A stretch of 64,000 nt of DNA, taken from assembly GCF_006345805.1 (NCBI RefSeq), contig NC_043019.1, positions 27,465,360 through 27,529,359 of the forward strand, written 5' to 3'. Source of the stretch: Octopus sinensis. Taxonomy: Eukaryota. Made by a program: the position numbers and the translations under genes. Positions 1 through 64,000 of the stretch are shown piece after piece. Below the pieces are notes generated by a model. The model was not told the DNA's origin. It ran no database searches and saw only the letters and a list, made by a program, of their open reading frames with translations. How positions within the stretch are numbered: the first letter of the stretch is position 1; each line of letters opens with the position of its first letter.

Positions 1-35
1 CACCTGCAGAGGGCGTCACTAATCATAACACGAAT

Positions 36-1349
36 ATGGCTTCCGATGTCAGTAAGTCACGGTTGGATTTCACGGAAGAAGAAATAAGAAAGGAGCTCTT
101 TCGGTATGGCATCAAAGATATCAACCGAAGTAGTTTACGTCAATTTCGAGAAGAACTTCGGAATTTGGTGAAAAAAATATCCTCAAGTTCTCTTCGTAAT
201 GTTGGTAAATCCACCTCGATTTCGTCTTCTTTCAACAACGTAACTGACACTTGTTTGAAAATCTCTCCTCCAGAACCCTTTTCTAAAACTCCTCCAACTG
301 CCAAGAACGTTGACGATAAGTCATGCCTGCCTCATACAGACGATCGTCGTCCTGCTAATTCCATGGAGCCGTCGATTGTTACCGTTTCTCACAATCGGCC
401 CCAGAAAACAGCTGAATGTTCCAAACACGTTGCTTGCAGAAGAAGCTGTCAATTGTTCAACAGTGCCAATAAGGTGGATGGTCACTCGGGTATGACACCC
501 AACCATCAATACACACACACTCAACAGCCACTGACTAATCGATCGGAAACGGAACATGAAAAGCAGGAGAATCTCCTTCAAACTTTCACCAGTAAAAACG
601 TTCCGCAGCCAAACCAGGTAAATAGATTTGATCATCCCAAGAACAAAGAAAACGCTTGGTCTCGTCATATCGCACCTTCGTCATCTTCCTCATCTCTCTC
701 ATCACAAGTATCGATCCCCAAACCATCACAAATCGCCTCCAACGACACCGAAAGCAATGCCATGAAAGATTATTTACTAAAGACGTTGAACAAACCTCCA
801 CGACTAAACACTTATGTTACCAAGAGGAAGATCTCTCGCAAAGGCTCCGATGGTAAACGTTACATCGACAGAAGTGAATCTGTGTGTAGTATCAGTAGCA
901 CTAGTTGTATATATGGCAGTTGCTGTAGCAGTATCGCTGACCCCGCTGAGTGCCAGAATCGTCTGAGAGAGATAACAAACAGAGGCGGCCAGTTCTGTCA
1001 AAGATCCCTGAGTTCTTGTGATAACCGGTTCAGGTCCTCAACTATAGTTACTCCATCACAGCCGAGGTTGAAGAAAAACAGAAAGACAGACCCCGTGAGT
1101 AGGTTCCATGAATTCCAAAGCTACTGGAAATTGCACAAGCCTCCCGGTGAAAATAATCACAACGCCCTTCGGTGGAGCATTAAAGAGAAAATTGCCAAAC
1201 ACGACGTCATAGGAAGCCGTCCACGGAAAACTTTCGTGCCCAATAATTATGTGATACCCTCACAAAACCCGAGACATTCTCTTCGATGGCAGGTGCGGAC
1301 TGATCTGGCTCACGGCGCGATGCCAACCACCAAATATAACGACTATTAA
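36..1349 (+). CDS. HYLS1: Hydrolethalus syndrome protein 1 homolog (centriolar protein), single-exon ORF, 437 aa
   Basis: Long uninterrupted ORF in non-repetitive sequence. The C-terminus KTDPVSRFHEFQSYWKLHKPPGENNHNALRWSIKEKI...FVPNNYVIPSQNPRHSLRWQVRTDLA matches the HYLS1 C-terminal box as I recall it (human [56 protein letters not shown]). It also has a helical N-terminal segment and a Ser-rich middle. Confidence 0.9.
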   Translation: MASDVSKSRLDFTEEEIRKELFRYGIKDINRSSLRQFREELRNLVKKISSSSLRNVGKSTSISSSFNNVTDTCLKISPPEPFSKTPPTAKNVDDKSCLPHTDDRRPANSMEPSIVTVSHNRPQKTAECSKHVACRRSCQLFNSANKVDGHSGMTPNHQYTHTQQPLTNRSETEHEKQENLLQTFTSKNVPQPNQVNRFDHPKNKENAWSRHIAPSSSSSSLSSQVSIPKPSQIASNDTESNAMKDYLLKTLNKPPRLNTYVTKRKISRKGSDGKRYIDRSESVCSISSTSCIYGSCCSSIADPAECQNRLREITNRGGQFCQRSLSSCDNRFRSSTIVTPSQPRLKKNRKTDPVSRFHEFQSYWKLHKPPGENNHNALRWSIKEKIAKHDVIGSRPRKTFVPNNYVIPSQNPRHSLRWQVRTDLAHGAMPTTKYNDY

Positions 1350-1644
1350 GGACGTTTTTCTCTATGTGTGTGATTTTCGTTTGAATCAGTTCATTCTTCG
1401 TATACTTAGTTTTACAGATTAAGTTGATATATATATATATAAATCAAGTTGTTGTACATATGTTGATTTGTTCAAATTAAGTTGTATATATTTTGATGTG
1501 TGTCCAAACTTTGTAAATATCTCTAAATGTAAAAACAGTTTTTCACCAGAATGAATGCATTTAATAGAAACAACAAAAATTGTACAATATACAATGTATT
1601 TATATTTCTACCACGTGTATAGTTTTTCTTTCCTGTATTTTTAA

Positions 1645-2600
1645 GATGAGGAATTATGTACGTTAATTACAATGGGAAGATAGGTGTCCTGACTGTGTTT
1701 GTTATCACAACGTTTCGTCTGATGTACTCTCCAGCCTTCATCGGGTGGAATTTCGAACCCAGCCCTTTATTTGACCAATGGGGTACACTGTTCTCATTCC
1801 TAAGATATGTTGCTTAGGAGGTTGTTGTGTCCTAGCATACGTGCAACCTCTCTTAATTTTCGTATTTTCCAGCGGTGTTCTCTGTTGATTATTTTAGCTT
1901 CATCCCACAGGGGCAGGTGGTGTCCGTTTTTCCACATCCCCTCATGTCACAGCTTTATGATGTTCCTCTACCCTTACTTTAAAAGGGCAGCTTGTTTCAC
2001 CTTTGTATAACCTACCACAGCTGCATGGCGAAACATACCGCCCCCTTAAAGTAAGGGTAGAGGAACATCCTAAAACTGTGACACGAAAGGGTGTTGAAAA
2101 ATCGGATGTAGCTGATCATGTATCGAAAAATGGAGACCACCTCCTGTTGTGGGATAAAGTTTAAATAATCGACTGAGAACACCCCTGGAAAATACGAAAA
2201 TTAAAAGAGGCTGCACATATGCTAGAACACAATAACCTCCTAAGTAAACCTAGTGCAGATATGAATTTAATATGAGAACCAGTATTAAGAAAAGATAAAA
2301 TACTAAGTTTATAAGCCCTAAAATTCACTCTATAATTATCCACAGATATATAGTGTAGTGGATAAGAGCATGGGCTACTAATCCTTGGATTCAAAGTTCA
2401 ATCACAGGTAGGGGCTTGAAAAATATCAACAGAAAAATAACATCAGCAACATCCCTTAGGAAGGAGAACAGTGTATCCCATTAGTCAAATAAAGGATTAG
2501 GTTCGAAATTCCACCAGAACACCTGATGGAGGCTGGAAAGTACATCAGCCGAAATGTTGTGATAACAACAAACAAGTTGAGGACACTGATCCATCTGTTG
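1645..2600 (+). mobile_element. Penelope-like retroelement 3' end (degenerate GIY-YIG C-terminus at ~2027-2300) preceded by an inverted copy (~1645-1995)
   Basis: Frame GETYRPLKVRVEEHPK..EKSDVADHV..LLWDKV*IID*EHPWKIRKLKEAAHMLEHNNLLSKPS, with stops. 1809-1995 and 1645-1805 are reverse complements of 2030-2248 and ~2455-2600. Confidence 0.8.
2518..2562 (+). ncRNA. Degenerate minimal type-I hammerhead ribozyme motif (Penelope pLTR)
   Basis: cac-CTGATG(g)-a-ggctg[gaaagtacat]cagcc-GAAA-tg-tt-gtg. An antisense twin lies at 1704-1748 (c(c)GATGA...GAAA-cg-tt-gtg). Confidence 0.55.
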
Positions 2601-2956
2601 TAAATAAAGTAGTTTTTCTTTCTTCAGTTAATACCTCATATAGTATTATGGCAACCTTGTGCCAAATAAAATTATTCTGTTTTAATCCCACTTCCTCAGT
2701 TTGGGATTGGAGGTAAGTGATCTCAACCATTTTCAACAGTGTTACAAAGTGAGGTAAAATTAACTGGTTTCGGATGTGAATTGAACTGCTAGAAATTAAC
2801 CATGCTATTCTGCTGTTCTTTATTACAACAGAGAACTATTGGGTAATTAACTCTTTAGCATTCAGATGATTCTGTCAAATGTAATGCATGTGTGTAGTCT
2901 GGCAAGATCTGTGTGTAAGATGATAACTCAACAGGAACTGCAAAAGTCCTTTCAGG

Positions 2957-3345
2957 ATCATCATCATCATCATCGTTTAACGTCCATTCTTCATGCTAGC
3001 ATGGGTTGGACGGTTCGACCGGGGATCTGGGAAGCCAGAAGGCTGCACCAGGCTCCGGTTTTATCTGGCAATGTTTCTACAGCTGGATGCCTTTCCTAAC
3101 GCCAACCACTCCGTGAGTGTAGTGGGTGCTTTTTACGTGCCACCTGCACTGGTGCCAGGCGAGGCTGGCATCGGCCATGGATTAGTGCATTTTACGTGCC
3201 ACCGGCACGGAAGCCAGTTGAGGTGGCACTGGCTTCGGCCACAATTCAGATGGTGTTTTTTACGTGCCACCGACACGGAAGCCAGTCGAGGCAGCGCTGG
3301 CATCGGCCACGATTCGGATAGTGCTTTTTACGTATCTCCAGTCCA
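2957..3345 (-). mobile_element. 5'-truncated RTE LINE copy (3' UTR with (GAT)n tail and internal ~55-bp repeats)
   Basis: Same sequence as the 3' end of the RTE copy at 40653-42950. Further copies at ~6000-6420, 14865-15035, 15985-16280, 25176-25685, 36838-37110, 37953-38365, 46010-46370, 51757-51915, 57180-57417 and 58040-58235. Confidence 0.75.
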
Positions 3346-3489
3346 GGGGTCCTGGCATCTTAAAATAATAATGAGCTTATTGTATACAGTGCTCAGGTAC
3401 ACCACAACTCATCAGAAAAAGTAGCCCAAAAGTGTATGAACAGTAAATAGAATAATGCACAGGGAGTGAACAGTGAATTAGTCATTTTA

Positions 3490-3960
3490 AAAAAATGTAG
3501 TTGGTGGGAGGTCATCAGGTGTACTGTTGGTGAATTTCAGGAAGCATGGGAGTTTTGAAGGATGTAGTGTCCCAACAGTTAACAACCAATGCAGGGAGTT
3601 TATTCCATGTTTCAAGAATTCTGAGTGTGAAAAAATGTTTCTGAAAGTCATGGGTGCTGGGTTGTTTTTTGATTTTGTAAGCATGTCCACAAGTGTTGGA
3701 GATATGGAATTCAAACATGTGCCCAAGGTTGTTGTTGGAAAGATGGTGGATAATCTTGTGGGTGTCTACCAAGTCAGTTACCAGACAACAAAGAATTAAT
3801 GTATCGATGCCCAGGGAAGCAAGATATTCAGAGTCTGGTTGATACCTGATGGTGGATATTCATCTAGTTACACATTCCTTAACAGTTTCCAGAAGATTGA
3901 TAAACTGAACAAGATAGGGGTTCCAGACTGGTGATGCAAACTTTGGACGTACCATAGCCA
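3490..3960 (-). mobile_element. CR1/L2-clade LINE, RT C-terminal fragment
   Basis: ORF 3515-3772 (NTCGHAYKIKKQ..DFQKHFFTLRILETWNKLP) matches the CR1-type motif TRGH..K......R..FF..RV...WN.LP. Confidence 0.75.
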
Positions 3961-4339
3961 TATACAGCTTTAAAAGATGGATTCCTTATATCTTAGTCCT
4001 TATCAATCAATCTGAATATTAGAGATTTTGTGATATAACCTAAGGTGAAGAACATGCAAAGTATGTACATCCATATAAAATTCATCATATATCACCATTG
4101 CCTTAACATCAACTTCTCCATGCTCGCATGGGTCAGATGGGATTTGTTGAGGGTAGATTTTCTATGGGCTGGATGCCCTTCCTGTTGCTAACCCTCATCT
4201 GTTTCCTATGTTTGTTGTGAGAGATGAAGGATAAACAACACCACTTGTATGATGGTTATGCTTGCCTACAACCATTGCATGTTGTCAAGACAAGGATACA
4301 CACAAAAACACACAGTCATACACATACATAAGGACAAGG

Positions 4340-5135
4340 AAGCCCTTGGAATTCCAAGATGCAGCCACGAATATAGATTATGTCGTATCTCTGTGGAAGA
4401 TATAACACATGTGATTAGCAGCTGCCCCAAAAATGTAATCAAGGTACTACCTCTCTATGTGACATGACAGTGTTGCAAAAACATACAATGCCATTTAGTA
4501 AAAAAAATTATAATAAATAAAAATAAATATAGGAGTGGCTGTGTGGTAAGTAGCTTGTTTACCAACCACATGGTTCCGGGTTCAGTCCCACTGCGTGGCA
4601 CCTTGGGCAAGTGTCTTCTACTATAGCCTCGGGCCGACCAAAGCCTTGTGAGTGGATTTGGTAGACGGAAACTGAAAGAAGCCTGTCGTATATATATGTA
4701 TGTGTGTCTGTGTTTGTCCCCCTAGCATTGCTTGACAACCGATGCTGGTGTGTTTACGTCCCCGTCACTTAGTGGTTCAGCAAAAGAGACCGATAGAATA
4801 AGTACTAGGCTTACAAAGAATAAGTCCCGGGGTCGATTTGCTCGACTAAAGGCGGTGCTCCAGCATGGCCGCAGTCAAATGACTGAAGCAAGTAAAAGAG
4901 TAATAGAGAATCCCCCTGTTATTGAATACATACACAAATACCAGCACGAGGAATACTTGTGTAACATTCCCATCAAAACATCTGTCAAGTGTAAGCATAA
5001 CAGGGCAGATATTGCTGCTTGGGGCAAACAAGAAAAAGTATGTACTGTCATAGAGGTCAGCTGTCCTGATGATGTGAATATTGCTTTGAAAATCAAAGAG
5101 AAAGAAGATAACTGTGGAGAGCTGCTTTGAAAGCT
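4340..5135 (+). mobile_element. RLE-type non-LTR retrotransposon fragment (R4/Dong-like zinc knuckle and restriction-like endonuclease), split by a SINE
   Basis: CRISVEDITHVISSCPK (CCHC knuckle remnant) at ~4375-4430. After the SINE at 4531-4905: KTSVKCKHNRADIAAWGKQEKVCTVIEVSCPDDVNIALKIKEKEDN (PD..IE..K pattern). Confidence 0.7.
4531..4905 (+). mobile_element. tRNA-derived SINE, family A (ggagtggctgtgtggtaag...gactgaaacaagtaaaagagta), with central microsatellite
   Basis: A-box and B-box-like head (tggctgtgtgg / ggttcagtccc). Near-identical copies at ~5151-5580(-), 6705-7155(-), 11224-11558, 18060-18540(-), 19942-20365, 30815-31258(-), 46760-47140, 49200-49595 and 58845-59185(-), among others. 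Confidence 0.85.
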
Positions 5136-5354
5136 CTAGCTTCTATATACTCTTACTCTTTTACTTGTTTCAGTCATTTGACTGTGGCCATACTGGAGCA
5201 CTGCCTTTAGTTGAACAAATCGACCCCAGGACTTATTCTTTGTAAGCCTAGTCCTTACTCTGTTGGTCTCTTTTGCCGAACTGCTAAGTTTCGGGGACGT
5301 AAACACACCAGCATCGGTTGTCAAGCAATGTTGGGGGACAACCACAGATACACA

Positions 5355-5417
<63 letters not shown>

Positions 5418-6931
5418 TATGACAGGCTTCTTTCAGTTTCTGTCTACCAAATCCACTCACAAGGCTTTGGTCGGCCTGAGGCTATAGTGGAAGACACTTG
5501 CCCAAGGTGTCACACAGTGGGACTGAACCTGGAACCATGTGGTTGGCAAGCAAGCTACTTACCACACAGCCACTCCTGTGCCTGTGTCCGGATTACTAAT
5601 TTACATTTATACCAATAACAATTGGAGCACTTCATCTTGTAAGTAAATGCTTGTCAGTATGGAAAAGCTTGAATTTTTAGAAAAAGAAATCAACTGACTG
5701 ACTCGCATATTGCAAATACAATCTGTAAGGAGAACAGTAAGACTATGCAATACTTTACTCAGGTTTAAAATGTGACATTGTTTTCATTATCTACATTCCA
5801 AAGATGGAGCTTTGTATCTCTGTTACAAAGCAACTCCATCTTCAGAGGAAGAATTTAAATGATTAAAAATTGAAAAGAACATACAGAATATTTGTACAAT
5901 GGGCTTCTTTCAGTTTCTGTCTCCTGAATCCACTCATGAGGCTTTGGTCAGTGCAAGGCTGTAGTAGAGTACACTTGCCTCAAAATTGCTAACCAGACAA
6001 CATCATCATCATCGTTTAACATCCATTCTCCATGCTAGCATGGGTTGGACGGTTCGACCGGGGATCTGGGAAGCCAGAAGGCTGCACCAGGCTCCAGTCT
6101 GATCTGGCAGTGTTTCTACAGCTGGATGCCCTTCCTAACGCCAACCACTCCGTGAGTGTAGTGGGTGCTTTTTACGTGCCAATGGCACAGGTGCCAGGCG
6201 AGGCTGGCAACGGCCACGATCGGATTAGTGCATTTTATGTGCCACCGGCATGGAAGCCAGTCAAGGCGGCGCTGGCATCGGCCACGATTCGGATGGTGCT
6301 TTTTACGTGCCACCGGCACGGAAGCCAGTCTAGGTGGTGCTAGCATCGGCCACATTCAGATGGTGCTTTTTATGTGCCACCGGCACTGGGATCGCAACTG
6401 CAGTTTCCATTGATTTTGATGTTGGTGTACATTCAGAAGAAATGCATCAATGTCATATTCTTTACCATTACAACGAGAAAATTCCAGAAGCTAGATGCAG
6501 CTGCTTAGCTTAGGAATACTGTTATTAGTAGCTATTGTCAGAGCCGTAAGAGAGCAGAGTAGGAAATAGTTTGCTGTATTCGTTCTGATTTCACTAAGCT
6601 CTGTGAACAAATTTCACTGACATCCACTTTGCCTTTCATCCTTTCGGATCAACAGAATATAATACCATTGCAGATTGGTGGATTTGCAGAATTGTTACAT
6701 TATTACTCTCTTTACTCTTTTACTTGTTTCAGTCATTTGACTGCGGCCATGCTGGAGCACCGCCTTTAGTCGAGCAAATCGACCCCGGGACTTATTCTTT
6801 GTAAGCCCAGTACTTATTCTATCGGTCTCTTTTGCTGAACCACTAAGTGACGGGGACGTAAACACACCAGCATCGGTTGTCAAGCAATGCTAGGGGGACA
6901 AACACAGACACACAAACATACACACACATAC

Positions 6932-6994
<63 letters not shown>

Positions 6995-7759
6995 TACGAC
7001 AGGCTTCTTTCAGTTTCTGTCTACCAAATCCACTCACAAGGCATTGGTGGGCCCGGGGCTATAGTGGAAGACACTTCTCCAAGATGCCACGCAGTGGGAC
7101 TGAACCTGGAACCATGTGGTTGGTTAGTGAGCTACTTACCACACAGCCACTCCTGCGCCTATTACTAATATTAATTGTGGCGCAATGTCAGTAATTTTGG
7201 TGGAGGGGGTTAAGTCGATTACATCAATCTCAGTGCTTCACTGGGCCTTATTTTATCAATCTCGGAGGATGAAAAGCAAAACTGCCCTCGGTGGAATTTG
7301 AATTCAGAATGCAAAGAGGAACGAAATATGGTTAAGCATTTTCACTGGTGTGCTAAGGATTCTGCTAGCTTGCCACCCTAAAAAGCATAATCGCTTCTCT
7401 GGCAGGGAACTGAGTCTCTGATTCCTGTGTCATGGGCAGGGACACTTACCAGTATATTATCAAGGGCCAGCCAAATTATTACTAATATTAATAGAGCTGG
7501 CAGAATGGCTTGCACGCTTGTCTGTCATTACGTTCTGAGTTCAAATTCTACTGAGGTTGACTTTGCTTTTCATCCTTCTGGGGTCAATAAAATAAATACC
7601 AGCTGAACACCAGGGTCAACGCAACTGAGTTATATATGCATTAAGAAGCCCATTGTATACACACACACACATACAAGGCTTCAATAGCACCCATTTTCCA
7701 CTTTGCATGTCCGTGCTGTTTCCAACACTTGCACCATAACACCACCAATAGTTTCAGAC

Positions 7760-7970
7760 CCCTCTTCTCTGATTTCTCTATTGATATGTAAACCCTCTCT
7801 TTCAGGTATCTCCAGGAGAAAAAATCCGGCTAGTCAAGTCTGGGGAACGTGAAGGCCATTCGAAGTAGAGCTCACACATAGTTCCAGCAAGATGGGACAA
7901 CTGCTCGTACCACAAAAGAAATAATGCAGTTCCTACGGCAATAGTTCTTTGGAGAGAGAATAATCTCCCT
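7760..7970 (+). mobile_element. Tc1/mariner transposase remnant
   Basis: FQQDGTTARTTKEIMQFLRQ*FFGERIIS resembles the FQQDGATAH..RETM..L..FFG.RLIS segment of DD-type transposases. Confidence 0.55.
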
Positions 7971-7989
7971 CTACAGCAATGTCAACTGG

Positions 7990-9205
7990 CCTTCATGTTC
8001 CCTAGACTTGATACATATATACAGGAGGGAAGACAGTACTTCCTCGAAAAGCCAGAGGAGAGGGACTTCCTGGAAAGTTCCAAGGAGGGGGAGTACTTCC
8101 TGGAAAGTTACGAGAAGTGGTGAAGGATGGGGAGTACTTCCTGGAAGGTTACGAGAAGTGGTGAAGGAGAGGGAGTACTTCTTTGAAATGTCTGAGGAGG
8201 AGGACTTCCTGGAAAGTTCCAAGAAGGGACGAGAGTACTTCCGAGGAGAGGGACTTCCTGGAAAGTTCCAAGGAGGGTGAGTACTTCCTGGAAAGTTCTT
8301 AGGAGGGTTGAAGGGGAGGGAGTACTTCATGGAAAGTCCGAGAATGGAGTGAATGGGAGGTGTTACTTCCTGGAAAGTTTTGAGAAGGGGTGAAGAGTAA
8401 GGAGTACTTCATTGACAGTTCCAAAGAGGGGTGAAGGGGAGGGAGTATTTCCTGGAAAAGTCCAAGGAGGGTTAGTTACTTCTACCCCTCCTGGACGTTT
8501 CTAGGAAGTACTACTTTTTCACCCTTCCTTCAAACTTTTCAGGAAGTAACTAAACATCCTCAAACTTTTCCAGGAAGTATTCCCTTCACCCCTCCTCGGA
8601 ACTTTCCAGGAAGTACTTTGCTTCACTTCTCCTTGAAACTTTCCAGGATGTCCTCTGAAGTTTCCAGGAAGTACTCCCATCCCTCTGTGGAGCTTTCCAG
8701 GAAGTTCCCCTCCTCGACTTTTCCAGGAAACACTACTTCTCCTTCACCCTTCCTTGGAACTTTCCAGGAAGCAACTAAACCTCACCTTCACCCCTCCTTG
8801 GAATTTTCAAAGAAGTCCCCTCCTCGATCTTTTCCAAGAAGTATTCCCTCCCCTTCAAAACCCTTCCTTGGAATTTTCCAGGTAATATACTTCCTGGAAA
8901 GTTCCTAGGATGTGTACTTCCTGGGAAATTCCAAGGTGTGGGTAACGGGCAGGGAGTATTTCCTGGAAAGTTCAGAGGAGGGGTGTGAAGGGGAGTACTT
9001 TCTGGAAAATCCAATGAGTGGGACTTCCTTGAAAGTTCCAAGGAGTGGTGTGCTGGGGATGGAGTACTTCCTGGAAAGCTTTGAGGAGTGGGGTAAAGAG
9101 AAAGGAGTACTTTCTGGAAAATTCTGAGGAGGGGGAACTTCCCGGAAAGTTCCAAGGAGTGTTGTGCTGGGATATAGTACTTCCTGGAAAGTTCCAAGGA
9201 GGGCT
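7990..9205. repeat. Degenerate 30-45 bp minisatellite (core ggagtacTTCCTGGAAagttcc) in three blocks of alternating orientation
   Basis: About 18 exact TTCC(T/A)GGAA plus about 7 other TTCN3GAA, by hand count. Blocks are ~7990-8470 (+), ~8478-8885 (-) and ~8886-9205 (+). Confidence 0.9.
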
Positions 9206-9559
9206 TGAATATGGGGGAGTTGGGGGAATAACAGTGTGGAAGAATGACATTAAATGGCAAGAGTAAAGTGGAGGATGTTTATGTGTGCAGGAGAGAAGGC
9301 AAGAGAGGAAGATAAGGTGTGAAATTCTGGTGTAGGCAGAGGGAGGGAAATGTAGGTTACAAAAGTGAGGGATGATTGAAGACCAAGAGGTGTGAAAGTT
9401 TTGAGAAGGAAGATGAGCTTCTGTTCCCTCTGAAAGTGGTTGGAGGTCTGATGCTGAAAGCCAAGCCAAAGACCAAGAGATGTTGGATGGATTGGAGTAG
9501 AAATATTGAGAGACTGTTGAGCCATTACCATGTGAACTTTCTCCATTTCTATTCCAAAA

Positions 9560-9695
9560 CATCCTCCTCCACAACCAACTAGGTCTCCTAAGTAACATAA
9601 ACTACCTACTATCTTTAGGGATCCTCCTGGATATTTGAGAAAATCTATTCCCCATGTATTCTTTATTTGTTTCTTCGGTGCACCTACCACAAACA
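9560..9695 (-). mobile_element. RTE LINE RT fragment
   Basis: GGSLKIVGSLCYLGDLVGCGGGC resembles the RTE motif LE.V..F.YLGD....GGGC. Confidence 0.6.
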
Positions 9696-10519
9696 AAGTC
9701 TATTTTTTCTGTTAACTTCCCTGTAAGTCCCCTGCACCTCTTGTGTGTCCATAGTCTGCACTTGGTATACTATATGGAATTTCTACAGATTGAATAGGGT
9801 CATTTCTCTAAAAGGAGTATTGACCATCACAGTCTGCAGGTTGTTGCTCCAATCTGATCTTTGCCAGATCAGATTGGAGCCTAGTGCAGCCTTCTGGCTC
9901 ACCAGCCCTCAGTCAAACCGTCCAACCCATGCCAGCATGGAAAGCGAACTTTAAATGATGATGATATATATATAAAGGAATACAAAAAAAAAGGGACAAG
10001 AACGCAAACCATCCAGACAGTTAGATGATACAAAAAAAGGGACAAGAAAAAACTAGGATGGGTCATTCGGAGTTTTCTTTTCTCAGGTGAGTTCCAGATT
10101 ATCTTTGCAATTTCGACTGGTTATACTCGAGATTTCTCCAATCTGGCCAGCCCCAAGGAAAAAACTATGTTAAGAGCATTAGATTCCTTGGAAGAAAGCA
10201 GCGATTGTATACAAAAATAAGGACGGAAAAAGAAACAGAGAGATGGTACACAAATACAAATAAGAGGACATTAACAACAGGTGTCTTTTGACTAAGGATT
10301 GGCATGGGCACAAATGTTAGCATGCTGGGCAAAATGAAGCAAAGCATTTTGTCCGTTTTTATGTTCTGAGTTCAAATGCCACTGTGGTTGATTTTGCATT
10401 TCATTCTTTTAAGGTCAATGAAATAAGCACCAATTGGGGTCTGGGAGGGATGTTATTGATTAACCCCTTTCCCAAAAAGTTTCAGGCCTTGTGCCTATAA
10501 TAGAAAGGATTCATCACCA

Positions 10520-10890
10520 TCATCATCATTATTATCATCATTTAATGCTTGTTCTCCATGCTGGCATGAATTAGTTTGACTGGAGCTGGTAAGCTGCACC
10601 AGACTCCAGCCTTTTTTGGTTTGGCTTCTACAGCTGGATATCCTTCCCAACGCCAACTACTCTGCAACAGCTGCTGAGTTTCTCTTACGTGTCACTGGCA
10701 TGGTTGCCTTTTATGTGTCACTGACACTGGCCATGATTTCACTTAGCTTGCTGTGTCTTCTCAAGCGCAGCAAGACACCAGATATCTTGGTGACTTGTCA
10801 TTGCCTTCATGGGACTCAGCACCCAAAGATCATATTTCACCACTTCGTCCCGCGTCCTCCTCAGTCTACCTCTTCTACAGATTCCCTCCA
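10520..10890 (-). mobile_element. Truncated RTE LINE (ORF C-terminus plus 3' UTR and tail)
   Basis: VEGICRRGRLRRTRDEVVKYDL..L is homologous to the ORF end at 40681-40881 and is followed by the (GAT)n-tailed UTR. Confidence 0.7.
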
Positions 10891-12239
10891 CAATTATATA
10901 TGTAAAAATTAAATTATATATTTTGTACTTCATTGTGTTTTGCTATGTGTCAGCTTCCCATGAGAGTTGATCTATGATTTACTTGAGGACTGATCTGGGT
11001 CTTAATCATGGGCCTGCTGAATTAGGTTTGCTAACCTGAGATTTGAAAACTGATGTACTGGATCAGGGCTGACTTTGGACTAAACAGCTACAAATTACAA
11101 CAAACTATACTTCAAGAGGTTTGACGTTATGGATGTTGGTGAATGTCCTACAGTGAATTAAGCTATATTTAGATGTGTATATGAAGCCATATACAATATG
11201 ATATATTTAATAAGTATAATTAATGCGAGGCATCTTGGGCAAGTGTCTTCTGCTATAGCCCCGGGCCCACCAATGCCTTGTGAGTGGATTTGGTAGACAG
11301 AAACTGAAAGAAGCCTGTCGTATACATTTATATATATGTATATATATGTATGTGCTTGTGTGTCTGTGTTTGTCTCCCTAGCATTGCTTGACAACCGATG
11401 CTGGTGTGTTTACGTCCCCGTCACTTAGCGGTTCGGCAAAAGAGACCGATAGAATAAGTACTGGGCTTACAAAGAATAAGTCCCGGGGTCGATTTGCTCG
11501 ACTAAAGGCGGTGCTCCAGCATGGCCGCAGTCAAATGACTGAAACAAGTAAAAGAGTAAAGAGTGTTGCTGTGAAAATATACTGTGAACAGGTCACAGAA
11601 GTCATGTTTATCCAACAGATATAAACATCATTTAAAGTGATATAAGAAAAAAATAATTACATGTGGTGTTCTACCAAATGTATTTCATTTTTTTATTTCA
11701 AATTAATGACTAAGCAGATATTTCTAGAAAATGACTTGTAAGGAAAAAGATAATTATAATAAACAAGTCATGATAGCTATCTAAGTAACCATGAAACCTA
11801 TCTGTTGTGCAACAAAAGCTAGGAACTGCTGCCTTATACTATTTTGGTCGTTTGAGCCCTGAGCTCAACTCTTACTGAATGAACTGTCTTTCATTTCTTC
11901 AAGGTTGAGCCATAAAGTTTACAGTTTTAGTTCACCATTTCAAAGTGGTAGATTAGTTGAACTGGTGAGCCAGTGATGCCTTGTAGAGTATATTGGTCTG
12001 GTTAAATGAGATGGTATTTGTTCTGGCTCAGTGCATTCCGAGTTTCAGTCCTGCCTCTTGTCATTGTGAAACTGAAAGGATGAATGAATGGGGATGTTAA
12101 TATCTATCGCCTGTTACTCTCAACACCCGTATACCGGTTGGTAAGAGACGACACATTTTCAAACCTGTAGTCTCTCTCTCTCTCTCTATATATATAAATA
12201 TATATATACATAAATCTCTCTCTCTTTATATTCCATTAA

Positions 12240-13560
12240 TTGCGCAGTTAAGCTCAAATAACGTGAAAACGGTCATTTTCTTTTCTTTTCGTCGCCGTAA
12301 TACGAAAACATTTGCAAATGAGAGGCATCAGTAACCTTACTGACGCCGATGTTTATATGTACTGATGACATATTTTGAATATTTCTAAACAAAGCATACT
12401 TCATTCCAGTATTTAACCAGCTAGTGGGAAGAGATAATTATTGAAAGAGGAAGGAAAAAAGAGAGACAGAGAGAGACTTATTGTCATTTCAAAATGGGAT
12501 GGGCGACAACAGTTGACATATACACACACATATATATTTATATCTACGTTTGTCTCAGGATGTATGTATGTGTATATATATATATACACATAAGTAGGTA
12601 CGAATGTAATCGCGTGATTAAAGTAAAATGCGTATATTTAGAGGACATGGATCTCGAGTTATCGCCCCTGTGCGAGCTCTCTGCTGTTATTTACAATTCT
12701 TTGAAGCTTCCTGAACAGAAAGTGATCAATGGTAGGCATATAGTGATTTACCACCGCCAGAAACACAGCATTCAACCAGCTTTGCACGGTAAATAACACA
12801 TACGCAACGCAACACACATATACCTATATGTGTGTGTACACGTCTGTGTATTGACATATATATATATATATATATATGTACATACATACATGTGTGTGTG
12901 TGTATACGTGTGCCTATACGTATATTTAATTTCATTTGTAAACGCAATACGATGTCGGAATTCTTTGCGACTTAAAATATTTGTTTGTATCTACGTGTAT
13001 ATATATATATGATTTCTCATTCTAAAGAAATGTTGTGTGTGTCTATGTCGTTTCGCTTCATAACAAATGTACGTCTTCACAGCTCTCTCCAAATGAAATG
13101 TATTTGTCTACTTCGTCTTCTAAACAAGTGCATGTTTGATATATGTCTATATGTCGTTTATCTATCTTCTAGAGAATTATTGTGTCCATGTCGTTTTGCT
13201 CCATAACAACTGTATGCCTTTGTAGTTTCTCTACAAAGCAACTATGTCTCTGAATGGTCTTCTAAACAAGTGTTTGATATTTGGTCTCTTGTTCGAAACC
13301 GTGTGTATGGTGTTTATCGCCTCCGAAATAAATGTTTGCGTCTATCGCCTTTTCTCCTCGAAGCAAGTCTCTGTGTGGTTCCATGTCTTCCGTTCTATGA
13401 CTTTAATATGTGGATGGACTCAAGAGCGACACACACACACTTGATGGCGTTGTATTTTTATTCGCTGTCCATTTACACCAGTCTTAGAGTACGGAGGTCG
13501 ATTTACACTGTTACACCTCCCCTAAATTTGTGGCCTTGTTCGTAATTTAAAAGTCGATAA
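12240..13560. promoter_or_regulatory. CpG-retaining, promoter-like region with a candidate first exon at 12647-12731 (+)
   Basis: Visibly higher CpG density than the flanks without being a young TE. ATG at 12647 opens MDLELSPLCELSAVIYNSLKLPEQKVIN, ending at a g|gtaggc donor. Near-palindrome gcatcagtaa-cc-ttactgacgc at ~12325-12346. Confidence 0.35.
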
Positions 13561-14269
13561 CATTTAGTAACATGTTTTCGATAATGTTTTGGTTGAATTA
13601 TTGTGCGTGTCACACACACATGCGATGTCTTGTATATAGAGTTTCCTTTTAAACAAGTATTTTGCGTGCACTGGTTTGTTACATAGTGCATATAATGTGT
13701 GTGTGGGTATATATATGTACATACATACATACATACACATCTCAATTTAGTCACCACGTGTGTCTTTTTGGTTTTGTGTCTTTTACGTATTTTACTAATT
13801 TCGTGTCTCTGTGTGTGACGACATCTCTGAACGTAGTAATTTAAGTGGTCGGAACATTTGGATACTTAAATTAGAACCTTGTGGCTGTAAACTGCTGCAG
13901 CATGAGCCATACACGAATTGGTTGTATTCACACACCACACTGTACACAAGACAAACACTTGAGCTAATGCTAGATATAACAACCAAATCTCCTCCAAGTC
14001 ACTCTACTTCCTTGAAGGAAGAAGAAGAAAAAAAGCTGTACATTCAATAGATAATATTTACAAAATGATATTGAGTACCTTTGATCATTGTTCTTCAGTC
14101 AAAGGTTGGCCTAGGGTTAAACAACAGTACATGAGCGTTTGGACCAGAAAGGCCACATACATAGTTGAAAGGGATGCACACAGTTTGCCTCAATTAAACC
14201 CAGCTCGACACGATCATTCGTGCCAATTTCTTAAATAGCTCCATCCTATTTGTTGCTTTACATAAGTGA

Positions 14270-14550
14270 GGAAGGAAAACATCCGGTTATAACATACAGA
14301 GCCATGAAAAGATCAATGCTAGGAATATCATTGTGAGAGCGTATCGAACACGGACTAATTCGAAAACAGAGTGGAGTGAACGATGTGTTCATGGAATGAC
14401 CTATAATAAATAGCACAAGTGTAGCTGGGTCGGGTATGTTTCCAGGCTCATAAACAACAGACAGACCCGAGCAGTTGTTGAGTGGTATCTTAGAGATTGG
14501 AAGAGACAATTTGTAAGGCTTCTGAGACAAGGAAGACGACATAATTAAAA
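14270..14550 (+). mobile_element. Degenerate RTE-type LINE fragment
   Basis: YRAMKRSMLGISL*ERI...IRKQSGV..V resembles QRAMERSMLGISL..HIRN..IR..TGV. Confidence 0.6.
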
Positions 14551-14825
14551 AAAAAAAGTTCAGGGCCAAATATAATCAAGAGAAGAATGGAAACGTGTAT
14601 AGGGGCATCTGATAGTCTGATTGAGAGAAAGATCGAAAAATTCCAAGCTTAGGGTAAAAGAAAATCCAGGAGGTTCAGTTAATGATTTTATTCAACACAT
14701 TCCTTCTTTCAGATTCACACACTTATTGCAGCAGTCCTTCAGTTTTTCTAAGCTGTGTAAAAGAACTAGGGCCTCCAACTGGGACTTTCGCAATACCCTT
14801 AAAGCCAGGGACTTTTCAGCACATC

Positions 14826-14867
<42 letters not shown>

Positions 14868-15542
14868 CACGTAAAAAGCACCCACTACATTCACAGAGTG
14901 GTTGGCGTTAGGAAGGGCATCCAGCTGTAGAAACATTGCCAGATAAGACCGGAGCCTGGTGCAGCCTCCTGGCTTCCCAGATCCCCGGTCGAACCGTCCA
15001 ACTCATGGAGAACGGACGTTAAACGATGATGATGATATATATGTGGGTATGTATGTGTCACATACACATCATCTATAAACGTCTACTTTTCCTTACTTGC
15101 ATGTGTTGGATGAGATTTGTTGAGGCAAATTTTCTATGGTTCGGTGCCTTTCCTGTCGCCGACCCTCACCTGTTTCCATGTGAGGTAATATTTCCTCGTG
15201 GTTGAATATGCTTTTGCAAAATATTGGAAACAAATGACACTGTTTGTATGATGGTGGCACTTGCTTTATAAACTGTCACACAATATCACGACAAAGAGAA
15301 ACCTATCTGACTCTTGTAATCATGGAAAAAGTAGATGTTAAAAAGATGATGATTCCCCCGCCTCCTCTCTGTTAGGAGGCACAAGCACTTACACGTACAT
15401 ACATGACGGAAACTTCCACCTACTAAAGTCAACCACAAGGCTTTGGCTGGCCCAATGCTCTAGCAGAAGACACTTGCCCAAGGTGTCACACAGTGGGACT
15501 GTACCTGAAACTATGTGCCAAGAAGCAAGCTTCCTATATATG

Positions 15543-15576
<34 letters not shown>

Positions 15577-15685
15577 GAGGCATGGCTGTGTGGTAAGAAG
15601 CTTGCTTCCCAACCATATGGCATGAGGTTCGAGTGGATTTGGTAGATGGAAACTGAAAGAAGCCCATCATATGTGTGTGTGTGTA

Positions 15686-15716
<31 letters not shown>

Positions 15717-16924
15717 GTGTGTGTTTGTTTGTCCCCATACCATCACTTGACAACTGATGTTGGTGTGTTTATGTCCCCATAACTTAGCGGTTTGTCAAAA
15801 GAGACCAATAGAATAAGTATTAGGCTTACAAAGAATAAGTGCTGGGTTGATTTGGCAGTGCTCCAGCATGGCCGCATTCAAATGACTGAAACAAACAGAA
15901 TATATATAGATAAATAACTTACTGTTAATAAAAGCGCAGGTGCATTGCGTCCTGTTTCTTAATAACATTTTTTTTTACTTATTCGTAATCTATCAACATC
16001 AATGGAATTTGTAGCTGTGATACCAGTGCCGGTGGCACGTAAGAGAACCATCCGAACGTGGCCGGAGCCAGCGCCGCCCTGACTGGTCTCCGTGCCGGTG
16101 GCACGTAAAAAGCACCCACTACACTCACAGAGTGGTTGGCATTAGGAAGGGCATCCAGCTGTAGAAACACTGCCAAATCAGACTGGGCCTGGTGCAGCCT
16201 TCTGGCTTCCCAGACCCCAGTTGAACTGTGCAACCCATGCTAGCATGGAAAGCGGACGTTAAACGATGCTGATGATGATGTATATAATGTTTTCACTTAC
16301 ACACACACACACACACAGCCTGGTGCCATGTAAAAAGCACTCACTATTTTCTGTTGTGGTTGACATTAGGAAACACTTCTACAGCTGCAGAAACCAAACC
16401 AAAGCAGATTACGGAACCTGGTGTGGCTCCTGGCCTTGCTAGCAGCTGTCACACCATGCAACCCATACTGGCATGGAAAACGGACGTTAAATGATGACAC
16501 ACGCACACCAACACACACACACATAGTCGATTGACAGATGAACCTAGACAGTACAGTTTTATTTAATTGCTAAAAGTGCACAACAGTTCAACAAGTTGTT
16601 GGTGCTATGGCATTGTGTCCTATGTATTTAAACATGTGAAAATGGACCTGAATGTAGAGTCTGTGCATTTATACATGTGAAAATGACATTAAAAAAATAT
16701 GGGATATTTACAAGTTATGGTTTCTGTTGCTGCTGGTCGTCATCATAAAATGTGACACCAGCCTTAAGCTACGAGACTTTGCCATAAATAGAAAGTTTAA
16801 CCTATTTGTGTACATAATACAACTATATCCTATCCTCAATTAATCCAGAACAATAATTATAGAGAGAACTTTACCATCTCAGGTGGGAATGTGGTGTTCA
16901 CTTTACACATTCAGAATATAAAAC

Positions 16925-17165
16925 CCTGAATGTATGTGTGTGTGTATATGTATAGATGTTTGTGTATATATGTAGGTATAGATGTGTGTGTATATGTATG
17001 TGTAGATGTGTGTGTGTGTGTGTATGTATAGATGTGTGTGTGTATATGTAGGTATAGGTGTGTGTGTATGTATATATAGATGTGTATTTATGTATAGATG
17101 TGTGTGTATATATATGTAAAGGTGTGTGTGTATGTCTAGATGTGTGATTGTGTAGGTGTATGTGT
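16925..17165. repeat. Compound (TG/TA) microsatellite with higher-order tgtatagatg units
   Basis: Directly visible. Confidence 0.9.
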
Positions 17166-17459
17166 AATGAATCCCCCCCCTCAGTTCTCATTACTTTTTA
17201 TTGTCCTCCTTTGCTGAACTGCTAAATTACAGAAATATAAACATACCAACAGCAGGATTGTCAATCAGTGGTGAAAGACAATCACACACACACACACAGA
17301 GTTCAAAATGTAGAAAAGACTGATGTGGAGGTACAACAAAGTGTATTAGTTTGATGCTAAGGAAAAATAGGGCATACACACACGCAAGCACACGACAGGC
17401 TTCTTTCAGTTTCCATCAACTAAATCCACTCACAAGGATTTATATATATATGTGTGTAG

Positions 17460-17508
<49 letters not shown>

Positions 17509-18258
17509 TACATACATACACGAAGGGCTTCTTTCAGTTTCTACCAAATCCACTGACGAGGCTTTGTTTAGCCCGAGGCTATAGTGGAAGACACTTGCCC
17601 GAGGTGCCATGCAGTGGGACTGAACCTGGAACTGTGTGGTTGAGAAGCAAGCTTCTTATCATGCCACACACACACACACATTTCTTTTTTCTCTATTCCC
17701 ATTGCTTTCCTGTTTTGAACAGGTTTCTTCTGGCACAGTGTCTTGCTGATCAGTTGAGTTCTTTGATCACCTTGCTTCTGGAGATTTGCTTTCTTCACTT
17801 TTTTTTTTGCTCTTCTCCTTGGATTTCCTCTTTCTTTGGTTAGGGGTGCTTGACACTTTCACCCAGCAGTCACATGTGTCTACTATCACATTTTATTGCT
17901 CCTTTTTTGCTGAACTACCAACTTACAGGGATGTAAACACACCAACACCAGGCTTGTCAAGCAGTGGGTGGTGGTGGTGGTGGGGACAAACACACACACA
18001 CACACACATATGGTTTAAAATGTAGAAAAGACAGTGACAAGTGAGGGGACACTCACTTCTGATTCCTCTTTTACTTGTTTCAGTCATTTGACTGTGGCCA
18101 TGCTGGAGCACCGCCTTTAGTTGAGCACATCAACCCCAGGACTTATTCTTTGTAAGCCTAGTACTTATTCTATTGGACTCTTTTGCTGAACTGCTAAGTT
18201 ACGGGGACATAAACACACCAGCATCAGTTGTCAAGCAATGTTGGGGAGACAAACACAG

Positions 18259-18312
<54 letters not shown>

Positions 18313-19080
18313 TATATATATAATATATATATATATAGACATACATACATACATACATACATACATGCATGCATGCATACGACAGACTTCTTTCAGTTTC
18401 CATCTACCAAATCCACTCACAAGGCTTTGGTTGGCCCGAGGCTATGGTAGAAGACACTTGCTCAAGGTGCTACGCAGTGGGACTGATTCCTAAACCATGT
18501 AGTTCGTAAGCAAGCTACTTACCACACAGCCACTCTGCAACTTAGTTTTCTCTCAGCTCCTCTGTTCATTCATGCTAGTGTTACACATCCACCCAAGCAG
18601 CACTCCTCACTTACTTTGGGACATTGTGGTTACAAGGCCTGAAATTTCAGATGAAGGTATAAGTTGATTACATTGACCTCAATGCGTAACTGGTACTTAT
18701 TTTATTGGCTCTGAAAGGCTGAAAAGCAAAGTCAACCTTGGTGGAATTTGAACTCAGAACATAAAGATGAAATGCTGTTAAGTATTTTGCCCAGTGTGTT
18801 AACATTTCTGCCAGCTTACACCACCTTAATTATTATATATACAGTACATATAATATATATATAATGCAAAAACACTCTTCAGACTGCAATTGTCAATAAA
18901 ATAGAAATAAAATTTGAAAATTTATTCCCTCTCTGCTGTCTGATACCAAATGATGCATATTCTCCCCTCTGATTCACACTCTTATTGCAGCGGTCCTTCA
19001 GTTTTTCTTAAGCCCTGTAGAAGAACTCAGAAGGTTGGACCTCCAACCAGGCTTTTTGCTACACCCTTAAAGCTCAAAAG

Positions 19081-19391
19081 CAGGGGTTCTCAACCATTTT
19101 TCATTATGGACCCCTTTGGTTACCACTTGATGTTGAAAAACTAGTTTTATAGAAACTTCTTACAAAATCCTTATTTTGTTTTTCACACATTAATTAGTAT
19201 AAGTTAAACCTATGTAAAATGTTGAAAGAAATTTAGCTGTTTCTTGCAATGCATGCATCTACAGCAAATTTTTTTGGTGGGAGGCCAAAATACAATTGTG
19301 AATCCTCAATTTACTATTTTATTACATGGACCCCTAAAAATTTTATGTGGAACTGGGGGAGGGGCATATGATTCCTGGTTGAGGACCACTG
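19081..19391. mobile_element. hAT (Charlie-like) MITE
   Basis: TIRs caggggttctcaacc / ggttgaggaccactg; imperfect 8-bp TSD ctcaaaag / ctctagag. Confidence 0.65.
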
Positions 19392-19587
19392 CTCTAGAGC
19401 AGTCTTACTTCATTTCTTTCCAATTGTCACACAACTGCTACATTCAGTGCCATGTTATGCTACTATGTAACATTGCACTTTGTACATGAACCTCATAAAC
19501 CTTATATAATCTGTCCTTCTTTTTGGAGAGAGGATGTCTTTATTGCCAGCAGATGTAATGGAAGCAATCTAGGGATGTTTTTTGATA

Positions 19588-20111
19588 CAGTAGACTGCCA
19601 CTAATCCAGAAACCTGTAATCCGGCACTAATTTTGGCTAGAAAAATTTCAAATTTCCCGGGTTGCTGCACCAACTGGCTGCTACAATTTGTTGGCACTAC
19701 TTGCTGCATAAACACACTTGCATTATTTGTAAACAAAGGCAGGCCTTTCCAGTGGTTTTTTTTTTTTTTCATCTATTATTATTATATCTTTTCCACTTCA
19801 GCCCCAATCATGGTTCCAGTGCATAAAGGAAGTGCTTCTCATAGTGCAAAGTGTAAACACCATACATTGTCCATAAAAGAAAAAGTTGAAAAAACTTGAG
19901 AGTGGTTTGTCTGTGAAAAGATTGTGTGAATTATACAATAGGCGCAGGAGTGGCTGTGTGGTAAGTAGCTTGCTAACCAACCACATGGTTGCGGGTTCAG
20001 TCTCACCGCGTGGCATCTTGGGCAAGTGTCTTCTGCTATAGCCCCGGGCCGACCAATGCCTTGTGAGTGGATTTGGTAGACGGAAACTGAAAGAAGCCTG
20101 TCGTATATATG

Positions 20112-20150
<39 letters not shown>

Positions 20151-20532
20151 TTGTGTGTCTGTGTTTGTCCCCTAGCATTGCTTGACAACCGATGCTGGTG
20201 TGTTTACGTCCCCGTCACTTAGCGGTTCGGCAAAAGAGACCGATAGAATAAGTACTGGGCTTACAAAGAATAAGTCCCGGGGTCGATTTGCTCGACTAAA
20301 GGCGGTGCTCCAGCATGACTGCAGTCAAATGACTGAAACAAGTAAAAAGAGAAAAAGAGTAAAAAGAATAGTGGATCTTCAATGGTTTACGACAAAAACA
20401 AAACAAAGACCAGTTACTCTGTTTCTTTACTGACTATAAGTCAAAGAAACAATTGATAATCGCTAATCTGGCAAAATCACTAATCTACCACTCTCCAGGT
20501 CCCAATGATGCCGGATAATCGGCAGTTAACTG
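19588..20532 (+). mobile_element. Tigger/pogo-like deletion derivative with a nested SINE (19942-20365)
   Basis: TIRs ta|cagtagactgccactaatcc and ggataatcggcagttaactg|ca. HTH remnant KCKHHTLSIKEKVEK-LESGLSVKRLCELY (CENP-B-type N-terminus). Confidence 0.65.
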
Positions 20533-20593
20533 CACTTGAAATAATCTACTATGCATCCCTGTTGTATCTGATATTTACATACATACATACATA

Positions 20594-20797
20594 CAGGGTG
20601 ACCCAAAAGTAGGTTTACTGTTATCATGCAGGCACTTTAAATTTCTTTTAAAACATTTTATTACATTTAAATTTCTATCTTATAACTAAATTAGCATAGA
20701 ATGGTTCATTTATATTTATAATTAAAATCTAAACTGTTAATATATGAATGCAAAAGAGATAGTTGAATAACTGTAAACCTACTTTTTGGCCACCCTG
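20594..20797. mobile_element. Tc1/mariner-type MITE, 204 bp
   Basis: TIRs cagggtgacccaaaagtaggtttac / gtaaacctactttttggccaccctg; TA TSD on both sides. Confidence 0.85.
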
Positions 20798-20849
20798 TAT
20801 TTCTTCTCTGTTAGTCTACTGTAACACATGTATACCCTTTGCTTACATT

Positions 20850-21244
20850 GGATTCACTGTATGCAATGCCTTTTCTGCATATCAGGTATAGTCACCTTCT
20901 AGATGGCAGTAGAGTGCTGCCGTCTCTCCTTTGCTTTCATGTTTGGATTGTTTTCTCTGATTCCTCAACAGATTCAGCTATTTGCACAAGGTTTTTAGCA
21001 TAGAGGAGCTTCCGTGGACAGCCAGTCTTAGGGTCTGGAGAACTGTAATAAATGGGAAAAGGCGGAGACTGCTCTCTGACAGATTCCTACCAACAGACAT
21101 TAAAATCATTGTCAAACCTGTTGCCAACTGTCATGTTGATGGTGGCACCCCTTCACATGGCTCGTGCATCCCTCACAAGCCACTCATCGAAACCCAGGTT
21201 ATGCACCATGATGTTCTGTTCAAAGTCTGTACATCTGCATACAG
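20850..21244 (-). mobile_element. Degenerate RTE LINE RT core
   Basis: KTGCPRKLLYAKNLVQIAESVEESEKTIQT*KQ corresponds to the RTE motif RTGCPWELLYADDL.LIAES..EL......WK. Confidence 0.7.
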
Positions 21245-21445
21245 CAGTGCTTTTCAAACTTTTTGCTGGAGCAGAACCCCAAGGAAACATTCCACTGGCT
21301 CGAGGAACCCCTGTGCAATAATATAATAGTCTTTTCCACACATATCTGCACAGGAGAATTAAAAATTACTGCCTATTTTAGCAGTTTTGTAACTTCTTGC
21401 GGAACCCCTGGACTGTACTGGCAGAACCCTGGTTGAAAACCACTG
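21245..21445. mobile_element. hAT-type MITE
   Basis: TIRs cagtgcttttcaaac / gttgaaaaccactg; 8-bp TSD gcatacag / acatacag. Confidence 0.7.
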
Positions 21446-23043
21446 ACATACAGGTACATCTATAGTGGCTATAGTTTCAGTGAGGCGTTAGTGGTGCTCC
21501 ATCTTGGCACAAGAGCTGTATCTTATCTAAATTCTCTTCCTAATCAGTTGAACAATAACTCTGTTACATAACTTGGTCCACCGGTTTGATATCTCTGCAG
21601 TTGCTGCTTTCTACTACACCTCCTTTGCACCTGTACTAAATGTTGTTGTTGATGATGATGATACTGCTACACCAGTCATTGGATAGAGCACCTCCTCATC
21701 CAACCTGATTCACTGTGCAAGTGATTTAACGTTTGGCTGAGAGTCCAACTACTTCCCTTGTCTTTCATAGCCTTAAAAAAAGTATTTGACCCATGTACAG
21801 CTATGTAGACTTCTTTAGTTAGTCTACTTTGCCTAAACTCTCTTTCTCCTTCCACCCCCACCCCCCCTCATATACATTCTCATCAGTCATCATTGGAAAT
21901 TAGGGCAATGCACTGCCATCATTCTATACCCACATCCTGAATGCCATCAGGTATCACAGACCACCTCACATTTCTTATTCTCTTATCACTGAACACTGGC
22001 AAACCTTTTACTTACATTTCTATTCTCTTAACCCAACAGTGTTCCTTTCCTCCACTTTTTCCAGGCCTGTCCTCTTTGCCTTTTATGGCTCTACTATACC
22101 ATTTCATTACCCTGTTACCTTCTGTCTAGCTGGTGCCATGCTGTCTACAGATTTGGTCTGTGGCTCACTACAGGATGCTTCCCAGTTGTTTTCAGTGTCT
22201 TCTCCTCTTCCTCACCATATATGTGTCACCTAGAATCTATCTGAACCCACCATGTCTTGCAGGTGGGGCTTTCAGTTTCTACACCTTCCTTCTGATTGTC
22301 TACTCTTTTACTTGTTTCAATTATTTGATTGTGGCCATGCTGGAACACCACCTATAGTAGAACGAATCGACTCCAGGGCTTATTCTTTGTAAGCCTAGTA
22401 CTTATTCCATTGGTCTCCTTTGCCAAACCGCTAAGTTACAAGGATGTAAACACATTAACATTGGTTGTCAAGCGATGGTGTAGGGACAAACACAGACACA
22501 CACACACATACACACACACACACACACACACATACATATATATATATAGACACAAGAATGGGTGTGTGGTAAGTAGCTTGCTTACCAACCACATGGTTCC
22601 GGGTTCATTTCCATTGTGTGGTACCTTGGGCAAGTGTGTTCTATAGCTTCAGGCTGACCAATTGGAAAATTGAAATGCAACTATTTTAGTGTTTATGCTC
22701 CTATCATGATGAAAGGGTAGAATAAGATAGAATTCTATGGCACAGAGTTGTGGGGTAGAGGAATAATAAAAGAGAAAGAGGAACAAAAATGTGTCAGTGG
22801 TTAGTGTGAAAGAGAAGGAGTGATTGGTAAAGGTGATTGGATAGGTTGAGGGGTATGGGAATCCAGTGCTCTCTTTTATATATATAATAACCTCATCATT
22901 TTATGTTTGTTTTTTATGCGGTTATGTATGGATTGAATGGTTTATTAGGTGAAGTACAAGAAGAACAGGTTTATCGTTATGAGAGAACAGTAAAGGGAAT
23001 AATAAATCTCTGAATGAGGTATAAACAGTAACTGCACGACAAT

Positions 23044-23428
23044 GTGAGGAATATTTGCCATCTCAACATAGCTAACCACTAAGGGTGGGTGTTACTGTAG
23101 TGAGGAATATTTGCCATCTCAATATAGCTAACCACTAAGGGTGGCTTGTAGCCTCAGGAGAATCTGGCTTTAGGCACACTTAAAAAAAAAAAAAATTTTT
23201 TTAAGCCAGCTGGAGCCGATGTTCTGGGGCTACAAGCTACAGTAACACACCACTAAGGGTAGGTGTTACTGTAGCTTGTAGCCTCAGGAGAACATGGCTT
23301 TAGGCACACTTTAAAAAAAAAAATTTTTTTTTTAAAGCCAGCTGGAGACGATGTTCTCCTGGGGCTACAAGCTACAGTAACACCTACCCTTAGTGGTTAG
23401 CTATGTTGAGATGGCAAATATTCCTCAG
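23044..23428. mobile_element. Foldback MITE-like element with partially triplicated left arm
   Basis: tgaggaatatttgccatctcaacatagctaaccactaagggt occurs at ~23044 and ~23100, with its reverse complement ending at ~23428. The internal unit with an AnTn tract is duplicated. Confidence 0.7.
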
Positions 23429-24879
23429 TAAAGGGAATGTTAGGAAAGAGAAAACTAGAAGTGTCATGGGTTAGATCAGGAGAGTCAAAGTGTGATAAGA
23501 ACAGTGGGGTGGGGTTGGATTGTATAGAAAATTCAGTGCTACTCCATATTATGGGTGGTAGAGTGATGCATGAGAGAGAGATGAGGATGAGGAACTGGAG
23601 TGTATTCTCAAAGTGTCATATCTAAGAAGATGAATAGAAAATGTGGTGACAGAAGACTCAGGAAAGATTGATAAGAGTTTGCAAGAATACAATCTCTCCT
23701 CACTTAAGCATCATGGTTTTGGAAGGATAATTGGCACTGTGTTGGTTAAAACAGACAAGGGTTCCAGTTGATCCAATCAAAGGAACAGCTTGTTTGTGAA
23801 ATTAACATGCAAGTGGTTGAGCACTCCACAGACACATGTACCTATTTCTTTACTGCCCACAATGGGCTAAACACAGAGAGGACAAACAAGGACAGACAAA
23901 CGGTTTAAGTCGAGTGTATCGACCCCAGTGCGTAACTGGTACTTATTTAATCGACTCCGAAAGGATGAAAGGCAAAGTCGACCCCGGCGGAATTTGAACT
24001 CAAACGTAGCGGCAGACGAAATACTGCTAAGCATTTCGACCGGCGTGCTAACGATTCTGCCAGCTCGCCACAGACACATGTACCCTTAATGTAATTCTCA
24101 GGGAGATTCAGTGTGACAAGGCTGGTCCTTTGAATTACACAGGTACCACTCATTTTTGCCAGCCAAGTGAACTGGAGCGGTGTGGAATAAATTGTCTTGC
24201 TTGAAGAGACAAAACACACTGCCAGAAATGGAACTCACAGTTTTGAAGGAGAGAAAAGAGGAGTAGCAAGAGATGGATAGTGGAGGTAGGGGCAAGGAAC
24301 ATTTAGTATGCACAGGTCAAGGGTTTTCCTCTCAATTGCAGGCATTGTACTTTACAGTAAGAGATGATGAGAAGGGAAGAAAAGTAAGTAGCTAATGGGG
24401 ATATACACTACTCCACCATTTAATGAGAACTTCACTAAACTTACAGGTAAGGTCTCCTGCAGCACCTGTATTTTCAGTCAACACAGCCCTCTGTCAAACC
24501 CTTCATCAGATGTAACATCTCGGCCTCATCATTCACTACCTTGTCTTACATATTTCTGTTTCCCTCTTTTGAAGGTACCATTTATTTTGAGCACTAAGCA
24601 CTTGCTTATGTAGCAGTCCCCCTCCTGCAATATATGTCCCTACCATCACAGCCTCTGCTCTTACGCAACACATTCTACTCCCTAGTTTCTCTTGCAATGC
24701 ATTCATATTTTATCGTTCATGGACACAAACATGACACATCCAGCAAAGAAGGCTTGCCTCATTTCTATCTAGTTTCCACGGGTCTGATGCATACAAACCC
24801 ACATCTTGCTTCACACTTCACACACAAGCATCATTGATTCAGCAAGAAAAAACCCTTTACTACCCATGCACACACACAC

Positions 24880-25095
24880 ACGGGGGTGGGGGTGCTGAAA
24901 AGTTCCAGGTTTTAAGGGTTTTGCAAAGGGCCTGGTTGGAGGCCCAACCTTCTGAGTACTTTTACAGGGCTTAGAAAAGCTGAAGGACTGCTGCAATAAG
25001 TGTGTGAATCTGAGAGGGAAATACGTTCAATAAAATCATAACTGATGCCTCCTGTGTTTCCTTTTACCCAAAGCCGGGAACTTTTCAGAATACCT
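24880..25095. mobile_element. Mariner-type MITE (related copies at ~14625-14825 and ~18950-19075)
   Basis: TIRs gctgaaaagttccaggttt / aaagccgggaacttttcag; the internal sequence is shared by three loci. Confidence 0.65.
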
Positions 25096-25096
25096 T

Positions 25097-25179
<83 letters not shown>

Positions 25180-26352
25180 GCCTGGTGCAGCCTTCTGGCT
25201 TCCCAAACCCCAGTTGAAACGTCCAACCCATGCTAGCATGGAAAGTGGATGCTAAACGATGATGATGATATATATATATAAATCGAAATCTCTCAACATC
25301 AATGGAAATTGTAGCTGAGATACCAGTGCCAGTGGCACGTAAGAGAACCGTCCGAACGTGGCTGTTGCCAGCCCCGCCCCAACTGGCCTCTGTGCCGGTG
25401 GCACGTAAAAAGCAACATCCGATTGTGGCCGTTGCCAGCCTCGTCTGGCCCCCGTGCCGGTGGCACGTAAAAAGCACCATCCGATCGTGGCCGTTTGCCA
25501 GCCTCGTCTGGCACATAAAAAGCACCCACTACACTCTCAGAGTGGTTGGCGTTAGGAAGGGCATCCAGCTGTAGAAACACTGCCAGATCAGACTGGGCCT
25601 GGCGCAGCCTCCTGGCTTCCCAGACCCTAGTTGAACCGTCCAACCCATGCTAGCATGGAAAACGGACGTTAAACGATGATGATGTGTGTGTGTGTTTATC
25701 TTTGTCCCCCCACTATTGCTTGACAAATGATGTGGGTGTGTTCACGTCCCCGTAACTTAGCGGTTCAGGAAAAGACACTGATAGAATAAGTACTCGGCTT
25801 ACAAAGACTAAGTGTTGGGGTCGATTTGTTCGACTAAAAGGCGGTGCTCCAGCATGGCCACAGTCAAATGGCTGAAACAAATAGAAGAAAAGAATAAAAA
25901 GAATATATGTGTGTGCGTGTGTGTGTGTGTGTCCTATATTTTATACAATATTTCTCTCTCTGATGTGTATATGTGTTAGTGCATGTTTATATATATTGTG
26001 TTGACCATACCAACCATGTATTTTTTTGTTCATTCCACTCACACTTCATTTATTAACACCATTTGCTCCAGTATCTGTACTTTGTACTTGACTGCTAATC
26101 CTCTCTGGAAACACCTACTGTCAGTGAAAATAAAAAGCTTTGCTGAAATAAGCCCTTTTACTAGAAGAAAGAGGTAATTAACTAGTTTGATCCAACTGAA
26201 CACATCACCCTTCTCTCCTTTTCTCTCTATCTCTCTCACACACACTATACTATTAATGATTTCTTCTGTCTAGGTACAATACCACAAATGGGGTGTTAGG
26301 TTACATAGTGTCGATTGATTCAACATGTCAGTTTATATCAGTAGTAAGTATA

Positions 26353-27173
26353 CAAGGTCTGATCAATAAGTATTCGGATTGTTGCCATAGTAATGAAGTT
26401 AAAGCATGCTGAGTGAAGCCTGTTTAGCACAGATTGACCTTGGACTCTGCTGTGCACGCGCATTTCCACTGTTTATAGCAGTGTTTGGAATGAAGATGTG
26501 TAGCATGTGATCGACACATTGACCATGAGAGGGAAAGTTGTCATGGCGATAACCTGCTCAGAGGCTGACGTAAAGTTGCAGAAAGCGTATGAGCCGCACA
26601 CAGGTGGATGAGTGGTTCAGATGTTTCCTAGATGGCTGAAAAAATGTTGATAGTGATGAATGTTCTGGGAGATCCGCAACCAGCAGAACTGAGAAAAAAC
26701 ATTGTAGATGTGTATGCAGCCGTGAGGGGAAACCCTTGATTCACCATCCATGAGTTATCAGAGGATGTGCAGTTTAATTACGGTTCAGTGTCTGCCAAGT
26801 TTGTGCTAAAACTGCTTTCAGCTGACCAAAAGGACACTTGGGTTTTTAGTTGTACAAGATCTCCTTGATTGTGTCGAGAATGATGAAAACTTTTTGAAAA
26901 CTTTGCATGGGCCTCTGAGCAGATATCGCCAAATTTTGGCAACATTTGATGCAGATTCTCTGCTCAACTTTTTCTGTCATGGTCAATGCAATGATCACAT
27001 ACTACACATGTTCCTTCCAAGCACTGCTGTAAACAGCGAAAGGGAGCTACAATGTTAAAACTTAGTGCGCATGCACAACAGAGTGCCAAGCAGCTTCACT
27101 GTGCGTGCTTTACTCTGCTTGCTTTTGCTTCATTACTATGGCAACAGTCCAGATAGTTATTGATCAGACCTTG
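26353..27173 (+). mobile_element. Mariner deletion derivative, 821 bp
   Basis: ~50-bp TIRs caaggtctgatcaataa...ttgccatagtaatgaag, TA TSDs, and transposase remnants (ELSEDV..YGSV..SAKFVLKLLSADQK; QDLLDCVENDENFLKT). Confidence 0.85.
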
Positions 27174-28069
27174 TATATTTTCTGTTTATATTATTTAGTT
27201 TATATTTTGTACAAGGAATGGCAAATGTGAACTCAGAATGTAATGGGATACAAGTGGCACTGGTATTTGGTCCCTTCATGTTCAAATCTGACTTGAGTTG
27301 ATGTTTGATTGTGAAATCCTTTGATCCCATATTTCAGATGAAGTATACTGCCTTTGCTCCAGTCAATTTGAAAAGTAACAAAGTAGGCACGGCTGTGTGG
27401 TAAGAAGCTTGCTTCCCAACCACATGGTTCTATGTTCAGTCCCACTGCATGGCACTTTAGGCAAAGTGTCTTCTATCACCTTGGGCTGAATCAAAGCCTT
27501 GTGAGTGGATTTGGTAGACAGAAAATGATACACACACACAAGTGTATATCCATGTGTGTGTGTCTATGTTTGTCTCCCAACACCACTTGACAACCGGTGT
27601 TGGTATGTTTATGTCCCTGTAACTTAGTGGTTCTGCAAAAGAGACATAGAATTATCACTAAGCTTTAAAAAATGAGTCTTAAGGATCGATTTGTCTGACT
27701 AATACCTTTCAAGGCGGTGCCCCAGCATGGCTACAGTCAAACGACAGAAATGAGTAAAAAGTTGTGTGTGTGTAGGATTATAGTCCCATGACAGCCAATT
27801 CTTAATATTGAAGTTTCATGCTGATGACCTTCCAGAAACACAGAAGTAGAATTTATCGACTCTGAAAGGATGAAAGGTAAAGTTGACCTTGGCAGAATTT
27901 GAACTCAGAACGTAAAGACAGACAAAATAGCACTGAGGATTTTGCCTGGCTTGCTAATGATTCTGCCACCTCAAGCATAAATGAGCTGCGTTGCTCAACA
28001 GCTACAACAGTGATACTTAGCTGTAGATGTATATAGTTACTCTACAATAATATTTGACCTACTCAAGAT

Positions 28070-28910
28070 GGCGAGCTGGCAGAAACGTTAGCATGCTGGG
28101 CGAAATGCGTAACCGTATTTTGTCTGCCGTTTTGTTCTGAGTTCATATTCCACCGAGGTCGACTTTGCCTTTCATCCTTTCGGGGTCGATAAATTGAGTA
28201 CCAGTTAAGCACTGGGGTCGATGTAATCGACTTAATCTGTTTGTCTGTCCTTGTTTGTCCCCTCTGTTTAGCCCCTTGTGGGTAGTAAAGAAATAGGTAT
28301 TTTGCCTGTCTTTATGTTTTTAGTTCAAATTCCACCGAGGTCGACTTTACCTTTCATCCTTTCAGGGTTGATAAATTAAGCACCAGTTGCATACTGGGGT
28401 CGAGCTAATCGACTGGGTCCCCTCCTCCAAAATTTCGTGCCTTGTGCCTAGAGTAGAAAAGAATATATGGTACCAAAGATAAGGCAGTGAGCTGGCAAAA
28501 ACATTAGCACACTGGGCGATATACTTAGCCGTATTTTGTCTGCCGTTACGTTCTGAGTTAAAATTCCGCCAAGGTCGACTTTGCCTTTCATCCTTTCGGG
28601 GTCGATAAATTAAGTACCAGTTACGCACTGGGGTTGATATAATCGACTTAATTCCTTTGTCTGTCCTTGTATGTCCCCTCTATGTTTAGCCTCTTGTGGG
28701 CAATAAAGAAATAAGAAACATTAGCACACCGGGTGAAATGCTTAGCAGTATTTCGTCTGTCTACTTCTGAGTTCAAATTCCACTGAGGTCGACTTTACCT
28801 TGCGTTCTTTCGGGGGTTGGTAAATTAAGTACAAGTTACGTACTGGAATCGATCTAATCAACTGAGCCCCCTCCCTCAAAATTTTGGGCCTTGTGCCTAG
28901 AGTAGAAAAG
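28070..28910 (+). mobile_element. Cluster of tRNA-derived SINE family B copies (ggcgagctggcagaaacgttagc...ctttcatcctttcggggtcgataaattaagtacc)
   Basis: Three to four head-to-tail copies here. Others at ~23840-24070(-), 33113-33345, 43340-43740, 53600-54790, 60180-60400 and 62070-62570(-). Confidence 0.8.
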
Positions 28911-29355
28911 AATATTTGACTTGCTCTGTCATACTCAACAGTATTTGATCTGTTCTGTCACACTCGAATGGAAGTATTACTCAAAAAAAGCAATATTTGA
29001 CCTACTCTACCACACTTAAGTTGAGTGTTATTCAACAATATTTGACCTGTTCTGCTAAACTGGAGTGGAGTATTACACAGTATTTGGCCTACTCTGTCAC
29101 TCAACAACAATTTTGGCCTATCCTGCCACACTCAAGAAGAGTGTTACTCATCAGTAACATTTGACCTATTCTGCTACACTCAAGTGTGATATTCCTCAAT
29201 AACAATATTTGACCTTTTATCATACTCAAGTAGTGTTACTCAACAAGATTTGATCTGCTCTGCCAAACTCAAGTAGCTTTACTCAACAACAATATTTGAC
29301 CTACTCTGCCACACTCAAGTGGAGTGTTACTCAACAACATTTGACCTACTGTGTG
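28910..29355. repeat. ~48-bp minisatellite, about 9-10 degenerate copies
   Basis: Unit approximately aatatttgacctactctgccacactcaagtggagtgttactcaacaac, with no unique spacers. Confidence 0.85.
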
Positions 29356-30184
29356 TCATATCCAAAATCTTCCTTCTTAAACTGCCTACTATTTGTAGCT
29401 TGTTGGCTGAACAATATGTACTGACCTTAGAGAGGTCACTGTGAGGTTAGTGAAGTAGGTGGTGTTCGGGTGAGGGTGAGAGGGCTCTGTTAATGATAGG
29501 AAAATAGCCAAATAGCCCTTGGACTCTGTGTGTTAGAGAGAGAGAGAGATAGGAGAAAATCACTATGCTCAATTTAGCTCACCTGTGTTGTGTGGTAGGT
29601 GAGAATTAACACACACACATACACACACACACACACACAGCTAGAAAGCAAAGAGAGAGGTGAAGCCAAACACAGACAGACAGAAGGGAGGAGAGAGAGA
29701 GAGAGAGAAGGAAGTTAGTGTGGGCAAGAAAAGATAAGGAATGGTTGATTGGGAAGAAAAGAAGAGAGAGATGGAGGAGGAGGGGAAGGAAGAATTAGTG
29801 GTGGCTGGAATGAAGAGAAATATAGAAAGAATGAATGAGGAGTAGGAAGAGAAAGGAAAATAGATAGTGGTGGGAGGTGGGGGTGGATAACTGTAAAGGA
29901 TTGTATGTGGAGAGAGAATAGGAAGTCAGCACGGAAGGTGGTGGTGGAGGAAGTAGTGATGGTGGTGTCTAAGGTTGTTATTTTTTTTCCTATTGGTTTC
30001 CTATATGGTACTTCAGTTTGTATTTGATTCATAAAAAAAAAAAAAAAAGCTCTCGTCTTTGACATGAATAACTCTATAGGCAGGCAGGTAAGCTGATATT
30101 CCCACCTGACTACATCAAATACTATTATTACTGATTTCTGAGTAAAAATGCCTGGAATATTTTTGTTTGTTTTGGTCACATATA

Positions 30185-30450
30185 TATCTATCAGCTCAGT
30201 CGAAAGTCCACTCTCGGTTACTCGTTGGATCAGTGTCCTCCAGTCAGTTCTATCCTGAGCCGCTTCTTTCAGATTGGCTATGTCCATTCCGGTATCACTC
30301 TTGATGGTGTCAAGCCAGCGGGTTCTTGGTCGGCCTCTTCCTCTCTTGCCACTGACCATTCCGAGGATGATATCCTTCTCCAGGGATTTCCTCCGCATAA
30401 CATGACCGAAATATGCCAATCTATGTTTGGTGATCCTAGCTTCTAGCGAC
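30185..30450 (-). mobile_element. RTE-BovB-like LINE 3' end
   Basis: YFGHVMRRKSLEKDIILGMVSGKRGRGRPRTRWLDTIKSDTGMDIANLKEAAQDRTDWRTLIQRVT matches the BovB-type C-terminus (YFGH.MRR..SLEK..MLG..EG.RRRGR...RWLD). Confidence 0.85.
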
Positions 30451-31023
30451 TTTGGTCACATGGCGGCCCTTAAATAATTCAGCAAGAATCATCCTACTTT
30501 AGTCAGCCACGAACATTCTAGCAAGAACCTCGGTGCGATTTTTACCCACTCGAGAAATTATTTGAAACAAAGACGGTGTATTTCAAAAGAAATAAGTTAA
30601 CAAAAGGGTTAAGAAGGTAGTTCATGAGTGTTGAATATGAAGGAGATTTGGTTGCTATTTCTAGCAGGTTGAGTAACTATGTAAAACAGTTGTTCACAAC
30701 TGGGGTCCGTATGGCCCCTGAGGGTCTATATACATTTTTGGGGCGAGGGTTAGTAAATTGGGGATCCACAATAGAATTTGAAGGGCCCCTGAAAAACTGT
30801 TGCTTTAGATGTATACTCTTACTCTTTACTCTTTTACTTGTTTCAGTCATTTGATTGCGGCCATGCTGGAGCACCGCCTTTAGTCGAGCAAATCGACCCC
30901 GGGACTTATTCTTTGTAAGCCAAGTACTTATTCTATCGGTCTCTTTTGGCGAACCGCTAAGTGACGGGGACGTAAACACACCAGCATCGGTTGTCAAGCA
31001 ATGCTAGGGGGACAAACACAAAG

Positions 31024-31084
<61 letters not shown>

Positions 31085-31875
31085 CACACACACATATATA
31101 CGACAGGCTTCTTTCAGTTTCCATCTACCAAATCCACTCACAAGGCATTGGTCGGCCCGGGGCTATAGCAGAAGACACTTGCCCAAGATGCCACACAGTG
31201 GGACTGAACCCGGAACCATGTGGTTGGTTAGCAAGCTACTTACCACACAGCCACTCCTATGTATTGTTATGTATTGCAAGAAACAGCTGGGTATCTTTCT
31301 CTAGCATTTTACATAGTTGAACCTACACCTAGTTAATGTGTGAAAAACAAAATAGAAGTTTTGAAAGAAGTATCTGCAAAACTAGTTTTTAAGCATCCAA
31401 TGGCTATGGGGTGGGGTCCACTAGAGTAAAATAGTAATCAAAGGGGTCCATAGATAAAAAAAAAAAATGGTTGGAAACCCCTGTAGAGGTTTCCAAATTG
31501 TTGTGAAGGCTACAAGTGATGAAAAATCGCTCGAATACACCACAACGTTTGAACCTTTTTGAACTTTTTCTTTCTCTATTTTCTCTTAATCTGTATGTAA
31601 CTCCAAAAGTTTGTTTACCCCTTTAGTGTTCAGATTAATCTGTTAAATGTAATACTTTTTTCACTCAAATTATTTCCAATTAATCATGCATTATCTTACA
31701 CTTTGAAGTTTCAATGGTATGATAGTTTATTCTTAGAATGTCAATGTAGGTTAGGTGTGAGGGGCTGGATATGGCTAGTTTGAATGTAAAACATGTTGGA
31801 TATTTGGGCCGGATATGGCCGGCTTAAACACCAAAGGGTTACTCTCTCTATTCATTTCCTCGTGTTCCATTCTGC

Positions 31876-31911
31876 CATTCTGCTGAAGAGCATAGACTCG
31901 AAATGTAAAAG
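31876..31911 (+). ncRNA. Variant minimal hammerhead motif in a Penelope 3' end
   Basis: CTGCTGA-a-gagc[atag]actc-GAAA-tg-ta-aaag; homologous to 40514-40550. Confidence 0.4.
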
Positions 31912-32186
31912 ACTTTCTCACATTCCTGAGCATCAAACTAATACACCTGCTTGTTGTTTATACACTTGTCTTTGTCTTTTGTTTTTCTGTAAATTTCAAC
32001 TATATATATATATATATAGGAGTGGCTGTGTGGTAAGTAGCTTGCTTACCAATCACATGGTTCCGGGTTCAGTCCCACTGCGTGGCACCTTGGGCAAATG
32101 TCTTCTACTGTAGCCTTGGGTTGACCAAACCCTTGTGAGTGAATTTGGTTGATGGAAACTGAAAGAAGCCCGTCGTATATATGTAT

Positions 32187-32238
<52 letters not shown>

Positions 32239-32500
32239 TTGTCCTCCCCCTCAGCATTGCTTGATGTATGCATTTTTAAAAAAATAATTTTAGTTGATCC
32301 CTTTTATATAAAAATCTTGATTTTGTATGCAATGCATAAAAAAAAAATGACTTTTTGGTATTGGTTATAAGTATGGTCTGTTGTTGTGCTTGATTGACTG
32401 CATTCTTGTGTTGGAGCTTTTGTGTCTTACTTGATGTTATACTGGTACAAGCTTTTTAATTTTCAGATAATTCTTTGTGTATTCCTTTCATTCTTGAAGG

Positions 32501-32830
32501 TGCATGGCTCAGTGATTAGAGTGTCAAGCTTACGATTGTAAGGTTGTGAGTTCTATTCCTGGACCGGGCTGTGTGTTGTGTTCTTGAGCAAGACACTTTA
32601 TTTTATGTTGCTCCAGTTCACTCAGCTGTAGAAATGAGTTGCAACGCCACTGGTGCCAAGCTGTATCGGCTCCTTTGCCTTTCCCTTGGATAACACTAGT
32701 GGCATGGAGAGGGGAGGCCGTTATGCATGGGTAACTGCTGGCCTTCCATAAACTACCTTGTCCGGACTTGTGCCTGGGAGGGTAACTTTCTCGGTGCAAT
32801 TCCATGGTCATTCATGACCAAAGGGGGTCT
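32501..32830 (+). mobile_element. tRNA-derived SINE, family C
   Basis: tRNA-like head ggtgcatggctcagtgattagagtgtc...gagttctattcc. Its 3' half recurs at 44710-44890. Confidence 0.7.
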
Positions 32831-33569
32831 CCCCCACTTCCATTCATTCTTGAACTAGAGACCATAAGATAGAAGTAACCATGGACAAAACTACATCCAC
32901 AATCGCTGAAGGATGTTAGCCTGCTGCCATGAGAAAACCTTACATGACATTAGCAACTGAAATCTGAACAATAATAATTAAAATGTGTTTTTTTTTTGTA
33001 ATACTCACTACTCCCCTATGAGCACCTGTTCTGAAGTACAAAGAATTTAGGAACCCTTCTTGACATTGTATATAAAGACCTTATTCATAGGTTGTCAAGT
33101 GGTGGTATGAAAAAGGCGGCGAGCTGGCAGAAACGTTAGCATGCCGGGCGAAATGCTTAGCGGTATTTCGTCTGTGTTACGTTGTGAGTTCAAATTCCGC
33201 CGAGGTCGACTTTGCCTTTCATCCTTTCGGGGTCGATAAATTAAGTACCAGTTACGAACTGGGGTCGATGTAATCGACTTAATACCTATGTCTGTCCTTG
33301 TTTGTTCCCTCTGTGTTTAGCCCCTTGTGGGTAATAAAGAAATAGGTATAAAAAAGGAAAGTTGGAAGCTGTGGTCGGATCAGAGGAAATGGTGTGATCT
33401 TATAGTTTTAAGCTATGTAACTGAAGTTCACCTCTCTGACATTACCAAAGATTGGAACTAATTCTTATAAACTTTACGATTAATGCATTTTAATTAATAT
33501 ACCCCCTTCCTCCCAATTTGATTGATCTAATTTGGTTTTGTTTTTTCTGCTTCTTGTTTTCAGTCCAAA

Positions 33570-33645
33570 ATGGATAAACTAAAAATAAATATCCGTGCAG
33601 TCTTACAGAGTGCTAAGAATGGAGTGGAGGCTTCAAATTTTGAAG
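33570..33645 (+). CDS. TDRD7: TDRD7 coding exon 1 (MDKLKINIRAVLQSAKNGVEASNFE)
   Basis: Pyrimidine tract and CAG acceptor ending at 33563; ATG in caaaATGg context; G|gtaaat donor, phase 1. Confidence 0.88.
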
Positions 33646-36478
33646 GTAAATTGTTTTTTTAAGGTATTAATCATCTAGGTAAGGCAGTGGTGGTGGTGGC
33701 TGAGACTTTGGTTTGAAGGTGAGGGCTTTATACCAAAATTCTTAGCTCTTTATTGTTCATTCTGTGTGCCATGCTGAATCACCCTGAGAACTATGTTAAC
33801 CCTTTCGTTACCAACCGGCTGAAACCGGCTCTGGCTCTGAGTGCAAATGTCTTGTTTGCATAAGTTTTGAATTAAAATCTCTCACTAAACCTTAGTCACA
33901 ATTTATGTTCCTAACACTAGCTGAATGATAACTAAGTTATTTTACTAAATTCTTTGTTATATTTAACCCTTTTGATACCAACCCGACTGAAACCGGCTCT
34001 GGTTCTGAGTGCAAATGTCTTGTTTGCATAAGTTTTGAATTAAAATCTCCCACCAAACCTTAGTCACAATTTATGTTCCTAACACTAAATTAATGATAAC
34101 TAAGTTATTTTACTAAATTCTTTGTTATATTTAAAATTAATTGAAAGAAACACAGAGCATCTCAAAATAAATACAGTAACGAAAGGGTTAAGGTTATGCA
34201 TGTCTGTGGAGTGCTCAGCTACTTCATTATCATCATCATTGTTTGATGTCCGTTTTCCATGCTGGCATGGGTTGGATGGTTTGATAGAGTTAGCGGCTAC
34301 ACCAGATCAGATTGGAGCCTGGTGCAGCCACTGGCTCTCCAGACCTCAGTCAAACTGTCCAACTCATGCCAGCATGGAAAATAGACATTAAACGACGATG
34401 ATGATGATGAGGCTGTTCCGTTGATCGGATCAACTGGAACACTCTTAAAGGCATAACCGGCAGAGCGCCAGTTAATTTTCCCTGTTACAGTGATTGACCC
34501 TGTTTTATAAATTTGTATATTTTCCAATGAATTTGTTTGGGTGATCAATTTTATGGTCTGGAGTCTCACTTCACTATCAACTTATTACTGCTAGCAACAA
34601 CAACAACAACAGCACACTGCAGACTGTCACTCTCTCCTCTTTCTTAACCATCTATACATACAGACATCTAATCCTCATGTAACATCTGACACCTTGTATT
34701 GTTTTCATAAACGGATTTCCGAAACTTTCTTCAGTGATGATATAATGACTTAATCTCCTTCAACCACACAGAGATACAATCACTACACATGCTAAGCAAA
34801 CAGTCCTGTTATCCCAACCTGTCTCTTCAGTTATCTGTGACACAATGGAAGCCCTCACCTGCTATAAACACAAGAGCTCACAATCTCTATCAAGTCTTCC
34901 ATGGTGACTTCTATTTTGTAAACCAGACTCTCTTTTTAGCACGAACACACGACACACACACGAACACGCATACACACACACAAACACACACACGCACTCA
35001 CACAAGCACACACACAAACACACATGAACCCACATGGACACACATGAACCCACACGGACACACAAACCCACATGAAAACACCCACAAACATACACATACA
35101 CGCAAACACACACACCTGTAACTGCTGCTGTTGCACATACATTTAGAACAATGGTTCTCAACTGTGGCTTCCAGGGACACATGTGGCCCTTGGTTTTCTT
35201 TCTATAAATACAATAAATTTTCCTTTAAATGACTTGTAGCTTACCATTTTTGGTGTGGCCCACTAAAAAAAAAATCCAGGTTTTAGATTTGGCCCAGATA
35301 TTCCCCTATTTCTTCTTGCTACCCTTTGTATTGCAACTGCAGTGCTCACTGTTCCTCTAAAGCAGACAGTTTCTTATCCCCTCGACCCAGGTGCTCCTTA
35401 GTCACCCTTCTTACCTCTTCTAATTCCTCTTCTCTGTCAACCCCATCTGTGTATTAGACCTCTGCCTACAAATGTTTAAACTGGACATTAACCTCTCTGT
35501 CTACCTGATCCACTCAAGACTTTGGTTGGCCTGGTGCTATTTAGAAGACACTTGCCCAAGGTGTCACTTGGTGGAACTGAACCCAAGACCATATGGTTGG
35601 GAAGCAAGCTTCTTAACCATAGCCATGCCTGTTACACATAGGTGTATGTCTTACCATCATTTAAGCCCTTTTTACTTGTACTTGTAGCGACATTTACCCT
35701 GGGCGGGTTGAGTCGACTTCTTCTCATGGAAGAAGTTTCGTGGGGATATGTGGATTTCACAAGCGGTCCCCAACAATCCTGCATGTAGAGACATCCTGTT
35801 TGCCACAGATTGCCCGCAGACACAGGGACAGAACAACCGAAGAGCCGCTGGTTGCTGAAACAGACACTCCGAGGATTTTCACTAGAGCCCCGTCTGCTGG
35901 GTTGTGGCCCTAATACCACTCGGTGTCAGACCAATCTGCCTTGGGTCTGAAGTTCCCGACGGCATAGCTCTGACACTACCCATTGGCAGTGTCCCACCAC
36001 GGTGAGGAGGGGATGGACTTTGGGGACGCATTTAAGCCCTTCGTTACCATATTTCTTTAAAACTACATTGCCTTTGGTTCAACAAATTTTGAAAATATTG
36101 AAGAATTTAGTTAAAAAAAACTTTGTCATTATTCAGCTGTTGTTTGGGATATAAATTAACATGGAATTCTGATGGAAGATTTTAATTTACATCACTTTAA
36201 AACGTGGAACTTGTACCATAAGAACCAGGGGCAGTCTCAGACAGGTTGATATCAAAAGAGTTAATGTCCCTTTTTTCCATGCTGTGGGTTGGATGGTTTG
36301 ACAGGAGCTGGTAAGGCTGGAAGCTGTACCAGGTTCCATTGTCTGTTTTGGTCGGATGCTCTTCCTAACACCAACCTCTTTTGAGAGTGTACTGGGTACT
36401 TTTTCTGTGGTGCCAGCACTGACAGGATCGCCTGTGTGAGTGTGTGGGTGTGTGTGTGTGTGTGTGTGTGTTTGTATA

Positions 36479-36521
<43 letters not shown>

Positions 36522-38961
36522 GTGCAGGAGTGGCTGTGTGGTAAGTAGTTTGCTTACCAACCACATGGTTCTGGGTTCAGTTCCACTGTGTGGCACCTTG
36601 GGCAGGTGTCTTCTACTATAGCCTCAGGCCGACCAGAGCCTTGTGAGAGGATTTGGTAGATGGAAACTGAAAGGAGCCCGTTGTATATGTTTGTGTGCCT
36701 GTGTTTGTTCTCCCACCATTGCTTAGGCAATTGAGGTTTGTGTGTTTACATCCCTGTAACTTAGCGGCTCGACAAATGTGACCGATAGAATGAGTACTAA
36801 GTTTACAAAGGTGGTGCTCCAGCATGGCTGCAGTCAAATCATCATCATCATCGTTTAACGTCCGTTTTCCGCGCTAGCACGGGTTGGACGGTTCGACCAG
36901 GGTCTGGGAAACCAGGGGCTGCACCAGACTCCAGTCTGATCTGGCAGAGTTTCTACAGCTGGATGCCCTTCCTAATGCCAACCACTCCGCGAGTGTAGTG
37001 GGTGCTTTTTACGTGCCACCTGCACAGGTGCCAGGGGGGTCCGGCATCGGCCACGATCGGTTGGAGCTTTTAACGTGCCACCGGCACAGAAGCCAGCCAA
37101 GGTGGCGCTGAAACAAATAAAAACAAAAACAATAACAAAGAAAAAAGAAAGAATCCATCCATCCATTCACTAACACAAACACACACATCTGTATATGCAC
37201 ACACCTGTATATGCACACACACACACACACATCTGTGTACACACACACACACAAAACTGAATCTCCATTTTGCTTCATGATTTTCATTACATTTTTGTCA
37301 ATGTTTTACCTTTGTTTGTTTTTTTCACTATTTAGACCACTACAGAAGCTTGACAAAAGAAAACATACAATATGCACAGTATGGCTATAAGAGCCTTGAC
37401 GAACTTATGGCCAACATTCCAGATACTGTATACTTAGCAAAGTAAGTTTCATGAACTCATTGTTTTCAATGTTTGTTGTTGTTTTGCCATATCAACCCTG
37501 GTCAGCCCTGATCAAAAATCTCTGACAATAAAAGATGTTCTAGCTATGACTATCCTGTCCTTTTTGTAATTTTTTTTACGTACATACCATATTTTTCAGC
37601 ATACAAGTCAATGTAGTTATATAATACGAGCAAAACGTCCCCCCACCTCATTCAATGATGCTGAGTTGTCAGAGCCAGGTTTTTTTAATGCAAACTGCAC
37701 GTGCATTTTTCTCGCGTACGCGTAGTATCGATCGCAATAGCTGATGTACTTGCACGTACAAATACACGTTCCCACGGCTTTATTGATTGCATTCTTACCC
37801 GGAATCAATTTTTGTAATTTTTTCAAGACTTATACACACCCTGATATCGTCGGTATCTACATATCAAATTTGAGCGCATTCAGATGGAGGATGCCTGAGA
37901 TCTTAGAAGACACACACACAGTCAGACAGAACGGATTTTATATAATAGATAAACATCATCATCATCGTTTCACGTCCGTTTTCCGCGCTAGCACGGGTTG
38001 GACGGTTCGACCGGGGTCTGGGAAGCCAGGGCTGCACCAGGCTCCAGTCTGATCTGGCAGTGTTTCTACAGCTGGATCCCTTCCTAACGCCAACCACTCC
38101 ACAAGTGTAGTGGGTGCTTTTTACGTGCCACCTGCACAGGTGCCAGGGGGGTCTGGCATCGGCCATGATCGGTTGGTGCTTTTAACGTGCCACCGGCACG
38201 GAAGCCAGCCAAGGCGGCGCTGGCATCGGCCACGTTCGGATGGTGCTTTTTATGTGCCACTGGCACAGAAACCAGTCGAGGCGACGCTGGCATCGGCCAC
38301 GTTCGGATGGTGCTTTTTATGTGCCTCCGGCACAGGTATCACAACTACTATTTCCATTAATATTTGTTTCGATGTTCATGTACATGTAGTGTAAACATTC
38401 AACCTTCACTATCTTACCAAATCCTGTTGCATTCCCATGGACTGTTTAGTCCTTCAAAATCATCTTGGTGTATAAGTCAGCCTACCCCCCTCCTCTTTTT
38501 TTTTTGCTGTAAATTTTTGTCTGAAAAATTCCACTTGGTATTTCGTCTGTCTTTGTTCTGAGTTGAAATTCCGCCGAGGTCAATTTTGCCATTCATCCTT
38601 TCGGGTTTGATAAATTAAGTACCAGTTTTGTACTGGGGTCGATCTACTCAACTGGCCCCTTCCCCCAAAATTTCGGGCCTTGAGCTTAGAGTAGAAAAGA
38701 GTTTATAGTATAAGCATGTAGAGTAAACATTCAAATATTGTGACTTTCTTTTGTATATGTCCTATCACTGATCTGTGATCTTCTGTTTTCCAGTTATCGT
38801 GGTACAAAGATTTATCGTGCAGTCTGTACCGATTCCACATATCACCTACAGAAGCTCATTGACAGACAGAAGTCAGTATCGGCTCGAAAATCAAAACCGG
38901 TTGTATGTATTCTTATGGACAATATTGTTTACTTAAGTGTGTTTGTGTGGGTTTCTGTAAA

Positions 38962-39010
<49 letters not shown>

Positions 39011-42000
39011 TAATGGATTGATGTAGAAAGAGAATTTAGTCTTGAAAAATATTTAAAACATAAACCTCATGGAATCTCAATGTGTAATTTCGTGATTGGT
39101 GAAAAACGAATGCTCTGGATAGCATTCAGCCCACACTATATATATATATATATATACACACACATATATAAAGAAAACAAGAAATGGAACAAGAACATAA
39201 CAGGTGACAACAAAACATCCAGACAGTTAGACGATACAAAAAAGGACAGGAAAAAACAAGGACGGTTCATTCGGAGCTTCCTATCTTCAGTTGAATTCCA
39301 GATCGTCTTTGCAGTTTCGGCCGGTTATACAGACATACATATATATATATATATCCACACAACTATCCACACTACCCTTGCCAGAGCATAATCTGTGAAC
39401 CGTGCATCTGCTTTCTCCCCCACCCCCACCCCGCTGTCTTCTGTTTCCCCTCACCTACCACCCTACCTCTCCAACGCACCATTCTCAGAGCCTTCCGGCA
39501 ACTCCAGTCTGATCCCGCCACTTCACACATCTTTCCTAACCAACCCTACCCCTCCTTCAAATGAGCCCACAACGTGCGAGACCTCTTGGTCCACAGCTTC
39601 ATCCCTTACCCAACCTTCCAACCTGGCTCATTCCCTGCTCCCACCCATGCTGCTGCACTTGCTCTTACCTCTCCAACACCACTCTCCTCACCGGCACCCA
39701 TCATCGACCCTATCTTATTACTGACTCCTTCACCTGCACTTCTACCAATGTCATCTACTGCATCTCCTGCTCTCTCTGCCCTTCTCTATACATTGGGCAA
39801 ATGGGATGCTGCTTGGTTGACTGGTTCGCGGAACACCTCAGACATCTGACTTGGCAATGACACCCCAGTCTTGTGCTATTTCCACTCTTTGCAACACCTG
39901 TCTGTGTTCAGATTGTCCTTGTACAGGGGTCATTTGGACTCCTGTCTTCGCCATGAACAGGGATTAATCTTCTCTTTTCTCACTCTCCTCCCCTTTCCTC
40001 TCTTCTCACACCTACTTCCTCCGACCTACCTCTCCTATTTTCACTTCACTTCTACCCACCTTTTCCCTTACCCCTCTCCCTTCATTGTCAAACCTCCCTC
40101 GTAACCCCACCCCTACACAATCCAACCTCACCTTCCCTATCCATCCCATCCCATACACCCACTTCCCATACACCGCCTCTACGCCTACCCTTGCTTTCCC
40201 CACTCTTGTCTCCCCTACATTCCAACACCACCACACCACACAACATCACATCACATCACCATGCACACACTAGCACTGACCACTTCCCAGCCCCACACCT
40301 ACGCATGCACACACACACGTCAAGGTCACCAGCCCTCTTCCATGCACACATACATGCTCTACACACACACACATTCGTTTTGGGATCACGACTACTTTAT
40401 CATCTCCCCTTCTTCCTAGCTCTCCTGTGTGACTCCTCTGTTTGGCATTCACCATGATAGATCTCTAGCCAGTACACATTCTTTATTTTCTCTCCTTGTT
40501 TCTTTCTGTGTTACTTTCTGTTGAAGAGTGTAGGCTTGAAACATTAAAGACTTTTTCACTTCCTGAGTGTTAAACTAATACATCTGTTTGTTGTCTACAC
40601 CACCTGTCTTTGTCTTGTTTTTTTTTGTGAATTCTCCCTATATATAAATATAAGAGAGACGGCTGCGCTGGTATGGTCATGTGACGAGAAAGGCTGAAGA
40701 TAGTTGTGTGCAAAAGTGCTACACCCGAGCAGTTGAGAGAACCTGTGGAAGAGGTAGACCCAGGAAAACCTGGGACGAGGTGGTGAAGCACGACCTTCGA
40801 ACTTTAGGTCTCACTAAGGAAATGTCTAGAGACCGAGACCTATGGAAGTATGCTGTGCGTGAGAAGACCCGGCAAGACTAGTCAGGCCATAACCCGTGGC
40901 CCCTACCTGGGACGTAGTCAGTCCTCCTGTGCATACCTTCCTTCTTGTGACACTTATGAAGACCTGTTGAGGCAAGTGAAAATCAAATCAAAATCAAAAC
41001 AAATCAAAATAGATGAACATCAGTGGAATTGTATTCTTTGTGGTACCAGTGCCGGTGGCACACAAGAAAACCACCCAAACGTGGCTGTAGCCAGTACCGC
41101 ATCGACTGGCCTCCGTGCTGTGGGCACAACAAACACCATCCGATCGTGGCCGTTCGCCAGCCTCATCTGGCACCTGTGTCGGTGGCACATAAAGACACCA
41201 TCCGAAGACCCGGCGACGTAGTCAGTCCACCTGTGCATACCTTCCCTCTTATGACACTTGTGAAGACCTGTTGAGGCAGAGGCAAGTGTGTGACACTTGT
41301 GGAGACCTGTTGAGGCAAGTGTGTGACCCTTGTGAAGACCTGTTGAGGCAAGTGAAAATCAAACCAAATCAAAATAGATGAACATCAATGGAATTTGTAT
41401 CTTTGTGGTTCCAGTACCGGTGGCACACAAGAAAACCATCCGAACGTGGCCGTAGCCAGTACCGCATCGACTGGCCTCCGTGCTGTGGGCACAACAAACA
41501 CCATCTGATCGTGGCCGTTCGCCAGCCTCATCTGGCACCTGTGTCGGTGGCACATAAAAACACCATCCGAAGACCCGGCGACGTAGTCAGTCCACCTGTG
41601 CATACCTTCCCTCTTATGACACTTGTGAAGACCTGTTGAGGCAGAGGCAAGTGTGTGACACTTTGTGAAGACCTGTTGAGGCAGAGGCAAGTGTGTGACA
41701 CTTGTGGAGACCTGTTGAGGCAAGTGTGTGACACGTGTGACACTTGTGAAGACCTGTTGAGGCAAGTGAAAATCAAACCAAATCAAAATAGATGAACATC
41801 AATGGAATTTGTATCTTTGTGGTTCCAGTACCGGTGGCACACAAGAAAACCATCCGATCGTGGCCGTTCGCCAGCCTCATCTGGCACCTGTGTCGGTGGC
41901 ACATAAAAACACCATCCGAAGACCCAGCGACGTAGTCAGTCCACTGTGCATACCTTCCTACTTATGACACTTGTGAAGACCTGTTGAGGCAAGTGTGTGA

Positions 42001-43165
42001 CACTTGTGTAGACCTGTTGAGGCAAGTGAAAATCAAAATCAAAATCAAATCAAATCAAATCAAACCAAATCAAAATAGATGAACATCAATGGAATTTGTA
42101 TCTTTGTGGTACCAGTACCGGTGGCACACAAGAAAACCATCCGAACGTGGCCGTAGCCAGTACCGCATCGACTGGCCTCTGTGATGTGGGCACATAACAA
42201 ACACCATCCGATCGTGGCCGTCCGCCAGCCTCATCTGGCACCTGTGTCAGTGGCACATAAAAACACCAACCGAAGACCCGGCAAGACTAGTCAGGCCATA
42301 ACCCGTGGACCCTACTTGGGACGTAGTCAGTCCACCTGTGCATACCTTCCTTCCTTCTTGTGACACTTGTGAAGACCTGTTGAGGCAAGTGAAAATCAAA
42401 TCAAATCAAATCAAAATAGATGAACATCAATGGAATTTGTATCTTTGTGGTACCAGTGCCGGTGGCACACAAGAAAACCATCCGAACGTGGCCGTAGCCA
42501 GTACCGCATAGACTGGCCTCCGTGCTTTGGGGACGTAACAAACACCATCCGATCGTGGCCGTCCGCCAGCCTCATCTGGCACCTGTGTCGGTGGCACATA
42601 AAAACACCATCCGAGCGTGGCCGTCTGCCAGCCTCGTCTGGCACCTGTGTCGGTGGCACATAAAAACACCATCCGAGCGTGGCCGTTCGCCAGCCTCGTC
42701 TGGCACCTGTGTCGGTGGTGGCACATAAAAACACCATCCGAGCGTGGCCGTTCGCCAGCCTCGTCTGGCACCTGTGTCGGTGGCACATAAAATCACCCAC
42801 TACACTCTCGGAGTGGTTGGCGTTAGGAAGGGCATCCAGCTGTAGAAACACTGCCAGATCTGACTGGCCTGGTGCAGCCTTCGGGCTCCCCAGACCCCAG
42901 TTGAACCGTCCAACCCATGCTAGCATGGAAAACGGACGCTAAATGATGATGAAATTAGTGTATTTTTTTATACACGAAAGAGGTGACCTTTAACAAGACA
43001 CCTTACATGCTGGAAAGCGCAGTTAAAGCCCAAACCACAAATAAGAGTAATTTCAAAGGGAATGAAAAATGAAAACATTTCAATAGTTACCCTTATACTC
43101 GAGTTTCTGCATCAATGTGCTAATAAATTAATTTGCCATCCATGCTTCTTCAGTAAGGGCACCAA

Positions 43166-43248
<83 letters not shown>

Positions 43249-46200
43249 ACACATACAGTGTGTGATAATGGATTGCTATAGAAAGAGGATTTAGTCTTGA
43301 GAAATATTACCCCCCCCCCACCGTCAAAGATGGTGGCCTTGCACCAGGATCATTAGCACACCGGCCAAAATGCATAGCAGTAAATTGTTCATCTTTATGT
43401 TCTGTGTTCAAATTCTATTAACTTTGTCTTTCAACTTTTAAGTGACAAAAAAAATTAAGTACCAGTTAGGTACTGGGGTCGATGTGATCAACTTATTCCC
43501 GCCCCAGAAATTGCTGGCCTTGTGCCAAAATTTTAAACCATTACCATCATCATCATCATTATTATTATTTATGTTTTGAGTTCAAATTCTGCCGAGGTCA
43601 ACTTTGCCTTTCATCCTTTCGGGGTCAATTAAATAAGTACCAGTTACGCACTGGGGTTGATGTAATAGTCTTGATCCCTTTGTCTGTCCTTGTTTGTCCT
43701 CTCTATGTTTAGCCCCCTGTGGACAATAAAGAAATAAATAACAACAAAATTATTATTATTATTATTATTCCCTTTCCTTTTCTGTCTATTTTAGCCTAAT
43801 CGGCGGCGTCCTCTCTTTGCCAATGAAAATCTTCAGAACTCCACTTGCAGATACAATAGATATGAAGATAACCGAAAGCGATACCCAAATGTGCGAGTGA
43901 CAGTCGACAGTTCAGGTCGTGGGCAGCAGGTAAACTGCCGGGGTGATGTGAAAAGATCTGTTGAGATGGGAGATATTAATGCAAATTGCAATAAGCATGA
44001 GATAAAATCTGTGATGATGTCTGTATCGAAGAGCAATCGTGTGTTTGAGAAAGCAGTCAAAGACATCTCCAGCAATGAGGTATTTGGTTCTATTTTGCTT
44101 TAAATTTTTAATATTCAGGTTATTCTGTCAAATGTAATGTTTGTTTTTTTTATGTTGTTTTAACCCTTTAGTGTTTGTTGCATTATTCTGCCAAAATTAA
44201 TCCTTTTTTTATCCACATTATTTTGAACTAATCATGCATTATCTTGTAGTTCTGAGATTTTGATGAGGTAGCTGTTAATTTTTAAAACGATATTGTAGGG
44301 TTGGTGTGAGAGACCAGATCTGGCCAGTTTGACCATAGAACAGGTAGAATACTTCTGGCCGGATATGGCCGGTTTAAATGCTAAAGGGTTAAATTAATCA
44401 TATGTTATCTTGTGAAGGCGCAATGGCCCAGTAGTTAGGGCAGCGGACTTGCGGTTGTAGGATCGTGGTTTCGATTCCCAGACCGGGCATTGTGAGTGTT
44501 TATTGAGCGAAAACACCTAAAGCCCCACAAGGCTCCGGCAGGGTGGGCGGGTGGGTGAACCCTGCTGTACTCTTTCACCACAACTTTCTATCACTCTTTC
44601 TTCCTGTTTCTGTTGTACCTGTATTTCAAAGGGGCCAGCCTTGTCACACTGAATCTGCCCGAGAACTACATTAAGGGTACGTGTGTCTGTGGAAGTGGTC
44701 AGCCACTTGTGCTTTAAAGAGCTGCAACATCAATGGTGCCAAGCTGCATCGGTATTTGCCTTTCCCTTGGATAACATCGGTGGCATGGAGAGGAGAGGCT
44801 GGTATGTGTGGGTGACTGCTGGTCTTCCATAAACAACCTTGCCCGGACTTGTACCTCGGAGGGTGACTTTCTAGGTTCAATTCCATGGTCATTCATGACC
44901 GAAGGAGGTCACAGTCACAATCAAATGTTGTCTTGTAGTTTAGAGATTTCAATGATGCGATTGTGTATTTTTAGAATGACATTGTAGGGTTGAGGTGAGA
45001 GGCCAGATCTGGCCAGTTTGAATGCTAAAGGGTTTAATCATTTTCTTTTTTTAACCACTGGTTCTCATCCGTTTTCCATCTATGGACCCCTTTGATTACT
45101 ATTTTATTCTGGCGGACCCCTCGTAGCCATTCGTTGCTTAAAATCTAGTTTTATAGAAACTTCTTTCAAAAGTGCTACTTGTGTAGGCTGATCTATGTGA
45201 AACATCTGAGAAAAAAAGTTTAGCTGTTTCTTGGAATAAATGCATCTAAAAGCAAGATTTTTTTTCATGGACCCTTAGATTATTACTGTGGGTACCCAAT
45301 TTACTATTTTGTTCATGTGGAATCCCCAGGTGGGATCATATGGACCCCAGTTGAGGTCCTGAAGAATCCACTAGAGTGGATGCAAATACTAATAATATAT
45401 GATTTATAAAAACATGTGACATATTAATAAAAATCTGTAAATGTAAAACCATCCAGATTTCTGAGTACCTTAGTTTTTCTAATATATATATTTATATACT
45501 AGCAGTATCGCCCGGCGTTGCTCGGGTTTGTAAGGGAAATAACTATATAAGCATTTTTAGAGAGTTACTTCCCTTATAGATGCCAATTCGAGCTTTCTTA
45601 GCCATTTCTGTTTTGGTGTCTTCAAGCCATGAAGTCGTTGTTCTAAAAGAACGCTGGTCTCCTTGACAACGCTTTACGACGTTGATTTCCTTACACTCCC
45701 TTCCCCACAGCTTCACGAGGGAGGGAAGAAGGGGGAGAAGCAAACAGGTGCAGGTGTGACCATGGACGCCAACTCCGCCGCCATCGACACACGAAAAATT
45801 ATGCATTAAAATGGAATAAAAAATGATGTTAAATTATTTTTAAAATCGTAGACTCATCGTAGACGCGCACTAATACTCAGACGGGCTCGATATGAATCAC
45901 GACTATAAGATACCCGAATTTGGTTAAACTGCACCGCAAAATGTGGGAGTAGTTAGGAATCTAAATCGAAGGGGACAGACACTCACACAACTACAGTTTT
46001 ATATATATAGATATGCCAGGTCTGCCTGACTGGTTCCTGTGCTAGTGACATGTAAAACGCACCATTTGAATGTGGCTGATGCCAGTACCCACTGACTGGC
46101 TCCCATGCTGGTGGCTCATAAAAAGCACTATCCGAATGTGATCGATGCCAGGCCCGCCTGACTGGCTCCTGTGCTGGTGGCATGTAAAAAGCACCCACTA

Positions 46201-48911
46201 CACTCTTGGAGTGGTTGGCGTTAGGAAGGGCATCCAGCTGTAGAAATATTGCCAGATTAGATTGGAGCCTGGTGCAGCTGCTGGCTCTCCAGACCTCAAG
46301 TCAAACTATACAACCCATGCCAGCATGGAAAGCGGATGTTAAACTATGATGGTGGTGATGATGATGATGATCTCCTTCCATCCTAATGTGTTGCTACCTT
46401 TTGTTAATCAGCAGGTACCTTATGGCTCAATGAATACATTTCCTCTGGCCCCTCGATTCCAGAAACAGAAGAACAACACTCCAGGTTAGTAGTCATTTGA
46501 ACATACTGTGTACATACATATACATACATACAGGCACACACACATATGCATGCATGCATTGAGGTTGTATCGTTGTGCTCATTTCAACCTGCTAGAAATA
46601 ATAGCCAAGTTTCTCCTGAAAACCTCCTTTACCAATTTTTAAAAATAAAAGAGCACAGTGGCTGCTTTGTTTCTTTGTGGGAGGTGGGGCACCAGGCCAC
46701 ATTGTGCTTGGCAGTGGTGGATGCTTTAGTGAAATGATTTTAATATAAACTATACAGTAGGTGCAGGAGTGCCTGTGTGGTAAGTAGCTTGCTAACCAAC
46801 CACATGGTTCTGGGTTCAGTCCCACTGCGTGGCACCTTGGGCAAGTGTCTTCTACTATAGCCTCGGGCCGACCAAAGCCTTGTGAGTGGATTTGGTAGAC
46901 AGAAACTGAAAGAAGCCTGTCATATATATATGTGTGTGTGTGTGTATGTTTGTCCCCCTAGCATTGCTTGACAACCGATGCTGGTGTCTTTGCGTCCCCG
47001 TAACTTAGCGGTTCGGCAAAAGAGACCGATAGAATAAGTACTGGGCTTACAAAGAATAAGTCCCGGTGTCGAGTTGCTTGATTAAAGGCGGTGCTCCAGC
47101 ATGGCCGCAGTCAAATGACTGAAACGAGTAAAAGAGAGTAATCCTTGTTGAAGGATCTCTGGAGTAGCATGACTTGACAGGGTGCATAACTTGCAGATAG
47201 AGTCTCTCCAGGACTCTGCATTGGAGGGGTTCACAACTCTGATCCTCCAGATATTTGATTAGAATACTGCAGGAAAGAATCATAAGGTGGATTCTTGCCA
47301 ACTGGCTGGTAACTTAACAGAAGACCAAAATGAGATGATCTCGGTTGGTTGTCTTTGGGAATACAGCAGGAAGGTCTCTTGATGGTTGCTTCTGACAGAA
47401 CCTTAACAGAGAAGGTGCCTGAGGATTCTACCTCCATGACTTTACCTTTCATCCTTTTGGCGTCAATAGAACAAGTACCAGTTGAACACTGGGGTCGATG
47501 TAATCAACTCATCCCCTCTCCCAAAATTGCTCCCCTTGTGGCAAAATTGAAATCATTATTATTATTACGGAGATGTACTTGCATAGCAAGTAATTTGATC
47601 TGAGATCGTGTGCTGAAATGAAAACAATTGCAGCGTGGAAGGTGTTTGTAAGCCATTTAAGAAACACACAAAAGCTGTTTGATTCACTTCAACATTTAAG
47701 TTTAATTTGTCAAAATATTTTCGTCGCTTTAAGACCGCGACCTGTTCACTGACAAAAATCCATGCAGCACGGATTTTTGTCAGTGAACAGGTCGCGGATT
47801 TTAGCGCCGAAAATATTTTGACAAATTAAACTTAAATGTTGAAGTGAATCGAACGGCTTTTGTGTGTTTCTTAAATGGCTTATAAACACCTTCCACTCAT
47901 TATTATTATTATCACTAAAAAAAAATATCTTTGATTCTTCACTGAAAATGTAATTTTAAAATGGTATCTTAGTAACTGTAAATTATTTCCAGATAAAATG
48001 GGCAGAGAAGATGGATGGGTGGATATACAATAACGACCCTCCTGAGATATTTTAATGTACAATATTTAAAATGTGATTTATAGCCTTTATCTAAATGTTT
48101 TATTTTGTTTGTGTTGGACAGCACCAGATTTTGTGAAAGGAAGGCATGAGCATACACCAAGATCAAATAAAGGTAAGTTTATTACATGTACACACATGCT
48201 TGCATACACACAATATAATCTATGTACATACACGATATATATACACACACAGACATGTGTGGCTGTCATTAAGTCTTACTTCTTCACGTGTGATTGTGTG
48301 TGTGAAGCTAAGCACCATAGCTATCAAATATGACCCAGTAGCAGGTACCATGATTTTGACTGTTTTTTGGGGCTAATATTACATCAAGTTGTACCGATAT
48401 AATGTAGGATAAATATAATAATAATAATAACAATAATCCTTGGATGGAATTTATAAACATTTAATGCACAAATCACATGACTTTTATGATCAAAGTCTGT
48501 ATTCCTGGGATGATTATGGATACTATGGACTATACTGTAATCATCCCAGAAAGACACAATGCAATCTTAAGACTCATGTAATTTGTGGAAACATGTGTAG
48601 CAAGGATTATTGTTATTATTATTGAGTGAGAGAGCAGTGCATGCCATCAAAGTGACACTGGGGTAAAATATACGAAGCCCAATATACCCATCATGACTAA
48701 CCGTCTGATAAGGGTACACCAGGCACATGCATCACAACCATATGTGCATGACATGGTGATCTCACATCAAGATAAATAGTGCATGACCTTGCAGGTGGGG
48801 CCCTAGTTAGAATTTTCTTCTGGTCGAGTATTGAGGCAAGTGTAAACAAAGTTCATTGTCCAATGAATGAGGGGTACTCATAAGTGGGCCGGTTGTCCCT
48901 ACAAATCTTTA

Positions 48912-48977
<66 letters not shown>

Positions 48978-49355
48978 ACAGAGAGAAAGGTGCTTGTGCA
49001 AGTTCAAATCTTTCCTGCTACAATCAACTTTTCTCTTCCTCTCTCTCTTTCTGAGGTTAGTTAAATAAAAGAAATTAGCAGTAATGTATTGGAGCATAAA
49101 CTAATTTTCTACAAATACATGGCCTTATGCTAAAATAAATCATTTTACCATTTCTCTTTTATTTTTTTTATCTTATATAGTTTTGTCTTTTTTAAATATG
49201 GCATGGCTATGTGGTAAGAAGCTTGCTTCCCAACCACATAATTCCAGGTTCAGTCCCACTGCATGGTACTTTGGGCAAGTGCCTTCTACTCTAGCCTCAG
49301 GCTGAACAAAGCCTTGTGAGTGGATTTGGAAACGGAAACTGAAAGAAGCCTGTTG

Positions 49356-49390
<35 letters not shown>

Positions 49391-51374
49391 TTGTGTCTGT
49401 TTGTCCCCCCAGCATCACTTGGCAACTGATGTTGGCATGTTTACATCCCTGTAACTAAGCAGTTCGGCAAAAGAGACTTACAGAATAAGTACCAGACTTA
49501 CAAAGAATAAGTCCAGGGGTCGATTTCTTTGACTGAAAAGCGGTGCTCCAGCATGACCACAATCATTTTGACTGAAACAAATAAGAGAGTAAAAGAATGT
49601 TCAACACAAATGTTTATGGCAAAATTTCCTGTAACCTTCTGGTGATGGTAATACTTTTGTGATTGTAAATTTGAAAAAAAATCATTTTAACGTTTGTTTG
49701 TTTCTATTTCCAGTTTCCTCATCAGTATTGGATGGCAAACAATACACCGAATGTCTTGTAGAGTTTGTGTCGAAGAATTCCTTATCTTTTGCAATACAGG
49801 CATTACCTGTTGAAAATGGATTCACCGCCTCTATACAAATCAAAAACGAGGTTTATGAAAGTAGTGGTTAGTCAACCTAATTTTTCTTTCCCTCATCATC
49901 CTTATTTAATGTTCTCGTCCATGGTTGCATGGGTTGGACAGTTTGACCAGAGCTGGTAAGCTGAAGGGCTGCACCAGACTCCAGTCTGATCTGGCAAGGT
50001 TTCTACAGCTGGATGCCCTTCCTAATGTCAGTCACTCTGAGAGTGTAACGGGTGCTTTTACATGCCACCATTATGGATGCCAATTGCACGACCCCAGTAC
50101 CTATGTGTGAAAACTTTTCATTGCTCACTGTTAAAACTATCATTTCTATTTTCCACATCACATCAGACCTCTCCAACAGATCTCTGCTGTTCTTGTCTTC
50201 TTCTCTCAATCAGGACTCACGCCATTAGCCATAAAGAATAATCTCTAATTCGAGCCTACTCTAAGCTACTAAGAATGCGTGTGGCAGCTTGAAGATCCAC
50301 CCACCACACGGTTGCATGGGCGCGAAAGCTACGTCGTTATTCTCATTCCGTAAACGGTGGCTTTTAACGGGTGGAGAGCTGAACCATCCTGGGGTACAGA
50401 GGATTCGCAATCTAGACTAGGGTCTGAAAGTTTACTGCACCATAGTGGGTTATACCATGGTTCCTCTGCTTTGTGGGAGAAGTAGGAAGAAAGAGTGAAA
50501 GTTGTGGTGAAATAGTACAGCGGGATTCACCACCACCACCTCGCCGGAGCATCGTGGAGCTTAGATGTTTTCGCTCAATAAACACTCACAATGCCTGGTC
50601 TGGGAATCGAAACCACGTTCTTATGACCGCGAGTCTGCTGCTCTAACCACTGGGCCATTGCGCCTCCACTGCTGTTGTTGTTGCAGTTGCTGTTCAGTTC
50701 CAGGTTAGGCATGTATAATCAAATGTTTAACCCTTTAAAATTTAAACCGGCCATATTCGACCAAAAGTATTATGCCTGTTTTATGTTCAAACTGGCCAGA
50801 TCTGGTCTCTCACACCAACCCTACAATATCATTTTAAAAATTAACAGCTAACTCATAAAATCTCATAGCTTCAAGATAATGCGTGATAGTTCAAAACAAT
50901 GTAGATAAAAGAGGATTAATTTTGGCAGATTAATGCGAACACTAAAGGGTTAACAGTTGTGACAATCCTGTCTTACTTTCAAACATAGCATAGTAGTCTA
51001 TTTTCAGAATTCTAGTGTGTGATATGTGGGAAATCTGGCTGCTATACTTAGCTCATCAGGTGGACGACCGGTTTGTATGCACCATTCTTGAATTGCAGAG
51101 GATTATGGGAATTGAGACTGGGATGGATGTTGTGAAAAGAAATGGGATGAGGTGGTCGTGTCACGTACTGAGGAAGGATGGAAGTGAGTAGATGAGAAGA
51201 ATGATTCTGTGGAAGAAAGTAGAGGAAAGAGAAGACTAAGGAAGACACGGCTATAGATGATGGAGGAGGTAATGAGGACAAGGGGATTAGTTAGAGATGT
51301 GGATGATAGGGCACACATGGCTAATTGTTTTTATCAAACAGGGAAAAGGCCTTAAAACGCCCTTTTTTTTTTTT

Positions 51375-51426
<52 letters not shown>

Positions 51427-51623
51427 ATTGCTGTTATGTTAAACTGTTGTATGGCCAAATTTGCTTGCAATAACTGATTCTTTTGGTCAAACTATTGTAT
51501 TTCCAGCTGCTTCAGATGCTAATATGTCAAAACTTGTCAAAGTGTAGTACAACGGTTTTGCTATGGAATGGGGGAAACTATTTTTTCGTTTTGAACTTAC
51601 AACACTTTTGCATAATAGCAACA

Positions 51624-51655
<32 letters not shown>

Positions 51656-51667
51656 ATATATAGTGTA

Positions 51668-51707
<40 letters not shown>

Positions 51708-52315
51708 TACACTCATATATATATATATATAGTGTAGTATATATATATATATATATACTACACTCACGGAGTGGTTGGCGTTAGGAAGGGCATCCAGCTG
51801 TAGAAACATTGCCAGATAAGACTGGAGCCTGGTGCAGCCTTCTGGCTTCCCAGATCCCTGGTCGAACCGTCCAACCCATGCTAGCATGGAGAACAGACGT
51901 TAAACGATGATGATATCATCATCATCATCATCGTTTAGCGTCCGTTTTCCATGCTAGCATGGGTTGGACGGATATATATATATATATATATATTGGCCTG
52001 CTCGCTTAGCCAGTGTGATGGCGTCATTTGAAGGCTAAAACAATGCGAAGCGCATTGTGACCAGCGATGTGTAGCAACATCTGATAGCCTGGTTGGTCAC
52101 AGTGATCACGGTGATATATATATATATATATATATGGCTTGGCCAGCTGTGTGTGGGAAAATATATTTTCTTTCTGACTCCTCCAAAAATTCTTTCTAAT
52201 ATTTCATACTGAAACCAGTAATATTTTATTAAACATTCTCTAAAATATACTTCTGTGCATTTTCCAACTTTATTTACCTTTTTTAACTATATATATGTAT
52301 ATATATATATTATAT

Positions 52316-52365
<50 letters not shown>

Positions 52366-55300
52366 GTAACTCTTGTTCTTTCAGCCCGCTTCCCCAGTGA
52401 ACAAGAAGCGCAATACTCTGCAGCAAAGAATGCTTGTATCAGCCTTGGTCTTGATCCGTGTAAGTAATTTCAACATATCTTCAACATTCCGAATTTGTAG
52501 GTAACTGAACCCATAGCATGTATAGATACGTAACACCTACATCTTTTATCCTTACCTTCTCTTGTTTCAGTCAATAGACTGCGGCCATGCTGGGGGCACT
52601 GCATCGAGGACTTATTCCACTCAAATGAATCGACCCCAGTACTTTGTTTGTTTTTTGTTTTTTAAAGCCTAGTACTTACTCTATCGATTTTTTTTTTTTT
52701 TGGCTAAATCCCAAATATACACAGATGTAAACACACCAGTACCAGTTGTCAAGCGGTGGTGGGGGACAGACACCCCCCCACACACACTCACACTACAGGC
52801 TTCCACACAGTTTTCTTCTACCAAATCCATTTGCAAGGCTTTGGTCAACCTGAGGCTATAGAAGACCCAGGATGTCATGCAGTGGGACTGAACCAGGAAC
52901 CATGTGATTAGGAAGCATGCTTCTTACCACACAGCCCATACAGCCATGCCTCCCCCCACTTATGTATATGTAAGGACTCTCCCATTGATTTTAATATATT
53001 AATATTCTAGTTGTTTGATTTAGTTGATTTGCCTACTAATTGAACAAGGGGTAATAAGCAACATGGTTGAGTATTCCACAGACTTATGTACCCTTAATGT
53101 AAGTCTCAGGCAGAGTCAGCATGACAAGGAGACAAAGCTAGATGTTTGAATTACTGGTACACTCTGACAGTCTTCCATGCAGTTTCCGTTTCGACACTTA
53201 TCCAAGATGCCATGTCGTGGGTTTGAACCCTGCATCTCATGGCTCCAAAGTGAACGTCTTAACCATTCAAACATGCTCTGTCCATGTGTGTGTGTTGTAG
53301 AAAAATTGGACACTTGAAGACATTTGTTTATTGGAATGACAAATTTTGAGCTCTCTACCCCCTTTTGACCAGGCTCCCGTGGCTTTTATGGGTTTTTCCA
53401 CGAGTAACCTTTCAAAGGGCCTCCCCTATTGGGAGTTTTAATTGTTACTTATATTTCGTTGTTATCCTGCTTTTGTACATGGACTTTTTTCAAACGGACA
53501 AAACCCTTTGTAACTTGCGTCCTGTGTTTTGTCCCTTTATGTCTTAATTGATTTTTGTTAGCCCTTGTGGCCAATAAACGAATTAATTATTATTATTATT
53601 ATTATTAAGGCAACAAACTGGCGGAGTCATTAGCAAGCGAGGTAAAATGCTTAACAACATTTCGCCCGTCTTCACATTCTGGGTTCAAATTCCACTAGGT
53701 CACCTTTGCTTTCTGTCCTTTCGGGAGTTGATAAAATAAGAACCAGTTGAGTACTGAGGACGATGTAATCGTCTTCCCCCAAAGATTTCAGGCCTTCTGT
53801 TTATAGTAAGCAGGATTATTATTATTATTATTATTATCAATAATAATAAGACAGAAAGCGGGTAGAATCATTAGCACAGTGGACGAAATACTTAGCAATA
53901 TTTCGCCCATCACTACATTCTGAGTTCAAATTCTGCCGAGGTCAACTTTGCCCTTTCGTCCTTTCAGGGTCAAGTGAAACACTGGGGTCAATGTAATCGA
54001 CTAGTCCCTTCCCCCAAATTTCAAGTCTCGTGTAGGATGATTAATATTAAGGTGGCCAGCTAGCAGAATTGTTAGCATGCTCAGCATTTTGTCTGTCTTT
54101 ATGTTCTGAGTTCAGATTCTGCTGTGGTTAACCTAACATATCATCCTTTCAGGGTCAATGAAATAAATACTAATTGAACTCTGGGGGTAAGGTAATCAAT
54201 TACCACTCCCCACCCCCCAAATTGCAGGCCTTGTGCCAATAATTGAAAGGACGGTTATTAATAATAATGGCAAGGCGCTGGCAGAAGCTGCCAAGTATTT
54301 TGTGTGTGTCTTTACATCCAGAGTTCAATATAGGCCTTCTGTCTATAGCAGAGAGGATGATTGTTGGTGAGGCACTTGTAGTTTTTGTGGGGTTTTCCAT
54401 GAATAGCCTAAAAGTGCCTCCCACTATGGGGAATTTTATTTGTTTTTCTTTATTTTATTTACACATTCTAAAACCTTTTGTATTGTCCTGTTTGTCATTT
54501 CATGTTGTTTTTATGTAAGCCCTTGTGGCCAAGAAAAGAATTATATTATTATACTTATTACTAAAGCGGTGAGCTGGCAGAATCGTTAGCACATCAAATG
54601 AAATTCTTAGCAGTATTTTACCTGTGCTACATTTTGAGTTCAAATTCCGCTGATGTTGACTTTACCTTTCATCCTTTTGGCGTCAATAGAACAAGTACCA
54701 GTTGAACACTGGGGTCGATGTAAGCAAATCATCCCCTACCCCTAAACTGCTGCCCTTGTGGCAAAATTTGAAACCATTATTATTATTATTATCGCTGAAA
54801 ATGTATTTTTAGAATGGTATCTTAGTAACTGTAAATTATTTCCAGATAAAATGGATGATCCTGTAGGAATTGATGAACATGAACTGAAGAAAAGGGTCCA
54901 GCAGGTAGGTGAGCCTTCAATCACCAGAAAACATAACCCTTTTTCTGTTGTTGTTTAGCACCAATTCAGCCATGATTGAATAGCTGTGTTCAAGTGCTTT
55001 CCAACTGTGACCATCACGTTTTTTTAAGAGCATCTAGGACTGTGTTATCAAATGTGTCCCTCCCTTATTAAATAAAGTAGGGTGTGATTTTGAAAATTTG
55101 GTTGCTTTTCTAGCAGGTCAGGTGAGCACCGAGAGGCCAGGTGACCACACAGAAGCAACTTTGATTTTATTTTGGTTTTTGTTATTTGCAACGGAAACAG
55201 TGTTAGTTCAAACTAGTAATGTATATATCATACCCAAAGCATGTATAATGTTGAAAGCCTTGTCAACTATAGTCTTCATCTTGGGAAAGCGCCTCTTATA

Positions 55301-58008
55301 GATGTATAGTGTATAAAATTCAGAAAACATACCAGCAACAGGCTGAAATCGTCAAGTAGTGGCATTGCTAAATCCAGATTTCAGCCTTTTCTGAGCTTCA
55401 CCAATAGCAAGTATGAACTGGCACCATAAGTAGGAATTGGTTGATACAGCATTAAGCTGCAAACCTGAATAGAAATTCATTATTAGCAACGGAAGCTGTA
55501 TTAGTTAAAAAATTGGCGAACTTAAAGTGTACATATGTTGAAAGCCTTCTAAACTGTAGTATTCGTCTCGAGAAAATATCTCTTATAGATGTATAGTGTT
55601 AAAAACGGAAAGATATCAGCTGCAGGTGAAGGTTGCCCAGCGTTGGTGGTAAAATTACTAGGTCTAGATTTCTGTTTATTAGCTTCATCAGTAGCAAATA
55701 TCTATGCCCCCTCATGCCAAGCAAACATCATCTGCTAGATGATGTAGTTAAACAATGACTGAAAGGTCACTGATGTTGTATGTTAGCAGCAGGCTGAACA
55801 GAAATTCATTATTAACAATGGAAGGAATATTAATTCAAAATTTGCAATGTATAGACTTTAAATCATTGAATCAGGAGCAATCTCAAGCTGGTTGGTGTCA
55901 AAAGGGTGAGGTTAAAATTGCTGAAGTAATTTGACACACGGAGATGTACTTGCATAGGAAGTGACCTGATCTGAGATTGTGTACTGGAACGAAAACAATT
56001 GCAGCGTGGAAGGTGTTTATAAGCCATTTAAGAAACACACAAAATCCGTTAGATTCACTTCAACGTTTAAATTTAATTTGTCAAAATATTTTCATCACTT
56101 TGAGACCATGACCTGTTCACTGACAAAATTTCGTGCTGCATATGACAAATTTAGGATCTTTTCGGTTTGGGCAGTTTTTTCTAGCAGTGTCATATGAAAT
56201 TGTCACCCATAATTATGACCCTAGAATCGATCTATTGCATTTCAATCTGTTTTAGGGTTAGGGTTAGGGGTGGGGGGAAAGGGTATCTTTTTTTTCTTCA
56301 CAAATGTAAATAAACCCAATCTGATTCTTAAACGAGGAACATATTCATATGGTACAGAATGTTTTTTTACCTCAATGGACGTCATTGATTGGTTGAAATT
56401 GCAGAAATTGAAGGAAAAAAACATATATCTTACAAACTATAGAATTTTCTCAATAAAGCCAAGAGAAAAAGATGTTTTATAAACACATTCTACCAGTATA
56501 CGAAGTTTAAAATTTTTTTAGTTATCTAGAAATTATGTTAAAAACTGCCGTTCAAACTGAAAAGATCCCAAATTTAATTTGACAAATTAAATTTAAATGT
56601 TGAAGTGAATCTAACGGATTTTGTGTGTTTCTTGAAAGGCTTATAAAACACCTTCCACACTGCAATTATTAGGTTGTCCCAAAAGTTCGTAAACACTTGC
56701 GAAAATTGAATTTTTACTTGCCAAGTACTAACAAAAACAACAAAAATTATTCCTCAAAATAAAGACTATTATTTTCCAAGACTTTCTACGAACTTTTGGG
56801 ACAACCTTATAATTTGATACACATTTTTACAGTAAGTTTTGTTTTGGTTACAAAACAAACTTCATTCACTACTTGTTTTATTTTTAGTTTAATATTGATT
56901 TTTGCTTGTTTCCAATTTACCAAATCTAGATTGTTGTTCAGAATGGGCTGTGGTTGAAAAATATGGGAGAGACATATGAAAAACAGTTTGGAGAGAAAGC
57001 TCCGGATAATCTACAAGACCTGGTACGATCTTGGGTCGACGTGTTTAAGATAGAACAGTAAGTAACGAGCCATTTAATGAATAACTTAACTTTTAATTTT
57101 AATCAGTCGAGGTAATTGCTTCGTCTCACTTGTAAATGTTTTCTTCTTCACTTGGCTATTAACCCTGCAATTAAATTTTATGGGCCCCCTGGCCCTCGTC
57201 TGGCCGTTTGCCAGCCTTGTCTGGCACCTGTGCAGGTGGCACATAAAAAGCACCCACTACACTCACGGAGTGGTTGGCGTTAGGAAGGGCATCCAGCTGT
57301 AGAAACATTGCCAGATCAGACTGGGCCTGGCGCAGCCTTCTGGCTTCCCAGACCCCAGTTGAACCGTCCAACCCATGCTAGCATGGAAAGCAGACATTAA
57401 ACGATGATGATGATGATTCCACAAATGATGTTAAATATCTTTAAAAAAAAATACCAGTAGGATGTTCTGCAAGTCACGTTGTCTCAGTAAACCTTCTACT
57501 ATAAGACTTGGGATGACCAAAGCCTTGTGAGTAGATTTGGTAGATGGAAACTGAAAGAAGCCTGTTGATGCCCATTGTGTGTGTGTGTGTATGTGTGTTA
57601 CTGTGTCTTTACCTCCCCATCATGTTATGGTTGTAAACAAGTATCACTGTAATATAAGTGGTGTCTTTCGTTTCCAGTCTTCAGTGAAAGCTGCTGATGA
57701 TGATGATGATGGATTGTTTTGTCTATTGAATTTATTTGTCATCAGAATAAGAAACTATCCTGTTTAGCTTAGGCAGTAACAAAATATATATATATACATA
57801 TGGCATGGCTGTGTGGTTAGGGAGCTTGCTTCCTAGCTACATGGTTTCGGGTTCAGTCCCACTGTGTGGCACTTTGGGTAGGTGTCTTCCACTATAGCCC
57901 CGAGCCGACCGGAGCTTTGTGATTGAATTCACTAGGTGGAAGTTACTGCCGTGTGTGTATGTGTGCGTATAGCTGCTCAGTGCCTCTCCGAAAGAGAGAG
58001 AGGGGATA

Positions 58009-58043
<35 letters not shown>

Positions 58044-58234
58044 CAAACGTGCAGGTGGCATGTAAATAGCACCCACTACACTCTCGGAGTGGTTGGCGTT
58101 AGGAAGGGCATCCAGCTGTAGAAAATCTGCCAGATCAAGACTGGAGCCTGGTGCAGCCATCTGGTTGCCAGCCCTCAGTCAAAACCGTCCAACCCATGCT
58201 AGCATGGAAAACGGACGTTAAACAATGATGATGA

Positions 58235-58279
<45 letters not shown>

Positions 58280-58763
58280 CATACATACATACATACACAT
58301 GATGTTTTCTCCTCACCCCCACAACACCACAATTTGTGAATGCTATAGTTCTAAGAACAATGCCAGCTTTGATAGAAATTTAGGCCAAATACCTGGGATT
58401 TGGGAGAGGCAAGCGTGAATGACTTTCCTGTTCTTTGTTCATTTGTTAGGCATTCTTGTGTTTTCAAAATTTCACATCAAAACTTCTGTTGTTTTTTTTC
58501 ATGGCTACAACAGATTTCATTCATGACGTTGTTTTTGTTTGTTTTCTTCTGCTTCTTGGAGCTCTTTGTATGCTTTATTTGTTTTCGTTTTTTGTGTGAT
58601 TTTTTTTTTTTGGCCAAATGATTGGCTGTTTATATTGGATGATACCCTGCTGGGTAGAAATGGGGTGCACGTCATGAATAAATCCAGTATATATTTTGTA
58701 GCACTTTGCATCTTATAAGGTTTTTGGTCTCTTACTAGTCGTGGTCTTCATTATTCAGTTCCA

Positions 58764-58796
<33 letters not shown>

Positions 58797-58797
58797 T

Positions 58798-58844
<47 letters not shown>

Positions 58845-61655
58845 ACTCTTTACTCTTTTACTTGTTTCAGTCATTTGACTGCGGCCATGCTGGAGCACCG
58901 CCTTTAGTCAAGCAAATTGACCCCGGGGCTTATCCTTTGTAAGCCCAGTACTTATTCTATTGGTCTCTTTTTGCCGAACCGCAAAGTGACGGGGACGTAA
59001 ACACACCAGCATCGGTTGTCAAGCAATGCTAGGGGGACAAACACAGACAAACATATACACACACACTTATATATATATATATACATATATACGACGGGCT
59101 TCTTTCAGTTTCCGTCTACCAAATCCACTCACAAGGCATTGGTCGGCCCGGGGTTATAGCAGAAGACACTTGCCCAAGATGCCATATATTATGTATGTAT
59201 GTATATCATCAGACGTCCGTTTTCCATGGTGGTATGGGTTGGATGGTTTGGCAGGAGTTGGCAGGACCAGGGCCCACACCAGATATATGTGTGTGTTTAT
59301 ATACACCCCCACCCCATATATGCATTCACAGGTTTGGCCGAAGTTTGTTTCCCAACCACATGGTCTTGGGTTCACTTCCACTGCATAGCACCTTGGGCAA
59401 GTGCCTTCTATTATAACCCCAGGCCAACCAGAGTCTTGTGAGTGGGTTTGGTAGAGGGAAACTGACAGAAGCCCTATATGTGTGTGTGTTGTGGTAGGTG
59501 TCTTTATTACTTTAGTGAAATGCAAACAAACAAGAAAGTTGGAGTAGGAACTCAGTGAATCATCAATTGAATAAGTAATCTTTATCGCATGGATTGAGCA
59601 CCCCACATCATGCTGCAGAAAATCTGCCTCAACAAATTCTATCTGTGGGTGTCTGTTACTCTCTCTTTTGGCTTGGCATCATGTGTTCGTTGTAAAACGA
59701 TTGTCACTATCGTACAAACAGTGTCCTTTATTTCCTATCTTCTGTAAAAAAAAAAAAAGCATCTGGCCATGGGAAATATTTACCTTGTTTGGAAACAGGT
59801 GAGGTGTTGGGGTTGGCAACAGGAAGAGCATCCTGCTGCAGACAATCTGCCTCAACAAATGTAAGCATGGAAAAGTAGAGCTCAAGCGATGATGATGGCT
59901 ATGTCTGTGTCCAAAAGAGACAATGATTTGATGCATCTTCTGCTTTAAAATTCATGCTTGAATCTGCATGTTCAAAGATAAATTCTTGTCTTTCTTACTT
60001 GAGCGAAACATGTACAAACAAGGAAGCTAGAGTAGCAACTCAGTGAATCTTCAATTGTATAAGTAATCTTTATTGTATGGATTGAGTTTTATTTTCTCCA
60101 ATTACTGCTGTGTGTCTTTAAAAAAAGCACCCCCCCTCCACTGTAATTCTTCCTGTATAACAGCAGGTATAAATCTGCAGGAGAGACAGAAAGCTGGCAG
60201 AATTGTTAGCATGTTGGCCAAAATGCTAAGTGGCTTTTTTGTCTTTATGTTCTGAGTTCAAATTCTGCTGAGGTCGGCTTTGCCTTTCATCCTTGCGGGG
60301 TAAATAAAATATGTACCAGTTGAGCACTGAAGGGGGATTGTGTTGATGCTATCAACTTAGCCCCTCCCTTCAAAAATTTCTGACCTTGGGCCAAAATTTG
60401 AAACAAATATTACCTGCAGAAATTCCGACCTGCTTGTGTTGCTTCACAGATCTCCATGAGATAGTGTTGACCCTTCAATTGTGAAATTAAACTTTAGAGT
60501 TATTCCAGTAATGGTGTTAAATATCTTCCAAAACAAATTGAATTGGTATTTTCTGTAAGTCACATTGCCTCAATAAACTTGGCATATCTCAACAAAAAGT
60601 AGTTTCCAACATGACATTCCTCCATAAAAGATAGATTGGGATATAAACACTGCTTTCTGCAGTTAAGGGAAATGAAATTTTGAGTTGATATATCTGAACC
60701 CCTTAGTAAAAGGGTTAAAATAAAAGGGATCTTTTCGGTTTGAACGGCAGTTTTTTCTAGCAGTGTCATATGAAATTGTCACCCATAATTATGACCCTAG
60801 AATTGATCTATTGCATTTCAATGTCTGTTAGGGTTAGTTATGGTTGGTTAGGGGTGGGGGAAGGGTATCTTTTTTTCTTCACAAATGTAAATAAACCCAA
60901 TCTGTTTCTTAAACGAGGGACATATTCATGCGGCACAGAATGCTTTTTAACTCAATGGACGTCACTGATTGGTTGAAATTGCAGAAATTGAAGAAAAAAA
61001 ACAACAAATATCTTACAGACTATAGAATTTTCTCAATAAAGCCAAGAGAAAAAGATGTTTTATAAACACATTCTACCAGTATACGAAGTTTAAAATTTTT
61101 TAGTTACCTAGAAATTGTGTTAAAACCTGCTGTTCAAACTGAAAAGATCCAATAAAAGTAGGGGACATTGAATAATATCCTGGATTTGTGTGTCTGGAAA
61201 GAAAGTAGAACAGTCATGGTTGCACTGTCCTACTTTGATAAATCCCTCAACCTATTAACTGTGAAATTAAACTTCATGGTTGCTCCAGTCATGATGTTAA
61301 ATATTTACCAAAAGACAGAATTGGTATTTTTTGCCAGTCATCCAGAAAATAGTTTCAAGACTGACATCTTTCAACAAAAAGATAGATTGAAATATAAACA
61401 CTGCTTTTTGCAGTTAAGGGAGATGAAGTTTTGAGTGGATATATCTGATTTCTGCAGTAAAAGGGTTAAATATTTCAATTGTGTCCATAGTGCAGGTTGT
61501 TTAAAGCATAACAAACAGCTGTTATATAAGATAAACAATAATATTATAGAGAGTGATATTAATCATATTATGTATTATTTGTTAACAGAGCTTGTGCTAC
61601 ACAGATGGAAATCGTGTATCCAGTGAAACAGTCCTTGGTGTCATTTACAGGCAAG
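33570..61655 (+). CDS. TDRD7: Tudor domain-containing protein 7 homolog, 5' part (11 coding exons, 394 codons; eLOTUS - linker - dsRBD-like - LOTUS2; continues past the window)
   Basis: Hand-assembled exons 33570-33645, 37336-37441, 38794-38902, 43795-44079, 46412-46484, 48122-48172, 49714-49866, 52385-52459, 54846-54904, 56930-57057 and 61589-61655. All introns are GT-AG, all phases are compatible and there are no stops. The N-terminus IRAVLQSAKNGV..HYRSLT..YGYKSLDELMANIPDTV matches TDRD7 LOTUS1 (human LRAVLQSHKNGV..EYRSLTG..LGFPTLEAYLRSVPAVV, recalled) better than TDRD5. Confidence 0.88.
33800..34187. mobile_element. piggyBac-like MITE with an internal ~167-bp tandem duplication
   Basis: TTAA TSDs (33796-33799, 34188-34191); TIRs ccctttcgttac / gtaacgaaaggg. 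Confidence 0.85.
35671..36028 (-). mobile_element. Complete 358-bp non-autonomous retroposon with 13-bp TSD, (TACAAG)n-like tail and candidate HDV-like ribozyme head
   Basis: Direct repeat catttaagccctt at 35658-35670 and 36029-36041. The minus-strand 3' end is gctacaagtacaagtaaa. The body is GC-rich. Confidence 0.75.
37336..37441 (+). CDS. TDRD7: TDRD7 coding exon 2 (DHYRSLTKENIQYAQYGYKSLDELMANIPDTVYLA), LOTUS1 core
   Basis: tttag acceptor, aa|gtaagt donor; phase 1 in, phase 2 out. Confidence 0.92.
37626..37949 (-). mobile_element. Helitron-like non-autonomous element
   Basis: The minus strand starts a|tctattatataaaatccg, like the other Helitrons here. The 3' end (ctcgt) is atypical. Confidence 0.4.
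38794..38902 (+). CDS. TDRD7: TDRD7 coding exon 3 (NYRGTKIYRAVCTDSTYHLQKLIDRQKSVSARKSKPV), LOTUS1 end and eLOTUS extension helix
   Basis: ttttccag acceptor, gtt|gtatgt donor; phase 2 in, phase 0 out. Parallels human ITCYAMACTETARIAQLVARQRSSKRK (recalled). Confidence 0.9.
39360..40640 (+). mobile_element. Penelope-like element (Zn-finger and GIY-YIG region) with 3' pLTR
   Basis: PCSHPCCCTC...FTCTSTNVIYCISCSLCPSLYIGQMGCCLVDWFAEHLR is a Cys-rich linker plus a VIY..YIG.T..L..RF.EH-type endonuclease motif. A hammerhead-like motif lies at 40514-40550. Confidence 0.8.
40514..40550 (+). ncRNA. Variant minimal hammerhead motif (CUGUUGA core)
   Basis: cttt(t)-CTGTTGA-a-gagt[gtag]gctt-GAAA-ca-tt-aaag; stem I is cttt/aaag. 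Confidence 0.45.
40653..42950 (+). mobile_element. RTE LINE 3' end with five-fold tandem amplification of its 3' UTR
   Basis: ERRLRWYGHVTRK...CGRGRPRKTWDEVVKHDLRTLGLTKEMSRDRDLWKYAVREKTRQD*. The marker atagatgaacatca occurs five times (~41008, 41373, 41788, 42075, 42416). Ends in a (GAT)n tail. Confidence 0.88.
43795..44079 (+). CDS. TDRD7: TDRD7 coding exon 4 (95 codons, linker PNRRRPLF...KDISSNE)
   Basis: Pyrimidine tract and ttag acceptor, gag|gtattt donor; open 285 nt in phase 0; non-repetitive sequence. Confidence 0.8.
44164..44388. mobile_element. piggyBac-like MITE (an oppositely oriented copy lies at 50731-50949)
   Basis: TTAA|ccctttag...ctaaaggg|TTAA. Confidence 0.75.
44414..44890 (+). 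mobile_element. Chimeric SINE: family D tRNA head and body joined to the 3' half of family C
   Basis: Head gaaggcgcaatggcccagtagttagggcagcg...ggtttcgattccc. From ~44710 the sequence matches 32650-32830. An antisense family D copy lies at ~50470-50670. Confidence 0.65.
45499..46011 (-). mobile_element. Non-autonomous Helitron
   Basis: The minus strand begins a|TCtatatatataaaac and ends with hairpin cccgagcaacgccggg plus CTAG|t (AT target). Confidence 0.8.
46412..46484 (+). CDS. TDRD7: TDRD7 coding exon 5 ((Q)VPYGSMNTFPLAPRFQKQKNNTP)
   Basis: Tandem CAGCAG acceptor and ccag|gttagt donor. It is the only phase 0-to-1 exon I found that links exon 4 to exon 6. Confidence 0.75.
47568..47896. mobile_element. 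Palindromic (foldback) element with ~127-bp arms
   Basis: 47635-47761 is a near-perfect reverse complement of 47771-47896. A second family member lies at ~55938-56665. Confidence 0.85.
47993..48033 (+). pseudogene. Pseudo-exon: duplicated acceptor and first 9 nt of TDRD7 exon 9 inside intron 5
   Basis: 47960-48001 is identical to 54813-54854 over 42 nt, including ttccag|ataaaatgg. The upstream flanks 47441-47503 and 54661-54723 are also identical. Confidence 0.65.
48122..48172 (+). CDS. TDRD7: TDRD7 coding exon 6 (APDFVKGRHEHTPRSNK)
   Basis: ggacag acceptor after a T-rich tract, ag|gtaagt donor; symmetric phase 1-1, 51 nt. Confidence 0.75.
49714..49866 (+). CDS. TDRD7: TDRD7 coding exon 7 (VSSSVLDGKQYTECLVEFVSKNSLSFAIQALPVENGFTASIQIKNEVYESS), first part of dsRBD-like domain
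   Basis: tttccag acceptor, g|gttagt donor; phase 1-1, 153 nt. Confidence 0.83.
52385..52459 (+). CDS. TDRD7: TDRD7 coding exon 8 (ARFPSEQEAQYSAAKNACISLGLDP), final helix of dsRBD-like domain
   Basis: ctttcag acceptor, t|gtaagt donor; phase 1-1, 75 nt. Confidence 0.85.
54846..54904 (+). CDS. TDRD7: TDRD7 coding exon 9 (YKMDDPVGIDEHELKKRVQQ), start of LOTUS2
   Basis: tttccag acceptor, cag|gtaggt donor; phase 1 in, phase 0 out. Confidence 0.83.
56154..56568. mobile_element. MITE with GGATC termini and 8-bp TSD (Merlin- or hAT-like), nested in the palindromic element
   Basis: TIRs ggatcttttcggtttg / caaactgaaaagatcc; TSD caaattta on both sides; internal (TTAGGG)2. Confidence 0.85.
56669..56809. 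mobile_element. Mariner-type mini-MITE, 141 bp
   Basis: TIRs aggttgtcccaaaagttcgta / tacgaacttttgggacaacct; TA TSDs. Confidence 0.8.
56930..57057 (+). CDS. TDRD7: TDRD7 coding exon 10 (IVVQNGLWLKNMGETYEKQFGEKAPDNLQDLVRSWVDVFKIE), LOTUS2 core
   Basis: ctag acceptor (an in-frame alternative cag ends at 56941), ca|gtaagt donor. NGLW and W..V..IE match the TDRD7 LOTUS2 pattern (human NNGIWI...WPHICTVEK, recalled). Confidence 0.87.
60727..61150. mobile_element. Second copy of the GGATC-terminal MITE
   Basis: TSD aataaaag at 60719-60726 and 61151-61158; body nearly identical to 56154-56568. Confidence 0.85.
61589..61655 (+). CDS. TDRD7: TDRD7 coding exon 11 (QACATQMEIVYPVKQSLVSFTGK), LOTUS2 end
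   Basis: ttaacag acceptor, aag|gtaggc donor; phase 2 in. The IVYP motif matches the LOTUS terminal strand (human LLLYP). Confidence 0.78.
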
Positions 61656-63032
61656 GTAGGCAGGCTTTTATTTTATAAATCTTCTATCTTGATATGTTTG
61701 CTCAGACATGGGCATGTGAGACTTCCTGAATGGCACGCCTAATGAAAAATTCCTTTGAATTATTTTTAGTATTGTGGCACACCTACTGAAGAGTCATGCA
61801 TTGTGTGGCTCCGTGTGCAGACAATTCGCCAATTGGACAATAAGTTGACATGTATAAGTATTGATCATGGACTTCATAAAAATGGAATGAGGTGACAGAC
61901 TTTAAAAAAATGTCAGCATATTGTCCTTTCGGCAAATTGTCCAATCAGTCACTTGTCCTGTCTGTAAGTTATCTGTTGGCCAACTGTCTGTCAACAAATT
62001 GTCTGTCTACCATGTGACTCACTTCTAGAAAACTGTTTGCCCATCCCTGTTTTAGGTTTACTTATTTCTTTATTGCCCACAAGGCGCTAAACATAGAGGG
62101 GACAGACAAAGGGATTAAGTCGATTACATCGACCCCAGTGCGTAACTGGTACTTAATTTATTGACCCCGAAAGGATGAAAGGCAAAGTCGACCTTGGTGG
62201 AATTTGAACTCAGAACATAATGGCAGACGAAATACCTATTTCTTTACTACCCACATGGGGCCAAACACAGAGGGGACAAACAAGGACAGACAAACGGATT
62301 AAGTCGATTCCATCGATCCCAGTGCGTAACTGGTACTTAATTTATCGACCCCCAGTGCGTAACTGGTACTTAATTTATCGACCCCGAAAGGATGAAAGGC
62401 AAAGTCGAATTTGGCGGAATTTGAACTCAGAACATAACGGCAGACGAAATACGGCTACGCATTTCGCCCTGCATGCTAACGTTCCTGCCAGCTCGCCACC
62501 TTTTATATAAACGGGCGAAATACCACTAAACATTTCGCCCAGAGTGCTAACTAACGTTTCTACCAGCTCGCCGCTTACGGTTTTAGGTTTACCTGAATGA
62601 GGAAACACTTCATCTTCATTTGATCATCTCTTCTACACCGGTGACATTTGATCTATATTTTGGTGGTGAGGGTACAAACTGTTGTTCTTTCATGTGTTTA
62701 CATAATGTACACTTGCTAAGTGCCACTCCTCCCCCCACACACAACATACTGTTTTTGTTTATTTTTTGAGTAGAAAAATATAAAAGTACTCAATGTTAGA
62801 AGTCTGATACATGTTTGTCATTTCTTATCAATTTACTGAAGACTATTGTGTGGCTGTGTTATGAGAAGCTTGCCTCTCAACCACATGGTTCCGGGTTCAG
62901 TCCCACTGCATGACACCTTGGGCAAGTGTCTTCTACTGTAGCCTTGGGCCAACCAAAGCCTTGTGAGTGGATTTCGCTGATGGAAGCACTCTTGTCCTCT
63001 TTCTTATATATTAAAATTGTGTTGTTTTTATA

Positions 63033-63404
63033 TCTCTCTATATATAAACGGCAGTTTGTCTGTGCGTGTTTCTGTGTGTCTGTTTTCTCGTACCCTCACC
63101 CTGACCACGGCTTTCAACCGATTCTGATGAAACTTGACACACACATAGCCCAATGTCATAATTCAAAACTAACACAGCGAAAACTTTGAAAAGTTCCCCC
63201 AGTTCTGAAAAAAATCGATAAATTCGACATGGCGTCGAGAATCAGAAACACAAACCACAGACTGTCTAGGGGACGCAACTTGACCTTTTTAACTAAAAAA
63301 AAAATTTACCATAATTTTTTTTCCATTTTTTGGCTATGACTCTCTAAAAATGCTTTATAGTTATTTCCCTTACAAACCCGAGCAACGCCGGGCAATACTG
63401 CTAG
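63033..63404 (+). mobile_element. Non-autonomous Helitron
   Basis: a|TCtctctatatata start; hairpin cccgagcaacgccggg at 63378-63393; CTAG|t end. Confidence 0.8.
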
Positions 63405-64000
63405 TCTTAATTAAAAGTACAATTAATTTCTTGTCTCTCTTTTCTTTGTTTCATTTCATTTGTTAAGGAAGTTGAAATAAAACATGCTGATTTGTTACCA
63501 GTCGGGTAAGTTTACATTTCATCCTCCTCCTCTTTATTCTGCCTTCTGCTCTTTCCTCAGCCTCCCCCTCTACCTCTTTCCTCTTCCTCCTCCTCTATCA
63601 CCGAATTCTCATCATTGTAGTACCACAGCTACTACCACACCACCACTGCTATTTCACCATGACTCCACCGCCACTATCCCCTCCACCTACAATTACTGAC
63701 AACGTGAGACCTCGTTACTTGATTAATTTGACTTCCTAATTATAATGGCCAATCATCATCATCATTATTTGATGTCTGTTTTTCCATTCTGGCATGGGTT
63801 GCACAGTTTGACAGTAGCTGCCCACGCCTCATGTCTGCTTTGGCATGGGTTTTTATGGCTGGATGCCCTTCCTAACACCAACCACTTTACAGAGGGTACT
63901 GGGTGCTTTTATGGAACACTGGAATGGGTGCATTTATGTAGCACCAGTACAGGTGCTTTCTATGTGGGCCCCAGCACCCAGATCTCCTTCAAACCACCCC

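What the first reader, a model, noticed from the sequence alone, without database searches (positions are those of the whole stretch)
49714..52459. Degenerate dsRNA-binding domain inserted between LOTUS1 and LOTUS2 of TDRD7
Seen: exons 7-8 (about aa 242-307) encode KQYTECLVEFVSKNSL-SFAIQALPVENG-FTASIQIKNEVYESS-ARFPSEQEAQYSAAKNACISLG. Known: this follows the dsRBD pattern (helix1 L.E..QK; F...V.I....Y; final helix KKEAEQ.AA..AL..L), and vertebrate TDRD7 is annotated with only LOTUS and Tudor domains. The basic KKxA patch reads EQEA here, as in type-B dsRBDs that serve as protein-interaction modules. The domain sits on two symmetric phase-1 exons, which fits exon shuffling or modular skipping. 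Inference: this is an eLOTUS-dsRBD-LOTUS architecture that could link the Vasa/piRNA machinery to dsRNA-pathway partners (Dicer, ADAR, Staufen-like). I cannot tell how widespread it is among invertebrates.
Basis: partly seen in the sequence, partly recalled or inferred. Interest (0 to 1): 0.72.

Follow-up and report, generated by a model that had tools for sequence, protein, structure and literature searches.

The report
Degenerate dsRBD-fold module in octopus TDRD7
Two small exons of the octopus TDRD7 germ-granule gene encode a roughly 70-residue domain predicted to fold like a double-stranded-RNA-binding domain but lacking the usual RNA-contact residues, a domain combination I found described in no paper; so far it is seen only in the genus Octopus and its function is untested.

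Summary
Window 49714-49866 and 52385-52459 are exons 7 and 8 (153 and 75 nt, both phase 1-1) of the Octopus TDRD7 orthologue, and they encode aa 234-309.

**In the transcript.** All seven public gene models from three Octopus species include both exons. Between O. sinensis and O. bimaculoides they evolve under constraint (4 synonymous : 1 non-synonymous change, no indels).

**Fold.**
- Sequence evidence for a dsRBD is below significance: Pfam dsrm E=0.06 (14.3 bits against a cutoff of 23); best PDB hit DRB4, E=0.25.
- Two single-sequence AlphaFold2 runs both give alpha-beta-beta-beta-alpha. The domain-only run has pLDDT 82 and pTM 0.72.
- All top 50 Foldseek PDB hits in both searches are dsRBDs (TM up to 0.75-0.78; rmsd about 1.0 A over 67 columns).

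**Context.** The flanking domains are an eLOTUS (best PDB hit TDRD7, 2.9e-8) and one mLOTUS (only PDB hit TDRD7 LOTUS2-3, 7.6e-5).

**Likely role.** The module is acidic (pI 4.65). KKxAK reads EQEAQ, and the beta1-beta2 loop is a 2-residue turn with no His. It most likely works as a "type B", protein-binding dsRBD, but this is untested.

**Limits.**
- No isoform skips the exons.
- A flanking direct repeat is a younger, lineage-specific duplication and does not mark how the exons arrived.
- No relative was detectable outside Octopus, but that search was low-powered.
- No paper I found describes a dsRBD in TDRD7.

The parts
33570..33645 (+). TDRD7 coding exon 1 (ATG at 33570; aa 1-25), start of the eLOTUS
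   Evidence: Exact match to XP_029649814.1 and unique splice solution; Pfam OST-HTH E=2.9e-11 over aa 3-57
37336..37441 (+). Exon 2 (aa 26-60), eLOTUS
38794..38902 (+). Exon 3 (aa 61-97), end of the eLOTUS including the C-terminal extension helix TDSTYHLQKLIDRQ
   Evidence: the alignment runs to residue 88 of the TDRD5 and Oskar eLOTUS structures. My first guess for exon 3 (about 37.6 kb) was wrong.
43795..44079 (+). Exon 4 (aa 98-192), basic linker
   Evidence: linker aa 98-233 has pI 10.2 and net charge +13
46412..46484 (+). Exon 5 (aa 193-216), linker; ends in phase 1
48122..48172 (+). Exon 6 (aa 217-233; APDFVKGRHEHTPRSNK), a basic stretch directly N-terminal to the module; phase 1-1
49714..49866 (+). 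Exon 7 (aa 234-284): helix alpha1 (V238-K254), beta1 (F259-V266), beta2 (G269-I276), beta3 (E279-E282) of the dsRBD-like module; phase 1-1
   Evidence: DSSP of the AF2 models
52385..52459 (+). Exon 8 (aa 285-309): beta3-alpha2 loop and helix alpha2 (E290-S304; SEQEAQYSAAKNACISLG); phase 1-1
   Evidence: Pfam dsrm positions 30-65 and DRB4 align here
54846..54904 (+). Exon 9 (aa 310-329), short spacer and start of the mLOTUS
56930..57057 (+). Exon 10 (aa 330-371), mLOTUS
   Evidence: the only PDB hit is TDRD7 LOTUS2-3 (2ly1), E=7.6e-5
61589..61655 (+). Exon 11 (aa 372-394), end of the mLOTUS
63468..63506 (+). Start of exon 12 (aa 395-407), lead-in to the first Tudor domain (Pfam TUDOR starts at aa 405); the exon's 3' end was not mapped and the rest of the gene lies beyond the window

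Best explanation
Exons 7 and 8 of the Octopus TDRD7 orthologue encode a compact module of about 70 residues (aa about 238-306) that is included in every annotated transcript model. It folds as a dsRBD (alpha1-beta1-beta2-beta3-alpha2) and lies between the Vasa-binding eLOTUS plus a strongly basic linker on one side and the single mLOTUS plus three Tudor domains on the other.

Shown: the exon structure, inclusion in all annotated models, purifying selection within the genus, the predicted fold, and the loss of the canonical RNA-contact signature.

Inferred: the three features that let a dsRBD clamp A-form RNA are degraded. The KKxAK lysines at the N-terminus of alpha2 are E290, Q291 and Q294. 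The beta1-beta2 minor-groove loop is a 2-residue turn without His. The net charge is about -3 rather than positive. The module therefore most likely does not bind dsRNA the canonical way. Instead it probably serves as a protein-protein or self-association surface, as the 'type B' dsRBDs do (Staufen dsRBD5, the third dsRBD of TRBP, PACT and Loquacious). That would give this germ-granule scaffold one more docking site. The partner is unknown.
For: - Exons, phases and splice sites.
- Identical peptide in 7 models from O. vulgaris, O. sinensis (3 isoforms) and O. bimaculoides (2 models).
- O. sinensis versus O. bimaculoides, aa 234-309: 4 synonymous and 1 non-synonymous change, pN/pS 0.07 (eLOTUS 0.03, mLOTUS 0.11). 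Exons are 97-98% identical without indels, while flanking introns are about 65-95% identical with indels.
- AF2 single-sequence models. The 166-aa construct gives H-E-E-E-H with pLDDT 79-91 over the module. The domain-only construct has mean pLDDT 82.4, pTM 0.72, five models at 82/82/75/62/59, and the same topology.
- Foldseek against the PDB: all top 50 hits are dsRBDs in both searches. DUS2 dsRBD gives TMq 0.73-0.75 and rmsd 1.0-1.2 A over 67-69 columns. Loquacious dsRBD3 and Staufen dsRBD5 give TMt 0.77-0.78.
- Weak but concordant sequence hits: Pfam's only hit is dsrm (E=0.062, profile positions 30-65 of 66). The best PDB phmmer hit is DRB4, with both of its dsRBDs aligned in the same register.
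- KK aligns to EQ against DRB4 dsRBD2.
- pI 4.65, net charge -3.3.
- The 2-residue beta1-beta2 turn is seen in the DSSP strings of both models.
- Context: LOTUS1 hits TDRD7 best, and the mLOTUS hits only TDRD7.
Against: - The sequence-profile score is below Pfam's gathering threshold, and the shuffle control shows E-values of that size arise by chance.
- The fold rests on AF2 predictions made without an alignment. In the longer construct only 1 of 5 models was confident.
- No experimental structure, binding assay or RNA-seq junction count was available.
- Constraint is measured on only 5 substitutions.
- The best structural matches (DUS2 dsRBD) are RNA binders that use an N-terminal extension, and here a basic stretch (exon 6, then a +13 linker) lies immediately upstream, so RNA binding is not excluded.
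- No partner is identified, so the protein-interaction role is an argument by analogy.
Confidence: 0.55

Rival explanations
1. The module is a working RNA-binding dsRBD with a non-canonical mode. The basic segment directly upstream (exon 6, KGRHEHTPRSNK, and the +13 linker) would supply the phosphate contacts that alpha2 has lost, as the N-terminal extension of the DUS2 dsRBD contributes to tRNA binding. TDRD7 would then gain affinity for structured RNA next to its G-rich-RNA-binding mLOTUS.
For: The closest structural matches by rmsd and TMq are DUS2 dsRBDs, including one solved with dsRNA. The upstream linker has pI 10.2 and net charge +13. A Glu in helix alpha1 (E250, in the L-x-E pattern) is retained (sequence).
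Against: The module itself is acidic (pI 4.65). All three KKxAK lysine positions are E, Q and Q. The beta1-beta2 loop is too short to reach a minor groove and has no His. DUS2 keeps its region-3 lysines (K419 and K420 are named as mutants in the PDB titles), unlike this module.
Confidence: 0.2
2. The module is a folded but functionally inert spacer or a relic: a dsRBD acquired once in the octopod lineage and kept only because removing it would disturb spacing or folding of the N-terminal region. It would have no specific ligand.
For: No relative was detectable outside Octopus. The canonical binding residues are lost. The disordered linker shows a similar pN/pS (0.10), so low pN/pS is not specific to the module.
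Against: The fold-determining residues are intact enough for a confident single-sequence AF2 prediction. There are no indels and only one conservative change (A263S) across species that differ by about 10% at synonymous sites. All isoforms keep it, even though skipping would preserve the frame.
Confidence: 0.15
3. It is not a dsRBD at all. The alpha-beta-beta-beta-alpha prediction and the weak dsrm hits would be coincidental, or an AlphaFold bias toward a common small fold.
For: Pfam score is below threshold. The full-length scan lists no dsrm at E<=1. One of 10 shuffles gave an equally 'good' spurious Pfam hit. There is no alignment depth behind the AF2 models.
Against: Three different methods point to the same family in the same register: the Pfam HMM, phmmer against the PDB, and AF2 plus Foldseek. 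They are not fully independent, since all read the same sequence. 50 of 50 top structural hits are dsRBDs in two separate models. The alpha2 core motif A-x3-AA-x2-A-x3-L is present. None of the 10 shuffles hit dsrm.
Confidence: 0.08

Closest known systems
Type B (non-canonical, protein-binding) dsRBDs: Staufen dsRBD5, Loquacious/TRBP/PACT dsRBD3
   Same: Same predicted alpha-beta-beta-beta-alpha fold (TMt 0.77-0.78 to Staufen dsRBD5 5cff and Loquacious dsRBD3 4x8w; PACT D3 and TRBP D3 are also among the hits). The C-terminal helix core motif is retained while the basic RNA-contact residues are lost. This is also a single degenerate copy inside a larger scaffold protein.
   Different: Sequence identity is only 15-21% to these particular domains. 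The host protein is a LOTUS/Tudor germ-granule scaffold, not a multi-dsRBD protein, so there is no neighbouring canonical dsRBD to supply RNA binding. No partner is known. Protein binding is inferred, not tested.
Canonical dsRBD (Pfam PF00035 dsrm; e.g. Xlrbpa dsRBD2 1di2, HYL1, DRB4, RNase III)
   Same: Length, topology and hydrophobic core. The best sequence hits are dsrm and DRB4. HYL1 dsRBD1 is the top Foldseek hit for the domain-only model (E=6e-4).
   Different: Below the Pfam gathering score. KKxAK reads EQEAQ. The beta1-beta2 loop is a 2-residue turn lacking the GPxH-type His. The module is acidic rather than basic.
DUS2 (tRNA-dihydrouridine(20) synthase) dsRBD
   Same: Best geometric match: rmsd 1.0-1.2 A over 67-69 columns, TMq 0.73-0.75. 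Both are single dsRBDs grafted onto a non-dsRBD protein and preceded by a basic segment.
   Different: DUS2 keeps the region-3 lysines and binds tRNA or dsRNA. Identity is only 19-22%. There is no evidence of common descent beyond the family level.
Vertebrate TDRD7 (and Drosophila Tapas, sea-urchin SpTDRD7)
   Same: Orthologous scaffold. The eLOTUS is best matched by TDRD7 structures 3rco and 2lh9 (2.9e-8). The mLOTUS is matched only by TDRD7 2ly1 (7.6e-5). There are three Tudor domains. NCBI names the gene TDRD7/7B.
   Different: Human TDRD7 is described with one eLOTUS, two mLOTUS and three Tudor domains, and SpTDRD7 with an intrinsically disordered region at aa 97-283 (PMC12925329). The octopus protein instead has a folded dsRBD-like module and only one mLOTUS in the corresponding stretch.

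Membership tests
dsRBD (Pfam PF00035 dsrm, DSRM-like clan) | Sequence matches the family profile above the curated (gathering) score | tested here: not met
   dsrm is the only Pfam hit, but at 14.3 bits / E=0.062 against a cutoff of 23. It scores 12.9 bits in the 160-aa construct and is not listed at E<=1 for the full-length protein. The shuffle control shows such E-values occur by chance.
dsRBD (Pfam PF00035 dsrm, DSRM-like clan) | 65-70 residue alpha1-beta1-beta2-beta3-alpha2 fold, with the two helices packed on one face of a three-stranded antiparallel sheet | tested here: met
   Prediction only. Two AF2 runs give H-E-E-E-H (domain-only pLDDT 82.4, pTM 0.72). Foldseek top 50 are all dsRBDs, TM up to 0.75-0.78, rmsd about 1.0 A. 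No experimental structure.
dsRBD (Pfam PF00035 dsrm, DSRM-like clan) | Conserved alpha2 core motif (A-x3-AA-x2-A-x3-L) and aromatic or hydrophobic residues in beta2 and beta3 | tested here: met
   EAQYSAAKNACISL aligns to SAEHAAAKIAVASL and LAEMSAAKVAFMSI of DRB4 dsRBD1 and dsRBD2. F270 and Y281 align to the F and F positions. Pfam profile positions 30-65 of 66 are covered.
Canonical (type A) dsRNA-binding dsRBD | Region 3: KKxAK lysines at the N-terminus of alpha2, which contact phosphates across the major groove | tested here: not met
   T-K-K-L-A-E of DRB4 dsRBD2 aligns to S-E-Q-E-A-Q (E290, Q291, Q294). That these lysines matter for binding is established knowledge, not tested here.
Canonical (type A) dsRNA-binding dsRBD | Region 2: extended beta1-beta2 loop (GPxH-type) that inserts into the minor groove | tested here: not met
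   In both models beta1 ends at V266 and beta2 starts at G269, so the turn is 2 residues (E267, N268). There is no His anywhere in the module.
Canonical (type A) dsRNA-binding dsRBD | Region 1: conserved Glu (with polar or basic neighbours) in helix alpha1; overall basic character | tested here: inconclusive
   E250 lies in an L-x-E pattern in alpha1, but the Pfam and phmmer alignments do not cover alpha1. The module is acidic: pI 4.65, net charge -3.3.
Canonical (type A) dsRNA-binding dsRBD | Binds A-form dsRNA in vitro | not testable with these tools
   Needs EMSA or fluorescence polarisation with recombinant aa 230-312, with and without the exon 6 peptide.
Type B dsRBD (protein-interaction module) | dsRBD fold that keeps the C-terminal core but has lost the basic RNA-contact residues | tested here: met
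   See the rows above.
Type B dsRBD (protein-interaction module) | Demonstrated protein partner or homodimerisation | not testable with these tools
   No interaction data. This is why 'works like a type B dsRBD' remains an inference.
TDRD7 orthologue | N-terminal extended LOTUS closest to TDRD7 | tested here: met
   Pfam OST-HTH 2.9e-11. PDB hits: TDRD7 3rco 2.9e-8 and 2lh9 1.2e-7, ahead of TDRD5 3s93 1.2e-6 and Oskar >=0.1. The alignments to TDRD5 and Oskar extend to residue 88, covering the extension helix.
TDRD7 orthologue | Downstream minimal LOTUS domain(s) | tested here: met
   Exons 9-11 hit only TDRD7 LOTUS2-3 (2ly1, E=7.6e-5; LOTUS2 15.6 bits, LOTUS3 8.5 bits). Pfam itself does not call it. 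Only one copy fits before the first Tudor domain at aa 405.
TDRD7 orthologue | Multiple C-terminal Tudor domains | tested here: met
   Pfam TUDOR, 3 stretches, E=2.4e-57 in the 1158-aa protein. These exons lie outside the window.

The most novel reading that the evidence does not exclude
In octopods, and perhaps more widely in cephalopods, TDRD7 has gained a dsRBD-fold adaptor. The adaptor would physically couple the Vasa/piRNA germ-granule scaffold to a dsRBD-recognising partner of the dsRNA pathways (Dicer helicase domain, ADAR, Staufen or another dsRBD protein by heterodimerisation), or would bind structured RNA together with the adjacent basic linker. That would be a lineage-specific rewiring of germ-granule and small-RNA or RNA-editing cross-talk, in a clade known for extreme RNA editing.
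Probability: 0.1. Interest if true: 0.7.

Novelty: new variant of a known kind. Interest (0 to 1): 0.36.

Why it matters
TDRD7 is a conserved germ-granule scaffold. Its known working parts are LOTUS domains, which activate Vasa and bind G-rich RNA, and Tudor domains, which read methyl-arginine on PIWI proteins.

A folded dsRBD-like module in what is a disordered linker in the deuterostome proteins described so far would be an unreported domain architecture for this family. It would also be a clean natural example of a degenerate dsRBD recruited into a non-dsRBD scaffold. If it binds a partner, it marks a testable, lineage-specific connection in cephalopod germ-granule biology.

The matter is modest as it stands:
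- The proteins are already in public databases under the right gene name.
- The module is seen only in one genus so far.
- It is predicted to have lost RNA binding.
- No function has been shown.

Tried and rejected
1. **Word-indexed homologue search, three times** (75-aa module, 61-aa LOTUS1, 244-aa composite). Nothing was found, although 100%-identical Octopus proteins are in that collection. The failure is a property of the index, not evidence of absence.
2. I did not work around this. I searched exon 7 as a contiguous window translation, then used exact substrings of the protein that search returned, which the tool accepted.
3. **Wrong first exon 3.** My first exon 3 (about 37.60-37.68 kb) gave phase conflicts and was wrong. 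The annotated protein places exon 3 at 38794-38902.
4. **Block-insertion hypothesis, rejected.** A 198-bp block ending 9 nt into exon 9 (54657-54854) is repeated at 47437-48001, so the two copies bracket exons 6-8, which are all phase 1-1. O. bimaculoides has exons 6-8 but only the exon 9 copy, and its intron 5 runs uninterrupted across the site. The two copies differ by about 5-7%, less than the roughly 10% synonymous divergence between the species. The upstream copy is therefore a younger duplication in the O. sinensis/vulgaris lineage and does not mark how the exons arrived.
5. **Pfam on exons 9-11** gave no LOTUS hit. phmmer against the PDB resolved it.
6. **Shuffle control** showed the Pfam dsrm E-value is not convincing by itself.
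7. **JGI metagenome scan** for exon 7 relatives found none.
8. **ARAGORN on intron 7** found no tRNA.
9. **Literature searches** for TDRD7 or LOTUS with dsRBD, DSRM or double-stranded RNA-binding domain found nothing relevant. One broad mollusc search was uninformative.
10. **Considered and rejected: a degenerate LOTUS.** LOTUS is a winged-helix fold (alpha-beta-alpha-alpha-beta-beta), which is not the predicted topology, and no LOTUS structure appears among the top 50 hits listed in either Foldseek search.

Full report
**What is at the coordinates.** The window is eukaryotic, about 40% GC, and full of SINE-like repeats and AT microsatellites.
- Exon 7 is 49714-49866 (153 nt; acceptor tatttccag|, donor |gttagt).
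- Exon 8 is 52385-52459 (75 nt; acceptor ttctttcag|, donor |gtaagt).
- Both are phase 1-1.

**Which gene, and whether the exons are used.** An exhaustive phmmer search of exon 7 alone against 1.84 billion cluster representatives returned one cluster. Its representative is a 1158-aa Octopus vulgaris protein (CAI9739538.1). The other members are Octopus sinensis 'tudor domain-containing protein 7/7B' isoforms X1-X3, two O. bimaculoides TDRD7 models, and a 1514-aa O. vulgaris fusion model (P0002).

The window encodes residues 1-407 of O. sinensis XP_029649814.1 exactly. It does so in 12 exons with a unique AG/GT-consistent solution, and exons 7 and 8 are aa 234-309. All seven models contain both exons. 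The isoforms differ only by a 32-aa cassette between Tudor domains 1 and 2 and at the C-terminus. I had no RNA-seq junction counts.

**Constraint.** I fetched the O. bimaculoides locus (L001), found all 12 exons in it, and compared the coding sequence.
- The module has 4 synonymous and 1 non-synonymous change (A263S), giving pN/pS 0.07.
- For comparison: eLOTUS 0.03, linker 0.10, mLOTUS 0.11; overall pS 0.10.
- With about 22% of sites synonymous, 4 or more of 5 changes being synonymous has a binomial probability of about 0.01. This is my arithmetic on the numbers.
- Exons 7 and 8 are 98% and 97% identical without indels, while the 120-nt intron flanks are about 65-95% identical with indels.
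- The counts are small, but the exons behave as constrained coding sequence.

**Is it a dsRBD? Sequence evidence is suggestive only.**
- Pfam's only hit is dsrm: E=0.062, 14.3 bits against a gathering score of 23, covering profile positions 30-65 of 66.
- The best PDB sequence hit is Arabidopsis DRB4, E=0.25, with both of its dsRBDs aligned in the same register.
- In a control with ten composition-preserving shuffles, one gave an unrelated Pfam hit at E=0.009 and none hit dsrm.
- The Pfam number alone would therefore not carry the claim.

**Fold evidence is much stronger.**
- AlphaFold2 without an alignment, on aa 230-395, gave H(238-254) E(259-266) E(269-276) E(279-282) H(290-304), with block pLDDT 79-91 over the module. 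Only one of five models was confident, and the LOTUS part was poor.
- The module alone (83 aa) gave the same topology with mean pLDDT 82.4 and pTM 0.72. The five models scored 82, 82, 75, 62 and 59.
- Foldseek against the PDB returned only dsRBDs in the top 50 for both models. Hits include DUS2, HYL1, DRB2/3/4, Loquacious, Staufen, PACT, TRBP, DHX9/MLE, RNase III, ADAR2 and Xlrbpa.
- DUS2 dsRBD gives TMq 0.73-0.75 and rmsd 1.0-1.2 A over 67-69 columns. Staufen dsRBD5 and Loquacious dsRBD3 give TMt 0.77-0.78.
- Three methods thus converge on one family in one register. I put the dsRBD fold at about 0.85. The remaining doubt is that everything structural is a prediction from a single sequence.

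**Context.**
- Residues 1-97 are an eLOTUS: Pfam OST-HTH 2.9e-11. Best PDB hits are TDRD7 3rco (2.9e-8) and 2lh9, then TDRD5, then Oskar, with alignments running through the extension helix.
- Exons 9-11 get no Pfam call. Their only PDB hit is the TDRD7 LOTUS2-LOTUS3 tandem 2ly1 (E=7.6e-5), and they score better against LOTUS2.
- The first Tudor domain starts at aa 405, so the octopus protein has a single mLOTUS.
- The architecture is therefore eLOTUS - basic linker (pI 10.2, +13) - dsRBD-like (pI 4.65, -3.3) - mLOTUS - 3 x Tudor.
- Published descriptions give human TDRD7 one eLOTUS, two mLOTUS and three Tudor domains. Sea-urchin TDRD7 has a disordered region at aa 97-283 (PMC12925329).

**How it most likely works.** From established knowledge of dsRBD-RNA complexes (the Xlrbpa-dsRNA structure 1di2 and later reviews; my knowledge, not tested here), binding uses three elements: helix alpha1, the beta1-beta2 loop with its His, and the KKxAK lysines at the start of alpha2. 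In this module:
- The lysine positions are E290, Q291 and Q294 (alignment to DRB4 dsRBD2).
- The beta1-beta2 connection is a two-residue turn, and the module has no His.
- The net charge is negative.

This is the 'type B' pattern, whose characterised members act as protein-binding or dimerisation modules. I therefore favour a docking or self-association role within the germ-granule scaffold (about 0.5 given the fold).

The main rival takes its cue from the DUS2 match and the basic exon 6 peptide immediately upstream. It proposes non-canonical RNA binding helped by an N-terminal basic extension (about 0.2). An inert folded spacer (about 0.15) and a false fold assignment (below 0.1) remain possible.

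**Origin and breadth.**
- Exons 6, 7 and 8 are all phase 1-1. Exon 5 ends and exon 9 begins in phase 1, so the block could be added or removed in frame. This is compatible with exon shuffling but does not show it.
- I found a direct repeat bracketing exons 6-8: 47437-48001 and 54657-54854, the latter running 9 nt into exon 9. I tested it as an insertion footprint.
- The test failed. O. bimaculoides has the exons but only the exon 9 copy. The copies are less diverged (5-7%) than synonymous sites between the species (10%). The repeat is a later duplication.
- Outside Octopus, the exon 7 search found nothing at E<=1e-3. The identical 50 residues scored 90.8 bits at E=4.7e-22, so the cutoff is about 30 bits, which I estimate at roughly 40% identity over the exon.
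- A well-conserved counterpart in annotated molluscs would have been seen. A fast-evolving one, or one in unannotated cephalopod genomes, would not.
- A metagenome scan added nothing.
- No recognisable donor paralogue exists at that sensitivity.

**Novelty.** Seven full-text searches found no paper describing a dsRBD in TDRD7, TDRD5, Tapas, Tejas or any LOTUS/Tudor protein. The precomputed Pfam annotation of the O. bimaculoides gene lists only OST-HTH and TUDOR. The proteins themselves are public and correctly named. I could not check InterPro, CDD or Gene3D. I classify this as a new variant (an unreported domain architecture) of a known kind, of moderate-to-low interest until a partner, a function or a wider distribution is shown.

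Noticed in passing
window 47437-48001 versus 54657-54854 (and L001 18816-19041): A block of about 200-230 bp, made of the 3' part of a SINE-like repeat, the exon 9 acceptor and the first 9 nt of exon 9, is duplicated into intron 5. It carries a 330-370-bp insertion in the upstream copy. This creates a decoy 3' splice site (TTTCCAG|ATAAAATGG) about 120 nt upstream of exon 6. It is absent from O. bimaculoides, so it arose after the species split. The upstream copy keeps about 29 bp that the functional copy has lost.
   Followed up: yes
window 3-1346 (+): A 448-codon open frame encodes the HYLS1 orthologue (Pfam HYLS1_C, E=8.9e-26). One O. vulgaris gene model (P0002, 1514 aa) fuses most of this HYLS1 exon, short of its C-terminus, onto the N-terminus of TDRD7. 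This is probably an annotation read-through artefact, since the other six models start at MDKLKINIR.
   Followed up: partly
window 33570-63506 versus L001 10924-22316: The same 12 exons span 30 kb in the window (O. sinensis-type allele) but 11.4 kb in the O. bimaculoides assembly. For example, intron 6 is 1541 nt against 305 nt, and intron 8 is 2386 nt against 484 nt. The extra sequence is largely SINE-like repeats and AT microsatellites. L001 has one N-run in intron 7 (17634-17944), so part of the difference could be an assembly gap.
   Followed up: partly
aa 310-405 of the protein (window exons 9-12): Octopus TDRD7 has room for only one minimal LOTUS between the dsRBD-like module and the first Tudor domain, whereas vertebrate TDRD7 has two. 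The dsRBD-like module therefore occupies roughly the position of one LOTUS.
   Followed up: partly
window 40990-41764 and 42540-42797 (intron 3): Tandem arrays: a 365-bp unit x2 (94% matches), a 40-bp unit x3.7, and a 62/127-bp unit x4/x2. They belong to a repeat whose translation recurs many times in the window.
   Followed up: no
tool behaviour, versus 31, 34: the search for homologous proteins returned nothing for peptides that are 100% identical to proteins held in the same collection (P0001-P0007). The word index appears not to cover these eukaryotic entries, so its 'no homologue' result should not be read as absence for metazoan queries.
   Followed up: yes
window 48122-48172 (exon 6), codon for aa 228: The window encodes HEHTPRSNK, as in O. 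sinensis and O. bimaculoides, while the O. vulgaris model has HEHIPRSNK. The window is therefore from O. sinensis or an O. sinensis-like allele.
   Followed up: no
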